A stretch of 64,000 nt of DNA from sequence record SRR20825006_497. One strand, given 5' to 3'. Position numbers and translations under genes: made by a program. This document shows, in pieces, positions 1 to 64,000 of this stretch. The notes under the pieces were generated by a model, which was given only the letters and a program-made list of their open reading frames with translations, had not been told where the DNA came from and made no database searches. The first letter of the stretch is position 1, and each line of letters begins with the position of its first letter.

Positions 1-29
1 AACGGCTCAGTTCTGGGTGCAAATCAACA
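1..29. mobile_element. Probable terminal inverted repeat of an IS21-family element lying mostly upstream of the window
   Basis: Reverse complement reads TGTTGATTTGCACCCAGAACTGAGCCGTT, resembling the TGTTGATT... termini I recall for alphaproteobacterial IS21 elements; no transposase within the window. Confidence 0.45.
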
Positions 30-168
30 TTCTTGCCTCTCAGCGCCACCGTTCCGTTCATCTCATTATCCGGTGATCTACCCGTCCCGTTCGTGTTGAG
101 ACACACCTTAGAAACAATGCGACGCCGCTGCCAGTCGCCGGAATCGGATAAGCGGGCATTTGCGCAGC

Positions 169-323
169 CGCAGACCGGCCGAGATCACCATCTTTGAATA
201 CATCAACGGCTTCTACAATCCGCGCTGAAGGCACTCAGCATTGGGCTGGAAAAGCCCCGCCGCTTTCGAACGGAAGGTGGCTTAAACGAGCACTTGGGGC
301 GGCAGATAAACGTGACAAGTCCA
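169..323 (+). pseudogene. IS3-family transposase (OrfB) C-terminal remnant plus right terminus
   Basis: Frame from 169 reads RRPAEITIFEYINGFYNPR*RHSALGWKSPAAFERKVA* (in-frame TGA 226-228, final TAA 283-285), the typical IS3 integrase tail (YN..R.HS.LG..SP); followed by a terminus-like sequence ending GACAAGTCCA at 323. Confidence 0.85.
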
Positions 324-425
324 TAAGAGAAAATCCGGACGCAAACGCCGCGGGGATTGCCACATGTCCTGCTGAACATTCCTTTCAGGTGGCATATTTG
401 GTCACGCCCCAGACCCGGGGCGATG

Positions 426-1571
426 TTACCCCACCTGACGCCCATGCGACCAGACGCCGCGAATGACCGGGGTGCCTTCGATCCGCGCGATACGGACCAG
501 ATCGGCGTGAAGCCCCTCCGCGATGCGGCCACGATCCGTCAGACCCACGGCATTTGCCGGATTGGTTGTCACCGTCGCAACCGCGCGTGGGATGTCGTCC
601 CACAGATCCGCCAAAAGAATGGCCGAGGACATCAGCGCCGAGGGCACATAGTCCGAGGACACCACATCCAACAGCCCGCGCTCGGCCAGATCATGGGCGG
701 CGACATTGCCGGAATGCGAGCCGCCGCGAATGAGGTTCGGCGCGCCCATCATCACCGCGATACCGTGCAATTTACAGGCCTGTGCGGCCTCCACCGTGGT
801 CGGAAATTCTGCCACCCGCACGCCATGCTGACGCGAGACCTCAACATGATCCGCTGTGGTGTCATCATGCGACGCCAAAACCGCACCGTATCGGTTTGCC
901 TCGGCCACGGCGACCTCTTCGTGACGCGCGCCATAGGTGTCGCGCAGCTCCAAAAGATGGCTGACATGCTCTTCGAATTGCGCGTCGGACATGCCGCGCT
1001 TTTTCTGCACATAGTCTTTGAGTTTGGAAATATCGCGAAACTGCCGTTGCCCCGGCGTGTGGTCCATCAAAGACACAAGACCGATGCGATCCTCGGGGCC
1101 GAACTCGGCCATTTCCGCCTCAAGCGTTTCCGAACACACCTCGGCACGAAGATGCAGGAAGTGGCTGATTTTCAAAGCGTTCTGATTGCGCAGCATCATC
1201 AGTTCGCGTGACAGGGAGCGTGCGTATTTGGCATAGCCCCCCGCATCCCCGGCCCGAATGATGGAGCCCACCCGCATTGCATCAAACACCGTGGTGATAC
1301 CAACCGAGGCCAGTTCGGCGTCATGGGCGATGATCGCCGCCTTATGCGGCCAATCGACTTTGGGACGCGGTTCGATGTGGCGTTCTAGGTTGTCGGTATG
1401 CAACTCGATCAGCCCCGGAATGATCAAATCCCCTGCCACATCAACGGCGCCGGGTACAGAACTGCCGCCCGTGCTCACATCGGCGATTTTGCCCCCTTCC
1501 ACGCGTAGAGTGCCTTGGATAACCTCGGTCTCAAGTACAATTCGGGCATTGGTCAGCGTAAAATCAGTCAT
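426..1571 (-). CDS. phnM: alpha-D-ribose 1-methylphosphonate 5-triphosphate diphosphatase
   Basis: Amidohydrolase motifs PGLIELHTDNLERH, HFLHLRAE, LMDHTPGQRQF, ASHDD, GAPNLIRGGSHSGN, SSDYVP; phn context. Confidence 0.95.
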   Translation of the reverse strand: MTDFTLTNARIVLETEVIQGTLRVEGGKIADVSTGGSSVPGAVDVAGDLIIPGLIELHTDNLERHIEPRPKVDWPHKAAIIAHDAELASVGITTVFDAMRVGSIIRAGDAGGYAKYARSLSRELMMLRNQNALKISHFLHLRAEVCSETLEAEMAEFGPEDRIGLVSLMDHTPGQRQFRDISKLKDYVQKKRGMSDAQFEEHVSHLLELRDTYGARHEEVAVAEANRYGAVLASHDDTTADHVEVSRQHGVRVAEFPTTVEAAQACKLHGIAVMMGAPNLIRGGSHSGNVAAHDLAERGLLDVVSSDYVPSALMSSAILLADLWDDIPRAVATVTTNPANAVGLTDRGRIAEGLHADLVRIARIEGTPVIRGVWSHGRQVG

Positions 1572-1611
1572 CGTGTCGTCCTGTTGAGAGACGCAGGGTT
1601 TGCCCGATCAA

Positions 1612-1629
1612 TGTCACAGAGGTGTGACA
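1612..1629. promoter_or_regulatory. Palindromic Pho-box-like site between divergent phnM and DUF1045
   Basis: TGTCACA-GAGG-TGTGACA perfect inverted repeat; each strand gives two 11-bp-spaced (C/G/A)TGT(C/G)AC half-sites resembling PhoB CTGTCAT. Confidence 0.55.
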
Positions 1630-1651
1630 CAAGAGGGCTAAGGACTGCGCC

Positions 1652-2335
1652 ATGGAAAAGTTTAAAAGATACGCGATCTATTACGCCCCCGAACCGGGGG
1701 CCTTGGCGGATTTCGCCGCGGCTTGGTTGGGCTGGGACCCGGTTTTGGGCGTGGTCGTTGCACACCCGGATCTGCCCCGCCTGCCTTGCCCCGTGGCACA
1801 GATCACCGAGGCCCCGCGCAAATACGGGTTTCACGGCACGTTGAAGCCGCCATTTCGCCTCTCTGGGCCGCTGGAGGCGCTCATTGCCGATCTCGAAGCC
1901 TTTGGCCGCACCCACGCACCGGTCGTTTTGGATGGGCTGCGTCAGAGCCAAATAGGTCGGTTTCTGGCTCTGACCCCCACGGGCGATCTCGCACCTTTGG
2001 AACGTCTGGCGGGGGAAGTCGTGAGCGCCTTGGATGTCTACCGCGCGCCCGCTGGCGAGGCCGAATTGGCGCGCCGCCGCGCGGCGGGCCTGACGCCCCG
2101 GCAAGAGGCGTTGTTGGCCGAGTGGGGCTATCCCTATGTGATGGAGGAGTTCAAATTCCACCTCACCCTGTCCGGCAAACTGACCGATGATGAGGCCGCC
2201 GGCACCAAAGCCGCTCTTGCCCCGGTGATCGCCCCGCTGTTGCCCACGCCCTTTGTCATCCGTGACCTGTGCTTGTTTGGCGAGGCAGACGATGGTCGGT
2301 TTCATCTGGTCCACCGTTACACTCTTTCGGGCTGA
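1652..2335 (+). CDS. DUF1045 family phosphonate-metabolism protein (2H phosphoesterase-like)
   Basis: RYAIYYAP, PRKYGFHGTLKPPF, WGYPYVMEEFKFHLTLSG; two H-x-T motifs; overlaps the phnN 3' end by 19 nt. Confidence 0.9.
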   Translation: MEKFKRYAIYYAPEPGALADFAAAWLGWDPVLGVVVAHPDLPRLPCPVAQITEAPRKYGFHGTLKPPFRLSGPLEALIADLEAFGRTHAPVVLDGLRQSQIGRFLALTPTGDLAPLERLAGEVVSALDVYRAPAGEAELARRRAAGLTPRQEALLAEWGYPYVMEEFKFHLTLSGKLTDDEAAGTKAALAPVIAPLLPTPFVIRDLCLFGEADDGRFHLVHRYTLSG

Positions 2336-2859
2336 AGGGCGGCAAGAAAGGCCGCGACCGCCTCGTCGAGGGCGCCATCATTGTTGACCCGGCGCACGGG
2401 CAAGCCCGGCGCAATGTCATATTCGGCTCGGGCCAGCCGTTTTTCAATCTCAGCGCGGGTTTCCCGCCCGCGTGACGCCAAACGGTCGGCCAGCACCTCG
2501 GGCGATGCGGTGATCAGCAAAACACCCATGTTGGGATAAAGCGCATAGGCCTCGGGCAAGATCGCGCGTGAGCCGTTGAACACCACATCGCGCCCCTCAT
2601 TGAGCGCGATTTCAATCTCGATCGGCACGCCATATTTCAGGCCATGCGCCTCCCAATGCAGCGCGAATTCTCCGGCCTCCAGACGGCGATCAAATTCCTC
2701 GACGCTGACACCTTCGAAATCCTCGCCCCCGGCAGAGGTGGGCCGGGTGATCACCCGACGCGCCACCGCCAGATCCCGCCGCACCGCACGTGCCGCGTCA
2801 ATCAACGTATCTTTGCCCGCCCCAGAGGGCCCGACCACGGCATGAAGGCGACCGACCAT
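2317..2859 (-). CDS. phnN: ribose 1,5-bisphosphate phosphokinase
   Basis: VVGPSGAGKDT P-loop, RRVITRP, FALHWEAHGLKYG, NGSR; start taken at ATG 2859. Confidence 0.93.
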   Translation of the reverse strand: MVGRLHAVVGPSGAGKDTLIDAARAVRRDLAVARRVITRPTSAGGEDFEGVSVEEFDRRLEAGEFALHWEAHGLKYGVPIEIEIALNEGRDVVFNGSRAILPEAYALYPNMGVLLITASPEVLADRLASRGRETRAEIEKRLARAEYDIAPGLPVRRVNNDGALDEAVAAFLAALQPERV

Positions 2860-2860
2860 G

Positions 2861-3544
2861 TCACACCACCTTCGCGGGGGTGAAATCGGAGACATCAATC
2901 TCGCGATCCGCCACCCGTGCGCGCGCGGGCGCATCGTGGAAAATCCCGATGATCGCGGCACCGCGGGCTTTGGCCTCCTCGATCAGGGTCAAAACGGTTT
3001 CGCGGTTGGTCGCATCGAGCGAGGCGGTCGGTTCATCCAGCAACATCGCCGGATAGGTATGGGCAAAGCCGCGCGCGATGTTGACGCGCTGTTGTTCGCC
3101 GCCCGAAAACGTCGTGGGCGACAGCGACCAGAGCGTTTCGGGAATGTTGAGCCGGGCCAAAAGATCACGCGCGCGGGCAAAAGCCACCTCTTTCGGTGTG
3201 CCAACCGAAAGCAACGGTTCGGCCACAACCTCAACCGTCGGCACGCGGGGCACAACGCGCAGGAATTGCGAGACATAGCCTAAGGTGGCGCGTCTGAGCG
3301 CGATGATTTCGCGCGGCTCGGCGGTTGCGACATCGACATCGCCCACCATGATCCGCCCGGATTGGCTAAGATAATTGCCGTAAATCATCCGCATCAGCGT
3401 GGATTTCCCCGCGCCTGAATTACCGATCAGCGCCACGCATTCTCCAGGGGCCACATCAAAGGTCGCCCCCGCCATCACCGGGATCACCGCCGCGCCTTGA
3501 TTGTGCAGCGTAAAAGATTTGGAAACATTTTCGAGATGGATCAT
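2861..3544 (-). CDS. phnL: C-P lyase system ABC-type ATPase PhnL
   Basis: KSFTLHNQG, GNSGAGKST, YVSQFLRVVPRV, TFSGGEQQRVNIARGF, LLDEPTASLD; start at MIHLENV. Confidence 0.95.
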   Translation of the reverse strand: MIHLENVSKSFTLHNQGAAVIPVMAGATFDVAPGECVALIGNSGAGKSTLMRMIYGNYLSQSGRIMVGDVDVATAEPREIIALRRATLGYVSQFLRVVPRVPTVEVVAEPLLSVGTPKEVAFARARDLLARLNIPETLWSLSPTTFSGGEQQRVNIARGFAHTYPAMLLDEPTASLDATNRETVLTLIEEAKARGAAIIGIFHDAPARARVADREIDVSDFTPAKVV

Positions 3545-3548
3545 AGGA

Positions 3549-4502
3549 TTACAGCCATTTTTTCCATTTGCATAAAAGATAAGTGCCAAGCCCCGAGCCG
3601 AGCATCAGCACTGTCGCGATGTGATAGCCGTAGGGGTTTTCAATCCCCGGCAAGTTCGGGAAGTTCATGCCATAGACGGAGGCGACCAAGGTGGGCGGCA
3701 TGAACAACACCGCCACCACAGAGAAAATGCGGCTGGTGTTGCTTTGCTCCAGATTGATCAGGCCAAAGTTCACATCGGTCAGTTGCGACACCCGCGCCGA
3801 CAAGAAATCGCCATGCACCGCAAGCGCCTGACAATCGCGCACCAGAGCTTTCAAAATCTCGCGCTGCGCCTTGTCGCCGCGCTCATCCAACCCAAGGCCA
3901 AAACTCGACAGCGCCCTCTCAACCGTCAAAAGCGCATGTCGGACTTTGGCCACCTGTTCGCTTTGCCGCCCCAAAATCCGCAGTGCCGAGGCCAGTTCAT
4001 CACCACGCGGCGGCGGGTCGCGAAACGCGATATGGGATTGCGCATCCAAGGCTTTTCCAACGCCTTCGAGCAAATCGGCCAGACGCGCCACGATCTCTTC
4101 GACCAGTCCCAAAAACACCCGCCGACGCCCGGAACAGCCCGCGCTTGATTGGCCCGCATGGGCGGCAAAGGTTTCAAACGGCCGCGGTGTGTGATAGCGC
4201 ACAGTGACCAAACGCTCCGGCGTGATCAAAAAGGCAACCGGGCCAAAGCTCGGCTCCTTCATCTTGTTGAGCCCCGGCAAAACCACGGTCAACACTTCGG
4301 TATCGCCTTCGCGGTAGAGCCGATTGGAGACCTCGATTTCCTCCATATCCGCGAGCGTCGGCACCGTCACACCAAGGGCTTTTAACGCCTCCACCTGCGT
4401 TTCCAACGGGTTCAGAAGGTCGATCCAAAGCGCCTCTTTGAGGTCGCCTTCAATCGGCATCAGTTCCAATCCAGAGGTCACAAGGCGGTAGGCATAAAGC
4501 AT
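3549..4502 (-). CDS. corA: CorA-family Mg2+/Co2+ transporter
   Basis: WIDLLNP, EIEVSNRLY, C-terminal FMPPTLVASVYGMNF (GMN motif) with two TM helices ending WKKWL; start at MLYAY. Confidence 0.92.
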   Translation of the reverse strand: MLYAYRLVTSGLELMPIEGDLKEALWIDLLNPLETQVEALKALGVTVPTLADMEEIEVSNRLYREGDTEVLTVVLPGLNKMKEPSFGPVAFLITPERLVTVRYHTPRPFETFAAHAGQSSAGCSGRRRVFLGLVEEIVARLADLLEGVGKALDAQSHIAFRDPPPRGDELASALRILGRQSEQVAKVRHALLTVERALSSFGLGLDERGDKAQREILKALVRDCQALAVHGDFLSARVSQLTDVNFGLINLEQSNTSRIFSVVAVLFMPPTLVASVYGMNFPNLPGIENPYGYHIATVLMLGSGLGTYLLCKWKKWL

Positions 4503-4506
4503 GGTG

Positions 4507-5304
4507 TCAAACCTGAAGCACGGAGGACACGAGCAGTTGCGTGTAGGCGTGTTGCGGATCATCCAAAACCTGATCCGTCAGCCCGGTTTCCACCACATGT
4601 CCTGATTTCATCACCATCAGACGGTCGGCCAAAAGCCGCACTACCGCAAGGTCATGGGTGACGATAATCGCAGACAGGCCCATTTCGCGCACCAATCCGC
4701 GCAACAAATCCAAAAGCCGCGCCTGAACGGAGACATCCAAGCCGCCCGTGGGTTCGTCCATGAATACAAGGCGCGGGCCGGTGACCAGATTGCGGGCGAT
4801 TTGCAGCCGCTGCTGCATCCCACCGGAAAAGGCCGTGGGGCGGTCATCCATCCGATCCTCGTCGATTTCGACCCGGCCAAGCCAATCCACCGCCTGCGCC
4901 CGAATATCGCCATAATGGCGCGCACCGACGGCCATCAACCGCTCGCCAACATTGCCGCCTGCGGACACGGACATGCGCAAGCCATCACGGGCGTGTTGGT
5001 GGACAAAGGCCCAATCGGTACGCGCCAGCATCCGGCGTTCGGGTTCGGACATGGTCAACGTGTCGATCAAGCCGCGATCACGGGTGTCAAACAGGACCCG
5101 CCCGCTGTCGGTCGGAATATGGCCCGCGAGACAATTCAACAGTGTCGATTTGCCGGAGCCGGATTCGCCCACGATTCCCATGACTTCGCCGGGGTAGAGA
5201 TCAAATGACACTTCGGTGCAACCGATCCGCCCGCCGTAGGTTTTGTGGATGTCTTTGACAGACAAAAGCGGGACGGGCAAAGGCGGGGTGATTTGCGCGC
5301 TCAT
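4507..5304 (-). CDS. phnK: C-P lyase system ABC-type ATPase PhnK
   Basis: GIVGESGSGKST, SAGGNVGERLMAVGARHYG, FSGGMQQRLQIARNL, LDDPQHAYTQLLVSSVL; ATGA overlap with phnJ. Confidence 0.95.
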   Translation of the reverse strand: MSAQITPPLPVPLLSVKDIHKTYGGRIGCTEVSFDLYPGEVMGIVGESGSGKSTLLNCLAGHIPTDSGRVLFDTRDRGLIDTLTMSEPERRMLARTDWAFVHQHARDGLRMSVSAGGNVGERLMAVGARHYGDIRAQAVDWLGRVEIDEDRMDDRPTAFSGGMQQRLQIARNLVTGPRLVFMDEPTGGLDVSVQARLLDLLRGLVREMGLSAIIVTHDLAVVRLLADRLMVMKSGHVVETGLTDQVLDDPQHAYTQLLVSSVLQV

Positions 5305-6167
5305 TGGGCGGCCTCCTCGGTCGGGCTGAGACGCCCACGGTGGCCCTTGGCCTGCCGTCCGGCGCAATAATCAGTGTCGGAACACACGAACATCCGCCCG
5401 CCGTCATCATCAATGATCACCTCATCCAGATACGTGTGTTCCGCACCGCAGAGATCACAGGGGTGATCGGCTTTGGAGGGATCAAACGGGTGATCTTCGA
5501 AATCAAGCGAAACGACTTTGGTGTAGGGCGGCACGGCATAGATGCGTTGTTCGCGACCCGCGCCAAACAATTGGATCGCCGCCATGTCCATTTTCGGATT
5601 GTCGAATTTCGGGATCGGCGACGGGTCCATCACATAGCGCCCCTCAACCTTGACCGGATAGGCATAGGAGGTGGCGATATGACCGTGGCGCGCGATGTCT
5701 TCGTAGAGCTTCACATGCATCAGGCCGTATTCCTCAAGCGCGTGCATTTTGCGCGTCTCGGTCTCGCGCGGCTCCAAGAACCGCAACGGCTCGGGGATCG
5801 GCACCTGATAGACCAAAATTTGCCCCTCGCCCAAAGGCTCCTCCGGGATGCGGTGGCGGGTCTGGATCACCGTCGCATCGCCGGTTTTTTCGGTCACGGC
5901 AATCTCGGCGGTCTTTTCAAAGAACTTGCGAATGGACACAGCGTTAGTGGTGTCATCGGCGCCTTGGTCGATGACTTTCAACGTGTCCTCAGGCGTCAAA
6001 CAGGCCGCCGTCACCTGTACCCCGCCGGTGCCCCAGCCATAAGGCATCGGCATTTCGCGGGAGGCAAACGGCACCTGATAGCCGGGGATCGCAATGCCTT
6101 TAAGGATCGCGCGCCGGATCATCCGTTTGGTTTGCTCGTCGAGATAGGCGAAGTTATAGTCAGACAT
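5301..6167 (-). CDS. phnJ: alpha-D-ribose 1-methylphosphonate 5-phosphate C-P lyase (radical SAM)
   Basis: YNFAYLDEQTKRMIRRAILK, MPMPYGWGTGG, C-terminal CDLC...FVCSDTDYC Fe-S/catalytic cysteines. Confidence 0.97.
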   Translation of the reverse strand: MSDYNFAYLDEQTKRMIRRAILKGIAIPGYQVPFASREMPMPYGWGTGGVQVTAACLTPEDTLKVIDQGADDTTNAVSIRKFFEKTAEIAVTEKTGDATVIQTRHRIPEEPLGEGQILVYQVPIPEPLRFLEPRETETRKMHALEEYGLMHVKLYEDIARHGHIATSYAYPVKVEGRYVMDPSPIPKFDNPKMDMAAIQLFGAGREQRIYAVPPYTKVVSLDFEDHPFDPSKADHPCDLCGAEHTYLDEVIIDDDGGRMFVCSDTDYCAGRQAKGHRGRLSPTEEAAQ

Positions 6168-6225
6168 AATCGACCCCCAAACGCGATGCCGCGTGCTGCA
6201 TGTATTTCTGTTCAAGGTATATTTT

Positions 6226-6471
6226 ATGAGCGATCTTCAGGACCAGCTTGTCTGTCAGGACCCGAAAATTCTCAGCCCGTTCATGTGCGAGCAAATTTAC
6301 GCGCATCCGAACCTTTTCGTACTGTTGACCGGTTTGGTCTTTGGCATCATCGGGCTGATCTTTCATAACGCGAGCCACACGCCAAAGTCCCAGAACTCTA
6401 TGCCCGGAGATTCCGGTAGCCACAGCAGCACAGGCTTTGATGGGTTTGACGATGGCGGCGGTTTTGACTGA
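6226..6471 (+). CDS. Small hypothetical membrane protein inserted antisense between phnI and phnJ
   Basis: 81 aa, one hydrophobic helix (LFVLLTGLVFGIIGLIF) and Ser/Gly/Asp tail (STGFDGFDDGGGFD); competing minus-strand ORF 6160-6477. Confidence 0.5.
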   Translation: MSDLQDQLVCQDPKILSPFMCEQIYAHPNLFVLLTGLVFGIIGLIFHNASHTPKSQNSMPGDSGSHSSTGFDGFDDGGGFD

Positions 6472-6473
6472 CT

Positions 6474-7562
6474 TCATTCTGCCGCCTCCTTGTGCTGGGC
6501 TGCAAAGATTTCCGCACGCATTTTGCGGACCAGTTCCATCTCGGATTGGAAATCCACATAATGTGGTAATTTGATATGTTCCAAGAATCCGGTCGCCTGA
6601 ATGTTGTCACAATGATACAGGACGAATTCTTCGTCATGTGCCGGAGAGTTCGACATCTCGACGCCAAGCTCTTTGGACCGCAGCGCACGATCGACCAAAG
6701 CCATGGAAATCGCTTTGCGTTCGGTTTGACCAAAGGTCAGGCCATAGCCGCGGGTGAACTGCGGTGGCTCGACCTTGGAACCGGCGAATTTGTTCACCGT
6801 TTCGCATTCGGTCAACTCGACCTCACCGATCTCAATGGCAAAGCCAAGCTCGGGAATATCCAGTTCCACCGCGACCTTGCCGATGCGCAACTCACCGACA
6901 AAGGCGTGACTGTTGCCGTAGCCGCGCTGGGTCGAATAGGCCATCGACAGCACGAACCCTTCGTCACCCCGCGCCAGCGCCTGAAGCCGCAGCGCGCGGT
7001 TGGCGGGCAGTTCCATCGGCTCGCGAGTCAAATCCGGCGGCGTGTCCTCCGAACGGTCCTCGGTCTGGATCAGCCCCTCCTTGTTGAGAAACTCGGTCAC
7101 ATGCGGCGTCGGCTCCAGTCGCGGTGCGGCCATCTGTGCCGCCATCGCTTCTCCATCCGCCGCCAGTTTGAAATCCAGCAAACGGTGGGTGTAATCGAAG
7201 GTCGGCCCAAGCACCTGCCCGCCCGGCACATCTTTGAACGTTGCGGAAATCCGGCGGTCACACAGCATGGTTTCGGTCTCAACCGGACGCGAATGGCCGA
7301 TGCGCGGCAAGGTGGTACGATAGGCGCGAATGAGGAAAATCGCCTCAATCAGATCGCCGCGCGCTTGCTTGATCGCAAGGGCCGCGAGATCGGGATCATA
7401 GAGCGAGCCTTCGGTCATCACCCGGTTGACGGCCAGCGCCAATTGTTCGCGAATTTGCGCCACCGACAGTTCCGCAACAGAGGGATCGCCCCGGCGCTCC
7501 TCGGCCAGCCAAGCATGGGCGTTGTCAATCGCCCGCTCGCCGCCTTTGACAGCCACATACAT
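6474..7562 (-). CDS. phnI: C-P lyase complex subunit PhnI
   Basis: MYVAVKGGERAI, EAIFLIRAYRTTL, RRISATFKDVPGGQVLGPTFDYTHRLLD, GFLEHIKLPHYVDFQSE. Confidence 0.97.
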   Translation of the reverse strand: MYVAVKGGERAIDNAHAWLAEERRGDPSVAELSVAQIREQLALAVNRVMTEGSLYDPDLAALAIKQARGDLIEAIFLIRAYRTTLPRIGHSRPVETETMLCDRRISATFKDVPGGQVLGPTFDYTHRLLDFKLAADGEAMAAQMAAPRLEPTPHVTEFLNKEGLIQTEDRSEDTPPDLTREPMELPANRALRLQALARGDEGFVLSMAYSTQRGYGNSHAFVGELRIGKVAVELDIPELGFAIEIGEVELTECETVNKFAGSKVEPPQFTRGYGLTFGQTERKAISMALVDRALRSKELGVEMSNSPAHDEEFVLYHCDNIQATGFLEHIKLPHYVDFQSEMELVRKMRAEIFAAQHKEAAE

Positions 7563-8146
7563 CAGTTCGCCTCCATCAGATCGGACACTCTGGTCGTGCG
7601 CGGCAGACCCGCAAGTCGGGTTCCGGCGGTGAAATAGAAATCAAGGCCCAGCGGGAACAACCCGGCATTCATTTGAAACGGCGCAAGATCGGGCAGAGCC
7701 AACAGGGCGCTGTCTTTGATCCCCGGCCCGCTCAGGCGCATCCCGTCCTGGCGCAGCGCCTCCATCTCCACGATCACCGTGGTCGAGCGATCCGGGTATT
7801 CCGGGGTGCCGATGGGGAAGGCCGTGATCGGCGAAAGGGCCTCCCATATTCCAAGCGCAAACATCGCGCGCTCTGGACCCACAATCGGCGCGCCGATGTG
7901 AAAGGCGACCCAATCTCGGATGTCCTGCGTGTCATGCGCCCCAGCCAGATAGATCGGTGTCTCCGGGTCACAGAGCGTCAGGATCAGGGTTGCCGCCGCT
8001 TCGGATACGGGTGCTGGGGCCTTGGCGCCCGAAATGTCATGGATCGTTCCGGGCCGCGCCAGCGTTTCAAGAGCAGCGCGAAAGGCGCGCGACGAGTCCT
8101 GTGGTGGGTTGGTGAAACCACCTGAGAGGCTTTGCATGTCCATCAA
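7562..8146 (-). CDS. phnH: C-P lyase complex subunit PhnH
   Basis: FRAALETLARPG, LTLCDPETP, GTPEYPDRSTT, LSGPGI, FPLGLD, GLPRTT. Confidence 0.95.
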   Translation of the reverse strand: MMDMQSLSGGFTNPPQDSSRAFRAALETLARPGTIHDISGAKAPAPVSEAAATLILTLCDPETPIYLAGAHDTQDIRDWVAFHIGAPIVGPERAMFALGIWEALSPITAFPIGTPEYPDRSTTVIVEMEALRQDGMRLSGPGIKDSALLALPDLAPFQMNAGLFPLGLDFYFTAGTRLAGLPRTTRVSDLMEAN

Positions 8147-8622
8147 TCTTCTCCCCGCACCATCGTAAAGAAATCGACCTTTGTGGCGGCTGCTTTTTCG
8201 GCGCGCTTAACGCGCTCTGACGCAAGCCCATCTGCCAATGGCGTCACAATCGTTTCCTGCACAGTGGACGCGTTTGCCCCCTGCATCATCGCATCCACGA
8301 TCGCCGCCTGTTCGGCGTGGCGTGTGTCGCGGCCCTGCACATAGGCGTGGCCGACCTCGCCCGTTTCAAGGCGCAGCGAACAGCGCGTGGCAGTCATTTC
8401 GCCCAGATTAAACGCTGTGCCCGTGCCACCCATACGGCCGCGCACCATCACGCCGCCGATCTCCGGCCGACGCAGCCAGTCAAACGCCGGAAGCGCACCG
8501 TAAGCCGTGATTGCCGCATTCAAATCTTTGGGATTGGACTTTGCCAAAACACTCATCCAAGCCTTTCGTGCGGCGGAATCTGGCGCCTCATCTTGACTGG
8601 GGGTCGGGTTCATTTTGTTCAT
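8143..8622 (-). CDS. phnG: C-P lyase complex subunit PhnG
   Basis: RKAWMSVLA, PEIGGVMVRGRMGGTGTAFNLGEMTATR, AATKVDFFTMVRGED. Confidence 0.95.
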   Translation of the reverse strand: MNKMNPTPSQDEAPDSAARKAWMSVLAKSNPKDLNAAITAYGALPAFDWLRRPEIGGVMVRGRMGGTGTAFNLGEMTATRCSLRLETGEVGHAYVQGRDTRHAEQAAIVDAMMQGANASTVQETIVTPLADGLASERVKRAEKAAATKVDFFTMVRGED

Positions 8623-8670
8623 CTAGACACCTTGCGGATTTGTCTGTTATCCTATACAACTAGACAAATC
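8623..8670. promoter_or_regulatory. Putative PhnF operator region
   Basis: Inverted repeat GATTTGTCT (8637-8645)...AGACAAATC (8662-8670) plus repeated CTA(G/T)AC half-sites at 8623, 8652, 8660, similar to HutC-type GntR operators; between divergent phnG and phnF. Confidence 0.55.
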
Positions 8671-8717
8671 ATCCCTGATCCGCGCCCATACAGCAAGCCC
8701 TAATTCGTGAAATTATT

Positions 8718-9455
8718 ATGACGGAGACCCCCATGCCCCGCACGATGCCCCGCACGCCCGTATGGAAATCCATCGCCGAAACCCTGAGCGAAGAGATCGC
8801 GCGCGGGCATTATAAGCCGGGGGATAAATTGCCAACCGAGGCGGAATTGTCCGCCCGGTTTGGCGTCAATCGGCATACGGTGCGTCACGCCCTGTCCGAT
8901 CTGGGCGAGCGCGGCATCGTGCGTTCAAGGCGTGGCGCGGGGGTGTTTGTGCAAAGCGCACCGGTGGATTATCCGCTCGGCAAACGGGTGCGGTTTCACC
9001 AGAATATCCGCGCCACGGGACGGTTGCCCAACCGCCGGGTGTTGCGCCTTGAAACCCGGCCCTGTGATGCCACTGAGGCCAGTGTTTTGGCACTTTCCCC
9101 CGGAGAAAACGTTTTGATTTATGAAGGCTTATCCCTGTCAGGCGACACGTCCGTCGCGCATTTCATTTCGATTTTCCCGATCACCCGGCTCGCTGGTCTC
9201 GACACCCATTTGACCCAAACCACCTCGGTGACGGAGGGGCTCAAAGCCGTTGGGATCGAAGATTATGTACGGGTCGAAACCCGCGTCAGTGCCGAAAGGA
9301 CCACCACCACTCAGGCGCTGCACTTGGGCCTGCGCGAAGGGGACCCGCTGTTGCACACCGTCAGCCTGAACTCCACGCTCGACGGCATCCCCGTCGAGCG
9401 TGGCCTGACATGGTTTGCCGGAGATCGGGTGACGCTAACTGTCACACCGGACTGA
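8718..9455 (+). CDS. phnF: GntR/HutC-family phosphonate regulator
   Basis: PGDKLPTEAELSARFGVNRHTVRHAL wHTH, RRGAGVFV, UTRA-like C-terminus; divergent from phnG. Confidence 0.93.
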   Translation: MTETPMPRTMPRTPVWKSIAETLSEEIARGHYKPGDKLPTEAELSARFGVNRHTVRHALSDLGERGIVRSRRGAGVFVQSAPVDYPLGKRVRFHQNIRATGRLPNRRVLRLETRPCDATEASVLALSPGENVLIYEGLSLSGDTSVAHFISIFPITRLAGLDTHLTQTTSVTEGLKAVGIEDYVRVETRVSAERTTTTQALHLGLREGDPLLHTVSLNSTLDGIPVERGLTWFAGDRVTLTVTPD

Positions 9456-9482
9456 TCCAAACGTCACGCAGGCGATACAAAG
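9439..9482 (+). promoter_or_regulatory. Pho-box-like 11-bp repeat array upstream of second phnM
   Basis: CTGTCAC(9439)/GACTGAT/ACGTCAC(9461)/GCGATAC(9472) in 11-bp phase. Confidence 0.5.
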
Positions 9483-9536
9483 CCTCTGTATTTATTCCTG
9501 AATTATTAGAAACGTCTTAAGTGGCAGGTGTGAGTT

Positions 9537-10715
9537 ATGGCGATCCTTCCCCCGCTGCGCTTTACGGGCGCAACCCTTCTTCGTGACGGCATATTGCAAC
9601 GCCGTTCGCTCTGTGTCGAACAGGGCCGGATTTCGCGCGGCGCCTTTCCCGAGGTCGATCTGTCGGGCTATCTGATTCTTCCGGGCATCATTGATTTGCA
9701 TGGCGATGCGTTTGAACGCCACATCGCGCCGCGTCCGCGCGCGCCCTTCCCGATCCGCTCGGGCCTCTCCTCTGCCGCACGCGATGCGGCGGCGCATGGG
9801 GTCACGACGGCGTGGTTTGCCCAGTGTTGGAGCTGGGAAGGCGGATTGCGCGGGCCGGACTATGCCGAGGAGTTGCTCGGCGTGTTGCAGGCCTTTGCCC
9901 CAACCGCCCTGATTGATATTCGCCTGCAAATCCGCTGTGAAACCCATATGGTCGACAGTCGGGATCGGCTTTTGGCCGCGATCCGCCGGTTTGGCGTCGA
10001 TTACGTGATTTTCAACAACCACCTGCCCGAAGCGATTGACGTCGCCAAGAAAGACCCGATGGAATTCGCCACATGGGCCAAACGCAGCGGGCGCAGTTCG
10101 GAAGAATTCATCAAGGTTTTGCGCGAGGCCAAGGATCGCAAATCCGAAGTGCCGCGTCACCTTTGCGCGCTGGCCGAGGCCTTTGATGTGCTGGGCGTCA
10201 CCTATGGCAGCCACGATGACCCGGACGCGGAAACCCGCGAAGAATTCCGCCTTTTGGGCGCGCATGTCGCCGAATTTCCGATCTCGGAAAAGGCGGCGGC
10301 TGCTGCCAAGGCGATGAATGACCCGGTTCTGATGGGCGCGCCCAATGTGGCGCGTGGCGGGTCGCAGTCGGGCAACATCTCGGCCCAACGCCTGATCGAA
10401 CGCGGCCTGTGTGACGCGCTGGTCTCGGATTATCATTACCCGGCTTTGGCGGCAGCGGCTTGGGCCTTGGTGGACAAGGGGGTGTTGCCCCTGCCTGCCG
10501 CTTGGGCGATGATTTCGACCAAGCCCGCCGAGATCATGAACCTGTCTGATCGCGGCAATCTTGAATTTGGCAAACGCGCCGATTTCGTGATCATGGATGA
10601 AGAGACCCGCGAGATCGAAGCCACAATCTCAAACGGTCGCATCGCCTATCTGTCGGGGCGGGTCGGAGAACGCCTGGCACGTTCTGGTCGGGATGTGCGG
10701 ATGGCGGCGGAATAG
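9537..10715 (+). CDS. phnM: Second PhnM-family amidohydrolase (diphosphatase paralog)
   Basis: PGIIDLHGDAFERH, GSHDD, AEFP, MGAPNVARGGSQSGN, LVSDYHYP. Confidence 0.88.
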   Translation: MAILPPLRFTGATLLRDGILQRRSLCVEQGRISRGAFPEVDLSGYLILPGIIDLHGDAFERHIAPRPRAPFPIRSGLSSAARDAAAHGVTTAWFAQCWSWEGGLRGPDYAEELLGVLQAFAPTALIDIRLQIRCETHMVDSRDRLLAAIRRFGVDYVIFNNHLPEAIDVAKKDPMEFATWAKRSGRSSEEFIKVLREAKDRKSEVPRHLCALAEAFDVLGVTYGSHDDPDAETREEFRLLGAHVAEFPISEKAAAAAKAMNDPVLMGAPNVARGGSQSGNISAQRLIERGLCDALVSDYHYPALAAAAWALVDKGVLPLPAAWAMISTKPAEIMNLSDRGNLEFGKRADFVIMDEETREIEATISNGRIAYLSGRVGERLARSGRDVRMAAE

Positions 10716-10744
10716 ACCCGTCGCCTGTCCGCCTACCCCTCCGT

Positions 10745-11359
10745 CTATTCGTATTTCTCAAGAAACGCTTCGGCAGGCAGAGCGCGAAAATCGGTGAGCG
10801 CGCGCTTCAGCGCCGCATGGCTCCAATCCCACCACGCCAAGGCCTCCATCCGCTCGGCGATCCCGTCCGGGTAGCGCGCGCGCAGCGGCGTGGCGGGCAC
10901 ACCCGCGACAATCATATAGGGCGCGACATCTTTGGTCACCACCGCACCCGAGGCCACGATGGCCCCATTGCCGATGGTTACCTCGGGTTTGATGATCGCG
11001 CCATGGCCGATCCATGTGTCGTGGCCGATGATCGAGCGCCGGGCAGAGCGCGCGGCAAAGAACGCCGGATCGTCTTCGGCATCGTCCCAATAGTAAGACG
11101 AGCGATAAAGGAAGTGATGCAGGGATGCGTTTTTATAGGGGTGATCGGTGGGGCCGATCCGGGTGAAAGCAGCGATATTCGCAAATTTGCCCAAAGTGGT
11201 GTTGGCGATGTCCGCGTATTGATCGCAATAGGCGTAATCCATGAATTCGGAGTTCAACACCCGCGCGCCCTTGCCAACCTCGCAATAGGCACCAAAGGTC
11301 GACCGGGTCACCTCGGCTCCGTCATGGATAAAGGGGGCGGTGGCACTGAGTTTTGGCAT
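10745..11359 (-). CDS. Hexapeptide-repeat (DapH/DapD/CAT-like) acetyltransferase associated with phn clusters
   Basis: IGHDTWIGHGAIIKPEVTIGNGAIVASGAVVTKDVAPYMIVAGVPA, LAWWDW. Confidence 0.9.
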   Translation of the reverse strand: MPKLSATAPFIHDGAEVTRSTFGAYCEVGKGARVLNSEFMDYAYCDQYADIANTTLGKFANIAAFTRIGPTDHPYKNASLHHFLYRSSYYWDDAEDDPAFFAARSARRSIIGHDTWIGHGAIIKPEVTIGNGAIVASGAVVTKDVAPYMIVAGVPATPLRARYPDGIAERMEALAWWDWSHAALKRALTDFRALPAEAFLEKYE

Positions 11360-11395
11360 GATTTACCTCGTTGAAATCGCGGATGCCTCCGGCGG

Positions 11396-11453
11396 GAGTA
11401 TTTCGGTCACGATAAAGACTGCAAGTGCTGATTTCATTGCAGATCAAATACTC
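11396..11453. repeat. Inverted pair of a short dispersed intergenic repeat (GAGTATTT...AT(G/A)AA)
   Basis: GAGTATTTCGGTCACGATAAAGA at 11396 and an inverted copy TTTCATTGCAGATCAAATACTC ending 11453; a third copy at 59905-59927. Confidence 0.55.
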
Positions 11454-12780
11454 AGTCGCCCTTGATCAATTTGCGCCGCAGCCAGCTTGAGATCGTGTCC
11501 ATCCCCATCACCATCAAGACGATGAGAATGATGTAATAGGTGACCTCTTCCCAATCCTTTTGGGTGATCATGGCTTGGGTCAGCAAAAGCCCGATACCGC
11601 CTCCGGTGATCGCGCCGATGATGGTGGCGGAGCGGGTGTTGGATTCGAGGAAATACAGCACCTGCGAGAGTAGCACGGGGACGATTTGCGGGATCACGCC
11701 GAAACGGTAGCGCTGCATGGGTTTGGCGCCTGTGGAGGCGATGCCTTCGATCTGTTTGCCATCGACGTTCTCCAAGGCCTCGGAAAACAGTTTGCCGAAA
11801 GACCCGGTGTCGGTGAACAGCATCGCCAAAGCGCCCGTCATCGGACCGGGACCAAAGGCACGGGACAAAAGGATGGTCCAGATCAAGCCATCGACGCCGC
11901 GCAGAAAGTCAAACAGCCGCCGCGCCAGCATCCGCACCGCCATAAAGGGCGCAAAGTTTTTGGCCGCCATGAAAGCGAGGGGCAGCGCAACGATAGCCGC
12001 GCCAAAGGTGCCGAGAAAGGCCATCAAGATGGTTTCAAACAGCGCCCATGCGGTCTCGCCATGCCGCCAAATGGCGTTGTTCCAAAAGTCATGCCATGCG
12101 CCTGCGATGTTCGGACGGGTCGGGTCGAGTTGCGGCCCGGTGAGGACCTCCATCAGCGAGTGACCCGAATAAGGGCTATCCAACGTGACCCAGAACAGCT
12201 CCCAGCCGAAGTCATAGACAAAGACCTCGGTACGCGCTTTGGTCAGCGACAGGCGCGCCGCGTCGGTGGTTATGGTCACGCGGGTTTTGGAATAGGAAAT
12301 CCAGTCCGGCAAATCCGCGGCATCAAAATTGAGCGTCACGCCATCGGTTCGGCTTTGCGTCGCCTCAATCAACCCGAACCCCGGCACATTATAGCGCACA
12401 ATGTCGCCGAGGATCTCAATGGTGCCGCCATCATCGAGGGTGATCGAGGCGGCGTCCTCGCCGACCGTGACCCAACCGGGATAGTTGCTGGCGTCATAGG
12501 TGCCCTTGCGTTCGCCCTCCACCGCGACCCCGATTTCGCCAGTCCGGTTGTTGCGCTCGACCACGGTTTTGTAGCTATAAGTGTCCGAAACCAGCGTCAC
12601 CGCGTTATCAAGCCGGGCGCGCTCAGCCAGTCCCATGATGTCAAAGGCGAAGAAAATATAGACGAAATAGCCCAAGACAAAAAGCGGCGCGACAAAGGTC
12701 AAAAGCCGTTTGCGGGCGATCATCGCGGCGGCGCGGTTGTGCATATGCCTCGGATCGTCAGAGGGGGACACAAAGCTCAT
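11452..12780 (-). CDS. phnE: Phosphonate ABC permease with long N-terminal extracytoplasmic extension
   Basis: ETILMAFLGT, GKLFSEALE, ESNTRSATIIGAITGGGIG. Confidence 0.92.
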   Translation of the reverse strand: MSFVSPSDDPRHMHNRAAAMIARKRLLTFVAPLFVLGYFVYIFFAFDIMGLAERARLDNAVTLVSDTYSYKTVVERNNRTGEIGVAVEGERKGTYDASNYPGWVTVGEDAASITLDDGGTIEILGDIVRYNVPGFGLIEATQSRTDGVTLNFDAADLPDWISYSKTRVTITTDAARLSLTKARTEVFVYDFGWELFWVTLDSPYSGHSLMEVLTGPQLDPTRPNIAGAWHDFWNNAIWRHGETAWALFETILMAFLGTFGAAIVALPLAFMAAKNFAPFMAVRMLARRLFDFLRGVDGLIWTILLSRAFGPGPMTGALAMLFTDTGSFGKLFSEALENVDGKQIEGIASTGAKPMQRYRFGVIPQIVPVLLSQVLYFLESNTRSATIIGAITGGGIGLLLTQAMITQKDWEEVTYYIILIVLMVMGMDTISSWLRRKLIKGD

Positions 12781-13652
12781 TTGCCGGCTCCTTTGTCAGA
12801 TCCATAGGTCAGGCGGTTGCGCACATAAGACGAAAGTTGGTCGAAAAACACGATGGTCAGGAACAACAGGATGAACACGGCAGCGGCCTCGTCAAACTTG
12901 CCCTGCCCCCAGGAAATCGCGTTTTTAAGTTCGTAGCCAATGCCGCCCGCGCCGACAAAGCCAAGGATCGCGGAGGCACGAATGTTGATCTCAAAGCGCA
13001 GAAGGGCGTAGGAAAACCAGTTGGGCGCGACCTGTGGGACAAGGCCCAAAAGCATCCGCTGCGGCCAGATCGCGCCGACAGAGGCGAGACCTTCAAGCGG
13101 CTTTTGATCGGCATTTTCATTGACCTCGGAGAACAGCTTGCCCAGCGCCCCGACGGTGTGAAAGGCAATCGCGATGGCCGCAGGCACCGGCCCGCCGCCC
13201 AAAACGAAAATCAATACAAGCGCGATGACAATCTCAGGCACGGCGCGCATCAGGTCCATGATCCGGCGAAACACCGGGATCAAACGCGGCCAAGGCGCGA
13301 GGCCCCGCGTCGCCAGCATCGACAAGAGAATGGCAAAGAATGCACCAAACAGCGTGGCAACTGCCGCGATATTGATGGTCTCAACCAATGCCGGAAGGGC
13401 ATTCTTCAAATGATCCGGCAGGTTGGCGCGTTTGGTCCAGGCCTCGGACATCACCTCGGCGGGGAAATCGAAAATATGCGGCAGGCCGGGCAAAAACCCA
13501 CCGGCATTGCGGTCATTGGCAATGCCAAAGCCGGAGGCCATCAGCAGCACAAAGACCAAAAGCATGATCCCGCCATAGAGACGGCGTTGACGGGTCAGCG
13601 CAAGATAATGAGCGCGCGTCGCGTCCAGGGGCGCAGCGGAGAGATCGGCCAT
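12777..13652 (-). CDS. phnE: Phosphonate ABC permease
   Basis: RAVPEIV, GALGKLFSEVNE, RFEINIRASAILGFVGAGGIG. Confidence 0.93.
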   Translation of the reverse strand: MADLSAAPLDATRAHYLALTRQRRLYGGIMLLVFVLLMASGFGIANDRNAGGFLPGLPHIFDFPAEVMSEAWTKRANLPDHLKNALPALVETINIAAVATLFGAFFAILLSMLATRGLAPWPRLIPVFRRIMDLMRAVPEIVIALVLIFVLGGGPVPAAIAIAFHTVGALGKLFSEVNENADQKPLEGLASVGAIWPQRMLLGLVPQVAPNWFSYALLRFEINIRASAILGFVGAGGIGYELKNAISWGQGKFDEAAAVFILLFLTIVFFDQLSSYVRNRLTYGSDKGAGK

Positions 13653-13668
13653 GTCGGGAGGTCCTTGT

Positions 13669-13699
13669 AAAAAGACCCCGCACCAAAGCGCGGGGTCTT
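13669..13699 (-). terminator. Hairpin between phnD and phnE (terminator/mRNA-stabilising)
   Basis: AAGACCCCGC...GCGGGGTCTT stem, T-run follows on minus strand. Confidence 0.6.
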
Positions 13700-13716
13700 G
13701 GTCAGATCAAATGATC

Positions 13717-14622
13717 TCAGTTGGCTTGCGACAGACGTGCGGCCACGATGGATTCGTAGGCGGCATGGGTGATCGGCTGGAAGCCCAAGGTTTCGCCCGC
13801 AGCCATGCCGTAGGTGCAATCGGCGTCGGTGTTGATCATATTTTCGACCAGCGCGGTCATGGTGGCTTTGACATCAGCCGGCAAAGATTTGCGCAGCACA
13901 ACCGGACCCTCAGGGATCGGTTTGGAGCGCCAGATTTCCACGAAATCGTTCATGTCCACAAGACCCGCGTCCACGGCCTTGCGGAAGGCACCGGAGTTGT
14001 ATCCGTCTTCCCATGCGCCCTGGCCATCGGCCCAGGTCACGCCAGCGTCGATATCGCCATTGTTGACGGCAACGATGGTCTGTTCGTGACCACCGGTGAA
14101 TTTAACCTCACCGAAATAGTCGCCGGACTCCATGGTGATACCGTCTTTGTACTGCGGGATTTCGATGGAGGGGATCAGATAGCCGGAGGTGGAGTTCGGA
14201 TCGCCAAAGCCAAAGCTCTTGCCAGCCATGTCGTCGAGCGAGGTGATGCCAGTCTCTTTGCGGGCAAAGCCGATGGAGTGGTAGCCATAGGAGCCATCAA
14301 GGTTGATTTTCACCAAAACCGGCTCAACAGCCTCTGGGTCTTGCACATAGATCCCCGCGTAGGAGGACGCGCCGAGCCAGGCCATATCGATTGTGCCGCC
14401 CAAAAGGCCCTGCATCACGCCGTTATAATCGGCGGGGGCAAAAAGTTTGACCGGAACGCCAAGGGCCTCTTCGGCATAGGCGCGCAGGCACTCGTTGGAA
14501 TTCAGACGGTCTTGGGCGTTTTCGCCGCCCAAAAGGCCGATGTTGAATTCTTTGATCTCTTGAGCATGCGCCGCGCCGACAAAGGCGGTGGTCGCAAGAA
14601 CAGCAGCAAGCAGGTTTTTCAT
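13717..14622 (-). CDS. phnD: Phosphonate ABC substrate-binding protein
   Basis: Signal peptide MKNLLAAVLATTAFVGAAHA, GLLGGEN, FGDPNSTSGYLIP, FTGGHEQ. Confidence 0.95.
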   Translation of the reverse strand: MKNLLAAVLATTAFVGAAHAQEIKEFNIGLLGGENAQDRLNSNECLRAYAEEALGVPVKLFAPADYNGVMQGLLGGTIDMAWLGASSYAGIYVQDPEAVEPVLVKINLDGSYGYHSIGFARKETGITSLDDMAGKSFGFGDPNSTSGYLIPSIEIPQYKDGITMESGDYFGEVKFTGGHEQTIVAVNNGDIDAGVTWADGQGAWEDGYNSGAFRKAVDAGLVDMNDFVEIWRSKPIPEGPVVLRKSLPADVKATMTALVENMINTDADCTYGMAAGETLGFQPITHAAYESIVAARLSQAN

Positions 14623-14685
14623 CTGTCTCTCCAGGTTGTATGGCCCGCCCAAGGTTCGGTAAGAGGCGCGCCGGGATGAAAGCGG

Positions 14686-15510
14686 TTAGATCGCGACTTC
14701 GGCATTGCGGATTTCGGCCGCTTCAATGTCGTGGTGATCGCGAATTTCGGTGGATGTGGCGGCCTCGGAAAAATCCGCACCCGCGCCATAAATGTCGCGC
14801 GCCACACCGGTTGTGAGCTGTGCGGGGGTGCCGTCAAACACGACGCGCCCGTCACGCATCCCGATGATGCGGTCGCAATAGCGCCGCGCGGTGTCGAGCG
14901 TATGAAGGTTGGCGATGACCATGCGGCCGTCCTCGTCATGGATGCGTCTGAGTGCTTCCATCACGGTTTGGGCATTCATCGGATCGAGCGAGGCGATCGG
15001 TTCATCAGCCAAGATCACTTTCGGGTCTTGCATCAACGCGCGCGCAATCGCGACCCGTTGTTGTTGTCCGCCAGACAGCGCCTCGGCGCGTTTCTCGGCG
15101 TGTTGGGCGATGCCCAGACGGTCGAGAATGTCGATGGCTTGGTGAATGTCGCTCTCGGGATAGAGGTTGAACATCGTCGCCAGGGTCGAGCGGCGGCCCA
15201 ACGTGCCATGCAGCACGTTCGAAACCACATCCATCCGCGGCACAAGGTTGAACTGTTGAAAAATCATCGCGCAGGTCGATTGCCATTCACGCTTGGCCTT
15301 CCCCGCGAGCGGCAACACATTGCGCCCCTCAAAGGCCAAAACACCCTCAGACGCCTCGGTCAGCCGGTTCATCATCCGCAAAAAAGTCGATTTGCCCGCA
15401 CCAGAACGGCCAATGATCCCGATCATCATCGGGCGGTCCACGCGAAAGCTGACGTTGTCCACGGCGAGGTTGCCCCCAAACCGCTTTGTCAGGCCTTTGA
15501 CTTCGAGCAT
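14686..15510 (-). CDS. phnC: Phosphonate ABC ATP-binding protein
   Basis: [48 protein letters not shown]; start at MLEVKGL. Confidence 0.95.
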
Positions 15511-15559
15511 TCTGATCCCCTCATCTCGTTGCGGGGATAAAGCACAGAGTCTGAAACCT

Positions 15560-15592
15560 CTTTGTGACGCTCCGGCAAAAGATTTGTGACAG
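15560..15592 (-). promoter_or_regulatory. Pho-box-like site upstream of phnC
   Basis: Minus strand CTGTCACAAAT/CTTTTGCCGGA/GCGTCACAAAG in 11-bp phase. Confidence 0.55.
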
Positions 15593-15629
15593 CCCCCCTG
15601 CCCCTCTTTTCGCGCCTCAGCGCCAAAAT

Positions 15630-15653
15630 CGCAGATCACGCAGATCACGCAGA
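15630..15653. repeat. 9-bp tandem repeat (CGCAGATCA x2 + CGCAGA)
   Basis: Read directly in the phnC/AbrB intergenic region. Confidence 0.8.
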
Positions 15654-15707
15654 ACCCATGTGCGCAAAAACCGTGCAACTTACCTTGCTCCATGCCCCGA
15701 GCACAGT

Positions 15708-16820
15708 ATGGTGCCCCCAACCGAAAGAGCCGAGGTCGTTACCTTGCCCCAGCCCCTGCCCCCCACACGCCCCGACCCCAAGCGTCTTGCGCTGATCGTG
15801 CTGACCCTGTGCCTCGGTGCCGCGGGCGGCACCGGATTTTATCTGGCACATTTGCCCTTGCCGTGGATGCTTGGGCCGATGTTGGTGATTTTCACCTGCG
15901 TGATGGCGGGCGCGCCGCTTGAGGCGCCAAACGCCTTGCGCCCGATCGTGATCCCGGTGATCGGGGTGATGCTTGGGTCAAGTTTCACCCCCGAGACCTT
16001 TCACCATCTGGCGCGTTGGGGCCTCTCCTTGGCGGGGCTGTCGATCTATCTGGCGATGGCTGCGGCGCTGGTGGTGCCGTTTTACATCAAGGTCGGGCGG
16101 CTTGATCCGATCACCGCGTTTTTCTCCGCCATGCCCGGCGGCCTCAATGAGATGACGGTGATTGGCGGCGCGCTCGGCGGCGATGAAAAGCGGATCATTC
16201 TGGCCCATGCCGGGCGGATCGTCGTGTCGATCTCGATCATCGCGCTGTGGTTTCGGGTGATCCTGGGCTATGAGGTCCGTGGCGTGTCCTTGGCCTCGGA
16301 CCCGGCCACGTCGATGACGGCTTTAAGTGCCTTGATCCTGATCGGCTGTGCGGTTTTGGGCGCATGGATTGGCGGCAAACTCCGCCTGCCTGCACCCGGA
16401 CTTTTGGGGCCGCTCTTGTTGTCAGCGGCCGCGCATATTTCCGGGCTGACCCATTCCTCGCCCCCGGCGTTAATCATCGTGGCAGCACAGGTGATCCTTG
16501 GTTCGTCCATGGGCGCGCGGTTCAAAGGCGCGGGCGGGCGGCTTGTGGCCCAAACGCTGTTGCTCACTTTGGGGGGCACGCTTTTGATGATGGCGCTATC
16601 TCTGGCGGTGGCCATGCTGTTTCACACTTTGTTTGGGCAAACCGTGGAACAAGTGCTTTTGGCCTATGCGCCGGGGGGCTTAACCGAAATGTCCTTGGTG
16701 GCTTTGGCGATGAATGCTGAAGTCGCTTATATCTCGATCCATCACCTCGTGCGGATCGTGATCATCGTGGCCGTGGCACCAACACTCTTGCCCAAAATCG
16801 CAAAACGGATCGGGTATTGA
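15708..16820 (+). CDS. AbrB-family duplicated membrane protein
   Basis: [49 protein letters not shown]; start uncertain (ATG 15708 or TTG 15744). Confidence 0.85.
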
Positions 16821-16833
16821 TCCCGATCCGTTT
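16803..16833. terminator. Hairpin between convergent genes
   Basis: AAACGGATCGGG...CCCGATCCGTTT 12-bp perfect stem. Confidence 0.7.
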
Positions 16834-16855
16834 AAACTGTGTCTTAAAGCGGTGA

Positions 16856-18724
16856 TCACGCGGCGGCGGATTGGCTCAGCCGGGCTTTGACCTCTTCGTA
16901 CATTTCGAAATCAGGTCCAAAGGCCTTTTCGAGATTTTTCAAATCCTTGGCAGACAGGGTTTCAATCAGCTCAGAGGATTTGGTTTTGTGGCCGAGAGTG
17001 CGACGGGTGTCAACGATCTCCCCCGCAGCTTCTGTACCAAAACAGGTGCCAACGATTTTCTCCATCGCCGCATCCATGTCTTCAACCAGCCCGATGTAAT
17101 CATAGTCAATCAAATCATAGCTGGTCTCTTTGCGCTGAAGCCGCCAATGCCGATCCAGATCACGCGCGCCCTCATCCTCGGCCAAAAGCGCGATGAATTG
17201 TTTGAGGGTGATATTGCTGTTCTCGTCGCGCCCAAGATAGCGCATCAGGCGGCCTTTTTCTTTTTCATTGCCGTCGATCTTATCGGCCCAGGCCGACACG
17301 GTGCGGCTGATCGGGTCGCGGATCACGGTGAATTTGAACACATCCGGGTCCGCCAAAGCGTTCATGATCATCTGTTCGTTCAAGGCTTTCAAACCGCTCA
17401 TCACCAGGTTGGCGGGTGGGGAGTGGACCGAATTCAGCGTTTCCATCACGCCATTTCCCTCGTCGCCCCGCGCCCGTGCCATTTGCCGGATCAAGGTGGC
17501 CATCACCGTCGAACAGGCCGCTTTTGAGGTCTTCATAAACAAAAACTTCGATCCCGGCGGGGTAAAGGCCGACAGGTTCGCGGTTTGCAGGAAATGCCGG
17601 CGATGGATGTAATTCGCCATCAGATCGGAGGCGGAAACACCGCCCACGTCGACCGGAACGAACAGGTCGCTGGCATGGTCGCGAATACGGTCGCGGCACG
17701 CGCGGACCAGTTTGTTATCGACCTTAAATTCTTTGGCAACCTGACCAAAAGATTTATCGCCTTTGAGAGCCTCAAGACCAATCCGCGCCATAAAGGCCGG
17801 GTCGCCAATGACCAAACCCTGCGCGGGGTCGGAGGGTTTCGCCTTGTTGTCTTTGGCGGCGGTGTCTTTGACCGCACTGTCATCGAGCTGCGGTTTGTGG
17901 CGGGTCATGATCGGCGCTTTGGCCGGATCAATGTCATGCTTGCGCAACAGCGAGGCGAGGAAGGATTTCGGGTGCGGTGCGCCGCCCTCTTTCTCGATCA
18001 AACGCATCCGCATCCGGCGACCATAGAGGTGCACAGAGGTGGTTTTGTCGGTCACATAGGGCGACACATCGACGTCGCGTTTCAACATGATCCGGCGGTC
18101 TTTGAAGGTGAACGGATAGAGCACCTCCTGTGGGAAAGCGTATTTTTCTTCGCCGGTTTGGTGCAAGAAATGGCTGACCGCATGTGGCCCCCAGACGCCC
18201 CATGGTTGTTCAGAGGCGTGGACCGGCGTGCCCTCGGCCTTTTTCTGTTCCAACTCGGCTTGGTATTTCTCGCCGTAATAACTTGGGATCGAAAACTCGT
18301 CGGAGGTGAACTCCAACAGCGCCTTCAACGCATCACTGTCTTTCGGCAGACCCAGCACACCACCGTTGATGTGTTTGTCGCTTTCCCAACCAAAATAATG
18401 CCCGGTCTCGGTCTCAAACGGGCGCATGCAATAGGCGTCGGTATCGGCCCAGATCACATTGTCGCTTTTTTCCAACATTTTATAGCGGAAGAGATCGGAA
18501 TGCAGCGCAGGCGAGCCGGTGCGTTCATGTTGCAGGAAATTCGTCTGCGGCAGGAATTCGTTGGCATCGCCAAGCTCGATCCCCTCGGGGACGTTTTCAA
18601 GCGGCCCGTAATGATACAGAACGACCTTATGCCCTGCATCGACAAAGGATTTCAGACAAAGCTGTTCGAGGTAACTCAGCGGACCTTCCATCCACAACGC
18701 ACCGATCACTGGTAACTGTGCCAT
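16856..18724 (-). CDS. Fusion: DxD glycosyltransferase (GT32-like) + HTH-like linker + Sulfotransfer_2 domain
   Basis: N-term LSYLEQLCLKSF, SDLFRY, IWADTD, WGVWGP; C-term KTSKAACST (5'-PSB), FTVIRDPISRTVS (3'-PB), DRHWRLQ, YDYIG. Confidence 0.85.
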   Translation of the reverse strand: MAQLPVIGALWMEGPLSYLEQLCLKSFVDAGHKVVLYHYGPLENVPEGIELGDANEFLPQTNFLQHERTGSPALHSDLFRYKMLEKSDNVIWADTDAYCMRPFETETGHYFGWESDKHINGGVLGLPKDSDALKALLEFTSDEFSIPSYYGEKYQAELEQKKAEGTPVHASEQPWGVWGPHAVSHFLHQTGEEKYAFPQEVLYPFTFKDRRIMLKRDVDVSPYVTDKTTSVHLYGRRMRMRLIEKEGGAPHPKSFLASLLRKHDIDPAKAPIMTRHKPQLDDSAVKDTAAKDNKAKPSDPAQGLVIGDPAFMARIGLEALKGDKSFGQVAKEFKVDNKLVRACRDRIRDHASDLFVPVDVGGVSASDLMANYIHRRHFLQTANLSAFTPPGSKFLFMKTSKAACSTVMATLIRQMARARGDEGNGVMETLNSVHSPPANLVMSGLKALNEQMIMNALADPDVFKFTVIRDPISRTVSAWADKIDGNEKEKGRLMRYLGRDENSNITLKQFIALLAEDEGARDLDRHWRLQRKETSYDLIDYDYIGLVEDMDAAMEKIVGTCFGTEAAGEIVDTRRTLGHKTKSSELIETLSAKDLKNLEKAFGPDFEMYEEVKARLSQSAAA

Positions 18725-19103
18725 TTTTCCCTTCCAGAGCAAAAGACTATCGACTGTGACGCATATCGCAGAAGCATCCTAAAATACAGTTGAAAACAGC
18801 ATTGTTTCGAATGGGGAAACAACTGCGGCACCGCCGCACCACTTCAACCGATTGCGACACAAATGCGCACTCTGAGTGCGAAACACAGCTCTGGACCGAC
18901 ACGGACCCAAGACCTTTGCTCCCGCGCGCTTGACTTGGCCGGGACCATATGAGACCACAAAGGCCAGAAAAACAGGGCCGAAACGGTCGAACTTGGCAGG
19001 CATCTGGCACAGTTTGGACATCAGGCTCCGTCACCGTGTCGAATGACAGAGTCGCACAAGAGTTATGCGCGGACCATGCGCCGCAGCTACGGGTAGGTTA
19101 AGG

Positions 19104-20120
19104 GTGAACACACTCGCGATCACATGTCTGCGCGACGAGGGGCCTTGGCTTCTGGATTGGCTCGCCCATCATAAAGCCGCCGGTTTTACCCATTTTCTCA
19201 TCGCCTCACATGACTGCACCGATGGCAGCGCTCAGATGCTCGAAGCCTTGGACGCGAGCGGGATCATCACCCATGTGCCTTTTGTGCCCAAGGGCGAAAA
19301 ATCGGTGCAATGGCAGGCGATGAAACTCCTGTCCAAACACAAACGCTACCGGAGCGCCGATCTGGCGCTGTTTTTTGATGTCGATGAGTATCTGGTGATG
19401 CAAGACGCCAGGTCTGTCGCGGAATTGATGCCAGAGACGGCAGACGCGATGCCGCTGCGCTGGCATCTGTTTGGCAACAACGGGTTTGGCACATGGGATG
19501 ATGTGCCGGTGCCCGAGCGCTTTACCATGGCTGCGCCCGACGGCATCACCTTGCCCCTGGCACATTTTTTTAAAACGCTGCACCGGCCCAAGACCTTTCG
19601 TGACTTGGGTGTGCATCGCCCGAAAAATCCCAAGGACCAAGATCTGCCAAATTGGGTGTCCGCGAGTGGCGCCGCCTTGCCCACAGCCTTTGCCATGGCC
19701 CAAGCCCGGATCAACCTGTTCGGCGTGCCGCATGAAAAAGAGCGCGCTTGGCTCAATCATTACTCCGTGCGGTCGATCGAAGAATTCGTGCTCAAATCCG
19801 CGCGCGGCCTGCCCAATCATATGCAAAAGCCGATCGGCGCGGGCTATTGGGCCGAACGGAATTTTAACGTCACCTCAGACACACGCATCGCCGCCATGCG
19901 GCCCGTGGCCCATGCTGTGCGTGCCGAAATGGCGGCGTTTGAGCCATTGCATAAGGCCAGTGTCGCCGCCCATCGCGCGCGGCTCAAAACCTTGTTGTCG
20001 CGACGCGATGTGGTGGAATTGATGTGGCAACTGACCCTCATGGGCGGCTCCACCCCGCCCGGCCCAACGCAATTGGCCGCGCATCTGGCGCGGCTCAAAA
20101 CCCTGACACCAGAGGCCTGA
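19104..20120 (+). CDS. Glycosyltransferase family 2 (Glyco_tranf_2_4-like)
   Basis: TCLRDEGPWLLDWLAHH, DCTDGS, FFDVDEY, LGVHRP, LNHYSVRS; GTG start assumed at 19104. Confidence 0.88.
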   Translation: MNTLAITCLRDEGPWLLDWLAHHKAAGFTHFLIASHDCTDGSAQMLEALDASGIITHVPFVPKGEKSVQWQAMKLLSKHKRYRSADLALFFDVDEYLVMQDARSVAELMPETADAMPLRWHLFGNNGFGTWDDVPVPERFTMAAPDGITLPLAHFFKTLHRPKTFRDLGVHRPKNPKDQDLPNWVSASGAALPTAFAMAQARINLFGVPHEKERAWLNHYSVRSIEEFVLKSARGLPNHMQKPIGAGYWAERNFNVTSDTRIAAMRPVAHAVRAEMAAFEPLHKASVAAHRARLKTLLSRRDVVELMWQLTLMGGSTPPGPTQLAAHLARLKTLTPEA

Positions 20121-20128
20121 CCCAAGGC

Positions 20129-22375
20129 ATGAGCCCCTCCTCCCCCATGACCCACCTCATCACACGCACCCTGACCCACCGCACACTTGGCCCCGCCACG
20201 CTTTTGGCAGCCATCGGGCTTGAAAGTGGCAAGGCCGAATTGTTTTTCAGCCGCAGCACTCAGATGAGCGAGGCGGTGGCACAAAACCTGTTGCTGGATG
20301 CTGAATTGAAATCCGTCGGCGATGCGCCCTGGATCACCGGCACTGTCCCACCCGAGGGCATCCGCGCCTATTTCCAAGGGGCGCTTTGCGACATCACCCC
20401 GATCACCCCCGAGCCCGCGCATATGGCCGGGCGCAACGTGGCGCTCTCCACCCGCAATGGCGAGAGCGCGGAGGTGGTTTTGGAGTGGCTGCGCTATCAC
20501 GCGGTGCATCAGGGCATGAACGGGGCGGTGATTTTGGACCGGGCACGTCCCGGCGCGGATGGTGGGTTTGCCGAGGCTTTGGCCAAGGGGCTACCGGAGC
20601 TGAGTGGCGATATGGCGGTGGTTTTGGTGAATTGTGATGTGCCGCTGGGCCATCCCCATTTGCCCTCTGAAACCCATCCCTATGTCACCCCCGGCGCGCC
20701 CGGCAAGGACCGGATGGAGGTGCCCGAGGCCGATCCGTGGAGCGCGCCTTTGGCGGATGTCTTGGTCTATGAAATCCTGCGGCACCTGTATTTGCATCAG
20801 GCCCGCGCCGTGGCCAACATCGAGGTCTATGACCTGATCCCGCCCGCCCCCGAAGGCTCCGTGTTCGATCTGGCACAAGAGGCCGAACATGGGGTTGTGC
20901 AACTGATCGGCCAGCAATGTTATCCATGGCGGGTGCGCGAGGGCGACACGGTACAGTTTGGCGATCACGTTTGCGTCCAGTTCGATGAGAAAAAGCGCCG
21001 GGGGCGCTGGTGTGTGGCCCCCGCCAAACTGCCCGAGGGGGCGGTGTTTCGGCTGGTTCGGGTCGGCGGGGTCGAACCAACCACGCGCTACGGGTTTTAC
21101 CGCTACATGGCGCTGCGCCACGTCGCGCCCACCGTGTCGCGGATCGTGCCGAAAGCCTCGCTTATTCATGCGCAGGCGCTCATTGACATGGCCGCCTCGG
21201 AATGGGGTCACAAACCGATTTTGATGCCCGAAGAAAAGGTGGCCAAACCGCCTCGCGGCGACAATTCGGTGGCGATTGTCACCTGTATGAAAAACGAAGG
21301 CCCGTTCATTTTGGAATGGATCGCCTATCACCGCGCCATCGGGGTCGAGGGATTTTTGGTCTACACCAATGATTGCACGGATGGCACCGACACGTTTTTG
21401 GACCTGTTGCAAGCCAAGGGCTATGTCCAACACCGCGACAATAAGTTCCACGACACGGGCCTCAAACCACAGCACCACGCCTTGCAAAGTGCCGAGAACG
21501 AAGAGGTGGTGACGGGCGCGGATTGGGCGATTTCGATGGATGTGGATGAGTTCATCAACATCAAAGTCGGGGATGGCACGATGAGCGCGCTGTTTGATGT
21601 GGTGCCCGATGCCAACCTGATTTCCTGCACATGGCGGCTGTTCGGCAATGCTGATGTGCATGAGTATGAGGACGCATTCCTCTTGGCGCAGTTTGATCGC
21701 TGTGCGCCGGAGTTTGCCAACAAACCGCATCAGGCCTGGGGCTTTAAAACCCTGTTTAAAAATGTCGGCCTGTTCAAAAAACTCGGCGTGCATCGGCCCA
21801 AGGGGCTGAAACCGCAAATCTGGGACAAAATCCGCTGGTACAACGGCTCGGCCAAGCCGATGCCGAAAAACGAGTTTCGCAACGCTTGGCGTTCGAATGC
21901 CTCGACCTATGGCTATGACGTGGTGCAGCTCAATCACTATGCCGTGCGCTCGGCCGAAAGCTTTTTGGTCAAACGCGACCGGGGCCGGGTGAACCATGTG
22001 GACCGCGATCAGGGGCTGGCCTATTGGTTCCGCATGAACAACAATTACGAGCAAGAAACTTCGATTCAGCGGATGATCCCGCAGTTGCAGGTGGAATTTG
22101 ACCGCCTGATGGCCGACCCTGACATCCGCGCTCAGCATGAGGCCTGTGTCAAAGCGCACCGCGAGAAAATCGACGCGCTGCGTGCCACAGAAAACTACGC
22201 CGCGTTTTACCAGGAGTTGACTGGCTGGCGGATGGAAAAACTGGCGCGGATGCATCGGCATTTTGGCGCGAATGTCTTTTTGAATGGGCCACAAACCGTC
22301 CCTGATGAAATCGTCGCCAAAGACCCAGACGAGGATTTCTTTTTCACCGTGGACAAAGGGGAGACGGTGCATTGA
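20129..22375 (+). CDS. Large glycosyltransferase family 2 protein with tandem GT-like domains
   Basis: C-terminal TCMKNEGPFILEWIAYH, DCTDGT, MDVDEF, LGVHRP, LNHYAVRS; degenerate N-terminal copy TRNGESAEVVLEWLRYH. Confidence 0.88.
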   Translation: MSPSSPMTHLITRTLTHRTLGPATLLAAIGLESGKAELFFSRSTQMSEAVAQNLLLDAELKSVGDAPWITGTVPPEGIRAYFQGALCDITPITPEPAHMAGRNVALSTRNGESAEVVLEWLRYHAVHQGMNGAVILDRARPGADGGFAEALAKGLPELSGDMAVVLVNCDVPLGHPHLPSETHPYVTPGAPGKDRMEVPEADPWSAPLADVLVYEILRHLYLHQARAVANIEVYDLIPPAPEGSVFDLAQEAEHGVVQLIGQQCYPWRVREGDTVQFGDHVCVQFDEKKRRGRWCVAPAKLPEGAVFRLVRVGGVEPTTRYGFYRYMALRHVAPTVSRIVPKASLIHAQALIDMAASEWGHKPILMPEEKVAKPPRGDNSVAIVTCMKNEGPFILEWIAYHRAIGVEGFLVYTNDCTDGTDTFLDLLQAKGYVQHRDNKFHDTGLKPQHHALQSAENEEVVTGADWAISMDVDEFINIKVGDGTMSALFDVVPDANLISCTWRLFGNADVHEYEDAFLLAQFDRCAPEFANKPHQAWGFKTLFKNVGLFKKLGVHRPKGLKPQIWDKIRWYNGSAKPMPKNEFRNAWRSNASTYGYDVVQLNHYAVRSAESFLVKRDRGRVNHVDRDQGLAYWFRMNNNYEQETSIQRMIPQLQVEFDRLMADPDIRAQHEACVKAHREKIDALRATENYAAFYQELTGWRMEKLARMHRHFGANVFLNGPQTVPDEIVAKDPDEDFFFTVDKGETVH

Positions 22376-23307
22376 CCGAGACCGATCAAACCACTGATCA
22401 ACCCCCTGTGCGCAAGCGGGTTCATTTGCATATTGGCCTTCATTTTGCCGGGACCACCCGAATCGTCGAGGGTTTGCGGCAAAATTCGCAAGGCTTTGCC
22501 GAACGCGACATTCGCACACCGCCAGCACGTCTCTATCGACGGGCGATGACCGAACTTTTGGAGCGTCTGGACGGTTTACCACCGATTGAAGCGGAAGAGA
22601 TCGCGCTTTTGGACGAAATTCTTCAGGGCAACGCCGCCAAGACGGTGATCATGGCCGACGCCAACTGGGCCTCGCCCTTGGCCGAGGCGCTTCATGCAGA
22701 TCGGCTGTACCCCGACATTGGAACGCGGGTTGCCCCAATTGCCGAACTGTTTGAAAGCTCGGATCTGCGCCTCAGCCTGGCCCTGCGCAACCCGGCAGTG
22801 TTTGCCCAAAACCTACAGGATTCCGGCAAGGCGCGGGGGGCGACGAGTTCGTTTTTGCGCAGCGTCCAGCCGGAAAACCTACGCTGGCACGACACGGTGG
22901 AGGCCCTGCGCAACGCCTTGCCCAACGTGCCCTTGACGCTGTGGTGCGAAGAGGACACGCCGCTGATCTGGCCGCGGGTGATGCGCCAGATCGCAGGCCT
23001 GCCCAACGACGCCAAATTGCGCGGCAGTTTCGCCGCTTTGCGCGATCTGATCCAACCGGAGGGGTTGAAACGGCTTCAGGTGTTTTTGACCAAACATCCG
23101 CCCGAAACCGACGCCCAATATGAACGCACGGTTTTGGCATTCTTGGATAAATACGGCAAAGAAGACGCGCTTGATGAGCCCTGTGATTTGCCGGGTTGGG
23201 ACGCTGGCGTGATCGATATGGTCACGCAGCATTACGAAGAAGACATCGCGAAACTGTCCGCCCGCGATGACATCACATTCCTATTGCCTGCGACCATTGC
23301 AGGCTAA
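22372..23307 (+). CDS. Conserved hypothetical protein, degenerate P-loop/sulfotransferase-like fold
   Basis: LHIGLHFAGTTRI, LALRNPA, LTLWCEEDTPLIW; TTGA overlap with upstream GT. Confidence 0.75.
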   Translation: MTETDQTTDQPPVRKRVHLHIGLHFAGTTRIVEGLRQNSQGFAERDIRTPPARLYRRAMTELLERLDGLPPIEAEEIALLDEILQGNAAKTVIMADANWASPLAEALHADRLYPDIGTRVAPIAELFESSDLRLSLALRNPAVFAQNLQDSGKARGATSSFLRSVQPENLRWHDTVEALRNALPNVPLTLWCEEDTPLIWPRVMRQIAGLPNDAKLRGSFAALRDLIQPEGLKRLQVFLTKHPPETDAQYERTVLAFLDKYGKEDALDEPCDLPGWDAGVIDMVTQHYEEDIAKLSARDDITFLLPATIAG

Positions 23308-23322
23308 CGACCCTTTCGGCGC

Positions 23323-24021
23323 TTATAGCACTTTTGCGGCAGCGGCGCGGATGGCGCGGATGTTGTCGCCATATGGCGCCGGGTTGTTCACCGAACCGCC
23401 TTTGAACACGGCAGATCCTGCCACAAGCGCATCTGCCCCTGCGGCCACCACCAACGGGGCTGTGATCGGATCAACGCCGCCGTCGATCTCGATGTGGATC
23501 GGGCGATCCCCGATCATCGCCCGCAGCTTGCGCACTTTTTCGACCTGAGAGTGAATGAATTTCTGACCGCCAAAGCCCGGATTCACCGTCATCACACAGA
23601 CCAGATCGACCATATCCAACAGGTAATCGACCACCTCAACAGGGGTGCCCGGATTGAGTGCCAGCCCTGCCTTTGCGCCGGCCCCACGGATGGCTTGCAG
23701 CGTGCGGTGGATGTGCGGACCGGCCTCGACATGGGCGGTGATGATATCGGCACCCGCCTCGGCAAAGGCGTCGATATAGGGATCGACCGGAGAGATCATC
23801 AGATGCACGTCCATCACGGTCTTGATATGCGGCCGGATCGCCTTGCACATTGCCGGGCCAAAGGTCAGGTTCGGGACGAAATGCCCGTCCATCACATCGA
23901 CATGAATCCAATCGGCGCCCTCGGCCTCAACGGCTTCGATCTCACGGCCAAAATTGGCGAAATCGGCCGCGAGAATGGAGGGGGCAATTTTCACGGAACG
24001 GTCGAAAAGAATGTCGGTCAT
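23323..24021 (-). CDS. rpe: Ribulose-phosphate 3-epimerase
   Basis: [49 protein letters not shown]. Confidence 0.97.
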
Positions 24022-24199
24022 CTGGGCGATTCCTCAGGGTGGTCTATGCTTGCCCGTGGCCTTACCCGGTTTAGGCCGCGCTGTCACCTGAAGAGCACCA
24101 TGCTCGCGAATGCAGCAAAACCGCGATTGCATCGCGAAATTTTCATGACGTGGCGGAATTTCATGCGATCCAAAGAAGGTCCTGTGTTAGGTTTTGCAC

Positions 24200-25072
24200 A
24201 TGACGCCAGCGAAACTGATCCCCATCGAGACTGCGACCAAAGATATTTGGGCCAAAGACATTTTAGCCAAGGGCGAGGAATTTCATTTTTCACGCTCAGT
24301 TTTGTCTCGTGCGCGGCCAAAGGCGCTGCATAACCAAGATTTTTACGAGCTGTTCTGGTTGCACAATGGACGGGCGCGTCTTGTGACGCCTGGGGCGAGA
24401 CTGTCGCTGAATGAAGGTGACATCGTGTTTTTGTCGCCGGGTCATCCGCATGGATTGCAAGGCGTCGGCGAGGAAAGCCATATCGTCAATGTCATCATTC
24501 GAAAGCGCCGAATCAAAGAGGTGTTGGCGCGATTTGCAGAGGTTGCACAGGTGTTCCCCGGCCCCGGTGCCGCACCGACCGTGGTCCATCGCGACATGCG
24601 GCATTTGTCGCGTCTTTCGGCGGCCGCCAAGGCGCTGGACGCCGCGCCACGCACCGCGCTCTACCTCGAAGCCTTTCTTTTGCCCCTGATCGCGGAACTG
24701 GCCAGTGAGGCGCGCGATCAAAGCGTCGCCATGCCGGTTTGGCTCAATGAGGCCATGATCGCGGCGGAGAAACCGGAGGTGTTTCGTGATGGCGCCTCCG
24801 GGTTGGTGGCGCAATGTGGCAAAGCCCATGCCCATGTCGCGCGCACGATGCAGGCGTCTTTGGGAATGACACCTTCGGATTTCGTAAACGGGCTGCGCAT
24901 GGATTATGCCGCCCGGCAATTGCGCGGCACGCCGGATTCGCTCTCTGAGATTTCTGAGGAAATCGGCATTCAAAACATGAGCCATTTTCATCGGCTGTTT
25001 CGCACCCGTTTCGGCATGACGCCGCGGCAATACCGGGTGAAACATCAAAAAGGCGTGGCCCAGCCCATTTGA
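24200..25072 (+). CDS. AraC-family transcriptional regulator (cupin + HTH, ChbR-like)
   Basis: LHNQDFYELFW cupin; LRMDYAARQL...ISEEIGIQNMSHFHRLFRTRFGMTPRQYR. Confidence 0.9.
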   Translation: MTPAKLIPIETATKDIWAKDILAKGEEFHFSRSVLSRARPKALHNQDFYELFWLHNGRARLVTPGARLSLNEGDIVFLSPGHPHGLQGVGEESHIVNVIIRKRRIKEVLARFAEVAQVFPGPGAAPTVVHRDMRHLSRLSAAAKALDAAPRTALYLEAFLLPLIAELASEARDQSVAMPVWLNEAMIAAEKPEVFRDGASGLVAQCGKAHAHVARTMQASLGMTPSDFVNGLRMDYAARQLRGTPDSLSEISEEIGIQNMSHFHRLFRTRFGMTPRQYRVKHQKGVAQPI

Positions 25073-25142
25073 CCAACTGGTCAATGATTGCCAAATCCCT
25101 CCACACATGCCAGCTTGTGAGTAAGCAAGGACGGAGCTTTCC

Positions 25143-26156
25143 ATGGGCACACCCGAAATGACCAAAGCTGACACCAGTGCCGCCACCTCAGGCATGCATC
25201 TGCCGCAGATCCATGAACCGCGCAATCCGGGCATGGCGCTTGATCTGGATGTGATCCGGGGCGTTCAGGCCAACACCTCGGCGATTGAACGGCGGTGTGC
25301 CACCCTGCCGGGGCGGCGCAGTGTCAAAAAGGATCACCAGGCGGCGTGGCTTTTGAAAGCCATCACCATGATTGATCTGACCACCTTGGCGGGCGATGAC
25401 ACGCCGGGCCGGGTCAAACGGCTCTGCGCCAAGGCGGCCCATCCGGTGCGCACCGACATTCTGGATGCGCTCGGCATGGGGCCCATCACCACCGGCGCGG
25501 TCTGTGTCTATCACGAGATGGTGGAAACGGCTGTCGCGGCCCTGGACGGCACCGGCATCCCGGTTGCCGCCGTGTCCACCGGCTTTCCGGCGGGGCTGTC
25601 GCCCTATCACCTGCGGGTCAAAGAGATTGAGGAAAGCGTCAAGGCCGGGGCGAAAGAGATCGACATCGTGATTTCGCGCCGCCATGTTTTGACTGGGAAC
25701 TGGCAGGCGCTTTATGACGAAATGGCCGAGTTTCGCGCCACCTGTGGCGAGGCCCATGTCAAAGCGATTTTGGCCACCGGTGAGTTGGGATCGCTGCGCA
25801 ATGTCGCGCGCGCATCGCAGGTCTGCATGATGGCCGGGGCCGATTTCATCAAGACCTCCACAGGCAAGGAAAGTGTCAACGCCACCCTGCCCGTCTCCCT
25901 CGTGATGATCCGCGCGATCCGCGACTATCACGCCCGCACAGGATACCGCGTCGGATACAAACCGGCGGGCGGGATTTCCAAGGCCAAGGACGCTTTGGTC
26001 TACCTGTCCTTGATCAAAGAAGAGCTGGGCAACCATTGGCTGTCGCCGCATCTGTTCCGCTTTGGCGCCTCCTCGCTTTTGGGCGACATCGAGCGTCAGT
26101 TGGAGCATCATGTGACAGGTCACTATTCGGCGGGCTACCGCCATGCCATCGGTTAA
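25143..26156 (+). CDS. deoC: Deoxyribose-phosphate aldolase
   Basis: IDLTTLAGDDT, STGFPAG, GAKEIDIVI, HVKAIL, GADFIKTSTGKE, GYKPAGG, RFGASSLL. Confidence 0.95.
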   Translation: MGTPEMTKADTSAATSGMHLPQIHEPRNPGMALDLDVIRGVQANTSAIERRCATLPGRRSVKKDHQAAWLLKAITMIDLTTLAGDDTPGRVKRLCAKAAHPVRTDILDALGMGPITTGAVCVYHEMVETAVAALDGTGIPVAAVSTGFPAGLSPYHLRVKEIEESVKAGAKEIDIVISRRHVLTGNWQALYDEMAEFRATCGEAHVKAILATGELGSLRNVARASQVCMMAGADFIKTSTGKESVNATLPVSLVMIRAIRDYHARTGYRVGYKPAGGISKAKDALVYLSLIKEELGNHWLSPHLFRFGASSLLGDIERQLEHHVTGHYSAGYRHAIG

Positions 26157-26177
26157 GCGCCCGCAAGAAGGATCAAA

Positions 26178-28526
26178 ATGATGACCGTAAAAGAGATTTT
26201 CGAGACCATGGACTATGGCGCAGCACCGGAATCGGCGGCGGAGGCTTTGGCGTGGCTGGTGGAGGGCGGCGACCGGTTTGGCCATTTCATTGATGGCAAA
26301 ATGACCGCGCCTGCGACAGCGCCCGGTGAGGTGTTTTTGGCGAAAAACCCGGCGACGGGCGAGGTGCTTGCGCATTTGACCCAAGCCTCTTTGGGCGAGG
26401 TGGACATGGCCGTGGCGGCCGCGCGAAAAGCCCAAGCCAAATGGGAAAAGCGCGGCGGCAAAGCCCGTGCCAAGGTGCTTTATGCTTTGGCCCGTCTGGT
26501 GCAAAAACACGCGCGCCTGTTTGCGGTGCTGGAGACGCTGGATAACGGCAAACCGATCCGCGAGAGCCGTGACATCGACGTGGCTTTGGTGGCGCGGCAT
26601 TTCTATTACCACGCGGGTATGGCGCAACTGATGGACGAAGAATTGCCCACCCGCGAGGCGCTTGGGGTGTGCGGTCAAATCATCCCGTGGAACTTCCCAC
26701 TTTTGATGCTCGCGTGGAAAGTCGCGCCCGCGATTGCCATGGGCAACACGGTGGTGTTGAAACCCGCCGAATACACCTCGCTCACCGCGCTTTTGTTTGC
26801 GCAGATTTGCCAAGAGGCGGGGGTGCCCAAAGGCGTGGTCAATATCGTGACCGGCGATGGGGCCGTGGGTGAGATGATCGTCACCCATCCAGACATCGAC
26901 AAAATCGCCTTTACCGGATCGACCGCCGTGGGGCGTCGCATCCGTCAGGCGACAGCCGGATCAGGCAAATCTCTGACCTTGGAGCTGGGCGGAAAATCCC
27001 CCTATATCGTCTTTGAAGACGCCGATATTGACAGCGCCATCGAGGGGCTGGTGGACGCGATTTTCTTTAACCAAGGGCAGGTCTGTTGCGCAGGCTCGCG
27101 GCTTTTGGTGCAAGAAGGCATCGCGGAGGATTTCCACGCCCGGCTGATTGACCGCATGTCGAAACTGCGCATTGGCAACCCGTTGGACAAATGCATCGAC
27201 GTGGGGGCCATTGTGGACCCGAAACAGTTGGAACGGATCGAGGCACTGATTGCCAAAGGCGGTATGGAGGGCACGGTCCATCAACCCTGTCCCGTGCCCG
27301 AGGGCAGTTTCTACCCGCCGACCTTGATCACCGGATTGCACCCTTCTGCGATGCTGATGCAGGAGGAAATCTTTGGTCCGGTGTTGGTTTCGACCACCTT
27401 CCGCACGCCCGAAGAAGCGGTTCTGGTCGCCAACAACACCCGCTTTGGTCTGGCCGCCTCGGTGTGGTCCGAAAACGTCAATCTGGCGCTTGATATTGCG
27501 CCAAAACTGGTCGCAGGCGTGGTTTGGGTCAACGGGTCGAATATGTTTGACGCGGCCGCCGGATTTGGCGGCCTGCGCGAAAGCGGGTTTGGTCGTGAGG
27601 GCGGTTGGGAGGGGCTGATGGCCTATACCAAGCCCAAGGGCAAAGTCACCACCGTCAAGCCCGCGATGGCGCATTCAAAACCCGACACCGTGGAGGTTCT
27701 GAACCTCGATCGCACAGCAAAACTCTACATCGGCGGCAAGCAGGCGCGGCCTGACAGTGGCTATTCGCAAGCGATCTATGCGCCCAAGGGCACGCTTTTG
27801 GGCCATGCCTCTCTGGCCTCGCGCAAAGACATCCGCAACGCGGTGGAAGCGGCGCAGGGGGCGAAAGGCTGGAGCAAAACCACAGCGCACAACCGCGCCC
27901 AAGTGCTCTATTTCGTTGGGGAAAACCTCTCGGCCCGAGCGGATGAATTTGCCCAGCGCATTCGCGACCTGACCGGCACAACTGAGGCAAAAGCCAAAGA
28001 GGAAGTGGCGGAGGCCATCGACACGCTGTTCACCTTTGCCGCTTGGGCCGACAAGCTCGACGGGGCGGCGAAACCCGTGCCGATGCGCGGCGTGGCCTTG
28101 GCGATGAATGAGGCGGTGGGCGTGATCGGTGCGTTTTGTGATGACCGGCCTTTGGGCGGGTTGACCGACGTCATCGCCCCCGCCATTGCCATGGGCAACC
28201 GGGTGGTCGCCGTGGCCTCCGAGGCCTATCCCTTGGCCGCCACCGATTTTTATCAGGTGCTCGACACCTCCGATGTGCCTGCGGGCGTGGTCAATATCCT
28301 CACCGGATCGCATAGCGATTTGGCGAAACCGATGGCGGGTCACATGGATCTTGAGGCGGTGTGGTCGTTTTCCGGTGCTGACATTTCCAAAACGATCGAA
28401 TTGGAAAGTGCCGGGAACCTCAAACGCACCTGGGTCAACTTTGGTCAGACGCGAACCTATGCAGCGCGCGATTGGTTGGCGCAGGCGACCGAGGTCAAAA
28501 CGATTTGGGTGCCTTACGGCGAATGA
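26178..28526 (+). CDS. Long aldehyde dehydrogenase (ALDH16-like, catalytic domain + extra Rossmann domain)
   Basis: IIPWNFP, FTGST, LELGGKSP, FNQGQVCCAG, EEIFGPV; C-terminal ~270 aa partial ALDH domain without catalytic motifs. Confidence 0.92.
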   Translation: MMTVKEIFETMDYGAAPESAAEALAWLVEGGDRFGHFIDGKMTAPATAPGEVFLAKNPATGEVLAHLTQASLGEVDMAVAAARKAQAKWEKRGGKARAKVLYALARLVQKHARLFAVLETLDNGKPIRESRDIDVALVARHFYYHAGMAQLMDEELPTREALGVCGQIIPWNFPLLMLAWKVAPAIAMGNTVVLKPAEYTSLTALLFAQICQEAGVPKGVVNIVTGDGAVGEMIVTHPDIDKIAFTGSTAVGRRIRQATAGSGKSLTLELGGKSPYIVFEDADIDSAIEGLVDAIFFNQGQVCCAGSRLLVQEGIAEDFHARLIDRMSKLRIGNPLDKCIDVGAIVDPKQLERIEALIAKGGMEGTVHQPCPVPEGSFYPPTLITGLHPSAMLMQEEIFGPVLVSTTFRTPEEAVLVANNTRFGLAASVWSENVNLALDIAPKLVAGVVWVNGSNMFDAAAGFGGLRESGFGREGGWEGLMAYTKPKGKVTTVKPAMAHSKPDTVEVLNLDRTAKLYIGGKQARPDSGYSQAIYAPKGTLLGHASLASRKDIRNAVEAAQGAKGWSKTTAHNRAQVLYFVGENLSARADEFAQRIRDLTGTTEAKAKEEVAEAIDTLFTFAAWADKLDGAAKPVPMRGVALAMNEAVGVIGAFCDDRPLGGLTDVIAPAIAMGNRVVAVASEAYPLAATDFYQVLDTSDVPAGVVNILTGSHSDLAKPMAGHMDLEAVWSFSGADISKTIELESAGNLKRTWVNFGQTRTYAARDWLAQATEVKTIWVPYGE

Positions 28527-28548
28527 TGCGACACGAAAACGAGACATG

Positions 28549-28572
28549 AAAAAGGGGCCTTCTGGCCCCTTT
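28549..28572. terminator. Bidirectional terminator-like hairpin
   Basis: AAAGGGGCC-TTCT-GGCCCCTTT between convergent genes. Confidence 0.7.
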
Positions 28573-28575
28573 CCT

Positions 28576-29211
28576 TTAGCGTTTTTTGAACCAGCCTTTG
28601 ACCTTATCGACGGCATTGTCCTTTTTCTCATCCATCACATCCCACGCGTCTTCGACATCCTCGACCAGCGGATCAATCGTGCGCTCGCGGAACTGCGCCA
28701 GCATCCGCCAGATCAACAACGCCACCACGGCGAGGAAGGTCAGGATCACGATATTGACCCATGGGATGATGGTCGCGTCGGGACCGGACACCGGTTTGAT
28801 CCCCATGGCATTCGGGAACAGCGACAGGACCTGAGACCGCCAGCCATAATGGGTCACAGAGACCCATTCCGGGGTCTCCTTGTTGGAAATCGCGTCATTG
28901 GCTTCGGTGTAGAGATTCGCGGTGTCAAATTTGAAATAGGGCGGCCAGCCCCAACCGGTGTCCTCATTGCGGTAGACGATGGATTTGCCGTTTGGCCGCA
29001 CCGCCTGAATGAATTGCACATCGCGGTTTTGCGTTGTGGTCGAGCCATTGTCGGGCGCTTGCCAGAACATCGACGTCCAACCGGAAATATCCTGACGCTC
29101 CTCATAGGTGTTCACGATCCGCACAATGTCATGTTGTGGCAGGGTGTAATGAAGAAATCCCCCCACCAGCAAAACGATCAGAGCGATCAGGGTCCATTTG
29201 ACGTAGCGCAT
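28576..29211 (-). CDS. DUF1523 family membrane protein
   Basis: FLHYTLPQHDIVRI, VYRNEDTGWGWPPYFKFD, HYGWR, FPNA. Confidence 0.85.
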   Translation of the reverse strand: MRYVKWTLIALIVLLVGGFLHYTLPQHDIVRIVNTYEERQDISGWTSMFWQAPDNGSTTTQNRDVQFIQAVRPNGKSIVYRNEDTGWGWPPYFKFDTANLYTEANDAISNKETPEWVSVTHYGWRSQVLSLFPNAMGIKPVSGPDATIIPWVNIVILTFLAVVALLIWRMLAQFRERTIDPLVEDVEDAWDVMDEKKDNAVDKVKGWFKKR

Positions 29212-29222
29212 CGGGGCCGTCC

Positions 29223-29489
29223 TTACATAAAATTGGTCACATAGAAGATCACGCAAAAGGCAATCAGCGGCAGGATATAGACGAGCAGCAACAGCTTTGG
29301 CCGAAACGAGCGCTCATACTCTTTGATCCCCTCCTCCACATAAGCGTCCCTGTCGCCAATGGAACCCTCCTCCGCCCATTCGTCCTCTAATCTTTCGCGG
29401 GTCAGCGAGCGGACGTAAATGATCAAAAGGCCGTAAAGCACGCTCAAAAGCACGAAACCGATCACCAAGAAGCGCAGGAAACCAAGCAT
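29223..29489 (-). CDS. Small two-TM hypothetical protein
   Basis: GGAGA RBS, two hydrophobic helices around RERLEDEW...RDAYVEEG; adjacent to DUF1523. Confidence 0.8.
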   Translation of the reverse strand: MLGFLRFLVIGFVLLSVLYGLLIIYVRSLTRERLEDEWAEEGSIGDRDAYVEEGIKEYERSFRPKLLLLVYILPLIAFCVIFYVTNFM

Positions 29490-29619
29490 GTTTGTCTCTC
29501 CTGTCTGAGGGGTCGCCAATCCGGCACAGTGCCGTGCAGCCCATATTCAAGGTTCTGTTTAGCGGGCTTCCGATAAAAGCGCGAGGGGCTTTGATCCTGT
29601 GCCGGTCAGGCACCTACCG

Positions 29620-30018
29620 TTACGATGCGTCGTCCATGGGGTGGAGGCGCATCCCCTCCTCGGCCTTGATCCGTTCAATTCGGCGCGCGAGGCTCAGCCA
29701 AGCCAAAAGCATCAGCGGCCCCCAGACAAGGGTGGCAAGCACGGCGCGGCGGGCCAAAAAGGCACATACCTGTTGCGGTTGCTGTGGGAAAACCTGCCAA
29801 AGCGGTTTGCCCTCCGCCTGATAGAGCACCGCAAACAGCACAGCACTGAGCCCAAACAGGAGAAGAGCGCTCATCAGAACCGAAAGAAACAAACGCCGCT
29901 GTGAGCGCGTCCCTTTCGGTGTCACCACAAAAGGAATCGTCAGTGCCGCAGCGCCGATCAGCACCACAGGCAGCGCAACAGCGACAAAAAACCCGCCGCT
30001 TTCACCCAAATGACCCAT
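29620..30018 (-). CDS. Hypothetical membrane protein (about 3 TM)
   Basis: GAGGAG RBS before ATG 30018; three hydrophobic segments. Confidence 0.7.
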   Translation of the reverse strand: MGHLGESGGFFVAVALPVVLIGAAALTIPFVVTPKGTRSQRRLFLSVLMSALLLFGLSAVLFAVLYQAEGKPLWQVFPQQPQQVCAFLARRAVLATLVWGPLMLLAWLSLARRIERIKAEEGMRLHPMDDAS

Positions 30019-30203
30019 CTGTCTCTCCTCTTGCTCATCGCGCCATGGTCCGGTGCACAAACCTAACCCAACAGTCGCAAACAAAAAATGGATGTCTGAA
30101 CTGTCTGGACCGATCAGAACTGACGCCTGCGCCTTATTCTTCCCCCTTGCCCGAAGCCAAGGGAGACGCTTAGCTTTATACATTGTTTGCTGGAGGGACC
30201 ATT

Positions 30204-30770
30204 ATGTACCGTTTCACGAGAATGCTCACGACCACGGCCTTGCTCACCACCATGACCACCGCCGCTTTTGCCGACGAGGTCACAGACACGCTTGAAAGCG
30301 CACTGAAAGCCTATGGCGAGGGCGATGTCAGCTATGCCATTGACGAACTCGACTATGCCAAACAGTTGCTCAAAGAGATGCAAACGGGCGCCTTGTCCGA
30401 CTTTTTCCCCGCCGCGCCTGACGGGTGGACCATGGAAGACGACGCCGACACGGTGGCGGGCTTTGCCATGATGGGCGGCGGCACGGCAGCGGCGAAACGC
30501 TATTTCAATGACGCGGGAGAAGAGTTTACCATGACCATCGTCGTCGACAGCCCGATGATCGGGATGATGGGCGGGATGCTGCAAAACGCCGGGGCGATGG
30601 GCCTGAAAACCATCCGCGTGGGGCGCGAAAAATTCGTCGATCAGGACGGCACAGTGTCGGCGCTGATCGAAGGGCGCGTTTTGGTTCAGGTGGAAGGCGG
30701 CGAACAAGATGTGATCGTTCCGCTTCTTGAACAGATCAATTTTCGCGATCTGGGCCGGTTCGGCTACTGA
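30204..30770 (+). CDS. Secreted hypothetical protein
   Basis: GGAGG RBS, signal peptide ending AAFA-D, FPAAPDGW, MMGGGTAA; host-like codon use. Confidence 0.8.
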   Translation: MYRFTRMLTTTALLTTMTTAAFADEVTDTLESALKAYGEGDVSYAIDELDYAKQLLKEMQTGALSDFFPAAPDGWTMEDDADTVAGFAMMGGGTAAAKRYFNDAGEEFTMTIVVDSPMIGMMGGMLQNAGAMGLKTIRVGREKFVDQDGTVSALIEGRVLVQVEGGEQDVIVPLLEQINFRDLGRFGY

Positions 30771-30825
30771 GATTTGCGATCATAAGACTTAGAGTTGAGG
30801 CGGGATTGCACCGCCTCACTCTGCC

Positions 30826-32034
30826 TTACATCTGCGCTCGAATAACCTGAGCGAGGTGCGCGATGCCCTGTTCAATTTTGGCCGGAGCCGACATCGAGAA
30901 ATTCAGCCGCAGCGTGTTGGTGTTTGAGCCATCAGCGAAAAACGCAGCCCCCGGCACAAAGGCCACATTGGCCTGCAACGCCTGTTTCAACAGCTCGGCC
31001 CCATCCATGCCCTCCGGTAAAGTGACCCAGACAAACATCCCACCCGCAGGTTCAGTCCAGGACACGCCTTCGGGCATATGCGTCGAAAGCGATGTCAGCA
31101 TCGCCTGAAGCCGCGTGCCGTAAACGCTGCGCAAAGTGTCGACATGGGTGTCAAACACCGCCCGCGCCACTTCGGCGACAGCGATCTGGTTGATCGTTGC
31201 GGTTTGCAGGTCCGCCGCCTGTTTGGTCAGCACCAATTGCGAAATGACAGGCTTGGCCGCCACGGCCCAGCCGACCCGCAAACCGGGGGCGAGGGTTTTG
31301 GAAAAGGAGCCAAGATAAATCGTGCGGCACGCGTTGATGTCGCCGGTCTCTTGCATCTCAAGCGCCAGGATCGACGGGAGATCTTCGCCGGAATAGCGCA
31401 GCGATTGGTAGGCGGCGTCTTCGACAATGGCGCAATCCAACGCCTGTGCCTGTGCCAAAATCGCCCGGCGGTCTTCAACGGAAAGCGTCACTCCGGTGGG
31501 GTTGGCGAAATCCGGCGACAGATAGGAAAATTTGACTTTGCCACCGTTCTGCTCGGCGGCCGCAACGATGTCTTGCGGCCTGCGGTTGTCGGCCGGGTCA
31601 AGTCGATCATAGACCGGTTCATAGGCATTAAACGCGCCAAGTGCGCCCAGATAGGTCGGCCAGCCGACCATCACCGTGTCATCCTTGTCGAGGAACACTT
31701 TGCCGAGATAATCCAACGCCTGTTGCGATCCGGCGGTGATCAGGATGTTGTCGCGTTCGCACGTCACGCCAAGCCGCGCCATATAGCCCACGATCCAATC
31801 GCGCAGCGGCGTATAGCCCTCAGAGGTGGCGTATTGCAGCGAAACCCCCGCCGCATGCACATCAGTGGCCTTAGCCATCGCCGCCGCAAAGGCGTCGCGC
31901 GGAAAATAGGCCGGATCGGGGATGCCCCCGGCAAAAGAGTTTATATCGGGTTGATCCAAAAGCTTCAAAAGCTCGCGGATTTCCGAGGCTTTCATCCGGG
32001 ATGTGCGACTGGCGAAAAGCGATGACAGACTCAT
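30826..32034 (-). CDS. PLP-dependent class I/II aminotransferase (LysN/MocR-like catalytic domain)
   Basis: SEIRELLK, SFAGGIPD, GSQQALD, PDFANPTG, EDAAY, GSFSKTLAPGLRVGW, LRLNFS. Confidence 0.92.
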   Translation of the reverse strand: MSLSSLFASRTSRMKASEIRELLKLLDQPDINSFAGGIPDPAYFPRDAFAAAMAKATDVHAAGVSLQYATSEGYTPLRDWIVGYMARLGVTCERDNILITAGSQQALDYLGKVFLDKDDTVMVGWPTYLGALGAFNAYEPVYDRLDPADNRRPQDIVAAAEQNGGKVKFSYLSPDFANPTGVTLSVEDRRAILAQAQALDCAIVEDAAYQSLRYSGEDLPSILALEMQETGDINACRTIYLGSFSKTLAPGLRVGWAVAAKPVISQLVLTKQAADLQTATINQIAVAEVARAVFDTHVDTLRSVYGTRLQAMLTSLSTHMPEGVSWTEPAGGMFVWVTLPEGMDGAELLKQALQANVAFVPGAAFFADGSNTNTLRLNFSMSAPAKIEQGIAHLAQVIRAQM

Positions 32035-32161
32035 GAGGGACCTCCATTGCTTTGTATCTCGCTCTCCGCTGCATTTAAGTCAACACCGCTGACATGAATA
32101 GTGATCCGCATTCACGCACAGCACAGAGGCGCATCCATGCACAGCGCAGGGTCAGAGTCGC

Positions 32162-32205
32162 GTTTCACAAAACTGAAACACAAACGTCACGAACACGATA
32201 CCAAG
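32162..32205 (+). promoter_or_regulatory. Pho-box-like four-unit array
   Basis: GTTTCAC(32162)/CTGAAAC(32173)/ACGTCAC(32184)/ACGATAC(32195), exact 11-bp period, upstream of phosphatase-like gene. Confidence 0.65.
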
Positions 32206-32245
32206 GCGCGCCACACCGCGTGGGAACGAAAACCCCGAGGGATCT

Positions 32246-34411
32246 ATGATGAAAAAGCACCTGTTGCTGGCGGCCTCCGGTCTTGCGCTCTGCACGACTG
32301 CGGCCAATGCCGAGATGAATTTCAACCGCATCGCATCTTTTGCCACGCCGGACAATATGGCCGAGGGCGAAGATCGCGCCCGCCCCACCTCTGCCGAAAT
32401 CATCGGTGCCTCCGAGGACGGCATGACGCTTGTTTACACCGACAGCCCCTTGGGCGTGATCGGATTGATCGACATCACCGACCCGAAAAACCCAGTTGCC
32501 AGAGGCAATGTCGACATGGGCGGCGAACCGACCTCCGTGACCGTGATCGGCAACACCGCCTTTGTCGCCGTCAACACCTCTGAGAGCTATGTCAAACCCT
32601 CGGGCAAACTGGTCTCCGTGAACATGGCCGACGGCTCCATCACCGGCACCTGTGATCTGGGTGGCCAGCCGGATTCGACTGCACATGATGCAGCTGGCAG
32701 CTTTGTTGTCATCGCGATCGAGAACGAGCGCGACGAAGACGCAGGCGATGGCCGCATCGGTCAAATGCCCGCAGGTTGGGTGTCGATGGTCTCCGTCGCG
32801 GATGATCTGGCCGACTGTGCCACTCTGAAAACCACCGATGTGACAGGTCTCGCCGAAATCGGCGCTGACGATCCCGAGCCCGAGTTTGTTGACGTGAACG
32901 GGTTGAACGAAACCGTCGTCACGATGCAAGAAAACAACGAAATGGTTGTGATCGACGCCAATGGTACGGTGATCTCACACTTCCCGGCTGGCACTGTCGA
33001 TCTGGTGCGGATTGACACCGAAGACGAACGTGCCGCGCTTGATTTCACCGGCGAACAAATGGGCCGCCTGCGCGAACCCGATGGGGTTCAGTGGCTCGAC
33101 GACGATCACTTCATGATTGCCAACGAAGGCGACATGGACGGCGGTTCGCGCTCTGTCACCGTGTTCAAAAAAGATGGCGCATTGGTGTGGGAATCGAACT
33201 CCGAATTTGAAACGCCGATCATTCAGTCCGGCCATTACCCGGACAAACGCTCCGACGCCAAAGGCGCAGAACCTGAGGGCATGGAAGTCGCCACATTCGG
33301 TGACAAAACCTACGCTTTCATTCTGGCCGAGCGCGCCTCGACCGTGTCCGTCTATGATGTGACCGATGCGTCCAGCCCGGTGTTCAAGCAACTCCTGCCC
33401 TCCGGTATCGCGCCCGAAGGCGTGATCGCCATCCCGTCGCGCAACCTGTTTGTGACCGCCAACGAAGCCGATCTGATCGAAGACGGCGGCGTGCGGTCGC
33501 ATGTCATGGTCTATGAGTTGCAAGACGCTCCGGCTCAGTACCCGACGCTGACCTCTGAAGGCATGGACGGATTGACCGGCTGGGGCGCGATCTCTGGCAT
33601 GGTCGCGGATGAAGACGGCATGATCTACGCCGTCAACGACAGCTTTTATGGCTATCAGCCGACCATTTTCAAAATCGACCCGTCGGCCAAACCGGCGAAA
33701 ATCGTCGATGCGATCCGCGTGACCCGTGCCAATGGCGATGCGGCGCAGAAACTCGACATGGAAGGCATCACGCTGGACGGCAAAGGCGGCTTCTGGGTTG
33801 CGTCCGAAGGCCGCACAGACCGCGTCACCCCCCATGCGATTTACAATGTGAACGCCAAGGGCGAGATCAAAAAAGAGATCGGCCTGCCGGCTGAGTTGCT
33901 GAACGTTGAGACCCGTTTTGGCTTTGAAGGCATCACCAAAGTTGGTGACACGCTTTGGATGCCGGTTCAGCGCGAATGGAAAGACGACGCCAAGCACAGC
34001 GTGAAACTGGTCGCCTATAACCTTGAGACCGAGGAATGGGGCGCTGTGTCCTATCCGCTGGCGACCCCGGACACGGGCTGGGTTGGTCTGTCTGACCTCG
34101 TGGCCTATGGCGATTACTTCTATGTCATCGAGCGTGACAATCAGATCGGCGCCAATGCCAAGATCAAAAAGATCTACCGCATCCCGGCCTCTGAAATGGT
34201 GCCTGCACCGCTTGGCTCTGCGCTTCCAGTTGTGTCAAAAGAAGAAGTTCGCGACCTGATCCCGGACCTGAAATCCTTTGGCGGCTATGTGGTGGATAAG
34301 GTCGAAGGCCTTGCCATCACCAAAGACGGCGAGATGTTTGTCTCCACCGATAATGACGGTGTGGATGACAGCTCGGGTGAGACCTTCTTCTGGTCCATCG
34401 GCAAGATGTAA
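32246..34411 (+). CDS. Secreted alkaline phosphatase/phytase-like protein (beta-propeller + 'esterase-like activity of phytase' domain)
   Basis: Signal peptide; DPEPEFV, REPDGV, RSDAKGAEPEG, DMEGI, GFEGI, DKVEGLA, TDNDG motifs. Confidence 0.8.
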   Translation: MMKKHLLLAASGLALCTTAANAEMNFNRIASFATPDNMAEGEDRARPTSAEIIGASEDGMTLVYTDSPLGVIGLIDITDPKNPVARGNVDMGGEPTSVTVIGNTAFVAVNTSESYVKPSGKLVSVNMADGSITGTCDLGGQPDSTAHDAAGSFVVIAIENERDEDAGDGRIGQMPAGWVSMVSVADDLADCATLKTTDVTGLAEIGADDPEPEFVDVNGLNETVVTMQENNEMVVIDANGTVISHFPAGTVDLVRIDTEDERAALDFTGEQMGRLREPDGVQWLDDDHFMIANEGDMDGGSRSVTVFKKDGALVWESNSEFETPIIQSGHYPDKRSDAKGAEPEGMEVATFGDKTYAFILAERASTVSVYDVTDASSPVFKQLLPSGIAPEGVIAIPSRNLFVTANEADLIEDGGVRSHVMVYELQDAPAQYPTLTSEGMDGLTGWGAISGMVADEDGMIYAVNDSFYGYQPTIFKIDPSAKPAKIVDAIRVTRANGDAAQKLDMEGITLDGKGGFWVASEGRTDRVTPHAIYNVNAKGEIKKEIGLPAELLNVETRFGFEGITKVGDTLWMPVQREWKDDAKHSVKLVAYNLETEEWGAVSYPLATPDTGWVGLSDLVAYGDYFYVIERDNQIGANAKIKKIYRIPASEMVPAPLGSALPVVSKEEVRDLIPDLKSFGGYVVDKVEGLAITKDGEMFVSTDNDGVDDSSGETFFWSIGKM

Positions 34412-34430
34412 TCTGCCCTGAAAAACACGG

Positions 34431-34458
34431 AAACGCCCGCCAAATGGCGGGCGTTTTT
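34431..34458. terminator. Rho-independent terminator
   Basis: AAACGCCCGCCA-AA-TGGCGGGCGTTTTT. Confidence 0.8.
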
Positions 34459-34485
34459 GTTTGAGGATGTAGACCAGGAAGCCGA

Positions 34486-34968
34486 TTAGACCTCGACGGT
34501 CTCCGGCGCGGTTTCAATCACCTTGGTCTCCACCGTATTGGGTCCGGTGATCTCGATCTGACGCGGTTTAAGCGCCTCTGGCACTTCGCGCTGAAGCTCG
34601 ATGTGCAACATGCCATTCACATGCGACGCGCCCGTCACCTTGACGTGATCGGCAAGCTGGAACCGACGCTCAAAGGCGCGGGTGGCGATGCCGCGATGCA
34701 GATAGGTTTTGGACTTTTCGTCCTCACCCTCGGCTTTGCGCGCGGCGATGATCAACGCGTTATGGCGCTGTTCAATGGCGATGTCTTCGGTTGAAAACCC
34801 GGCAACGGCCAGCGAAATACGCCACGCATCATCGGCGGTTTTTTCAATGTTATAAGGCGGGTAGCTTGGCTGAGTGACCTCTTGGGTCAGAACGCGGTCC
34901 ATCATATCCGCGATTTGGTCAAAGCCGACAGTGGCCCGGTACAGCGGGGCAAGATCAAAGTTACGCAT
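34486..34968 (-). CDS. ibpA: Small heat-shock protein (IbpA/Hsp20)
   Basis: MRNFDLAPLYRATVGFD, YPPYNIEK, YLHRGIATRAFERRFQLADH, PEALKPRQIEI. Confidence 0.92.
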   Translation of the reverse strand: MRNFDLAPLYRATVGFDQIADMMDRVLTQEVTQPSYPPYNIEKTADDAWRISLAVAGFSTEDIAIEQRHNALIIAARKAEGEDEKSKTYLHRGIATRAFERRFQLADHVKVTGASHVNGMLHIELQREVPEALKPRQIEITGPNTVETKVIETAPETVEV

Positions 34969-35066
34969 GGGTATCCTCCAGTGAGCGAATCCAAATGTTA
35001 AGCCTTCCACACACCCAATTGGGCAGGACAGGCGAAGGGCCGGACCCTATCTAGGCGTCCGACCCT
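34966..35066 (-). ncRNA. ROSE-like RNA thermometer in hsp20 5' UTR
   Basis: Minus strand: 5' hairpin AGGGTCGGAC...GTCCGGCCCT, and ATTCGCTC-ACT-GGAGGAT placing a U-C-G-C-U motif against the Shine-Dalgarno. Confidence 0.6.
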
Positions 35067-35070
35067 GTAA

Positions 35071-35099
35071 ATTTGGGGATGGGGGAAAGAGGTTTCAAG
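35071..35099 (-). promoter_or_regulatory. RpoH (sigma32)-type promoter
   Basis: Minus strand CTTGAA-N15-CCCCAAAT upstream of hsp20. Confidence 0.65.
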
Positions 35100-35128
35100 A
35101 GGCGGCTCAATGCTCGCTCAATGCCCAC

Positions 35129-35929
35129 TCAATACCCGGCCACACCGACCACAAATTCGGTGTCCGTCAACTCGGGCAACGGGCCAGCGTCGACCTTTTT
35201 AAAGCTGCTTTTTCCGGTAGCGGCCAGTTTCAAAAGATCGCCCAAGGAGCCGTCAAGCGACGTGCCAACCGAAACCTTTTGGCCGTGATATTGCGCCTTG
35301 GCGGAGATCACCGAAACAATGCGCGGGCGCGAACCGGTCATGTCAAAAATCGGCGCACCGGAGGAGCCGAAATCAACATCGCAAGAGGTCACCAAAACGC
35401 CCCCCTGACGCGCCATCACATGACAGCTTGCCTGCAAGGACGGGGTTTCGGCACGGTCATGGGCATAGGAAACCACGCCCACGGCCTGGCCTTTTTCAGG
35501 ACGCGCGGCGGTTGGAAAGGGCTGCACAGAGCCATCACGCACCGGGCGGTCCAATTCGATCAGAGCGATGTCATTGACCAGACGATCATGGCGATCGCCG
35601 GTGGAAATCGAAAAGCTGGGGTGGACATAGATGGCACGAGCCGTGCGGTAGGCCTGAGCCGAGCCATTGCGCCACCCGGCCTTAAAGGTCACGTCACTGG
35701 GCGCATGGGGTTTGTGCGAATAGATGTCAAACATACAATGCGCCGCCGTCAGCACCAAAGTTTCGGTGATCAAAGAGCCGGTGCAAAAGCTGCGCCCGGC
35801 GAAATCAAGACGCCCGACGGCTTCCCATCCGCGACTGTCGTCCCCGGTCCGAAAGGCCTTGAGCGCGCTATCAGCCTGTGCCTGCCCCAACGAGAGGAGC
35901 AGAAAGACGACGGTGAGCAAATATTTCAT
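35129..35929 (-). CDS. Secreted trypsin-like (V8-type) serine protease
   Basis: Signal peptide; CTGSLI, LTAAHC, DIALIEL, GSSGAP catalytic triad motifs. Confidence 0.9.
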   Translation of the reverse strand: MKYLLTVVFLLLSLGQAQADSALKAFRTGDDSRGWEAVGRLDFAGRSFCTGSLITETLVLTAAHCMFDIYSHKPHAPSDVTFKAGWRNGSAQAYRTARAIYVHPSFSISTGDRHDRLVNDIALIELDRPVRDGSVQPFPTAARPEKGQAVGVVSYAHDRAETPSLQASCHVMARQGGVLVTSCDVDFGSSGAPIFDMTGSRPRIVSVISAKAQYHGQKVSVGTSLDGSLGDLLKLAATGKSSFKKVDAGPLPELTDTEFVVGVAGY

Positions 35930-35983
35930 TGTAGGTCCCATTCCCTGTTCGCCCCCCAGCGGTAATGGGACTTCAGGGCGGGA

Positions 35984-37276
35984 TTATGGCCGATTCGAGA
36001 ACAATTTGGGCGGTTTTTGGCCACCTGTTGCCCAATCAAGCAATTCAACCGTGTGAACCACCGGCACATCCATGCCTGATCCCAACTGTATCATGCAGCC
36101 GATATTGCCCGCAGCCACGACATCTGGTGTCTTCTCCGACAAAGTTTTTATTTTCCGGGCTTTCAAATTTTTTGAAATTTCGGGCTGCAAAAGGTTGTAG
36201 GTGCCCGCAGATCCGCAACACAAATGGCCATCGCGCGGCTCGACCACCTCGAATCCCACCCGCTTCAAAAGGTCCTTGGGATAGGTTTTGATCTGTTGCC
36301 CATGTTGCAGAGAACAGGCGGCGTGGTAGGCGACTTTCAACTCCTGTTTGCCCGCGGGCAGGTCGAGTTGCATCAAAACTTCGGAGACATCTTTGGCCAA
36401 AGCGGCGATCTGAGCCGCGTCTTCCGCCATCCCAGAGCCGCGAAACATATGGCCGTAGTCCTTCACCGTAGTGCCGCAGCCCGAGGTGTTGATCACAATC
36501 GCATCCAAGCCCTCGCCCGCGATTTCCGCCATCCAAGCGCGGATGTTTTTGGCCGCAGCACTGTGGCTCTCCGCCTCTTTACCCATGTGATGGGTCAGCG
36601 CACCACAACAGCCCGCGCCTTTGGCCACGACGACGTCACAGCCGAACCGGGTCAACAGCCGGATGGTGGCGTCGTTGATATCGGTATCAAGCGCCTTTTG
36701 CGCACAACCCGTCATCAATGCCACCCGCATTTTACGTGGGCCTTTCGCCGGGAACACCTGTGCATCGTCATTGCGCGACACTGGCGGAATGACCTTCGGG
36801 GCCATCTCCAACATCGCTTTCAGGCGCGGATCGGGCAGAAGATGCCGCAAAGGTTTGGCAATTTTTGCCCCCAAAAGCGCGATGCGAAACCGGTTCGGAT
36901 AGGGAATGATCCGCGCCAAGGTCCAGCGCAGCAGCCGATCCATCATCGGGCGTTTGTAGGTTTTCTCAACATGCACGCGCGCGTGATCAATCAGATGCAT
37001 GTAATGCACCCCCGACGGGCAGGTCGTCATGCAGGCCAGACAGGACAGGCAACGATCCAAATGTTTGACCGTGCGCGCGTCGGCGGGCCGGTCATTTTCC
37101 AACATATCCTTGATCAGATAAATCCGCCCGCGTGGGCTGTCTAGTTCATCGCCTAAGACCGCATAGGTTGGACATGTCGCGGTGCAAAACCCGCAATGCA
37201 CACAGGACCGCAAGATCTCATTGGCGCGCGCAATACCGGGATCGGTGAGCTGTTCGGGAGTAAAATTCGTCTGCAT
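35984..37276 (-). CDS. glcF: Glycolate oxidase Fe-S subunit
   Basis: CVHCGFCTATCP, CLSCLACMTTCP, CCG domains. Confidence 0.95.
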   Translation of the reverse strand: MQTNFTPEQLTDPGIARANEILRSCVHCGFCTATCPTYAVLGDELDSPRGRIYLIKDMLENDRPADARTVKHLDRCLSCLACMTTCPSGVHYMHLIDHARVHVEKTYKRPMMDRLLRWTLARIIPYPNRFRIALLGAKIAKPLRHLLPDPRLKAMLEMAPKVIPPVSRNDDAQVFPAKGPRKMRVALMTGCAQKALDTDINDATIRLLTRFGCDVVVAKGAGCCGALTHHMGKEAESHSAAAKNIRAWMAEIAGEGLDAIVINTSGCGTTVKDYGHMFRGSGMAEDAAQIAALAKDVSEVLMQLDLPAGKQELKVAYHAACSLQHGQQIKTYPKDLLKRVGFEVVEPRDGHLCCGSAGTYNLLQPEISKNLKARKIKTLSEKTPDVVAAGNIGCMIQLGSGMDVPVVHTVELLDWATGGQKPPKLFSNRP

Positions 37277-38415
37277 CAGCCCATCATCCCAGGGTTAAAT
37301 TTCTGTTCTGGATCGAATTTTAGACGCAGCCCCTTGGACAACTGCGCAACGAGTCTGTTTTCCGGCGGGAACACGCCAAGCGCGCGCTTGGTCTCGTCGC
37401 TGGCGCGCACCAAAGTGGCATGACCTTTGCCCATCTTGGCGCGCACATCCGTGCCCGCAGACATCAAAAGCCAAAGCCGACCGCCGCCCCAATCATAAAT
37501 CACATCCAAAGGTGCGATTGCGGCCACCAAACCCGGTGCCTCAGACGACGTCACCGACAGCCGCCACACATCGCCGGGCACGCCGACAAACCGCGTCACA
37601 TCGCGGATCGCACGCCATGTCGCCTCACTCTGCGCGGCCTCCCACTCTACGGCAGCCTCACCCAGATCAGACAGCCGTTGTTGCAATGCCTCCACCCGGT
37701 AGCGCACCGCGCTTTCAATCCCTTCGAGCCGCAAAAGCGTGCGCGCGGGCGTGCCATCCGCCACTTGGCGGAGATGCGCCGCACCCGTAATGTCAAAAGG
37801 CGTGCCCAAAGCACGCGACATCGTGTTGACCGCCTCCACCTCCGTTTGACCTTCAAAGATCAACGTCGCGGTGGTTTCCGGGATCGGCTGGGTCTTGAGG
37901 CTCACTTCGGTCAAGACCCCTAGCGTGCCTTGGCTGCCCGCCATCAGCTTCACCAGATCAAGCCCGGTGACATTTTTCATCACCCGCCCTCCGTTCTTGA
38001 CGATCTTGCCGCGACCATCGACAAAGCGCACACCGAGACAGGCATCGCGACAGGCGCCAACCGCCACCCGGCGCGGGCCAGAGGCATTGGTCGCCACCAT
38101 CCCGCCGATGCTGCGCGCCCCGTCGCGTCCAAGTAGCGGCCCTAAATCAGGCGGCTCAAACGCCAATCTTTGATGCTCTTCTGCAAGCCGTGCGCTCACC
38201 GCATCCACAGCCATCCCAGCCGACACCACAAGCGTCAGAGCCCCCGGATCATAGTCAAACTGCGCGCCGGTCCAAAGCAACCGATCTCCCTCAGCCAGCC
38301 CAATCCGGCTTGTCCCGCCGCCCGTGACCACAAACGGCCCGCCCGTGCGGATCATATCGGCAAGCTGCGCTTCACTGTCGCAGGATATGTCTTTTACCGT
38401 GGCCATAATACTCAT
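37276..38415 (-). CDS. glcE: Glycolate oxidase FAD-binding subunit
   Basis: LAFEPP, GGMVATNASGPRR, GGRVMKNVTGLDL, FDP..KFNPG; coupled to glcD and glcF. Confidence 0.9.
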   Translation of the reverse strand: MSIMATVKDISCDSEAQLADMIRTGGPFVVTGGGTSRIGLAEGDRLLWTGAQFDYDPGALTLVVSAGMAVDAVSARLAEEHQRLAFEPPDLGPLLGRDGARSIGGMVATNASGPRRVAVGACRDACLGVRFVDGRGKIVKNGGRVMKNVTGLDLVKLMAGSQGTLGVLTEVSLKTQPIPETTATLIFEGQTEVEAVNTMSRALGTPFDITGAAHLRQVADGTPARTLLRLEGIESAVRYRVEALQQRLSDLGEAAVEWEAAQSEATWRAIRDVTRFVGVPGDVWRLSVTSSEAPGLVAAIAPLDVIYDWGGGRLWLLMSAGTDVRAKMGKGHATLVRASDETKRALGVFPPENRLVAQLSKGLRLKFDPEQKFNPGMMG

Positions 38416-39848
38416 TGCGCACCCCTCCGACCCGCGCTCACAGCAAGCGGGAAAACCTTCGCCGGGTTCAAAATCCACGTCGGATCAAATACATCCTTCA
38501 CCGCCATTTGCGCCTCAAGATCGGCGGGGGAAAATTGATGGGTCATCAGATCGCGTTTCTCAACCCCCACGCCATGCTCTCCGGTCAAACAGCCGCCCAC
38601 ATCGACGCAGAGCTTCAAAATATCCGCGCCCAACGCCTCAGCGCTTTCCAATTGGCCGGGCTCGTTCGCGTTGAACAGGATCAGCGGGTGCATATTGCCA
38701 TCGCCCGCATGAAACACATTGCCGACCATATGCCCTGCGGCCTCGGACAGCTCCCCGATGCGTTTGAGCACAGTGGGCAGCGCACCCACCGGGATCGTGC
38801 CATCAAGGCAAATATAATCGCCCATCTGCCCCATCGCACCAAAGGCGGATTTGCGCCCCAACCAGATCCGCGCGCTTTCCTCAGGCCCTTGGCTTTCGCG
38901 AATTTCAACCGGATTGTGGCGTTTGGCGATGGTGGTGATGCGGGCCAGTTGGTCCGCGATTTCTTGTGGCGATCCTGCGACCTCGACGATCAAAAGCGCC
39001 TCGCAATCGGGGTAACCCGCCCCGGCAAAGGATTCCGTGGCGCGGATGATCGGACGGTCCATAAACTCAATCGCCACCGGGATCAGACCCGATTTGATGA
39101 TGTCGGCCACACAGGCCCCCGCAACCTCGTTGCTGTCAAATCCGATCAACACCGGACGCGCGCCTTCAGGCTTTGGTAAAATGCGCAGAGTCGCCTCGGT
39201 GACGACACCAAGCTGCCCTTCGGAGCCACAAATCACTCCCAAAAGATCTAGCCCGCCCGCATCCATATGCGCGCCGCCGATCTCGACCACCTCACCATCG
39301 GCCAAAACCAGGGTGACGCCCAAAAGATTGTTCGTCGTCACCCCATATTTGAGGCAATGCGCGCCGCCGGAATTCATCGCGATATTGCCGGCAATGGCAC
39401 AGGCCAATTGGCTTGAGGGATCGGGGGCGTAGAAAAATCCGTCGCTTTCGACCGCGGCGGTGACCGAGAGATTGGTCATGCCCGTTTGCACCCGGATGTA
39501 GCGGTCGCTGGTGTTGATCTCAATCACCTCACGCAGCCGCGCCACCCCAAGGATCACGCAATCCGCCGTCGGCAAAGCGCCCCCCGCAAGCGAGGTCCCC
39601 GATCCACGCGGCACCACGGGCACGCCCATCTGGTGACAGATGCGCAGGATGGCGGCCACCTCTTCGGTCGTGCTCGGCAACACGGCCACCAAAGGCGCGC
39701 AACGATAGGCGGTCAGCGCGTCACATTCATAGGCCCGCACCTCCTCGGGCGCGTCGATCACCGCGTCTTTCGGCAAGACCGCGCGCAGTCGCGCCACGAG
39801 TTTTGGCTTTTGCGCAAGGAGGTCGGGATTGGGGGTCGGCATGTCCAT
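38412..39848 (-). CDS. glcD: Glycolate oxidase subunit GlcD
   Basis: PRGSGTSLAGG, YAPDPSSQ, GGAHCLKYGVT, HAGDGNMHP, GEHGVGVEK. Confidence 0.93.
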   Translation of the reverse strand: MDMPTPNPDLLAQKPKLVARLRAVLPKDAVIDAPEEVRAYECDALTAYRCAPLVAVLPSTTEEVAAILRICHQMGVPVVPRGSGTSLAGGALPTADCVILGVARLREVIEINTSDRYIRVQTGMTNLSVTAAVESDGFFYAPDPSSQLACAIAGNIAMNSGGAHCLKYGVTTNNLLGVTLVLADGEVVEIGGAHMDAGGLDLLGVICGSEGQLGVVTEATLRILPKPEGARPVLIGFDSNEVAGACVADIIKSGLIPVAIEFMDRPIIRATESFAGAGYPDCEALLIVEVAGSPQEIADQLARITTIAKRHNPVEIRESQGPEESARIWLGRKSAFGAMGQMGDYICLDGTIPVGALPTVLKRIGELSEAAGHMVGNVFHAGDGNMHPLILFNANEPGQLESAEALGADILKLCVDVGGCLTGEHGVGVEKRDLMTHQFSPADLEAQMAVKDVFDPTWILNPAKVFPLAVSAGRRGAQ

Positions 39849-39866
39849 TGTGATCTCCTCGCTATC

Positions 39867-39895
39867 ATTGGTAACTTTTTATAACCAATTTACCA
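39867..39895. promoter_or_regulatory. FadR/GlcC-type operator-like site upstream of glcD
   Basis: Nested inverted repeats ATTGGT...ACCAAT and TGGTAA...TTACCA. Confidence 0.45.
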
Positions 39896-39932
39896 GAATG
39901 ACAAGCCTACATGGTTTGCGTATTGCTATGAT

Positions 39933-40628
39933 ATGGAACTCATGGATCATCTCAAATTTTTCACGTCCCTCGATGCCCTCGCCGTCGGCTATTTGCTGTT
40001 GGCGTGGTTCGGGATTGGCTATGTCATCGAACGCCCGTTGGGATCGCGTATCTCGACCTCTGTTTTGGTGGCCAATTACCGAAAACAATGGATGATCCAG
40101 ATGATCACCCGCCAGCCACGGATTTTTGACGCGACGATTTTAGGCACCCTGCGCGAGGGCACATCGTTTTTTGCCTCCGCCTGTCTGATCGCCATCGGCG
40201 GTGGCTTGGCGGCGATCTCGAACGCGAAAAAATTGAGTGACGTGGCCCAAAACCTCGCTCTCGATGCGCCTGAAATCATTTGGGAAGTTAAAATTCTGTT
40301 GGCCCTGCTGTTCATCACCAGCGCCTTTTTAAAATTCATCTGGTCCAACCGGCTGTTTGGCTATTGCGGCGTGGTCATGGCTTCGGTGCCGAATGACAAA
40401 AACGACCCCTTGGCCCTGCCCCGCGCGCAAAAGGCGGGGGATTTGAACATCACAGCGGCCCGCGCCTTTAACGGTGGCTTGCGCGGCATTTATTTCGCGC
40501 TTGGCTCGCTTGGATGGCTGCTTGGCCCGGTCGGCTTGCTGGTGAGCACAACGCTCACCCTGTTCATCCTGCTGCGACGCGAATTCGCCTCCACCTCCCG
40601 CGAAATTTTACTGCGCGACGAAGGTTGA
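39933..40628 (+). CDS. DUF599 family membrane protein
   Basis: RIFDATILG, FFASAC, FLKFIWSNRLFGYC, FNGGLRGIYF, RREFAS. Confidence 0.85.
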   Translation: MELMDHLKFFTSLDALAVGYLLLAWFGIGYVIERPLGSRISTSVLVANYRKQWMIQMITRQPRIFDATILGTLREGTSFFASACLIAIGGGLAAISNAKKLSDVAQNLALDAPEIIWEVKILLALLFITSAFLKFIWSNRLFGYCGVVMASVPNDKNDPLALPRAQKAGDLNITAARAFNGGLRGIYFALGSLGWLLGPVGLLVSTTLTLFILLRREFASTSREILLRDEG

Positions 40629-40730
40629 TGCCTTTTCTGAGACGTGTTCACCTTAGAGCAAGCCGAATGGGCGCACAGAACACACAAATCCCGATGCAAA
40701 TAAGGAAGAGCCCTGTTCGTGAATGATGCG

Positions 40731-40752
40731 GCGAAGGTCTGGAATGAGCCCA
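40731..40752 (+). repeat. Left flanking motif of low-GC orphan
   Basis: GCGAAGGTCTGGAATGAGCCCA, ends 3 nt from the orphan's stop codon; related to 41439-41469. Confidence 0.5.
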
Positions 40753-40755
40753 TAT

Positions 40756-41334
40756 CTACCTACTTAGGCACGCCAGATTGTGCACACAGATGTCTTCCGG
40801 CTGGTCGAACAGCCGTATCATTGTGTGGTCTATTTGGTGCGCCGATGGGGTTCGCATTACAACAACGACAGTGATCCAGTTCTCACTTTCGTGGTAGTAA
40901 TAGGAGCTCAACCAATCTGTGGGACCGAGAGCGGCATTTATTGTCGGGTTGGGATGCTCGAAACCACTCAAAAGTCTTTGAACAGTATCATTCATTTCGG
41001 CGGCTATGGCCTTACCATAAGGTGCAGTGGCGAGCGCACATTCCTTTGTACCCTCTAATGCCTCAGTCCCAGAAACAACAAATAAGACATTGAAACCTTC
41101 GGCTTTAGAAAGCAAAGCAGGGCCATCCAGAACTCTCGCGGCAGCGACCTCACCCCCCAATTCACTAAGAAACAGAGATAGGCGCGGTGCGTTCAGTTCC
41201 GCAAAATCTGAACATAAAACTACGTTCTCAGCACCGAGGAAAGCGGCACCACTACGAAAGGGCATTGGAATCTCTGCCGACGCGGCACGTGCGATAACGC
41301 AAAGCCACAAGGATGCTATTAAACAGAACCTCAT
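40756..41334 (-). CDS. Low-GC orphan, possibly exported protein
   Basis: ORF 40756-41352; start at MRFCLIASLWLCVIARAASA gives a signal-peptide-like N-terminus; composition clearly more AT-rich than neighbours. Confidence 0.6.
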   Translation of the reverse strand: MRFCLIASLWLCVIARAASAEIPMPFRSGAAFLGAENVVLCSDFAELNAPRLSLFLSELGGEVAAARVLDGPALLSKAEGFNVLFVVSGTEALEGTKECALATAPYGKAIAAEMNDTVQRLLSGFEHPNPTINAALGPTDWLSSYYYHESENWITVVVVMRTPSAHQIDHTMIRLFDQPEDICVHNLACLSR

Positions 41335-41438
41335 AGGCCATCTGTCCTTCAAGAACTTCCTTAGGTCAAGGCGTCAGCAGCGAGAACTCAAGCCAAGGAA
41401 ACCTCCGCGCTTTCTTCTGCAATCAATGTAAACGGCTA

Positions 41439-41469
41439 AAGGTCCGCAAAGTCCCGCACCGCAAACCTT
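41439..41469 (+). repeat. Right flanking hairpin motif of low-GC orphan
   Basis: AAGGTCCGC-AAAGTCCCGCACC-GCAAACCTT imperfect palindrome. Confidence 0.5.
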
Positions 41470-41576
41470 CACACCCTGCGTGGCGAATGTGGTGGCTTTG
41501 GAGCACAAAGTGCCCCCCAAGTGCCGCCCGCAAATCGCCGCCTTGTGCCAAAGGGGCGCGACCTGCGATAGTCGCC

Positions 41577-43658
41577 TCACCGCCGCCCTTCGCGTAACCA
41601 CGCCCAAACGGTCAATCCGGCCAAGATCACCAGCCAAAGCCAGCCGGGGAACAGTGGCGTCAGACGGGTGGATTGGGTGACAAACGCCGCGCGCGGGGTC
41701 ACGCCGATCCAGCCTCTTCCCGCCGCCACACGGCCCTCGGCCACGGTGCGGATCATCGGGAGTCCATTCGAAAGCGCCATGACGCCGCCTTTGGTCGCGG
41801 CAATGACAGGGGCCAGTTTAGCTCCCGTCGCGATGGTTTCTTCAAACTCACGCGGCGCTGCGGGCCCCAAGACCATCACCGCCTCCTGATCACCTTCCGT
41901 GAGACGATAGAGCCCCATCTCAGCGCCTTGATGCTGGGCCATAAACCGCCCCGGGCTGACCTCTTCCATCGGCACGGTCACGGTGGTGCCATCCGGGGCC
42001 TCAATGGTGACCTCATGGTCGCTATCAGACAGGCTGCGCCGGGTAATGGTCAAACTCGCACCGTCAGAGGTGGCGGTCAACGCCTCTTCCTCAAGCTCCG
42101 GTTCTTTCATCATCCAATGCGCCAAACGCCGTAACAATTCGAGCTGCGGCCCGCCACCCTCGATCCCGCGGGTCCAAAGCCACGCATGATCGGAGGCCAG
42201 CACAGCCACCCGGCCCTCACCGACCCGATCCAGCACCAAAAGTGGACGATCGTCGACACCAGACATCACCACCTCGGGCGCATCCGGTCCCGTTTCCGTG
42301 CCAGGATCAAGGTCGATTTGCCGGAACCAGCGGCCCCACTCCGGCGCATCCGTGGCAACACGCAACCCGCCAAGGCCCTCGGTGACCGGATGGCGCGCGC
42401 CGATATCGGTCAGGCGCGGTTGATAGCCCTGCTCATAAATCCGCCCCGAGGGCGCCAGCGGAATGATCCGCGCCAAGGGCGAGCGATACAGACTGTCGGC
42501 ACTGGCAAAATCGGGTCCAGCAGCAAACAAAACCGCCCCGCCGTCTTCGACATAGCGGGCGATGTTGTCCAGATAGGAGGGCGGAAGGATGCCACGCAAT
42601 TTGTAGCGGTCAAAGATGATCAGGTCGAAATCATCGACCTTTTCCATGAACAATTCGCGGGTTGGAAAGGCAATAAGCGACAGTTCGGTGACCGGAACCC
42701 CGTCTTGTTTGGACGGTGGGCGCAAAATGGTGAAATGCACGAGATCGACAGAGGGGTCCGATTTCAACAGGTTGCGCCATGTGCGTTCGCCATTATGCGG
42801 CTCGCCCGACACCAAAAGCACGCGCAGACGATCCCGCACGCCATTGATTTGAACCATCGCGGCATTGTTGCGCGTGGTCAACTCACCGGCGGCTTCGGGC
42901 AGGGTGAATTGGATCACATTCATCCCGCCATGTGCCAAGGTCAGCGGCACGTCGATGGCGCGCCCGACGGGGATGGTGAATTCCTGCGCGTCACCGCCGT
43001 CAATCGACACGATCAGCGGAGTGGTGTTGCCAATGGAGGCGGGCACGGCGCCTTGGTCCTCGACTTTAAGGGTCAGAGTGACCTCTTCGTCCAGAATAGC
43101 AAAGCTGGGCGCGTTTTCCACGATCAGGCGACGATCCCAATCGGTCGGCGCGCCAGTAAGCAACAGGTGCAGCGGCGCCGGAAAATCCGGGGCCAGTTCC
43201 ACATCATGCAGTTGTCCATCCGAGACCATAATCGCCCCGGCCAAACGCCCGCGTGGCTCGTCGGCCATGGCTTCCGCGAGTGCGGTCATCAACAGTGTGC
43301 CGCGATTGTCGGGGGCATCGCCCAAGGGCACGATCCGCAGCTCGGTGTTGGGCAGGGCATTGAGGCGCGCAGTGAGACCCGCCACGGCTTCGGCCACTTG
43401 GGTGCTGCGGTCCGCGAGGTCTTGCGAGGCACTTTCATCAACCAACAAAAGCACGATGTCGGACAGCGGATCACGCTCTTCTTGTTGCAGCGAGGGCCCG
43501 GCGAGATAGATCAGGATCAACGCCGCGGCCCCTGCCCGTAAGGGCCAGCCGCGCAGCCCGCGCAGGGCAGAGAACCCCACAAGTACCAGCGCAATCCCGG
43601 CGAGGATCGCCAGCGCGGAGAGCGGCAGATGCGGGGAAAAGATCAGATCGCGGATCAT
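41577..43658 (-). CDS. Membrane-anchored vWA-like/class I GATase-like protein of MoxR operon
   Basis: N-terminal TMs, LLVDESASQ (DxSxS), SDGQLHD, LRVLLVSGEPH, DLVHFTILRPP, C-terminal TM ending WLREGRR. Confidence 0.8.
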   Translation of the reverse strand: MIRDLIFSPHLPLSALAILAGIALVLVGFSALRGLRGWPLRAGAAALILIYLAGPSLQQEERDPLSDIVLLLVDESASQDLADRSTQVAEAVAGLTARLNALPNTELRIVPLGDAPDNRGTLLMTALAEAMADEPRGRLAGAIMVSDGQLHDVELAPDFPAPLHLLLTGAPTDWDRRLIVENAPSFAILDEEVTLTLKVEDQGAVPASIGNTTPLIVSIDGGDAQEFTIPVGRAIDVPLTLAHGGMNVIQFTLPEAAGELTTRNNAAMVQINGVRDRLRVLLVSGEPHNGERTWRNLLKSDPSVDLVHFTILRPPSKQDGVPVTELSLIAFPTRELFMEKVDDFDLIIFDRYKLRGILPPSYLDNIARYVEDGGAVLFAAGPDFASADSLYRSPLARIIPLAPSGRIYEQGYQPRLTDIGARHPVTEGLGGLRVATDAPEWGRWFRQIDLDPGTETGPDAPEVVMSGVDDRPLLVLDRVGEGRVAVLASDHAWLWTRGIEGGGPQLELLRRLAHWMMKEPELEEEALTATSDGASLTITRRSLSDSDHEVTIEAPDGTTVTVPMEEVSPGRFMAQHQGAEMGLYRLTEGDQEAVMVLGPAAPREFEETIATGAKLAPVIAATKGGVMALSNGLPMIRTVAEGRVAAGRGWIGVTPRAAFVTQSTRLTPLFPGWLWLVILAGLTVWAWLREGRR

Positions 43659-46423
43659 TGGCTCAACCTGTCTAACAAGGCGGGGACATGGACCTGATCG
43701 GATTTGTAATTGCCGGTCAGCACATACATCACCAAATTGACGCCAAAGCGATAGGCCAACTCACGCTGACGTTCGCCATTGAACCCGCGCCCCACCGGGA
43801 CCAACGGCACGCCTGTGCCATCCACGGCCCAAGCTGCTGCCCAATCGCCACCGCCAATCACCACCGGGGTGACATTGTCGTTGAGATTGCGAAACGGCAT
43901 GCCTTCGGCCTGTTCGGCATTGGCCGAGGCTTCGACCCAGACTGTGCCCTCGGCATGGCGTCCGGGGAATTCGCGTAACAGATAAAAGGTGCGGGTGAGA
44001 ACATGATCTTCGGGGATGTGTTCGAGCGCGGGAATGTCAAGCGGACGCGCCAGAGCCTGAAGTTTCAGACCTGTCGGCGTCGCCGCGCCGAAGCTCGCGA
44101 CATCGGCATCACGGGTGTCAAACAAGATCATGCCCCCGGTGCGCAAATAGGCGTTGAGTTTGATATAGGCGGCAGCCGTTGGGATCGGCTGATCGGCGGT
44201 CACCGGCCAATAGAGGATCGGAAAGAACCCAAGCGGATCGGTGTCGAGACTCACCCCCATCGGCGGCGACGGTTCCACCGACGTGCGGGCATTGAGCACG
44301 GCAGACAGCCCCGCAAGACCCGCCTCAGACAGGCTGTCGATGCGGGCATCGCCGGTGCGCACATAAGCCAACGCCACCTCAGTACTGGCGGCCAAAGCAA
44401 ACGGATCAGACAGGGTGTCCGGCGCGTCCTGGGCGCGCGGGGCGGAGAGCGGCATCGCGAGAGCGAGCAGCAAAATCGGCACCATCCGCGCGCCAAACAA
44501 GCGGCCAGAGAGCCAAAGCGAGGCAATCACATCGCCCCCCAAAAGCGTGAGCGCCGCCAAAAGGAGCATGGGCGTCAGCGGACGTTCGTTGCGGGTCTGA
44601 CCGCCCGTGACGGGAACATCCACGGGCCATTGCGTCGCAATGAGGCGATCCTCTGCCCCCAAAACATTGAGCGCCAAAACGCTGTCGCGGGCTTGGTACA
44701 GTCCTGGCGGGGTGGCCGCAGACGCCTTAGCGGTGGCAAAGACCGCCCCTTCAATGGGCACCATCGCCGCCGCGTCACTCAACGTTCCAAACCCATCCAG
44801 CCGTTTCATGGGCTGCACTGTTTGCCCCGCCAGATCATCGGCCTCCGCCTGTGCCGCCCGCGAGGTCACGGCCAGCCGATCCAGCATCGCCACAAACAGC
44901 CCCGAAAGCGGCAAGGTGGACCATTCGGCATTGGCGGTGACATGGAACAACACCACCTGGCCCTGCCCCACCGGCTTACGCGTCACCATCGGCGTGCCAT
45001 CGCCCAAGGTCGCGATCACCCGCACCGCCAGATCGGGGTCGGGTTGCGCCATGACTTGGGCGGAGACGGTGACATCTTCGGGCACGGGCAGGCCGTAAAA
45101 CGGCGAGGTCTCGGCAAAGGGGCGCAGGGTTTTCGGCTCGCCCCATGACATTGCGCCGCCAATCGTGCGCCCGCCCGCGCGCAGGCGCACCGGCAAAAGC
45201 GGGTCTTCCGCGTCGCGCGCCACATCAGAGGCCGCGAGATTTGGCCCGGCAAAGCGCAGTAAAAGCCCGCCCTCACTGACCCAATCCAGCAAAGGCGCCG
45301 CCTCGCCGCCGGACAGATGGGCGATGTCGGCCAGAATGATCACATCCGGGTTGGCTTGGATCAGGTCAGCCAAGGCACCTTCGATCACATCGGCTTTGCC
45401 ATTCAACGCCGCGCGCAGGTAATGCAGTTGCGACAAAAGTTGAAGCCCCTCGCGGCTGTCGCGCACCGTCACAAGGCCGACTTCGCGGCGTTTGAGGCTG
45501 TCATCGGCCAAACGGATTGCGCCTGCGGAGCGCTGTCCTTCGATCTCAAACCGAGTGATGCGATTGCGCAGTTCAGGCGGCAAATCGAACAGGGCGGACA
45601 CCGCGTCCTCGCCGCTGCCGAATGTCACCTCTTGGCGCGCCAAAACCCGAGGCACACCCGCCGGGTCCGGACCATGTGCCAAAACGGTCACCGAAGCCTC
45701 GCCCGCCGTTCCGCGCCGTTGCACCAATAGATCCACGCCGGTCTCATCGACCGAAGTCGGCCCCAACCCATAGAGCGCGCGCGGGGTTTCGAACACCGAC
45801 ACAGGCCCCTTTGCGTCCAAGACGGTCAGGACATCGGCGCGGCCCAAACGGTCCAACCCATCCGAGAGCCAAAGCGTTTCATAGCCACCTTGGATCGTGC
45901 CAAGTGCCGTCAAAAGTTCGGCCATATCCGGGGCATAGGGCGCGGGCGCAAGCCCCGACAAACGCGCGCGCCAATCGGAGGCGGAGAGAAAGTCGCACGG
46001 CTGGGCCGAGAGGTCGGTGGCGGTCAAAATGCACACGGTGCGATTGCCCGCCTCAGCCTCTTCAAGCGCTTGTTCCACCCGTCCGATCCGCAAGGCCCAA
46101 TCAGGGGCTGAGGCCCAGCTTGCGTCCATCACGACAACCAAAGACCCGGTGCCGCCACGGTCCACACGTGGGTTCAACACCGGCCCGGCAAAGGCCAAGA
46201 TCAACGCCGCCACCGCCAACATGCGCAACAGCAAAAGCCACCACGGCGTGCGATCCGCCTCAGTCTCATCATCGGTAAGGCCCAGCAAAAGCGCGATACC
46301 GGGAAAGCGGCGGCGGATCGGTGCGGGTGGCACGGCGCGCAGCACGAACCACAGGATCGGCAGAGCCAAAAGCCCAAGCAAAACCCAAGGCGCGGTGAAG
46401 CCTACGGGGCCTAAAATCCACAT
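43655..46423 (-). CDS. BatA N-terminal + DUF4159 domain protein
   Basis: FTAPWVLLGLLALPILW...PP..RRFP, TPWWLLLLR (BatA); C-terminal YLRTGGMILFDTRD, HVLTRTFYLL, FGVNLVMYVLTGNYKSDQVH. Confidence 0.85.
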   Translation of the reverse strand: MWILGPVGFTAPWVLLGLLALPILWFVLRAVPPAPIRRRFPGIALLLGLTDDETEADRTPWWLLLLRMLAVAALILAFAGPVLNPRVDRGGTGSLVVVMDASWASAPDWALRIGRVEQALEEAEAGNRTVCILTATDLSAQPCDFLSASDWRARLSGLAPAPYAPDMAELLTALGTIQGGYETLWLSDGLDRLGRADVLTVLDAKGPVSVFETPRALYGLGPTSVDETGVDLLVQRRGTAGEASVTVLAHGPDPAGVPRVLARQEVTFGSGEDAVSALFDLPPELRNRITRFEIEGQRSAGAIRLADDSLKRREVGLVTVRDSREGLQLLSQLHYLRAALNGKADVIEGALADLIQANPDVIILADIAHLSGGEAAPLLDWVSEGGLLLRFAGPNLAASDVARDAEDPLLPVRLRAGGRTIGGAMSWGEPKTLRPFAETSPFYGLPVPEDVTVSAQVMAQPDPDLAVRVIATLGDGTPMVTRKPVGQGQVVLFHVTANAEWSTLPLSGLFVAMLDRLAVTSRAAQAEADDLAGQTVQPMKRLDGFGTLSDAAAMVPIEGAVFATAKASAATPPGLYQARDSVLALNVLGAEDRLIATQWPVDVPVTGGQTRNERPLTPMLLLAALTLLGGDVIASLWLSGRLFGARMVPILLLALAMPLSAPRAQDAPDTLSDPFALAASTEVALAYVRTGDARIDSLSEAGLAGLSAVLNARTSVEPSPPMGVSLDTDPLGFFPILYWPVTADQPIPTAAAYIKLNAYLRTGGMILFDTRDADVASFGAATPTGLKLQALARPLDIPALEHIPEDHVLTRTFYLLREFPGRHAEGTVWVEASANAEQAEGMPFRNLNDNVTPVVIGGGDWAAAWAVDGTGVPLVPVGRGFNGERQRELAYRFGVNLVMYVLTGNYKSDQVHVPALLDRLSQ

Positions 46424-47310
46424 CAGCGTGCCCCCTCCAGACCCTCATAAAGCCACAAAAGCGCGGGCTGTGCCGGGGTGTTGGTGTGATGGGTGGCAAA
46501 GCGCCATCCGGCCTGATGCGCCAGATGCGCAAGCTGGGCTTTGCGTTCGGCCAGACGGTCCAGATAGCGGTCGCGCAGGTCGGACGCGCGCAGGGTTTCA
46601 TGGCGCAACCCGCCCGCCATCGAGGTGAAAATGGTGCGCCCCTGAAAGGGAAAAGCCTCTTCGGCGGGGTCGAGAATTTGGTACAACAGCCCGGTGATGC
46701 CGCGATCCGCCGCCGCCCCGATGGCGCGTTCAACCGGCTCGATCGGACCGAGGAAATCAGACAGAAACACTGCGCGGGATCTGGGCAAAAACGATGTGGC
46801 GTCTGGCGCGCCGTATTCCGCGCGCTCTGGGCTTGGATCAGCGCGCAAGCCTTCGGCGATGCGCCGCAATTGCAACGCGCCGATGCGTGGCGGGGTGCCC
46901 AAAGAGGCCAAAGCCACGCGTTCCCCGCCCTTCATCAAAAGGATCGCCAGCGCCATGGTCAAAAGCCCGGCGCGCTCCTGTTTGGTCGGGTGATTTTTAT
47001 CAGAGGAAAACCCCATCGACGCCGACAGATCGGCCCAAAGATGCACCGACTGCGCCGATTGCCATTCCTTTTCGCGCACGAAATGCCCGTCCGAGCGGCC
47101 AGAGCGGCGCCAATCAATCGACCGCCCCGCATCGCCGGGTTCTGCCGGGCGATATTGCCAAAACTCATCGCCCATCCCGGCCTGACGCCGCCCATGCCCG
47201 CCCAACAAAAGCGTGCGCGCAAGCTGTTCGGCCTGCGCCTGAAGCGGCGGCAAGGGTCCGGCCAAGGCTTCGGCGCGGGCGCGCAAGGAGGATGGGGGCG
47301 AAAGGCTCAC
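46423..47310 (-). CDS. DUF58 family protein
   Basis: HGRRQAGMGDEFWQYR, IDWRRSGRS, VREKEWQ, DLSASM, LSDFL; GTG start overlapping MoxR stop. Confidence 0.88.
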   Translation of the reverse strand: MSLSPPSSLRARAEALAGPLPPLQAQAEQLARTLLLGGHGRRQAGMGDEFWQYRPAEPGDAGRSIDWRRSGRSDGHFVREKEWQSAQSVHLWADLSASMGFSSDKNHPTKQERAGLLTMALAILLMKGGERVALASLGTPPRIGALQLRRIAEGLRADPSPERAEYGAPDATSFLPRSRAVFLSDFLGPIEPVERAIGAAADRGITGLLYQILDPAEEAFPFQGRTIFTSMAGGLRHETLRASDLRDRYLDRLAERKAQLAHLAHQAGWRFATHHTNTPAQPALLWLYEGLEGAR

Positions 47311-48368
47311 GCCGCGGACCGATTTTCCGACAGGGTGGCGGCGACCGTGTCGATGATCGAGGCCAGATCTTCGCCGCGCGCACGGGCGGCAAAGGTCATC
47401 GCCATGCGGTGAATAAGCACAGGTTTGGCCATGGCGATCACATCCTCGGGGCTGGGCGCAAGGCGACCATCCAAAAGCGCGCGGGCGCGAATGGTCAACA
47501 TCAAGGCCTGAGCGGCGCGCGGTCCCGGCCCCCACGCCACAGACGCGTTGATCGCGGGCGTGGCTTCGGGTTCATGCGGACGACAGGCGCGCACCAGATC
47601 AAGGATCATCTCGACCACCTGTTCGCCCACCGGCATCTTGCGCAGCAACGCCTGAGCTTTGATCAACTCCTCGGCGGTGAAAACGGCATGGGCCTCTTCC
47701 TCCATCGCGCCCGTGGTGGCGATCAAAATGTCACGCTCGGTGTCGCGGTCCGGGTAGGCCACATCGACTTGCACCAAGAACCGGTCCAACTGCGCCTCCG
47801 GCAACGGATAGGTGCCCTCTTGTTCCAGCGGGTTTTGCGTGGCGAGGACGTGAAACGGCGCCTCCAAATCATGCGGCTGCCCGGCGATGGTCACGGATTT
47901 TTCCTGCATCGCTTGCAACAGCGCGGATTGGGTGCGGGGGCTGGCGCGGTTGATTTCGTCGGCCAAAAGGAGCTGACAAAACACCGGACCTTCGATGAAC
48001 CGAAACGCGCGGCTGCCGTCCGTGGCGGTTTCCAAGACCTCGGAGCCAAGAATGTCGGCGGGCATCAGGTCCGGGGTGAATTGTACCCGCGCGCCTTTAA
48101 GGCCCATGACGGTCGAAAGCGTGTCGACAAGGCGGGTTTTGCCAAGCCCCGGCAGGCCCAACAAAAGCGCGTGGCCTCCGCAAAGCATGGCGGACAAGAC
48201 CAGATCGACCACTGTTTCCTGACCGATGAAGCGGCGGGTGATCGAGGATTTCGCCTCCGACAGCTTCGCGCCCAGTGCTTCGATCTCAGTGACAAGATCT
48301 TCTGTGACAAGATCTTCTGTGACAAGATCTTCGGGCACAAGGCCTGTGGTGGTGGCGGTCTCGGTCAT
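47307..48368 (-). CDS. MoxR-family AAA+ ATPase
   Basis: GLPGLGKT, RVQFTPDLMPADILG, LLADEINRASPRTQSALLQAMQE, ATQNPLEQEGTYPLPEAQLDRF. Confidence 0.93.
   Translation of the reverse strand: MTETATTTGLVPEDLVTEDLVTEDLVTEIEALGAKLSEAKSSITRRFIGQETVVDLVLSAMLCGGHALLLGLPGLGKTRLVDTLSTVMGLKGARVQFTPDLMPADILGSEVLETATDGSRAFRFIEGPVFCQLLLADEINRASPRTQSALLQAMQEKSVTIAGQPHDLEAPFHVLATQNPLEQEGTYPLPEAQLDRFLVQVDVAYPDRDTERDILIATTGAMEEEAHAVFTAEELIKAQALLRKMPVGEQVVEMILDLVRACRPHEPEATPAINASVAWGPGPRAAQALMLTIRARALLDGRLAPSPEDVIAMAKPVLIHRMAMTFAARARGEDLASIIDTVAATLSENRSAA
48289..48341. repeat. In-frame 15-bp tandem repeat in MoxR N-terminus
   Basis: GTGACAAGATCTTC(T/G) x3 plus partial; encodes LVPED-LVTED-LVTED-LVTE. Confidence 0.9.
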
Positions 48369-48472
48369 GGGCTTCACCTCTTGGGACGTTCCGTGTCACT
48401 CTTACTCTCGCCATTAGAGCGATCTATGCTGCAAAGCACAAATGACAAAGAGGTCAGAAGGGGGATTTTCGC

Positions 48473-49036
48473 GTGACTGTCTCAGCCGAAAGCATTGCCG
48501 CCGCCATCAAGGCCGCAAAAACCCACGGTTTGCCGCCCGTGGAAAAATGGGACCCGCCGTTTTGTGGCGATCTGGATATGCGGATCGCGCGGGATGGGAC
48601 GTGGTTTTATCTGGGAACACCGATTGGGCGGATCGGATTGGTGCGGTTGTTCTCAACCGTGTTGAAACGCGAAGGTGACGCCTATTTTTTGGTCACCCCG
48701 GTGGAAAAAGTCGGGATCACCGTTGAAGATGCACCGTTTTTGGCGGTGGATTTTACCGTTTCGGGCCAAGGGCAGGATCAGGTTTTGACCTTTCAGACCT
48801 CGGTGGGGGATGAGGCCGAAGCGGGGCCCGATCACCCGATGCGCTTTGCCGACCGGAACGGCGAGCCCGCGCCCTATGTGGAGATCAGGGCGGGATTGGA
48901 GGCGTTGATTGATCGCAAAAGCTTCTTTCGCCTTGTTGACCATGCTGTCACGCAGGAGATTGACGGCACGGCGATGTTCGGGGTCTGGTCCAAGGGCGTG
49001 TTTTTCCCAATCGCCCCCGTGGATGATCTCAGCTGA
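48473..49036 (+). CDS. DUF1285 family protein
   Basis: PPVEKWDPPFCGDLDMRIARDGTWFYLGTPIGR, LVTPVEKVGITVEDAPF. Confidence 0.9.
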   Translation: MTVSAESIAAAIKAAKTHGLPPVEKWDPPFCGDLDMRIARDGTWFYLGTPIGRIGLVRLFSTVLKREGDAYFLVTPVEKVGITVEDAPFLAVDFTVSGQGQDQVLTFQTSVGDEAEAGPDHPMRFADRNGEPAPYVEIRAGLEALIDRKSFFRLVDHAVTQEIDGTAMFGVWSKGVFFPIAPVDDLS

Positions 49037-49794
49037 TGCCAAAATTTGCCGCCAACCTGTCCTTTCTGTTTAAGGAATATCCGTTTTTGGAACGGTTCGC
49101 CGAGGCGAAAGCCTGTGGTTTTGAGGCGGTTGAGGTGTTGTTTCCCTATGAGGAACCGGCGTCCGAGGTGGCCAAACGCATGGCCGATCTGAACCTCAAG
49201 ATGGTGCTGATCAACACGCCGCCGCCGAATTACACCGGCGGCGAGCGTGGGTTTGCCGCCGTGCCCGGCCTTGAGGATCGGTTCCGCAAGGATTTCAAAC
49301 GCGCACTCAGATATGCGCAATTCCTAGGTGCCGCGCACATGCATATCATGGCCGGAAAAGCCAAGGGGCTGGTCGCGCTTGAGACTTTTAAAAAGAACCT
49401 CGCATGGGCGGCGGCCGAGGCGCCAACCATGAGCCTGACGATTGAGCCGATCAATCCGATCGACATGCCGGGGTATTTCCTGGATGATTTCGATCTGGCG
49501 ATTGAGGTTTTGGACAGCGTGGCGGAACTGAACCTTGGGCTGCAATTTGATGCCTATCACGCCCAGATCATCACCGGCGACGCGATGCTCGCCTGGGACA
49601 AATACGCCCCCTATGTGCGCCACATCCAAATCGCCGGACCACCGGATCGACATGAACCCATCAAAGGTCTGGTCGATTATCCGGCGTTTTTCCGCGCCGT
49701 GGATGCGAGCGGCTATCAGGGCTGGATCTCTGCCGAATATATCCCGAAAAAACGCACCGAAGAGGGGCTGGATTGGTTTCGTCAGGCCCAATAG
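49036..49794 (+). CDS. hyi: Hydroxypyruvate isomerase family protein
   Basis: MPKFAANLSFLF, VEVLFPY, IEPIN, QFDAYH, HIQIAGPPDRHEP, AEYIP. Confidence 0.8.
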   Translation: MPKFAANLSFLFKEYPFLERFAEAKACGFEAVEVLFPYEEPASEVAKRMADLNLKMVLINTPPPNYTGGERGFAAVPGLEDRFRKDFKRALRYAQFLGAAHMHIMAGKAKGLVALETFKKNLAWAAAEAPTMSLTIEPINPIDMPGYFLDDFDLAIEVLDSVAELNLGLQFDAYHAQIITGDAMLAWDKYAPYVRHIQIAGPPDRHEPIKGLVDYPAFFRAVDASGYQGWISAEYIPKKRTEEGLDWFRQAQ

Positions 49795-49796
49795 CC

Positions 49797-50717
49797 CTAT
49801 GAGACCTCTGATCCGGGCACACAGCCCTGCCCCGGTGCCTCGACTTCAAGCGTGGAATGGGTGATGGAGAACCGCTCTTTCAACAGGCCCTTCACCTGCG
49901 CCAGCACCACATGAGTCTCACCCGCAACAACCACATGCGCCTCGACGGAACTGCGGTGTTCGTCGATCTGCCACAAATGCACATGATGCACGTCTTCAAC
50001 GCCTTCAACTTCGCCCATTGCCGCAGCGACCTCGTCCGCCCGTGTGCCGTCTGGCGCGCCGAGCATCAGGATGCGGATGACCGGGCGGATTTCCACAAAA
50101 GCCTGCCAGAGAATATAGAGTGAAATAGCCACCGTCAGGATCGGATCAATCAGGCGCCAATCGTAGATCAGGATCACCGCCCCGCCGAAAATCACCGCCA
50201 CGGAGGTGCCCGCATCCGCGAGGTTGTGTAAAAACGCGGCGCGGATGTTGAGGCTGTTCTTCGACATGGAATAGGTGAGTGCTGCGGTGACCAGATCGAC
50301 GGCAAGCGCGATCCCGGCGATGATGATGACGATCCAGCCTTCGATCTCCGGAGGGTTCCAAAACCGCGCCACGCCTTCGGCAAAGAGGTAAATGGAGATC
50401 ACCATGAGCGTGATGTAATTGATCATCGCGGCGACCACTTCGGCGCGGCCATAGCCAAAGGTCATGGCCCCATCGCGCGGGCGGCGGGCCAGTTTGCGGG
50501 CCCCAAAGGCGATGACCAAAGACACCGCGTCTGAGAGATTGTGGATCGCATCGGCAATCAGTGCCATGGAGCCAGAAATCACCCCGCCAATGATTTGGGC
50601 CACGGTCAACAGCAGATTGACCCCGATGGCCGCCGCCATCCGCGCATCACCCGCCTCCGGGTCGATGTGGTGGTGGTGGTGGCCATGAGCGGCATGGCTG
50701 TGGTGATCATGGGGCAT
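49797..50717 (-). CDS. Cation diffusion facilitator (CzcD/ZitB-like)
   Basis: His-rich N-terminus, ADAIHNLSD, TFGYGRAE, NIRAAFLHNLAD, VHHVHLW. Confidence 0.92.
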   Translation of the reverse strand: MPHDHHSHAAHGHHHHHIDPEAGDARMAAAIGVNLLLTVAQIIGGVISGSMALIADAIHNLSDAVSLVIAFGARKLARRPRDGAMTFGYGRAEVVAAMINYITLMVISIYLFAEGVARFWNPPEIEGWIVIIIAGIALAVDLVTAALTYSMSKNSLNIRAAFLHNLADAGTSVAVIFGGAVILIYDWRLIDPILTVAISLYILWQAFVEIRPVIRILMLGAPDGTRADEVAAAMGEVEGVEDVHHVHLWQIDEHRSSVEAHVVVAGETHVVLAQVKGLLKERFSITHSTLEVEAPGQGCVPGSEVS

Positions 50718-50791
50718 TGGACGTCCTGTCTGTTTGGGGCAAGCGGACACCCCGAGGGCGCGCTTGTCAACGGCGGGTTTTGAGTCGAACA

Positions 50792-50805
50792 TGAGCTATT
50801 GCTCA
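50792..50805. promoter_or_regulatory. Palindromic operator candidate for TetR
   Basis: TGAGC-TATT-GCTCA about 20 nt upstream of the TetR start. Confidence 0.45.
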
Positions 50806-50826
50806 CATTTTGGAAACTCGCATCCC

Positions 50827-51432
50827 ATGACCAACTCCACGTCCCCGCTATCGCCCCGCAAAACACCGCGACAAGCACGCTCCAAGGCCACGGTTCATGC
50901 GATCCTTGAGGCGGCGGCTCGCATTTTGGAAACCCAAGGCGCAGACGCGGTGACCACAAATGCGGTGGCAGATCGCGCGGGCGTGTCTGTTGGATCTCTC
51001 TATCAATATTTCCCCTCAAAAGAGGCGATTTTCGCCGAGCTGATCCGACAGATACGCGCCCAGATGCGCGACGATATTTTTCGAGCGATGGATTTTGTGG
51101 TTGGAAAGAGCCTGTCCTTTGCCATGGCGCGGCTGGTTCGGGCGGTGATCCACCACCATGTGCATCGCGCGCATCGGGCAGACGCCCTTGAACATTTAGA
51201 AGCGCAATTGCCACCCGACCCGGACAGTTTGACCATGATGTCCCAAACCCGTGCCCGTTTGGCGCTGTGCCTGACCCAGCATAAAGTGCCGCAACCGGAG
51301 CAAGCCGCAGGCGACATTTTGAACCTCATCATTGGCATGGCCCATCCGGCACTTCATGGCGGGGAGACGGATTTTGACTCCTTGGCGCGGCGGATTGATC
51401 CGGCGGTTTTGGGGTATTTGGGGCGAATGTGA
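50827..51432 (+). CDS. TetR/AcrR-family regulator
   Basis: RKTPRQARSKATVHAILEAA, TTNAVADRAGVSVGSLYQYFPSKEAI. Confidence 0.92.
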   Translation: MTNSTSPLSPRKTPRQARSKATVHAILEAAARILETQGADAVTTNAVADRAGVSVGSLYQYFPSKEAIFAELIRQIRAQMRDDIFRAMDFVVGKSLSFAMARLVRAVIHHHVHRAHRADALEHLEAQLPPDPDSLTMMSQTRARLALCLTQHKVPQPEQAAGDILNLIIGMAHPALHGGETDFDSLARRIDPAVLGYLGRM

Positions 51433-51715
51433 CAAGTTCTTAATGCGCACCCTCAAAGTATGTGCATTTTTGCAAAAACCCCTTGATATGTGCGTATTTA
51501 TGAAAAATTAGCCCAAACCGCCTAACACTCACGCGAAATAACGATAATATCGCTAAATTGTGATCTGCATTTTTGCACAACACAATAGATAAAACCTGTA
51601 TGTTTGTTCCCATTTAAACATTTCAAACCAAGCTCTATATCCATTTCATCGAGACGCGCAAAAACACACAGACAGCGCGTCCCCCTAAATGAAACGCTGA
51701 TAAAGGACTTCTATC

Positions 51716-52057
51716 ATGACCAACTCTTTCAAAACTCTCGCTGCCGCCGCTGTTGTTGCCGTTGCTGGTTCTGCCGCTTTCGCTGGCCCGAACTACATCA
51801 TCCCCGGCCAAGCTCAGTCGCTGACCTCGACCGTCAACCTTGATCTGGTACGCGCTGACACCAACAGCACGGTTTACATCTACGATTTCCACAACGGTGA
51901 GCGCGGTGCGCTTTTGGGCTCCGAAGCTGTACACGCTGGTGCAAACACCAACGTGAAAGTGCAATTGTCCCGTCCGGCAATTTCTGATGCGATTGTCGTT
52001 CTCTCCAACGACGGCGTCAACACGCTGGCCGTTCGCGATGTGAACAACGTTCAATAA
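51716..52057 (+). CDS. Small secreted beta-rich hypothetical protein
   Basis: AAAGGA RBS, Ala-rich signal peptide, GCT/GGT/AAC-rich codon use typical of highly expressed genes, own terminator. Confidence 0.85.
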   Translation: MTNSFKTLAAAAVVAVAGSAAFAGPNYIIPGQAQSLTSTVNLDLVRADTNSTVYIYDFHNGERGALLGSEAVHAGANTNVKVQLSRPAISDAIVVLSNDGVNTLAVRDVNNVQ

Positions 52058-52087
52058 TCTCCGCGCCCACAGCAGGGCCCAGACAAA

Positions 52088-52124
52088 ATAAACCCCCGCC
52101 GATGCGAGTCGGCGGGGGTTTTAT
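52088..52124. terminator. Bidirectional terminator
   Basis: AAACCCCCGCCGA...TCGGCGGGGGTTTT. Confidence 0.8.
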
Positions 52125-52154
52125 GTCTCAATTATACGTCGCACTTAAGTGGGT

Positions 52155-52973
52155 TTAATCGCCAAGTTTGGCGTGAACCTCGTCCAGATCGACGTCGCCT
52201 TTGGGCATTTTATTGCCGGGGTTTTCAAAGTCGTATTGGAACAATTGGAAATCCTTTTTGTAGATTTCCCACATCAAATGCATCGACAGATCGTCGAAAT
52301 AATCCTCGACCGGGTGAAGCCGTTTTGGGCCGTGACCTTCGGATTCGTTAAACCGCGGGATCGTGGCCAAATCGACTTTATGCGGGGTCTCGATGTGATC
52401 GAGCACGTCCTGCATGCCGTCGTTGAAGGTCTCGGTAAAGAAAATCTTGTCGTAGGTGCCGCCATTGACGATGAACGTCGAGACATGCCCGGCCATCGCG
52501 GACCAGTGAATGTCCGGGTCCATCGGCCGACGCCAGCGGATGGTATCACGCACAAACAACAGGAACCGCCGGAAAGAAGCGATTTGATCGAACTCGTCCT
52601 TGCCGTCCTCGCCGCCAACTTCGATGCCGTATTTTTGGATCAGCTGCGGGACAAGATTGCCACGATAGCGTTTGCCATTGCGTTGAATGCCGCAGACCTT
52701 GTCAAAAAACGATGACAGCACACGGGTATACGGATTGCGCACACAGGTGAAAGCGTAGGATTTGTGACCCTGCACATTGGCTTCGATCAACTGCTGGCTG
52801 CCCTCTTGGGCCCATTTGTGCATCCGATCTTTGCTATCATGGATGTCGCCATCGAAAAACTCGCCATGATCGGAATAGAACATGATCTGTCCGATGGTCG
52901 AACACGCGCATTTGGGGACGACGCGATATACGACACTTTCGCTTTCTGTCATCCAAGTTCCGGGAAAGCCCAT
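52155..52973 (-). CDS. Sulfotransferase family 2 protein
   Basis: VVPKCACST, FTCVRNPYTRVLS, DIHWSAM, IYKKDFQLFQY. Confidence 0.88.
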   Translation of the reverse strand: MGFPGTWMTESESVVYRVVPKCACSTIGQIMFYSDHGEFFDGDIHDSKDRMHKWAQEGSQQLIEANVQGHKSYAFTCVRNPYTRVLSSFFDKVCGIQRNGKRYRGNLVPQLIQKYGIEVGGEDGKDEFDQIASFRRFLLFVRDTIRWRRPMDPDIHWSAMAGHVSTFIVNGGTYDKIFFTETFNDGMQDVLDHIETPHKVDLATIPRFNESEGHGPKRLHPVEDYFDDLSMHLMWEIYKKDFQLFQYDFENPGNKMPKGDVDLDEVHAKLGD

Positions 52974-53107
52974 ATTTTACCACAACTCCTGATATGCCAC
53001 GCGTCCGTGACCCTTTTCGCTTTAAAAGCAAACTTACCTTGATTATTCAATGATTGGTTACGCTTATATGCGAACAATGCGGCAAAAATGAGGTTACGGT
53101 TTCCAAA

Positions 53108-54685
53108 ATGGCACGAATTGCATTCATTCTCCTGTGCCACAAGGACCCTGAGGCCATCATTGACCAGGCGCGCCGCCTGACCCGCACCGGAGATTACATC
53201 TCCATTCACTTTGATGCGCGCGGCGGCAAAGAGACCTTTGAGGCGATCAAAAACGGCCTGAAAGACAATCCGAATGTCGCCTTTGCGACCAAGCGGATCA
53301 AATGTGGCTGGGGCGAATGGAGCCTTGTGCAAGCCACGATTTACGCACTTGAAGCGGCGGAAGCGGCCTTTCCACGCGCGACCCATTTTTACATGCTGTC
53401 GGGTGATTGCATGTCGGTCAAAACGGCCGAATACATGCATGATTTCCTTGACCGCAATGACATGGACTATATCGAAAGCTTCGATTTTTTCACCTCTGAC
53501 TGGATCAAGACCGGGATCAAGGAAGAGCGGTTGATTTATCGCCATTTCTTCAATGAACGCACCCAGAAGTGGTTGTTTTATCAAATCTTTTGGTGGCAAC
53601 GCCGGTTTGGCCTTGAACGCAAAATCCCCGATGATCTACAGGTTATGATCGGGTCACAATGGTGGTGTTTGCGCCGGCGCACCGTCGAGTGGATTTTGGA
53701 TTTCATCAAAAAGCGCAAAGATGTCATGCAGTTTTTCCGCACGACATGGATTCCGGATGAAACCTTTTTTCAAACCCTCGTGCCGCATCTTGTGCCGGAA
53801 CACGAAATCCAAACCCGCACCCTGACCTTTTTGATGTTCACCGACTACGGCATGCCCGTGGTGTTTTATAATGACCACTATGATTTGCTGATCTCGCAGG
53901 ACTATCTGTTCGCCCGCAAAATTTCGCCCGAGGCGAAAGAGTTGAAGAAACGATTGGGCGATTTGTTTGCGGCCAAGGGGATTCAGTTTAAAATTTCAAA
54001 TGAGGGTCGATCCCTGTTTGAATTTCTGACCGGGCGCGGCCGCGACGGGCGGCGTTTTTCTCAGCGATTTTGGGAAACCGAAAGTTCGCTGGGCCGTGAC
54101 CGTGAACTTTTGATGATTGTTTGCAAAAAATGGCACGTCGCCAAGCGACTCGTCTCGCAGATCAAGGCGAAAACAGACATTCCCTGCCTCGAATATCTGT
54201 TCAGCGAAGAAAACACGCCGCTGCCGGATTTGGGCGGCATTGAAAAGAGTTTGGAAAAACGCACCCGGCACAGGCGCGCTTGGGTGCGGATGCTTTTAGA
54301 TTATTTCGAAACAGACCGTATGGTCGTCTGCATTGACCCTGCCGGTCTCGACCTCATTCGCGACTTTTACAACGACCGCTCCGGCACGCGGCTGTTGGAA
54401 ATCGAATGCGAGTTTAGCGATGAGTATCTGACCGGCCATGCCAAACGCACCGGGCTTGCCGGGGATCAGACACCTGAGGACGCGTTGGAACGGCTGTTGC
54501 CAACGATCCGCGCCGACATCAATCACGAAGGCGACCGCATTCGCGACGCGGAATTTGAGAATTACGACCGGATTTCCCAATCCAAAACCCCCGAGGAAAA
54601 CGCCCGCCCGCTTGCACGTTTCCTCGACATCTCCGAAGATGACGCGCGCGAGATCGTCTCGATGCATTATCTATTTTCCGACTGA
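53108..54685 (+). CDS. Core-2/I-branching (GT14-like) beta-1,6-GlcNAc transferase domain protein
   Basis: IAFILLCHK, IHFD, WGEWSLVQAT, LSGDC, GSQWWCL, IPDETFFQT, LFARK. Confidence 0.85.
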   Translation: MARIAFILLCHKDPEAIIDQARRLTRTGDYISIHFDARGGKETFEAIKNGLKDNPNVAFATKRIKCGWGEWSLVQATIYALEAAEAAFPRATHFYMLSGDCMSVKTAEYMHDFLDRNDMDYIESFDFFTSDWIKTGIKEERLIYRHFFNERTQKWLFYQIFWWQRRFGLERKIPDDLQVMIGSQWWCLRRRTVEWILDFIKKRKDVMQFFRTTWIPDETFFQTLVPHLVPEHEIQTRTLTFLMFTDYGMPVVFYNDHYDLLISQDYLFARKISPEAKELKKRLGDLFAAKGIQFKISNEGRSLFEFLTGRGRDGRRFSQRFWETESSLGRDRELLMIVCKKWHVAKRLVSQIKAKTDIPCLEYLFSEENTPLPDLGGIEKSLEKRTRHRRAWVRMLLDYFETDRMVVCIDPAGLDLIRDFYNDRSGTRLLEIECEFSDEYLTGHAKRTGLAGDQTPEDALERLLPTIRADINHEGDRIRDAEFENYDRISQSKTPEENARPLARFLDISEDDAREIVSMHYLFSD

Positions 54686-54695
54686 GGAAGACCCC

Positions 54696-55073
54696 ATGCC
54701 CTATGCTTATGATGACCAGAATGTTTTCGCCAAAATCCTGCGCCAAGAGATCCCGGTCAGCCCGATCTTTGAAAGCGACCATACATTGGCGTTCCCTGAC
54801 ATTTCGCCGCAAAGGGCGACGCATGTTTTGGTGATCCCCAAAGGGCCGTATCGCTGCTTTGATCATTTCGTGCAGGCTGCCTCAGATGCCGAGCAGCTCG
54901 ATTTTTTCAAATCGGTGGCGCAGATTGCCAAACAGCTTGGCGTGTCCGAGGCCTCTGGTGGTAATGGCTATCGCTTGATCACCAATTCCGGCCCGGATTC
55001 GCATCAGGAAGTGCCGCATTTCCACATCCATCTTTTGGGTGGCGAACCCATCGGCCCACTGACCAGCCGCTGA
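54696..55073 (+). CDS. HIT-family nucleotide hydrolase
   Basis: NVFAKIL, AFPDISP, HVLVIPK, QEVPHFHIHLLGG histidine triad. Confidence 0.93.
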   Translation: MPYAYDDQNVFAKILRQEIPVSPIFESDHTLAFPDISPQRATHVLVIPKGPYRCFDHFVQAASDAEQLDFFKSVAQIAKQLGVSEASGGNGYRLITNSGPDSHQEVPHFHIHLLGGEPIGPLTSR

Positions 55074-55094
55074 TCCCACATGACCCAAAAATGA

Positions 55095-55121
55095 CAAAGC
55101 CCCGCAATTGCGGGGCTTTTG
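55095..55121. terminator. Bidirectional terminator
   Basis: AAAGCCCCGC-AATT-GCGGGGCTTTT. Confidence 0.8.
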
Positions 55122-55139
55122 CGTTTTACGTGATCTCGC

Positions 55140-56072
55140 TTATTTTCCAGAGGTCAGTTCCACAAACACATCCTCAAGATCAGGTTCCATCGTGCGCACA
55201 TCCTCGATCACGATTCCCGCCGCCTTCACCGCATCCAAAATTGCATTGGCCGAGGTTTTGCCGCGCGAATAATCAAACACAAACGTGCCGTCCTTTTTGC
55301 GCTCCATCCGCACACCTTCCGGCAAATCAAACTGCGCCGGTGCCTCGCCTTGCGGTTCGATCAAAAGCGTCTTGGCGTCCATCAAGCCCAACAGATTTTT
55401 GGTCGTGTCGCGTTTGATCAATGCGCCGTGGTTGATGATGGCGATTTCGTCACACATCTCCTGCGCTTCTTCGAGGTAATGGGTGGTCAAAATGATGGTC
55501 ATGCCGCGTTCCTCATTGAGGCGGCGCACATTGGTCCAAAGCATCTGACGCAGCTCAATATCCACACCCGCCGTTGGTTCGTCCAACACGAGAATTTGCG
55601 GATTGTGCACCAAAGCCTTGCCCAACAAAAGCCGTCGACGCATCCCGCCTGAGAGCGTGCGCGCATAGGCGTCCGCCTTGTCGGTTAAGCCAATCAAATC
55701 AAGGATTTCATCCGAACGACGGTCCTTTTTTGGCACACCATATAATCCGGCCTGAACCTCCAAAGCGCCGCGTGGGGTGAAGAACGGATCAAGGTTCAAC
55801 TCCTGCGGCATCACGCCGATGGCGGCGCGCGATTGCCGTGGGTTCACATCCTGATCAAAGCCCCAGATTTTGACCTTGCCCGAGGATTTGATCACCAGCC
55901 CGGCGAGGATATTGATCATCGTCGATTTGCCCGCGCCATTCGGCCCCAAAAGGCCAAAAATCGACCCGCGCGGGATGGTCAAATCAATGCCCTTGAGCGC
56001 CTCTTTTGGCGGCTGACCCTTGCTGCCCTTGTAGGTCTTGCGCAGAGCCTCGATCTCAATCGCGTCGGTCAT
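55140..56072 (-). CDS. ABC-2 type exporter ATP-binding protein (YadG-like)
   Basis: GPNGAGKST, GVMPQE, LSGGMRRRL, LDEPTAGVDIELR, LTTHYLEEA. Confidence 0.92.
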   Translation of the reverse strand: MTDAIEIEALRKTYKGSKGQPPKEALKGIDLTIPRGSIFGLLGPNGAGKSTMINILAGLVIKSSGKVKIWGFDQDVNPRQSRAAIGVMPQELNLDPFFTPRGALEVQAGLYGVPKKDRRSDEILDLIGLTDKADAYARTLSGGMRRRLLLGKALVHNPQILVLDEPTAGVDIELRQMLWTNVRRLNEERGMTIILTTHYLEEAQEMCDEIAIINHGALIKRDTTKNLLGLMDAKTLLIEPQGEAPAQFDLPEGVRMERKKDGTFVFDYSRGKTSANAILDAVKAAGIVIEDVRTMEPDLEDVFVELTSGK

Positions 56073-56273
56073 GGTCTCTCTCCCTTTTTGGCATGTCAGA
56101 TAAAGCGGATGCCTCTTGTCCGCGCCGCACGGATCGTTATCATGCTGACCTGACTTAGGCGGTTGGACGCGCTTCGGCAACAGCGCGGTGGTGCAGACCC
56201 CATGATTGGCGCCGCACATCCCCGCTCAGGTCGCATGATGCACGGCAAAACAGTCATAAAGGGACAGACAAAC

Positions 56274-56456
56274 ATGGCGATCCAAGCCCCAGAAACCGAA
56301 GTGGTCTCCACCTGGAAAGTGGCCTGTGATGGCAGCGAAGGCGCTTTGGGTCACCCGCGTGTCTGGCTCGCAATCCCCCACGACACCGGCTATGTCGAAT
56401 GCGGCTATTGCGACAAAAAATTCATCCATGAGAGCGCAAAACTCAAAGACGCTTGA
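56274..56456 (+). CDS. zf-CHCC zinc-finger protein
   Basis: [15 protein letters not shown]...VECGYCDK. Confidence 0.88.
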
Positions 56457-56537
56457 AAGAGCGGCTCTTTTTGTATGTTTGCAATATCTTAAAGTCTTGC
56501 ACCTAACCTCATCAGCGTATTGATGTGAAAGGCGTTC

Positions 56538-56966
56538 TTGGTGCTGGCAGTGAAACAAATCTCTTTGGTTCGAAACGATTTCCGGCGCCTCGCGCCGGTG
56601 CGACCGGAGATGTTCAAACGTTTTTATGAGCGACTGTTTGAAATCGCGCCTCACACGCGCGATCTCTATTCGGAAAGCCTGACGGAAGAAGCCATTCGCG
56701 TGAATGGTCTTCTCGAAATCGCTTTTCTCTCCCTCGATCATCCTCAGGCCATGTTTGCCACGCTACACACCTTGGGACGCGATTTTTCCGGTTTTGGCAT
56801 TTGGGAAACCCAATCGGACCTGGTCGTCGACTTGCTCGTTGAAGTGTTCGCTGAATTCGGGGGCCAAGACTGGGGATCGGAGCTTGAAAAGGCGTGGCAT
56901 AGCGTGCTGAGCTTTATCGCCCAAGGGATGAAGGATGGGGTCGTGTCCAAAGGGGCAACCGCCTGA
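56538..56966 (+). CDS. Single-domain globin-fold protein (proximal His absent)
   Basis: QISLVRNDF, FYERLFEIAP..RDLY, LG....FGI, W..ELEKAW...IAQGM globin pattern; start uncertain. Confidence 0.75.
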   Translation: MVLAVKQISLVRNDFRRLAPVRPEMFKRFYERLFEIAPHTRDLYSESLTEEAIRVNGLLEIAFLSLDHPQAMFATLHTLGRDFSGFGIWETQSDLVVDLLVEVFAEFGGQDWGSELEKAWHSVLSFIAQGMKDGVVSKGATA

Positions 56967-57096
56967 TTTTACCTTCGCGGTGCCCGATCTTCCTTTGAAC
57001 CACCCTACAATCACAGAAAGACGCGTATCCGGGTTGCAGCCCCTCACGCTTTCCGTGTTATCAAGGCGCGGGATTTGCGATCAGAGGACACGCGTC

Positions 57097-59904
57097 ATGA
57101 CATTCGGTAAAGGCAGCCATCTTCACCTCATTGACGGCTCTGCCTTCATATTCAGAGCCTATCACGCGCTCCCTCCTCTGACGCGCAAATCCGATGGGCT
57201 TCCCGTCGGGGCCGTCGCCGGGTTTTGCAACATGCTCTACCGCTATATCGAGGCCAATACTGGCAATGATGCGCCGACCCATGCCGCTGTTATCTTTGAT
57301 TATTCCGGGAAAACCTTTCGCAACGACCTCTTCCCGGCCTATAAAGCCAACCGCCCCCCTGCCCCCGAAGAACTGGTGCCGCAATTCCCACTGACCCGCG
57401 AAGCCACCCGCGCGTTCAATGTATCTTGCATCGAAATCGAAGGGTTTGAAGCCGACGACATCATCGGCACCCTGTCCTGTCAGGCGCGCGAGGCCGGCGG
57501 GCGAGTCACCATCATTTCATCGGACAAAGATCTGATGCAATTGATCGGCGGTGGGGTTGAAATGCTCGACCCAATGAAAAACAAGCGCATTGACCGCGAG
57601 GGCGTCGAAGAAAAATTCGGCGTCGGTCCCGAACGGGTTGTGGACGTTCAGGCACTGGCCGGAGATTCGGTGGATAACGTGCCCGGCGCGCCGGGGATCG
57701 GGATCAAAACGGCGGCGCTTTTGATCAATGAATATGGCGACCTAGACACGCTTTTGGCCCGCGCCGAAGAGATCAAACAACCCAAACGCCGTCAGGCCCT
57801 GATCGACAATGTCGACCAAATCCGCGTGTCGCGCGACCTGGTGAAACTCGATTGTGACATGGTCCTGGATTTCTCCCTCGACAGTCTGGAAGTACAAACC
57901 CCCAAGCTCGATGATCTCCTCGCTTTTCTCGCCAAAATGGAGTTCCGCACCATCATCAAACGCGTCTCCGAACGCTTTGGCGTCGAGGCCCCTGCGATCC
58001 CGGACGTTCCGGCCCCCGCCGCGGCCATGTCGGAGGCCCCGTCCGCGCCGAAACCCGTGCCGTTTGACACCGAAACCTATGAAAAAGTCTCGACCATGGG
58101 CGCGCTTGAGCGTTGGATCGACGCAATCTATGCCCGCGGCTATGTTGCCGTGGACACGGAAACCACCAGCCTGGATGAGATGCAGGCCGAGTTGGTCGGC
58201 ATCTCGCTTTGTGTCGAGCCGGGCACGGCTTGTTACATCCCCTTGGGTCACACGATTGGCGAAGATGACCTGTTCGGCGGCTCGAACCTTGTCGATGGGC
58301 AATTGGCCAAATCCATGGTTCTGGACGCGTTGAAACCGGTTTTAGAGGACGACAGCATCCTCAAAATCGGCCAGAATATGAAATATGATGCTAAGATTTT
58401 CGCCCGCAACGGCGTGACTGTCGCGCCCTATGACGACACCATGTTGATGTCTTATGCGCTCCACGCCGGTCTACACAATCACGGCATGGACACCCTGTCC
58501 GAGCGCTATCTGGACCATGTTCCGATCCCGACGAAAGAGCTTTTGGGCAGTGGCAAGTCCATGATCACCTTTGACAAGGTCGAGATCAACAAAGCGGTCG
58601 CCTATGCCGCCGAAGATGCCGACGTCACCCTGCGCCTGTGGCAGGTGTTCAAATCGAAACTCCACGCCGAACAGGTTACCACCGTCTACGAGACTCTGGA
58701 GCGCCCACTTTCGCCAGTTTTGGCGCAGATGGAAATGGCCGGGGTGATGGTGGACCGCGATGTGCTCTCGCGCATGTCCAACGCATTCGCGCAAAAGATG
58801 GCCGGGCTTGAGGCCGAAATTCACGACCTGGCGGGCGAAAATTTCAACGTCGGCTCCCCCAAGCAATTGGGCGAAATCCTGTTTGATAAAATGTCCCTGC
58901 CCGGCGGCAAAAAAGGCAAAACCGGGGCCTATGCCACGGGTGTGGACATCCTCGAAGACCTCGCCTCCGAGGGTCATGACCTGCCCGCCCGTGTGCTGGA
59001 TTGGCGTCAACTCTCAAAGCTGAAATCAACCTACACCGACGCGCTGCAACGGTTCATCAACCCTGAAACTGGCCGCGTTCACACCTCGTATGTGCAAACC
59101 GGAGCCGTGACCGGGCGTTTGTCCTCGACCGATCCGAACCTGCAAAACATCCCGGTGCGATCTGACGAAGGCCGCCGCATTCGCGAGGCCTTTATTGCGC
59201 CGAAAGGCCGCAAATTGATCTCGCTCGATTACTCACAAATCGAATTGCGTATCCTCGCCCATGTCGCCGGGATCGACAGTCTCAAACAGGCGTTCCGTGA
59301 CGGGTTGGACATTCATGCCATGACCGCAAGCGAGATGTTCGGTGTGCCGATTGAGGGCATGGACCCGATGGTCCGCCGCCAAGCCAAAGCGATCAATTTT
59401 GGCGTGATTTACGGCATTTCGGGCTTTGGACTTGCACGAAACCTGCGTATTCCCCGCAGCGAGGCACAAGGCTTTATCGACCGATATTTCGAACGCTTCC
59501 CGGGCATTCGCGCCTATATGGACGACACCGTGGCTTTCGCCAAAGAGCACCTTTATGTCCAAACTCTGTTTGGCCGTAAAATCCATACGCCGGAGATCGC
59601 CACCAAAGGGCCGCAGGCCGGCTTTGCCAAACGCGCCGCGATCAACGCCCCGATCCAAGGTGCCGCCGCCGATATCATCCGCCGCGCCATGGTGCGGATG
59701 CCCGACGCCATCCGCGATCTGCCCGCCACCATGTTGTTGCAGGTCCACGATGAATTGATTTTCGAGGTCGATGAGGACGCCTGTGATCAGGTGATCGACG
59801 TGGTCAAAGATGTGATGAAAAACGCCGCCTACCCCGCCGTCGTACTTGATGTCCCGATTGAGGTGGATGCCGGTATTGGCAACAATTGGGCCGAAGCGCA
59901 CTGA
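57097..59904 (+). CDS. polA: DNA polymerase I
   Basis: LIDGSAFIFRAYHA, EADD, VAVDTET, TGRLSSTDPNLQNIP, DYSQIELR, RRQAKAINFGVIYG, LQVHDEL. Confidence 0.98.
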   Translation: MTFGKGSHLHLIDGSAFIFRAYHALPPLTRKSDGLPVGAVAGFCNMLYRYIEANTGNDAPTHAAVIFDYSGKTFRNDLFPAYKANRPPAPEELVPQFPLTREATRAFNVSCIEIEGFEADDIIGTLSCQAREAGGRVTIISSDKDLMQLIGGGVEMLDPMKNKRIDREGVEEKFGVGPERVVDVQALAGDSVDNVPGAPGIGIKTAALLINEYGDLDTLLARAEEIKQPKRRQALIDNVDQIRVSRDLVKLDCDMVLDFSLDSLEVQTPKLDDLLAFLAKMEFRTIIKRVSERFGVEAPAIPDVPAPAAAMSEAPSAPKPVPFDTETYEKVSTMGALERWIDAIYARGYVAVDTETTSLDEMQAELVGISLCVEPGTACYIPLGHTIGEDDLFGGSNLVDGQLAKSMVLDALKPVLEDDSILKIGQNMKYDAKIFARNGVTVAPYDDTMLMSYALHAGLHNHGMDTLSERYLDHVPIPTKELLGSGKSMITFDKVEINKAVAYAAEDADVTLRLWQVFKSKLHAEQVTTVYETLERPLSPVLAQMEMAGVMVDRDVLSRMSNAFAQKMAGLEAEIHDLAGENFNVGSPKQLGEILFDKMSLPGGKKGKTGAYATGVDILEDLASEGHDLPARVLDWRQLSKLKSTYTDALQRFINPETGRVHTSYVQTGAVTGRLSSTDPNLQNIPVRSDEGRRIREAFIAPKGRKLISLDYSQIELRILAHVAGIDSLKQAFRDGLDIHAMTASEMFGVPIEGMDPMVRRQAKAINFGVIYGISGFGLARNLRIPRSEAQGFIDRYFERFPGIRAYMDDTVAFAKEHLYVQTLFGRKIHTPEIATKGPQAGFAKRAAINAPIQGAAADIIRRAMVRMPDAIRDLPATMLLQVHDELIFEVDEDACDQVIDVVKDVMKNAAYPAVVLDVPIEVDAGIGNNWAEAH

Positions 59905-59927
59905 TCTTCATTGTAGTCCAAATACTC
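59905..59927 (-). repeat. Copy of the GAGTATTT dispersed repeat
   Basis: Reverse complement GAGTATTTGGACTACAATGAAGA matches 11396-11418 at 17/23 positions (manual alignment). Confidence 0.5.
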
Positions 59928-59929
59928 AT

Positions 59930-59968
59930 AAAAACGGCGCGCGAGGGGCCTCCTGCGCGCCGTTTTTG
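59930..59968. terminator. Bidirectional terminator
   Basis: AAAAACGGCGCGC...GCGCGCCGTTTTT. Confidence 0.8.
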
Positions 59969-59983
59969 ATCCGAAGTCAGGCT

Positions 59984-60970
59984 TTAGATCAGCCCTTCTT
60001 TTTGGAACAAGACCTTGAGGTCCGCCTCAGGGCGCGGGCCGATGTGGGAAATCACCTCGGCGGCGGCCACACAGCCCATCCGGCCACAGGTCGCAAGGCT
60101 TTGCCCGGTGGCGTAGCCATAAAGGAAGCCCGCCGCGAATTGATCGCCCGCCCCAGTGGTATCCACCGGTTGCACGCGTTTGACCGGCACCACAGCCTCT
60201 TCATCGCCGCGCACCAACACCACGTCAGAGCCACCACGCGAACAGACCACGAGGCCACATTCGAAGGCTGCCAATTCCAAGGCCGTCGACAGGTCAGCCT
60301 GATAGAGACTTTCCCATTCATGTTCGTTGCCGATGACGAAATCCATCTCTTTGACAAAGGTCCGAAAATCATCACGGTGACGGTCCACACAGAACGGATC
60401 GGACAGAGAAATCCCAACCTTGCCGCCCGCCGCTTTGGTCAGTTTCGCGGCCTGGTCAAAGGCGTGTTTTCCCTTGGGTTTGTCGTAAAGATAGCCCTCA
60501 AGGAACATAATATCCGTGTCGCCCGCTGCGGTCTCGGTCACATCAGCCTCGGAAATTTCCGAAGAAATCCCCAAATAGGTGTTCATCGACCGCTCGCCAT
60601 CCGGGGAGACGAAAATCATCGACCGTGAGGTCGGCAATTCACCACCCGGCACCGGCGCATTCACAAAGGCTGTGCCATCGGCCACCATCTCGGCGGCATA
60701 AAACCGTCCCAAAGCGTCGTCATGCACCCGCCCGATAAAGCCGGTTTTCAGCCCCAGCATACCCAGCCCCGCCAGAGTGTTGGCGACGGACCCCCCCGGC
60801 GTTTGAACCCGGTTTTCCATCGCGCCATAAAGCATTTCGCCGCGCTCGCGTTCGACAAGCTGCATGATGCCTTTGTCGATCCCCATAAGGTCGAGGAAAC
60901 TGTCATCGGCCTGGCTGATCACATCGACGATGGCGTTGCCGATACCGACAACCTGATAGGTTTTAGTCAA
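59984..60970 (-). CDS. PfkB-family (adenosine/nucleoside) kinase
   Basis: GIGNAIVD, GGSVANT, ERSMNTYLG, LEGYL, VDTTGAGDQFAAGFL. Confidence 0.9.
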   Translation of the reverse strand: MTKTYQVVGIGNAIVDVISQADDSFLDLMGIDKGIMQLVERERGEMLYGAMENRVQTPGGSVANTLAGLGMLGLKTGFIGRVHDDALGRFYAAEMVADGTAFVNAPVPGGELPTSRSMIFVSPDGERSMNTYLGISSEISEADVTETAAGDTDIMFLEGYLYDKPKGKHAFDQAAKLTKAAGGKVGISLSDPFCVDRHRDDFRTFVKEMDFVIGNEHEWESLYQADLSTALELAAFECGLVVCSRGGSDVVLVRGDEEAVVPVKRVQPVDTTGAGDQFAAGFLYGYATGQSLATCGRMGCVAAAEVISHIGPRPEADLKVLFQKEGLI

Positions 60971-61607
60971 AATTTTTCTCCTCGAAGGCGCAGAGGTCTC
61001 GTATCAAACATGTGCTGCACAAAGGTTTACGCGCTTTGCAGGTGTAGCGTCCGTGCAGGATCATCCAGTGATGCGCGTGCTGTTGGAATTCGGCGGGGAT
61101 GTGGTCCTCGATCGCGCGTTCGACCGCGACGACATCCTTGCCCACGGCCACGCCCGAACGATTGCCGAACCGAAAAATATGGGTGTCGACGGCTTGGGTT
61201 GGCACATGCCACCACATGTTCAACACCACATTGGCGGTTTTGCGGCCCACCCCCGGCAGGCTTTCAAGAGCGGCGCGCGACGAGGGCACCTCACCGTCAT
61301 AGTCATCCACCAAAATTTGGCTCAGCTTGATGACATTCTTGGCCTTATTGCGATAGAGGCCGATGGTTTTGATATGTTCAATCAATCCCTCTTCGCCCAA
61401 ATCGAGCATCTTTTGCGGCGTGTCGGCGATTTTGAACAGGGCATTTGTGGCCTTGTTGACACCTTTATCGGTCGCCTGCGCCGAAAGCGCCACGGCCACC
61501 ACCAATGTATAGGCGTTGACGTGATCAAGCTCGCCTTTCGGCTCGGCCTCGGCGGTTTGGAACCGGGTGAAGATCTCTTTGATCGTGTGATACTCAAGCT
61601 GTTTCAT
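60963..61607 (-). CDS. nth: Endonuclease III
   Basis: LSAQATD, IGLYRNKAKN, LPGVGRKTANV (HhH), VDTH, CKARKPLCSTCLIRDLC Fe-S motif; start 61607 or 61613. Confidence 0.96.
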   Translation of the reverse strand: MKQLEYHTIKEIFTRFQTAEAEPKGELDHVNAYTLVVAVALSAQATDKGVNKATNALFKIADTPQKMLDLGEEGLIEHIKTIGLYRNKAKNVIKLSQILVDDYDGEVPSSRAALESLPGVGRKTANVVLNMWWHVPTQAVDTHIFRFGNRSGVAVGKDVVAVERAIEDHIPAEFQQHAHHWMILHGRYTCKARKPLCSTCLIRDLCAFEEKNFD

Positions 61608-61784
61608 GGGCATTCTAATGCCTTGTCGCGCCGCGCGGAGCAAGCCGTAGGTGACATGCGTGCAATTTTCCTAAAATCAGATGAAAATACGCACAATTTA
61701 GAGCCTTTGAACGGGGGCGATTAATCCGGTCTTCAGGGTTTACTGAAAAACTCGCCCTAACTTGGCTGTTTCAGGATCACACAT

Positions 61785-62492
61785 ATGAACGCTTTCGCGG
61801 ATATGAGCCCTTTTGCGGGAATGGGGATGACGGAGGCGGAGCTTTTGTCCGATGAGTCCCCGATGCCAGATCACGAAACACGGAGCGGTCCCAAATCTCT
61901 TTCGGGATTTGGCCCCGGCGTGATGATTGAAACCAGCGAAGGTCCGCAACCCGTCGAATGGCTACGCCCCGGCGATCTGTTGTTGACGCGCGATCACGGC
62001 TATCAACCGCTCCTTTGGGTCGGGAGAAGTGCGTTGGATGAGGCCCATGTCACCAAGCCTCTGCGCATTTTCGCGGGCGCTCTGGGCGAACACGCCCCGG
62101 AACGCGATCTGATCCTGTCGCCGGATCATCATATTCTCCTGAGCGCACCGCAAATTGAACTTTATTTTGCCGAAGCCGAAGTGTTTGTTCCCGTTTCCGA
62201 CATCGCCACCGAAGCGGAGGCCGCCTATGCGATTCCCCATCCGGAATATGCCTATTGCCATCTTCTCATGAAGGCGCATGAGGTGCTTTTGGCCGAAGGC
62301 GTTTGGATCGAAAGCCTGTTTGCGGATGAACGAACCCTATCCATGCTTCCCTCTGAAACCGTAATGAGCCTCCTCACAAAACTCGGACCAAACCACCGGA
62401 ACACCGAAACAGCGCGCATGATGCTCAAACGAGGCGAAGCTCTCGCGTTGCAACCGCGTTCTGCCATCGCAGCACGTCGCATAGCCGCCTAG
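61785..62492 (+). CDS. Stand-alone Hint (Hint_2/BIL-like) domain protein
   Basis: GFGPGVMIETSEGPQPVEWLRPGDLLLTRDHG.QP, LSPDHHIL, YCHLL..HEVLLAEG..IESL. Confidence 0.88.
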   Translation: MNAFADMSPFAGMGMTEAELLSDESPMPDHETRSGPKSLSGFGPGVMIETSEGPQPVEWLRPGDLLLTRDHGYQPLLWVGRSALDEAHVTKPLRIFAGALGEHAPERDLILSPDHHILLSAPQIELYFAEAEVFVPVSDIATEAEAAYAIPHPEYAYCHLLMKAHEVLLAEGVWIESLFADERTLSMLPSETVMSLLTKLGPNHRNTETARMMLKRGEALALQPRSAIAARRIAA

Positions 62493-62580
62493 GCGCCCGG
62501 ATCATCGGCGTTTCACCAAGTTTCGGGTCGGCAGAGACGCGCTAAGGCGCTAAGGTTTGACCGTTACCCTCTGATCTTGG

Positions 62581-63516
62581 ATGCCGCCCGTGACCTATGA
62601 AGACAAGCCCCTCGAAGACCAATACCATTTCAACGTGATCCGTCGCGCCATCGACCTGTTGGATCAGGCCCCCCTACCCTTGCCGCTTGACGCACTGGCA
62701 CAGGCTCTGGGCATGAGCCCGCATCACGCGCAAAAAATCTTTTCGCAATGGGCCGGAGTGTCGCCAAAACGGTTTCAGCAATATCTCACCCTGGGCCATG
62801 CCAAGGCGATGATTGCACAAAATCATACAATGGTTGAGGTCGCCGATGGTGCCGGGCTGTCCAGCACGGGCCGCCTGCACGATCTCTTTATGCGCTGGGA
62901 TGCGATGACGCCGGGGGATTTTGCCCGCAAAGGTGCGGGGCTGACACTCGCATACGGCTGGTTCGCCACGCCCTTTGGCGACGCCTTGGCCATGTCCACC
63001 GAGCGCGGCCTCTGCGCCCTCGCCTTTATCTCTGAGACCACGCGAGAGGCGGCCTTTGCCGACCTCTCCGGGCGTTGGCCCGCCGCCACCTACATTGAGG
63101 ACACCGAAGCCGTGCGCCCCTACATCGCCGCAGCCATCGGCGGCGGCGATCTGAAACTGCACCTCATCGGTGCGCCGTTTCAGATCAAAGTCTGGGAGGC
63201 GCTTTTGTCGATTCCTTCGGGTCAGGTCACCACCTATTCCGACATCGCTGCGGCCATTGGTGCGCCCAAAGCCGTGCGCGCGGTCGGCACCGCCGTCGGG
63301 CGCAACCCGGTGAGCTGGTTGATCCCCTGCCACCGCGTTTTGCGCAAAACCGGCGCTTTGGGCGGCTATCACTGGGGTCTACCTGTCAAACGCGCGCTTT
63401 TGGCCTATGAAAGCCTGCAAGCCGACAGTCAATCCCACATCCCGACTGAGCAGAAACCCGCCGCACTTGCGTGCTCCGCGAAAATCCACCGTGTTTCTGG
63501 CGCAATAGAGCGGTAA
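62581..63516 (+). CDS. ada: AraC-HTH/methylated-DNA-protein-cysteine methyltransferase (Ada-like)
   Basis: MSPHH.QK.F..WAGVSPKRF, FQIKVWEALL, RAVGTAVGRNP, IPCHRV. Confidence 0.88.
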   Translation: MPPVTYEDKPLEDQYHFNVIRRAIDLLDQAPLPLPLDALAQALGMSPHHAQKIFSQWAGVSPKRFQQYLTLGHAKAMIAQNHTMVEVADGAGLSSTGRLHDLFMRWDAMTPGDFARKGAGLTLAYGWFATPFGDALAMSTERGLCALAFISETTREAAFADLSGRWPAATYIEDTEAVRPYIAAAIGGGDLKLHLIGAPFQIKVWEALLSIPSGQVTTYSDIAAAIGAPKAVRAVGTAVGRNPVSWLIPCHRVLRKTGALGGYHWGLPVKRALLAYESLQADSQSHIPTEQKPAALACSAKIHRVSGAIER

Positions 63517-63553
63517 AACCAGCGCCAGAGCAGTTTTAACACGAGGATACGAT

Positions 63554-64000
63554 ATGAAATCCCCTCTTTTCGTTGCCATCCCGCTGATCGCCAGTTTTGG
63601 TCTGACGGCGTGCATGGACACCTATAGCGCTGATTCCAATCAGAAAACCACCCAAGGTGCCGTTATCGGCGCGACCCTTGGCGGCATTTTAGGCGCAAGC
63701 TCCAATGACGACAAATTGGCAAAAGCCGCCGTCGGTGCGGTGATTGGTGGGGCCATTGGTGGCGCCATCGGTCAGCAATTGGACAAACAAGCCGCAGATT
63801 TGCGTCAGGATCTCGGCAATGATGACGTGAAAATCGTCAACACCGGCTCGCAGTTGATTGTCACCATGCCACAGGACATTCTGTTTGCCACCGATAGCTC
63901 CGTTGTGATGCCCTCGCTGCAAAGCGACCTGAGCAAACTGGCCTATAACCTTCAGGATTATCCGAACACCACGGTTCAGGTGATCGGTCACACGGACAAC
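63554..64000 (+). CDS. OmpA-family lipoprotein (partial, runs off the window)
   Basis: GAGGA RBS; MKSPLFVAIPLIASFGLTAC lipobox; glycine-zipper GAVIGATLGG; DILFATDS, VIGHTDN OmpA-domain start. Confidence 0.9.
   Translation, partial: MKSPLFVAIPLIASFGLTACMDTYSADSNQKTTQGAVIGATLGGILGASSNDDKLAKAAVGAVIGGAIGGAIGQQLDKQAADLRQDLGNDDVKIVNTGSQLIVTMPQDILFATDSSVVMPSLQSDLSKLAYNLQDYPNTTVQVIGHTDN

Follow-up and report, generated by a model that had tools for sequence, protein, structure and literature searches.

A transposase-like helix-turn-helix domain, very probably of IS3 OrfA origin, on a Rhodobacteraceae glycosyltransferase fused to a sulfotransferase

The window, a stretch of 64,000 nucleotides from record SRR20825006_497, carries on its minus strand a 622-residue open reading frame (protein P0001) that runs from an ATG at 18724 to a stop codon at 16856-16858. 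The frame combines a glycosyltransferase (GT), a helix-turn-helix (HTH) segment, and a sulfotransferase, converges with an AbrB-family gene, and lies beside further genes of a glycan cluster. The features of the locus are as follows.

16803..16833, no strand: perfect 12-bp inverted repeat, read from the sequence, between the gene and the convergent AbrB-family gene; probably their shared terminator
16856..18724, minus strand: whole gene, GT, linker, HTH (very probably IS3-derived) and sulfotransferase (622 aa, P0001)
17906..18724, minus strand: GT domain of GT-A fold, GT32/Gb3_synth-like, clade A of the GT tree (aa 1-273; Foldseek, VIA, Atlas, tree)
18437..18445, minus strand: DxD motif D94-T-D96 (sequence)
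17807..17905, minus strand: flexible Lys/Ala/Asp/Pro linker (aa 274-306), proposed site of a GT-domain swap
17660..17803, minus strand: three-helix (H+HTH) domain, very probably domesticated from IS3 OrfA (aa 308-355), with Cys343 in place of the OrfA Trp
17627..17659, minus strand: 11-residue junction, where relatives have the GT-HTH stop and the sulfotransferase start
16859..17626, minus strand: Sulfotransfer_2 domain (aa 367-622), with the 5'-PSB at 17507-17533 and the 3'-PB at 17294-17320
18929..18955, plus strand: genus-conserved element CTTGAC-N15-TGAGAC (upstream-region search)
19065..20120, plus strand: divergent GT2-like gene (Glyco_tranf_2_4) of the same glycan cluster (Pfam, neighbourhood)
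20024..22375, plus strand: large GT2-like gene, about 750 aa, whose true start is probably later (Pfam)
22372..23307, plus strand: 311-aa gene with no Pfam match, recurrent in the same cluster (Pfam, neighbourhood)

The translation bears out the layout described in the first-pass annotation: a single frame holds IWADTD (aa 91-96), SDLFRY, and the Lys/Ala/Asp linker; the segment PAFM...SDLF lies exactly at 17660-17800; and the sulfotransferase has both PAPS motifs (KTSKAACST, aa 398-406, and RDPISRTVS, aa 469-477). On the whole protein, Pfam marks Sulfotransfer_2 as its sole match (aa 389-610, E 4.7e-19, 70 bits against a cut-off of 22). An AlphaFold2 model of the full-length protein, built from 30 sequences (mean pLDDT 81, pTM 0.48), likewise resolves a GT-A-like domain, a disordered linker (aa 275-306, pLDDT <50), a three-helix unit (aa 309-354), and the sulfotransferase domain as separate parts. 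Homologs carry names such as Celeribacter and Pacificibacter, and in most relatives the two enzymes are encoded by separate genes, as would be expected had an assembly artefact joined them here. The same fusion, however, recurs: G001 encodes an identical protein, G022 and G032 encode stop-free versions (99% and 98% identical) that show synonymous divergence, and P0004 is a further example, 72% identical; these copies rule out such an artefact, and we regard its probability as vanishingly small.

The GT domain of P0001 matches no GT family in Pfam. We assign it as GT32-like because of its fold, which matches GT-A enzymes (Foldseek; best VIA Z 12.9, rmsd 3.5, 181 aligned), its DxD motif, which occurs as W-x-D-x-D in 84 of 88 GT-HTH reading frames, a Gb3_synth match in the homolog P0130, the only protein above the cut-off (in a further scan of 15 proteins, five gave matches below it), and Atlas leads under 0.9 (0.87-0.88), which include "Alpha 1,4-glycosyltransferase" and "galactosyltransferase Lgt5." The GT-A fold and the DxD motif are common to the domain and the GT32 alpha-1,4-glycosyltransferases (Lgt5, CgtD, and A4GALT; Gb3_synth, Gly_transf_sug); unlike them, it has no Pfam GT match of its own and bears an HTH and a sulfotransferase. 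In the available portion of PMC4202792, GT32 is listed as a retaining family. As for the C-terminal enzyme, VIA matches it to the heparan sulfate-type folds of HS 6-O-sulfotransferase (Z 10.8, rmsd 4.0, 204 aligned) and HS 2-O-sulfotransferase (Z 10.5, rmsd 3.6, 190 aligned), and the PSB lysine and PB serine motifs, described in the part of PMC11625862 drawn on here and compared by us across 25 distinct sulfotransferase reading frames, are present. The PSB Lys, the PB Ser, and the HS-sulfotransferase fold are shared with Sulfotransfer_2 polysaccharide sulfotransferases (HS2ST and chondroitin sulfotransferases), and KpsS is a bacterial functional analogue; in contrast to HS2ST-type enzymes, the window sulfotransferase is soluble, with no membrane anchor evident in its sequence, and is fused behind a GT-HTH. 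From these domain families, the protein is predicted to add a sugar from an NDP-sugar with retention and sulfate the glycan with PAPS, and its product would probably be a sulfated surface glycan.

Single-sequence searches of the HTH segment against Pfam, NCBIfam, and the PDB returned nothing significant. HTH_Tnp_1, the Pfam family proposed in the first-pass annotation, did not match the segment at its gathering cut-off (24.1 bits), nor any of 22 orthologous segments; the best NCBIfam match was IS66 TnpA at E 0.12, and matches to eL40 at E 0.4-0.9 were taken as chance. The picture changes with profiles. A profile of the 22 orthologous segments, run against 1.84 billion representatives, gave 288 matches at E<=0.001, and the best 150 of these 288 comprise 136 OrfA-like proteins (best E 8e-8; match near the N-terminus in 123 of the 136), 11 GT tails, one probable chimera (P0128), and two false positives with acyl-carrier repeats (P0143 and P0238), removed before the OrfA count. 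P0128, a non-GT protein with the HTH, was also dropped as evidence of shuffling, since its HTH agrees with that of L107 letter for letter, pointing to a chimera of the assembly. When 68 proteins among the best 150 were scanned with Pfam, HTH_Tnp_1 was found in 49 of 56 OrfA-like proteins, and six of the seven that it missed have, like the window segment, Cys in place of Trp; plasmid relatives of one OrfA-like protein are annotated as IS3 family transposase, as are some matches of the Trp-bearing GT tail P0134, and another Trp-bearing GT tail, P0184, itself exceeds the HTH_Tnp_1 cut-off (27.1 versus 24.1 bits). Standard annotation thus overlooks the HTH because the Trp-to-Cys change takes it below the Pfam cut-off.

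In the reciprocal direction, a profile of 103 OrfA sequences—drawn from the forward search, so that the test is not fully independent—found the segment as its sole significant match among 1237 six-frame segments of the window (E 3.4e-14). The OrfA profile scored the 88 domesticated copies at a median of 47 bits and their reversed versions at 8 bits at most. In an independent test in five genomes, the profile matched the GT locus, with one GT-linked copy in each genome, and seven places that Pfam also marks as HTH_Tnp_1. Without gaps, up to 22 of the 48 residues are identical to OrfA proteins. As judged by the forward and reciprocal profile searches, the transposase likeness of the segment is far beyond chance, in support of the proposed IS3-family OrfA relationship. 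Fold comparison is less discriminating. AlphaFold2 models the isolated domain with helices at 5-17, 22-29, and 33-51 (pLDDT 91); Foldseek gave no match to this model at E<=0.001, and VIA matched it to HTH domains at Z 5-6.3, with mostly HTHs in the top rows and no discrimination among HTH families. Shigella TnpE (2rn7), which we take to be an IS3-family OrfA, is matched at Z 6.0 (rmsd 2.9, 51 aligned), tied with other HTHs. With fold scores undecided among HTHs, the domain might instead descend from a cellular family, DUF1153 for example, or have converged on OrfA, as might also be read from the failure of HTH_Tnp_1 in 22 of 22 segments and from the DUF1153 clusters at ranks 2-3 of the Atlas feature search (0.91). 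Yet the profile has no DUF1153 match at E<=0.01 in five genomes that all carry DUF1153, and both the gap-free identity to OrfA and the score of P0184 speak against such an origin, which we consider largely refuted and very unlikely. Neither OrfB nor IS ends adjoin the gene, as the first-pass annotation had observed: no rve match above the cut-off lies near it in G001 (the nearest, below the cut-off, is 24.6 kb away), and no terminal inverted repeats flanking the segment were found.

The distribution of the HTH places it at the normal C-terminus of stand-alone GTs, in about 20 genera among the matches listed, and not only between two fused enzymes. In the window's genus, 26 of 33 genomes carry GT and HTH in synteny; the full sulfotransferase fusion occurs in three genomes, the sulfotransferase is the separate next gene in seven, and one has a methyltransferase fusion. 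A family-wide sample of 401 genomes, roughly one for each genus, has the GT in 181, with matches running through the HTH in 21 genomes (20 genera) among the matches listed, and no match was obtained in 24 genomes outside the family. In a query-enriched set, 75 of 80 named loci have the HTH, including those of Shimia, Tateyamaria, Sulfitobacter, Nereida, Palleronia, Rhodovulum, and Amylibacter. At 20 of the 21 distinct split loci with both genes, the sulfotransferase starts directly past the GT-HTH stop, in the same frame at 10 of them; the 11-residue junction of the window protein equals that of P0004 in length, and the clade-B fusions P0010 and L152 have other junctions and decayed HTHs. The GT family as a whole is widely shuffled: its members also occur combined with methyltransferases or with domains of the GT2, FkbM, and hydrolase-like kinds. 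Given this shuffling and the abutting genes, the sulfotransferase fusion is, on sequence comparison, a late and ordinary join. The position of the HTH between both enzymes had suggested that it might be a non-functional scar of the IS insertion that fused the two genes. This explanation fails, and we regard it as extremely improbable: among the 26 genomes of the genus with the HTH, 23 have it on GTs that stand alone, leaving the sulfotransferase fusion aside (one of the 23 is methyltransferase-fused), the sulfotransferase gene adjoins the stop codon in 20 split loci, the dN/dS of the HTH is 0.06, and no IS ends or OrfB are nearby.

Over 13 of 28 sister pairs (15 were dropped as saturated), dN/dS was 0.061 for the HTH (pair bootstrap 0.028-0.093), the GT having 0.042 and the linker 0.142, and in the window lineage (L001 versus L003) the HTH has a pN of 0.000 at a pS of 0.45. 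The HTH, found in synteny, is fixed at one orthologous locus, and by these estimates it evolves under purifying selection. A 51-column tree sets the 88 domesticated copies on one side of 50 OrfA rows (support 83), which is consistent with a single capture but no proof of one. Two starred clades emerge in the GT tree, which was built from 141 rows by a quick method: in clade B, 85 of 91 rows have the HTH (one of the 85 labelled by eye), and clade A consists mostly of GT-methyltransferase fusions, with the HTH in 11 of 47 rows, these being the window protein and its close kin. A topology test on 26 rows rejects the placing of all HTH-bearing GTs in one clade (AU p 3e-32). The window GT shares 65-83% identity with GT-methyltransferase proteins and 40-53% with L011, whereas its HTH is 64% identical to that of L011 and groups with it at 93; the closest identity shifts from the former to the latter across the linker, whose length varies among relatives. 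This conflict indicates that the catalytic domain was exchanged for a paralogue and the HTH retained. Stand-alone GTs with no HTH also exist (L178-L183, four of the six beside the same partner families), and the HTH is therefore accessory.

Taken together, we consider it highly probable that an IS3 OrfA HTH was captured long ago, inherited under purifying selection across about 20 genera (among the matches listed), retained through a GT swap, and finally joined to a sulfotransferase. Of an IS3 element, nothing but the three helices at the N-terminus of OrfA would have remained, fused to the C-terminus of a GT32-like glycosyltransferase, in a surface-glycan cluster of Rhodobacteraceae, and the HTH would then have been inherited with the GT gene across those genera under purifying selection. 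Later, in the window's genus, the catalytic domain would have been replaced by a paralogue while the HTH stayed, and the adjacent sulfotransferase gene would have joined through stop-codon loss or a small indel. Of the first-pass interpretation, the IS3 OrfA origin, the in-frame capture, and the retention are thus upheld by profile homology, by the grouping of all copies against OrfA, and by the selection estimate; its alternative of a scar left by the GT-sulfotransferase fusion is not.

What the domain does now is less certain. We compared 88 domesticated copies with 136 OrfA proteins and assigned the DNA-contacting positions from the general pattern of HTHs. The hydrophobic core is common to both sets, and residues characteristic of OrfA are replaced: Arg0 (90%) by Ala or variable residues, Lys8 (96%) by Gln, Arg, or Cys, Lys20 by Ala, His32 (91%) by Glu/Asp (93%), Gln35 (75%) by Phe (80%), and Trp39 (89%) by Cys (88%), with the Gln/Trp pair changed to Phe/Cys in 70 of the 88 copies. 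The loss of Trp noted in the first-pass annotation holds for the window lineage (Cys343) and for the 78 of 88 copies with Cys, but not for eight of the 88 relatives, in which Trp is still present; the Trp forms of Shimia were rejected as the ancestral state, since they are nested among Cys forms. Net charge falls from +4.8 in OrfA to +0.6, and that of the basic arm from +3.3 to -0.3. Newly conserved are Asp4 (93%), Arg27 (89%), Leu30 (72%), Glu/Asp32, and Lys/Arg37 (99%); in the window copy, positions 27 and 30 are both Lys. The leucine zipper has been lost, because 76 of the 88 proteins end within 10 residues past the LF motif (in the window protein, the sulfotransferase follows after 11 residues), and dimerisation in the manner of OrfA is accordingly unlikely.

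Whether the HTH still binds DNA, at a new site or non-specifically, so that the GT would be an enzyme-regulator or anchored to the nucleoid, can be weighed against these residues. The fold is intact (pLDDT 91, top VIA rows mostly HTH domains), the conserved residues include Arg27, Lys33, Lys/Arg37, and Arg40, and a net charge of +1.2 is left on the recognition helix. The parts of PMC3219604 available to us report for IS2 that three helices form an H+HTH bundle at the N-terminus, with a conserved Trp, and that mutants of Arg13 and Arg50 lose DNA binding and a mutant without the Trp retains it, and loss of the Trp alone therefore says little. Against DNA binding stand the loss of the basic arm, the changes of His32 to Glu/Asp and of Gln35 to Phe, the nearly neutral overall charge, and the absence of the leucine zipper, the multimerisation element of IS911 OrfAB, whose HTH binds DNA (PMC2909936, in the part used here). 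The upstream regions provide a further argument. A search for k-mers and spaced palindromes in 25 of them found no shared palindrome and no operator common across genera. The only conserved element, CTTGAC-N15-TGAGAC, occurs upstream in most loci of the genus, though not in L004 or L009, is missing upstream of the gene in other genera, and has zero to two occurrences per genome in five genomes; it reads as a housekeeping promoter, was rejected as an HTH operator for being genus-limited and promoter-like, and is probably the promoter of the divergent GT2 genes. DNA binding by the HTH is thus disfavoured, and we judge a DNA-binding enzyme of this kind unlikely.

Instead, we propose, with about equal chances of being right and wrong, that the HTH no longer reads DNA and serves as a docking or assembly module on a flexible tether, holding the GT to a partner in a cytosolic complex for glycan synthesis. 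Candidate partners would be the large GT2 protein encoded nearby, one of the tailoring enzymes, or a second molecule of the same protein. In favour of tethering, all nine clade-B rows fused to a downstream enzyme have the HTH clipped, decayed, or lost, and 82 of 84 stand-alone copies have it complete; such decay fits a tether made redundant by covalent linkage, and it also fits mere clipping of an HTH that adjoins the stop codon. Other observations weigh against docking: (i) the HTH is intact and constrained in the window fusion (L001-L003) and in P0004; (ii) no neighbour is universal, the commonest, the large GT2-like gene, lying within 6 kb in 62 of 75 HTH loci; (iii) of the six stand-alone GTs with no HTH, four have the same partner families beside them; and (iv) clipped copies retain the helix-turn-helix motif with several Lys/Arg, which would also suit a nucleic-acid or polyanion ligand. 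The sulfotransferase was rejected as a universal partner of the GT-HTH, and so was the hydrolase-like gene, for which only paralogues of 31-41% identity were present in five of five genomes tested. The Celeribacter ulvan cluster treated in the accessible part of PMC13770419 is a different locus.

Alternatively, the HTH may act within the protein or on its substrate, by capping or stabilising the GT or by gripping an anionic glycan, a lipid carrier, or the membrane surface. The GT is the sole universal companion of the HTH, selection on the two is of similar strength, and the glycans of the cluster are probably sulfated, by the sulfotransferase, and methylated. On the other hand, the HTH survived replacement of the GT by a paralogue of 40-53% identity, the linker varies in length and is disordered in the window protein, and many GTs of both clades have no HTH; we consider such a role rather unlikely.

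With the N-terminal H+HTH of IS3 OrfA and OrfAB (HTH_Tnp_1; IS911, IS2), the window domain shares the three-helix bundle and a gap-free 48-column core at up to 46% identity; it differs in being C-terminal on an enzyme, single copy, and vertically kept, in the absence of a leucine zipper, frameshift site, OrfB, and inverted repeats, and in the replaced basic arm and His/Gln/Trp. Co-option of transposon proteins is not new: SETMAR is a eukaryotic host-transposase fusion, RAYT is a domesticated bacterial transposon protein, and the bacterial exaptations known to us are all whole proteins that still act on nucleic acids. Transposase exaptation into host proteins is well documented in eukaryotes, with FHY3/FAR1 and CENP-B as examples in the available sections of PMC2910039 and PMC8700633. 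As in these, the DNA-binding domain of a transposase has become fixed in a host protein and is maintained by purifying selection; unlike them, the window protein is bacterial, its host part is a glycan enzyme and not a chromatin or transcription protein, and its DNA-reading face appears rewritten and not kept. TldR repressors, domesticated in bacteria from TnpB, are listed under PMC13622181. TldR and RAYT resemble the present case in being IS-encoded proteins co-opted by bacteria, but they are whole proteins acting on nucleic acids, whereas here a 48-aa fragment was grafted onto a metabolic enzyme. Our searches of the open-access literature turned up neither this protein nor any IS3 HTH fixed on a bacterial enzyme.

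The GT-sulfotransferase fusion itself is ordinary. The origin of the HTH is well supported and suggests that a piece of a transposase was made into a functional component of a bacterial enzyme, in a domain-level capture that can be traced through its donor family, its Trp-bearing relatives, its selection signal, and the later swap. Similar captures may go unnoticed elsewhere, given how annotation misses this one, and the domain offers a small, testable model for a DNA-binding fold changing its ligand. If the HTH does still bind DNA, it would give the glycosyltransferase a second role, that of a regulator derived from a transposon; if the docking reading is true, retention through the exchange of the catalytic domain would mark the HTH as valuable. 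For the Rhodobacteraceae, an abundant marine family, the locus points to an uncharacterised, heavily domain-shuffled glycan cluster, and there is perhaps an even chance that an IS3 DNA-binding domain became a portable docking tag that organises an undescribed pathway for a sulfated or methylated surface glycan.

Most glycosyltransferase-borne copies of the IS3 OrfA-derived HTH carry Phe35 and Cys39, in contrast to the Gln35 and Trp39 of OrfA itself. Copies with OrfA-type Gln/Leu35 and Trp39 were found in Shimia (loci L147, L151, L153, L154 and L156-L159); because they nest among the Phe/Cys forms, their sequences point to paired reversion or recombination. An HTH of this type was also seen in two other proteins. 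P0128, a 354-aa protein lacking the glycosyltransferase, bears a C-terminal HTH letter-identical to the Shimia thalassica copy (L107) and is probably a chimeric assembly. P0136 (308 aa) has an OrfA-like HTH at its N-terminus, with Cys in place of Trp as in the focal gene; it also contains a hydrophobic stretch, its C-terminus is unrelated, and it is possibly another independent capture of an OrfA HTH.

The glycosyltransferase-HTH gene is interrupted within its glycosyltransferase part by a stop at L133 and by a frame change at L176. Locus L108, whose bin carries the label Pirellulales, clusters closely with Rhodosalinus (99) and is probably mis-binned.

Features of the glycan cluster
Window 18929-18955, + strand: CTTGAC-N15-TGAGAC element upstream of the divergent GT2 genes
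Window 22372-23307, + strand: 311-aa gene, recurrent cluster member
L134:7787-8692: alpha/beta-hydrolase-like gene, family example

The element, conserved in most loci of the window's genus, is probably a housekeeping promoter. The 311-aa gene has no Pfam or NCBIfam match; its N-terminus, as we read it, resembles a degenerate PAPS-binding loop. The alpha/beta-hydrolase-like family (∼305 aa) lies repeatedly downstream of, or fused to, the glycosyltransferase, with relatives in tandem copies (for example, L093-L099) and a paralogue within urease clusters (L161-L164); the window's locus has none.

Directly downstream of the focal gene, at window 7562-16820, lie an AbrB-family membrane gene and what we take, from sequence, to be phosphonate uptake and C-P lyase-like genes, a linkage kept in part of the genus. 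Elsewhere, G+C falls to 49-55% over window 51001-57000, against ∼59% in the remainder, and this segment is possibly acquired DNA.

Long multidomain fusions of the glycosyltransferase family occur at L175 (genome G241), L167-L174, L184 and L185, with architectures such as GT+GT2+GT2 and GT+GT+GT2+hydrolase-like. They reach 1,417 aa at these loci, and open frames reach 1,746 aa in the genome search. These fusions constitute a heavily shuffled glycan toolkit.
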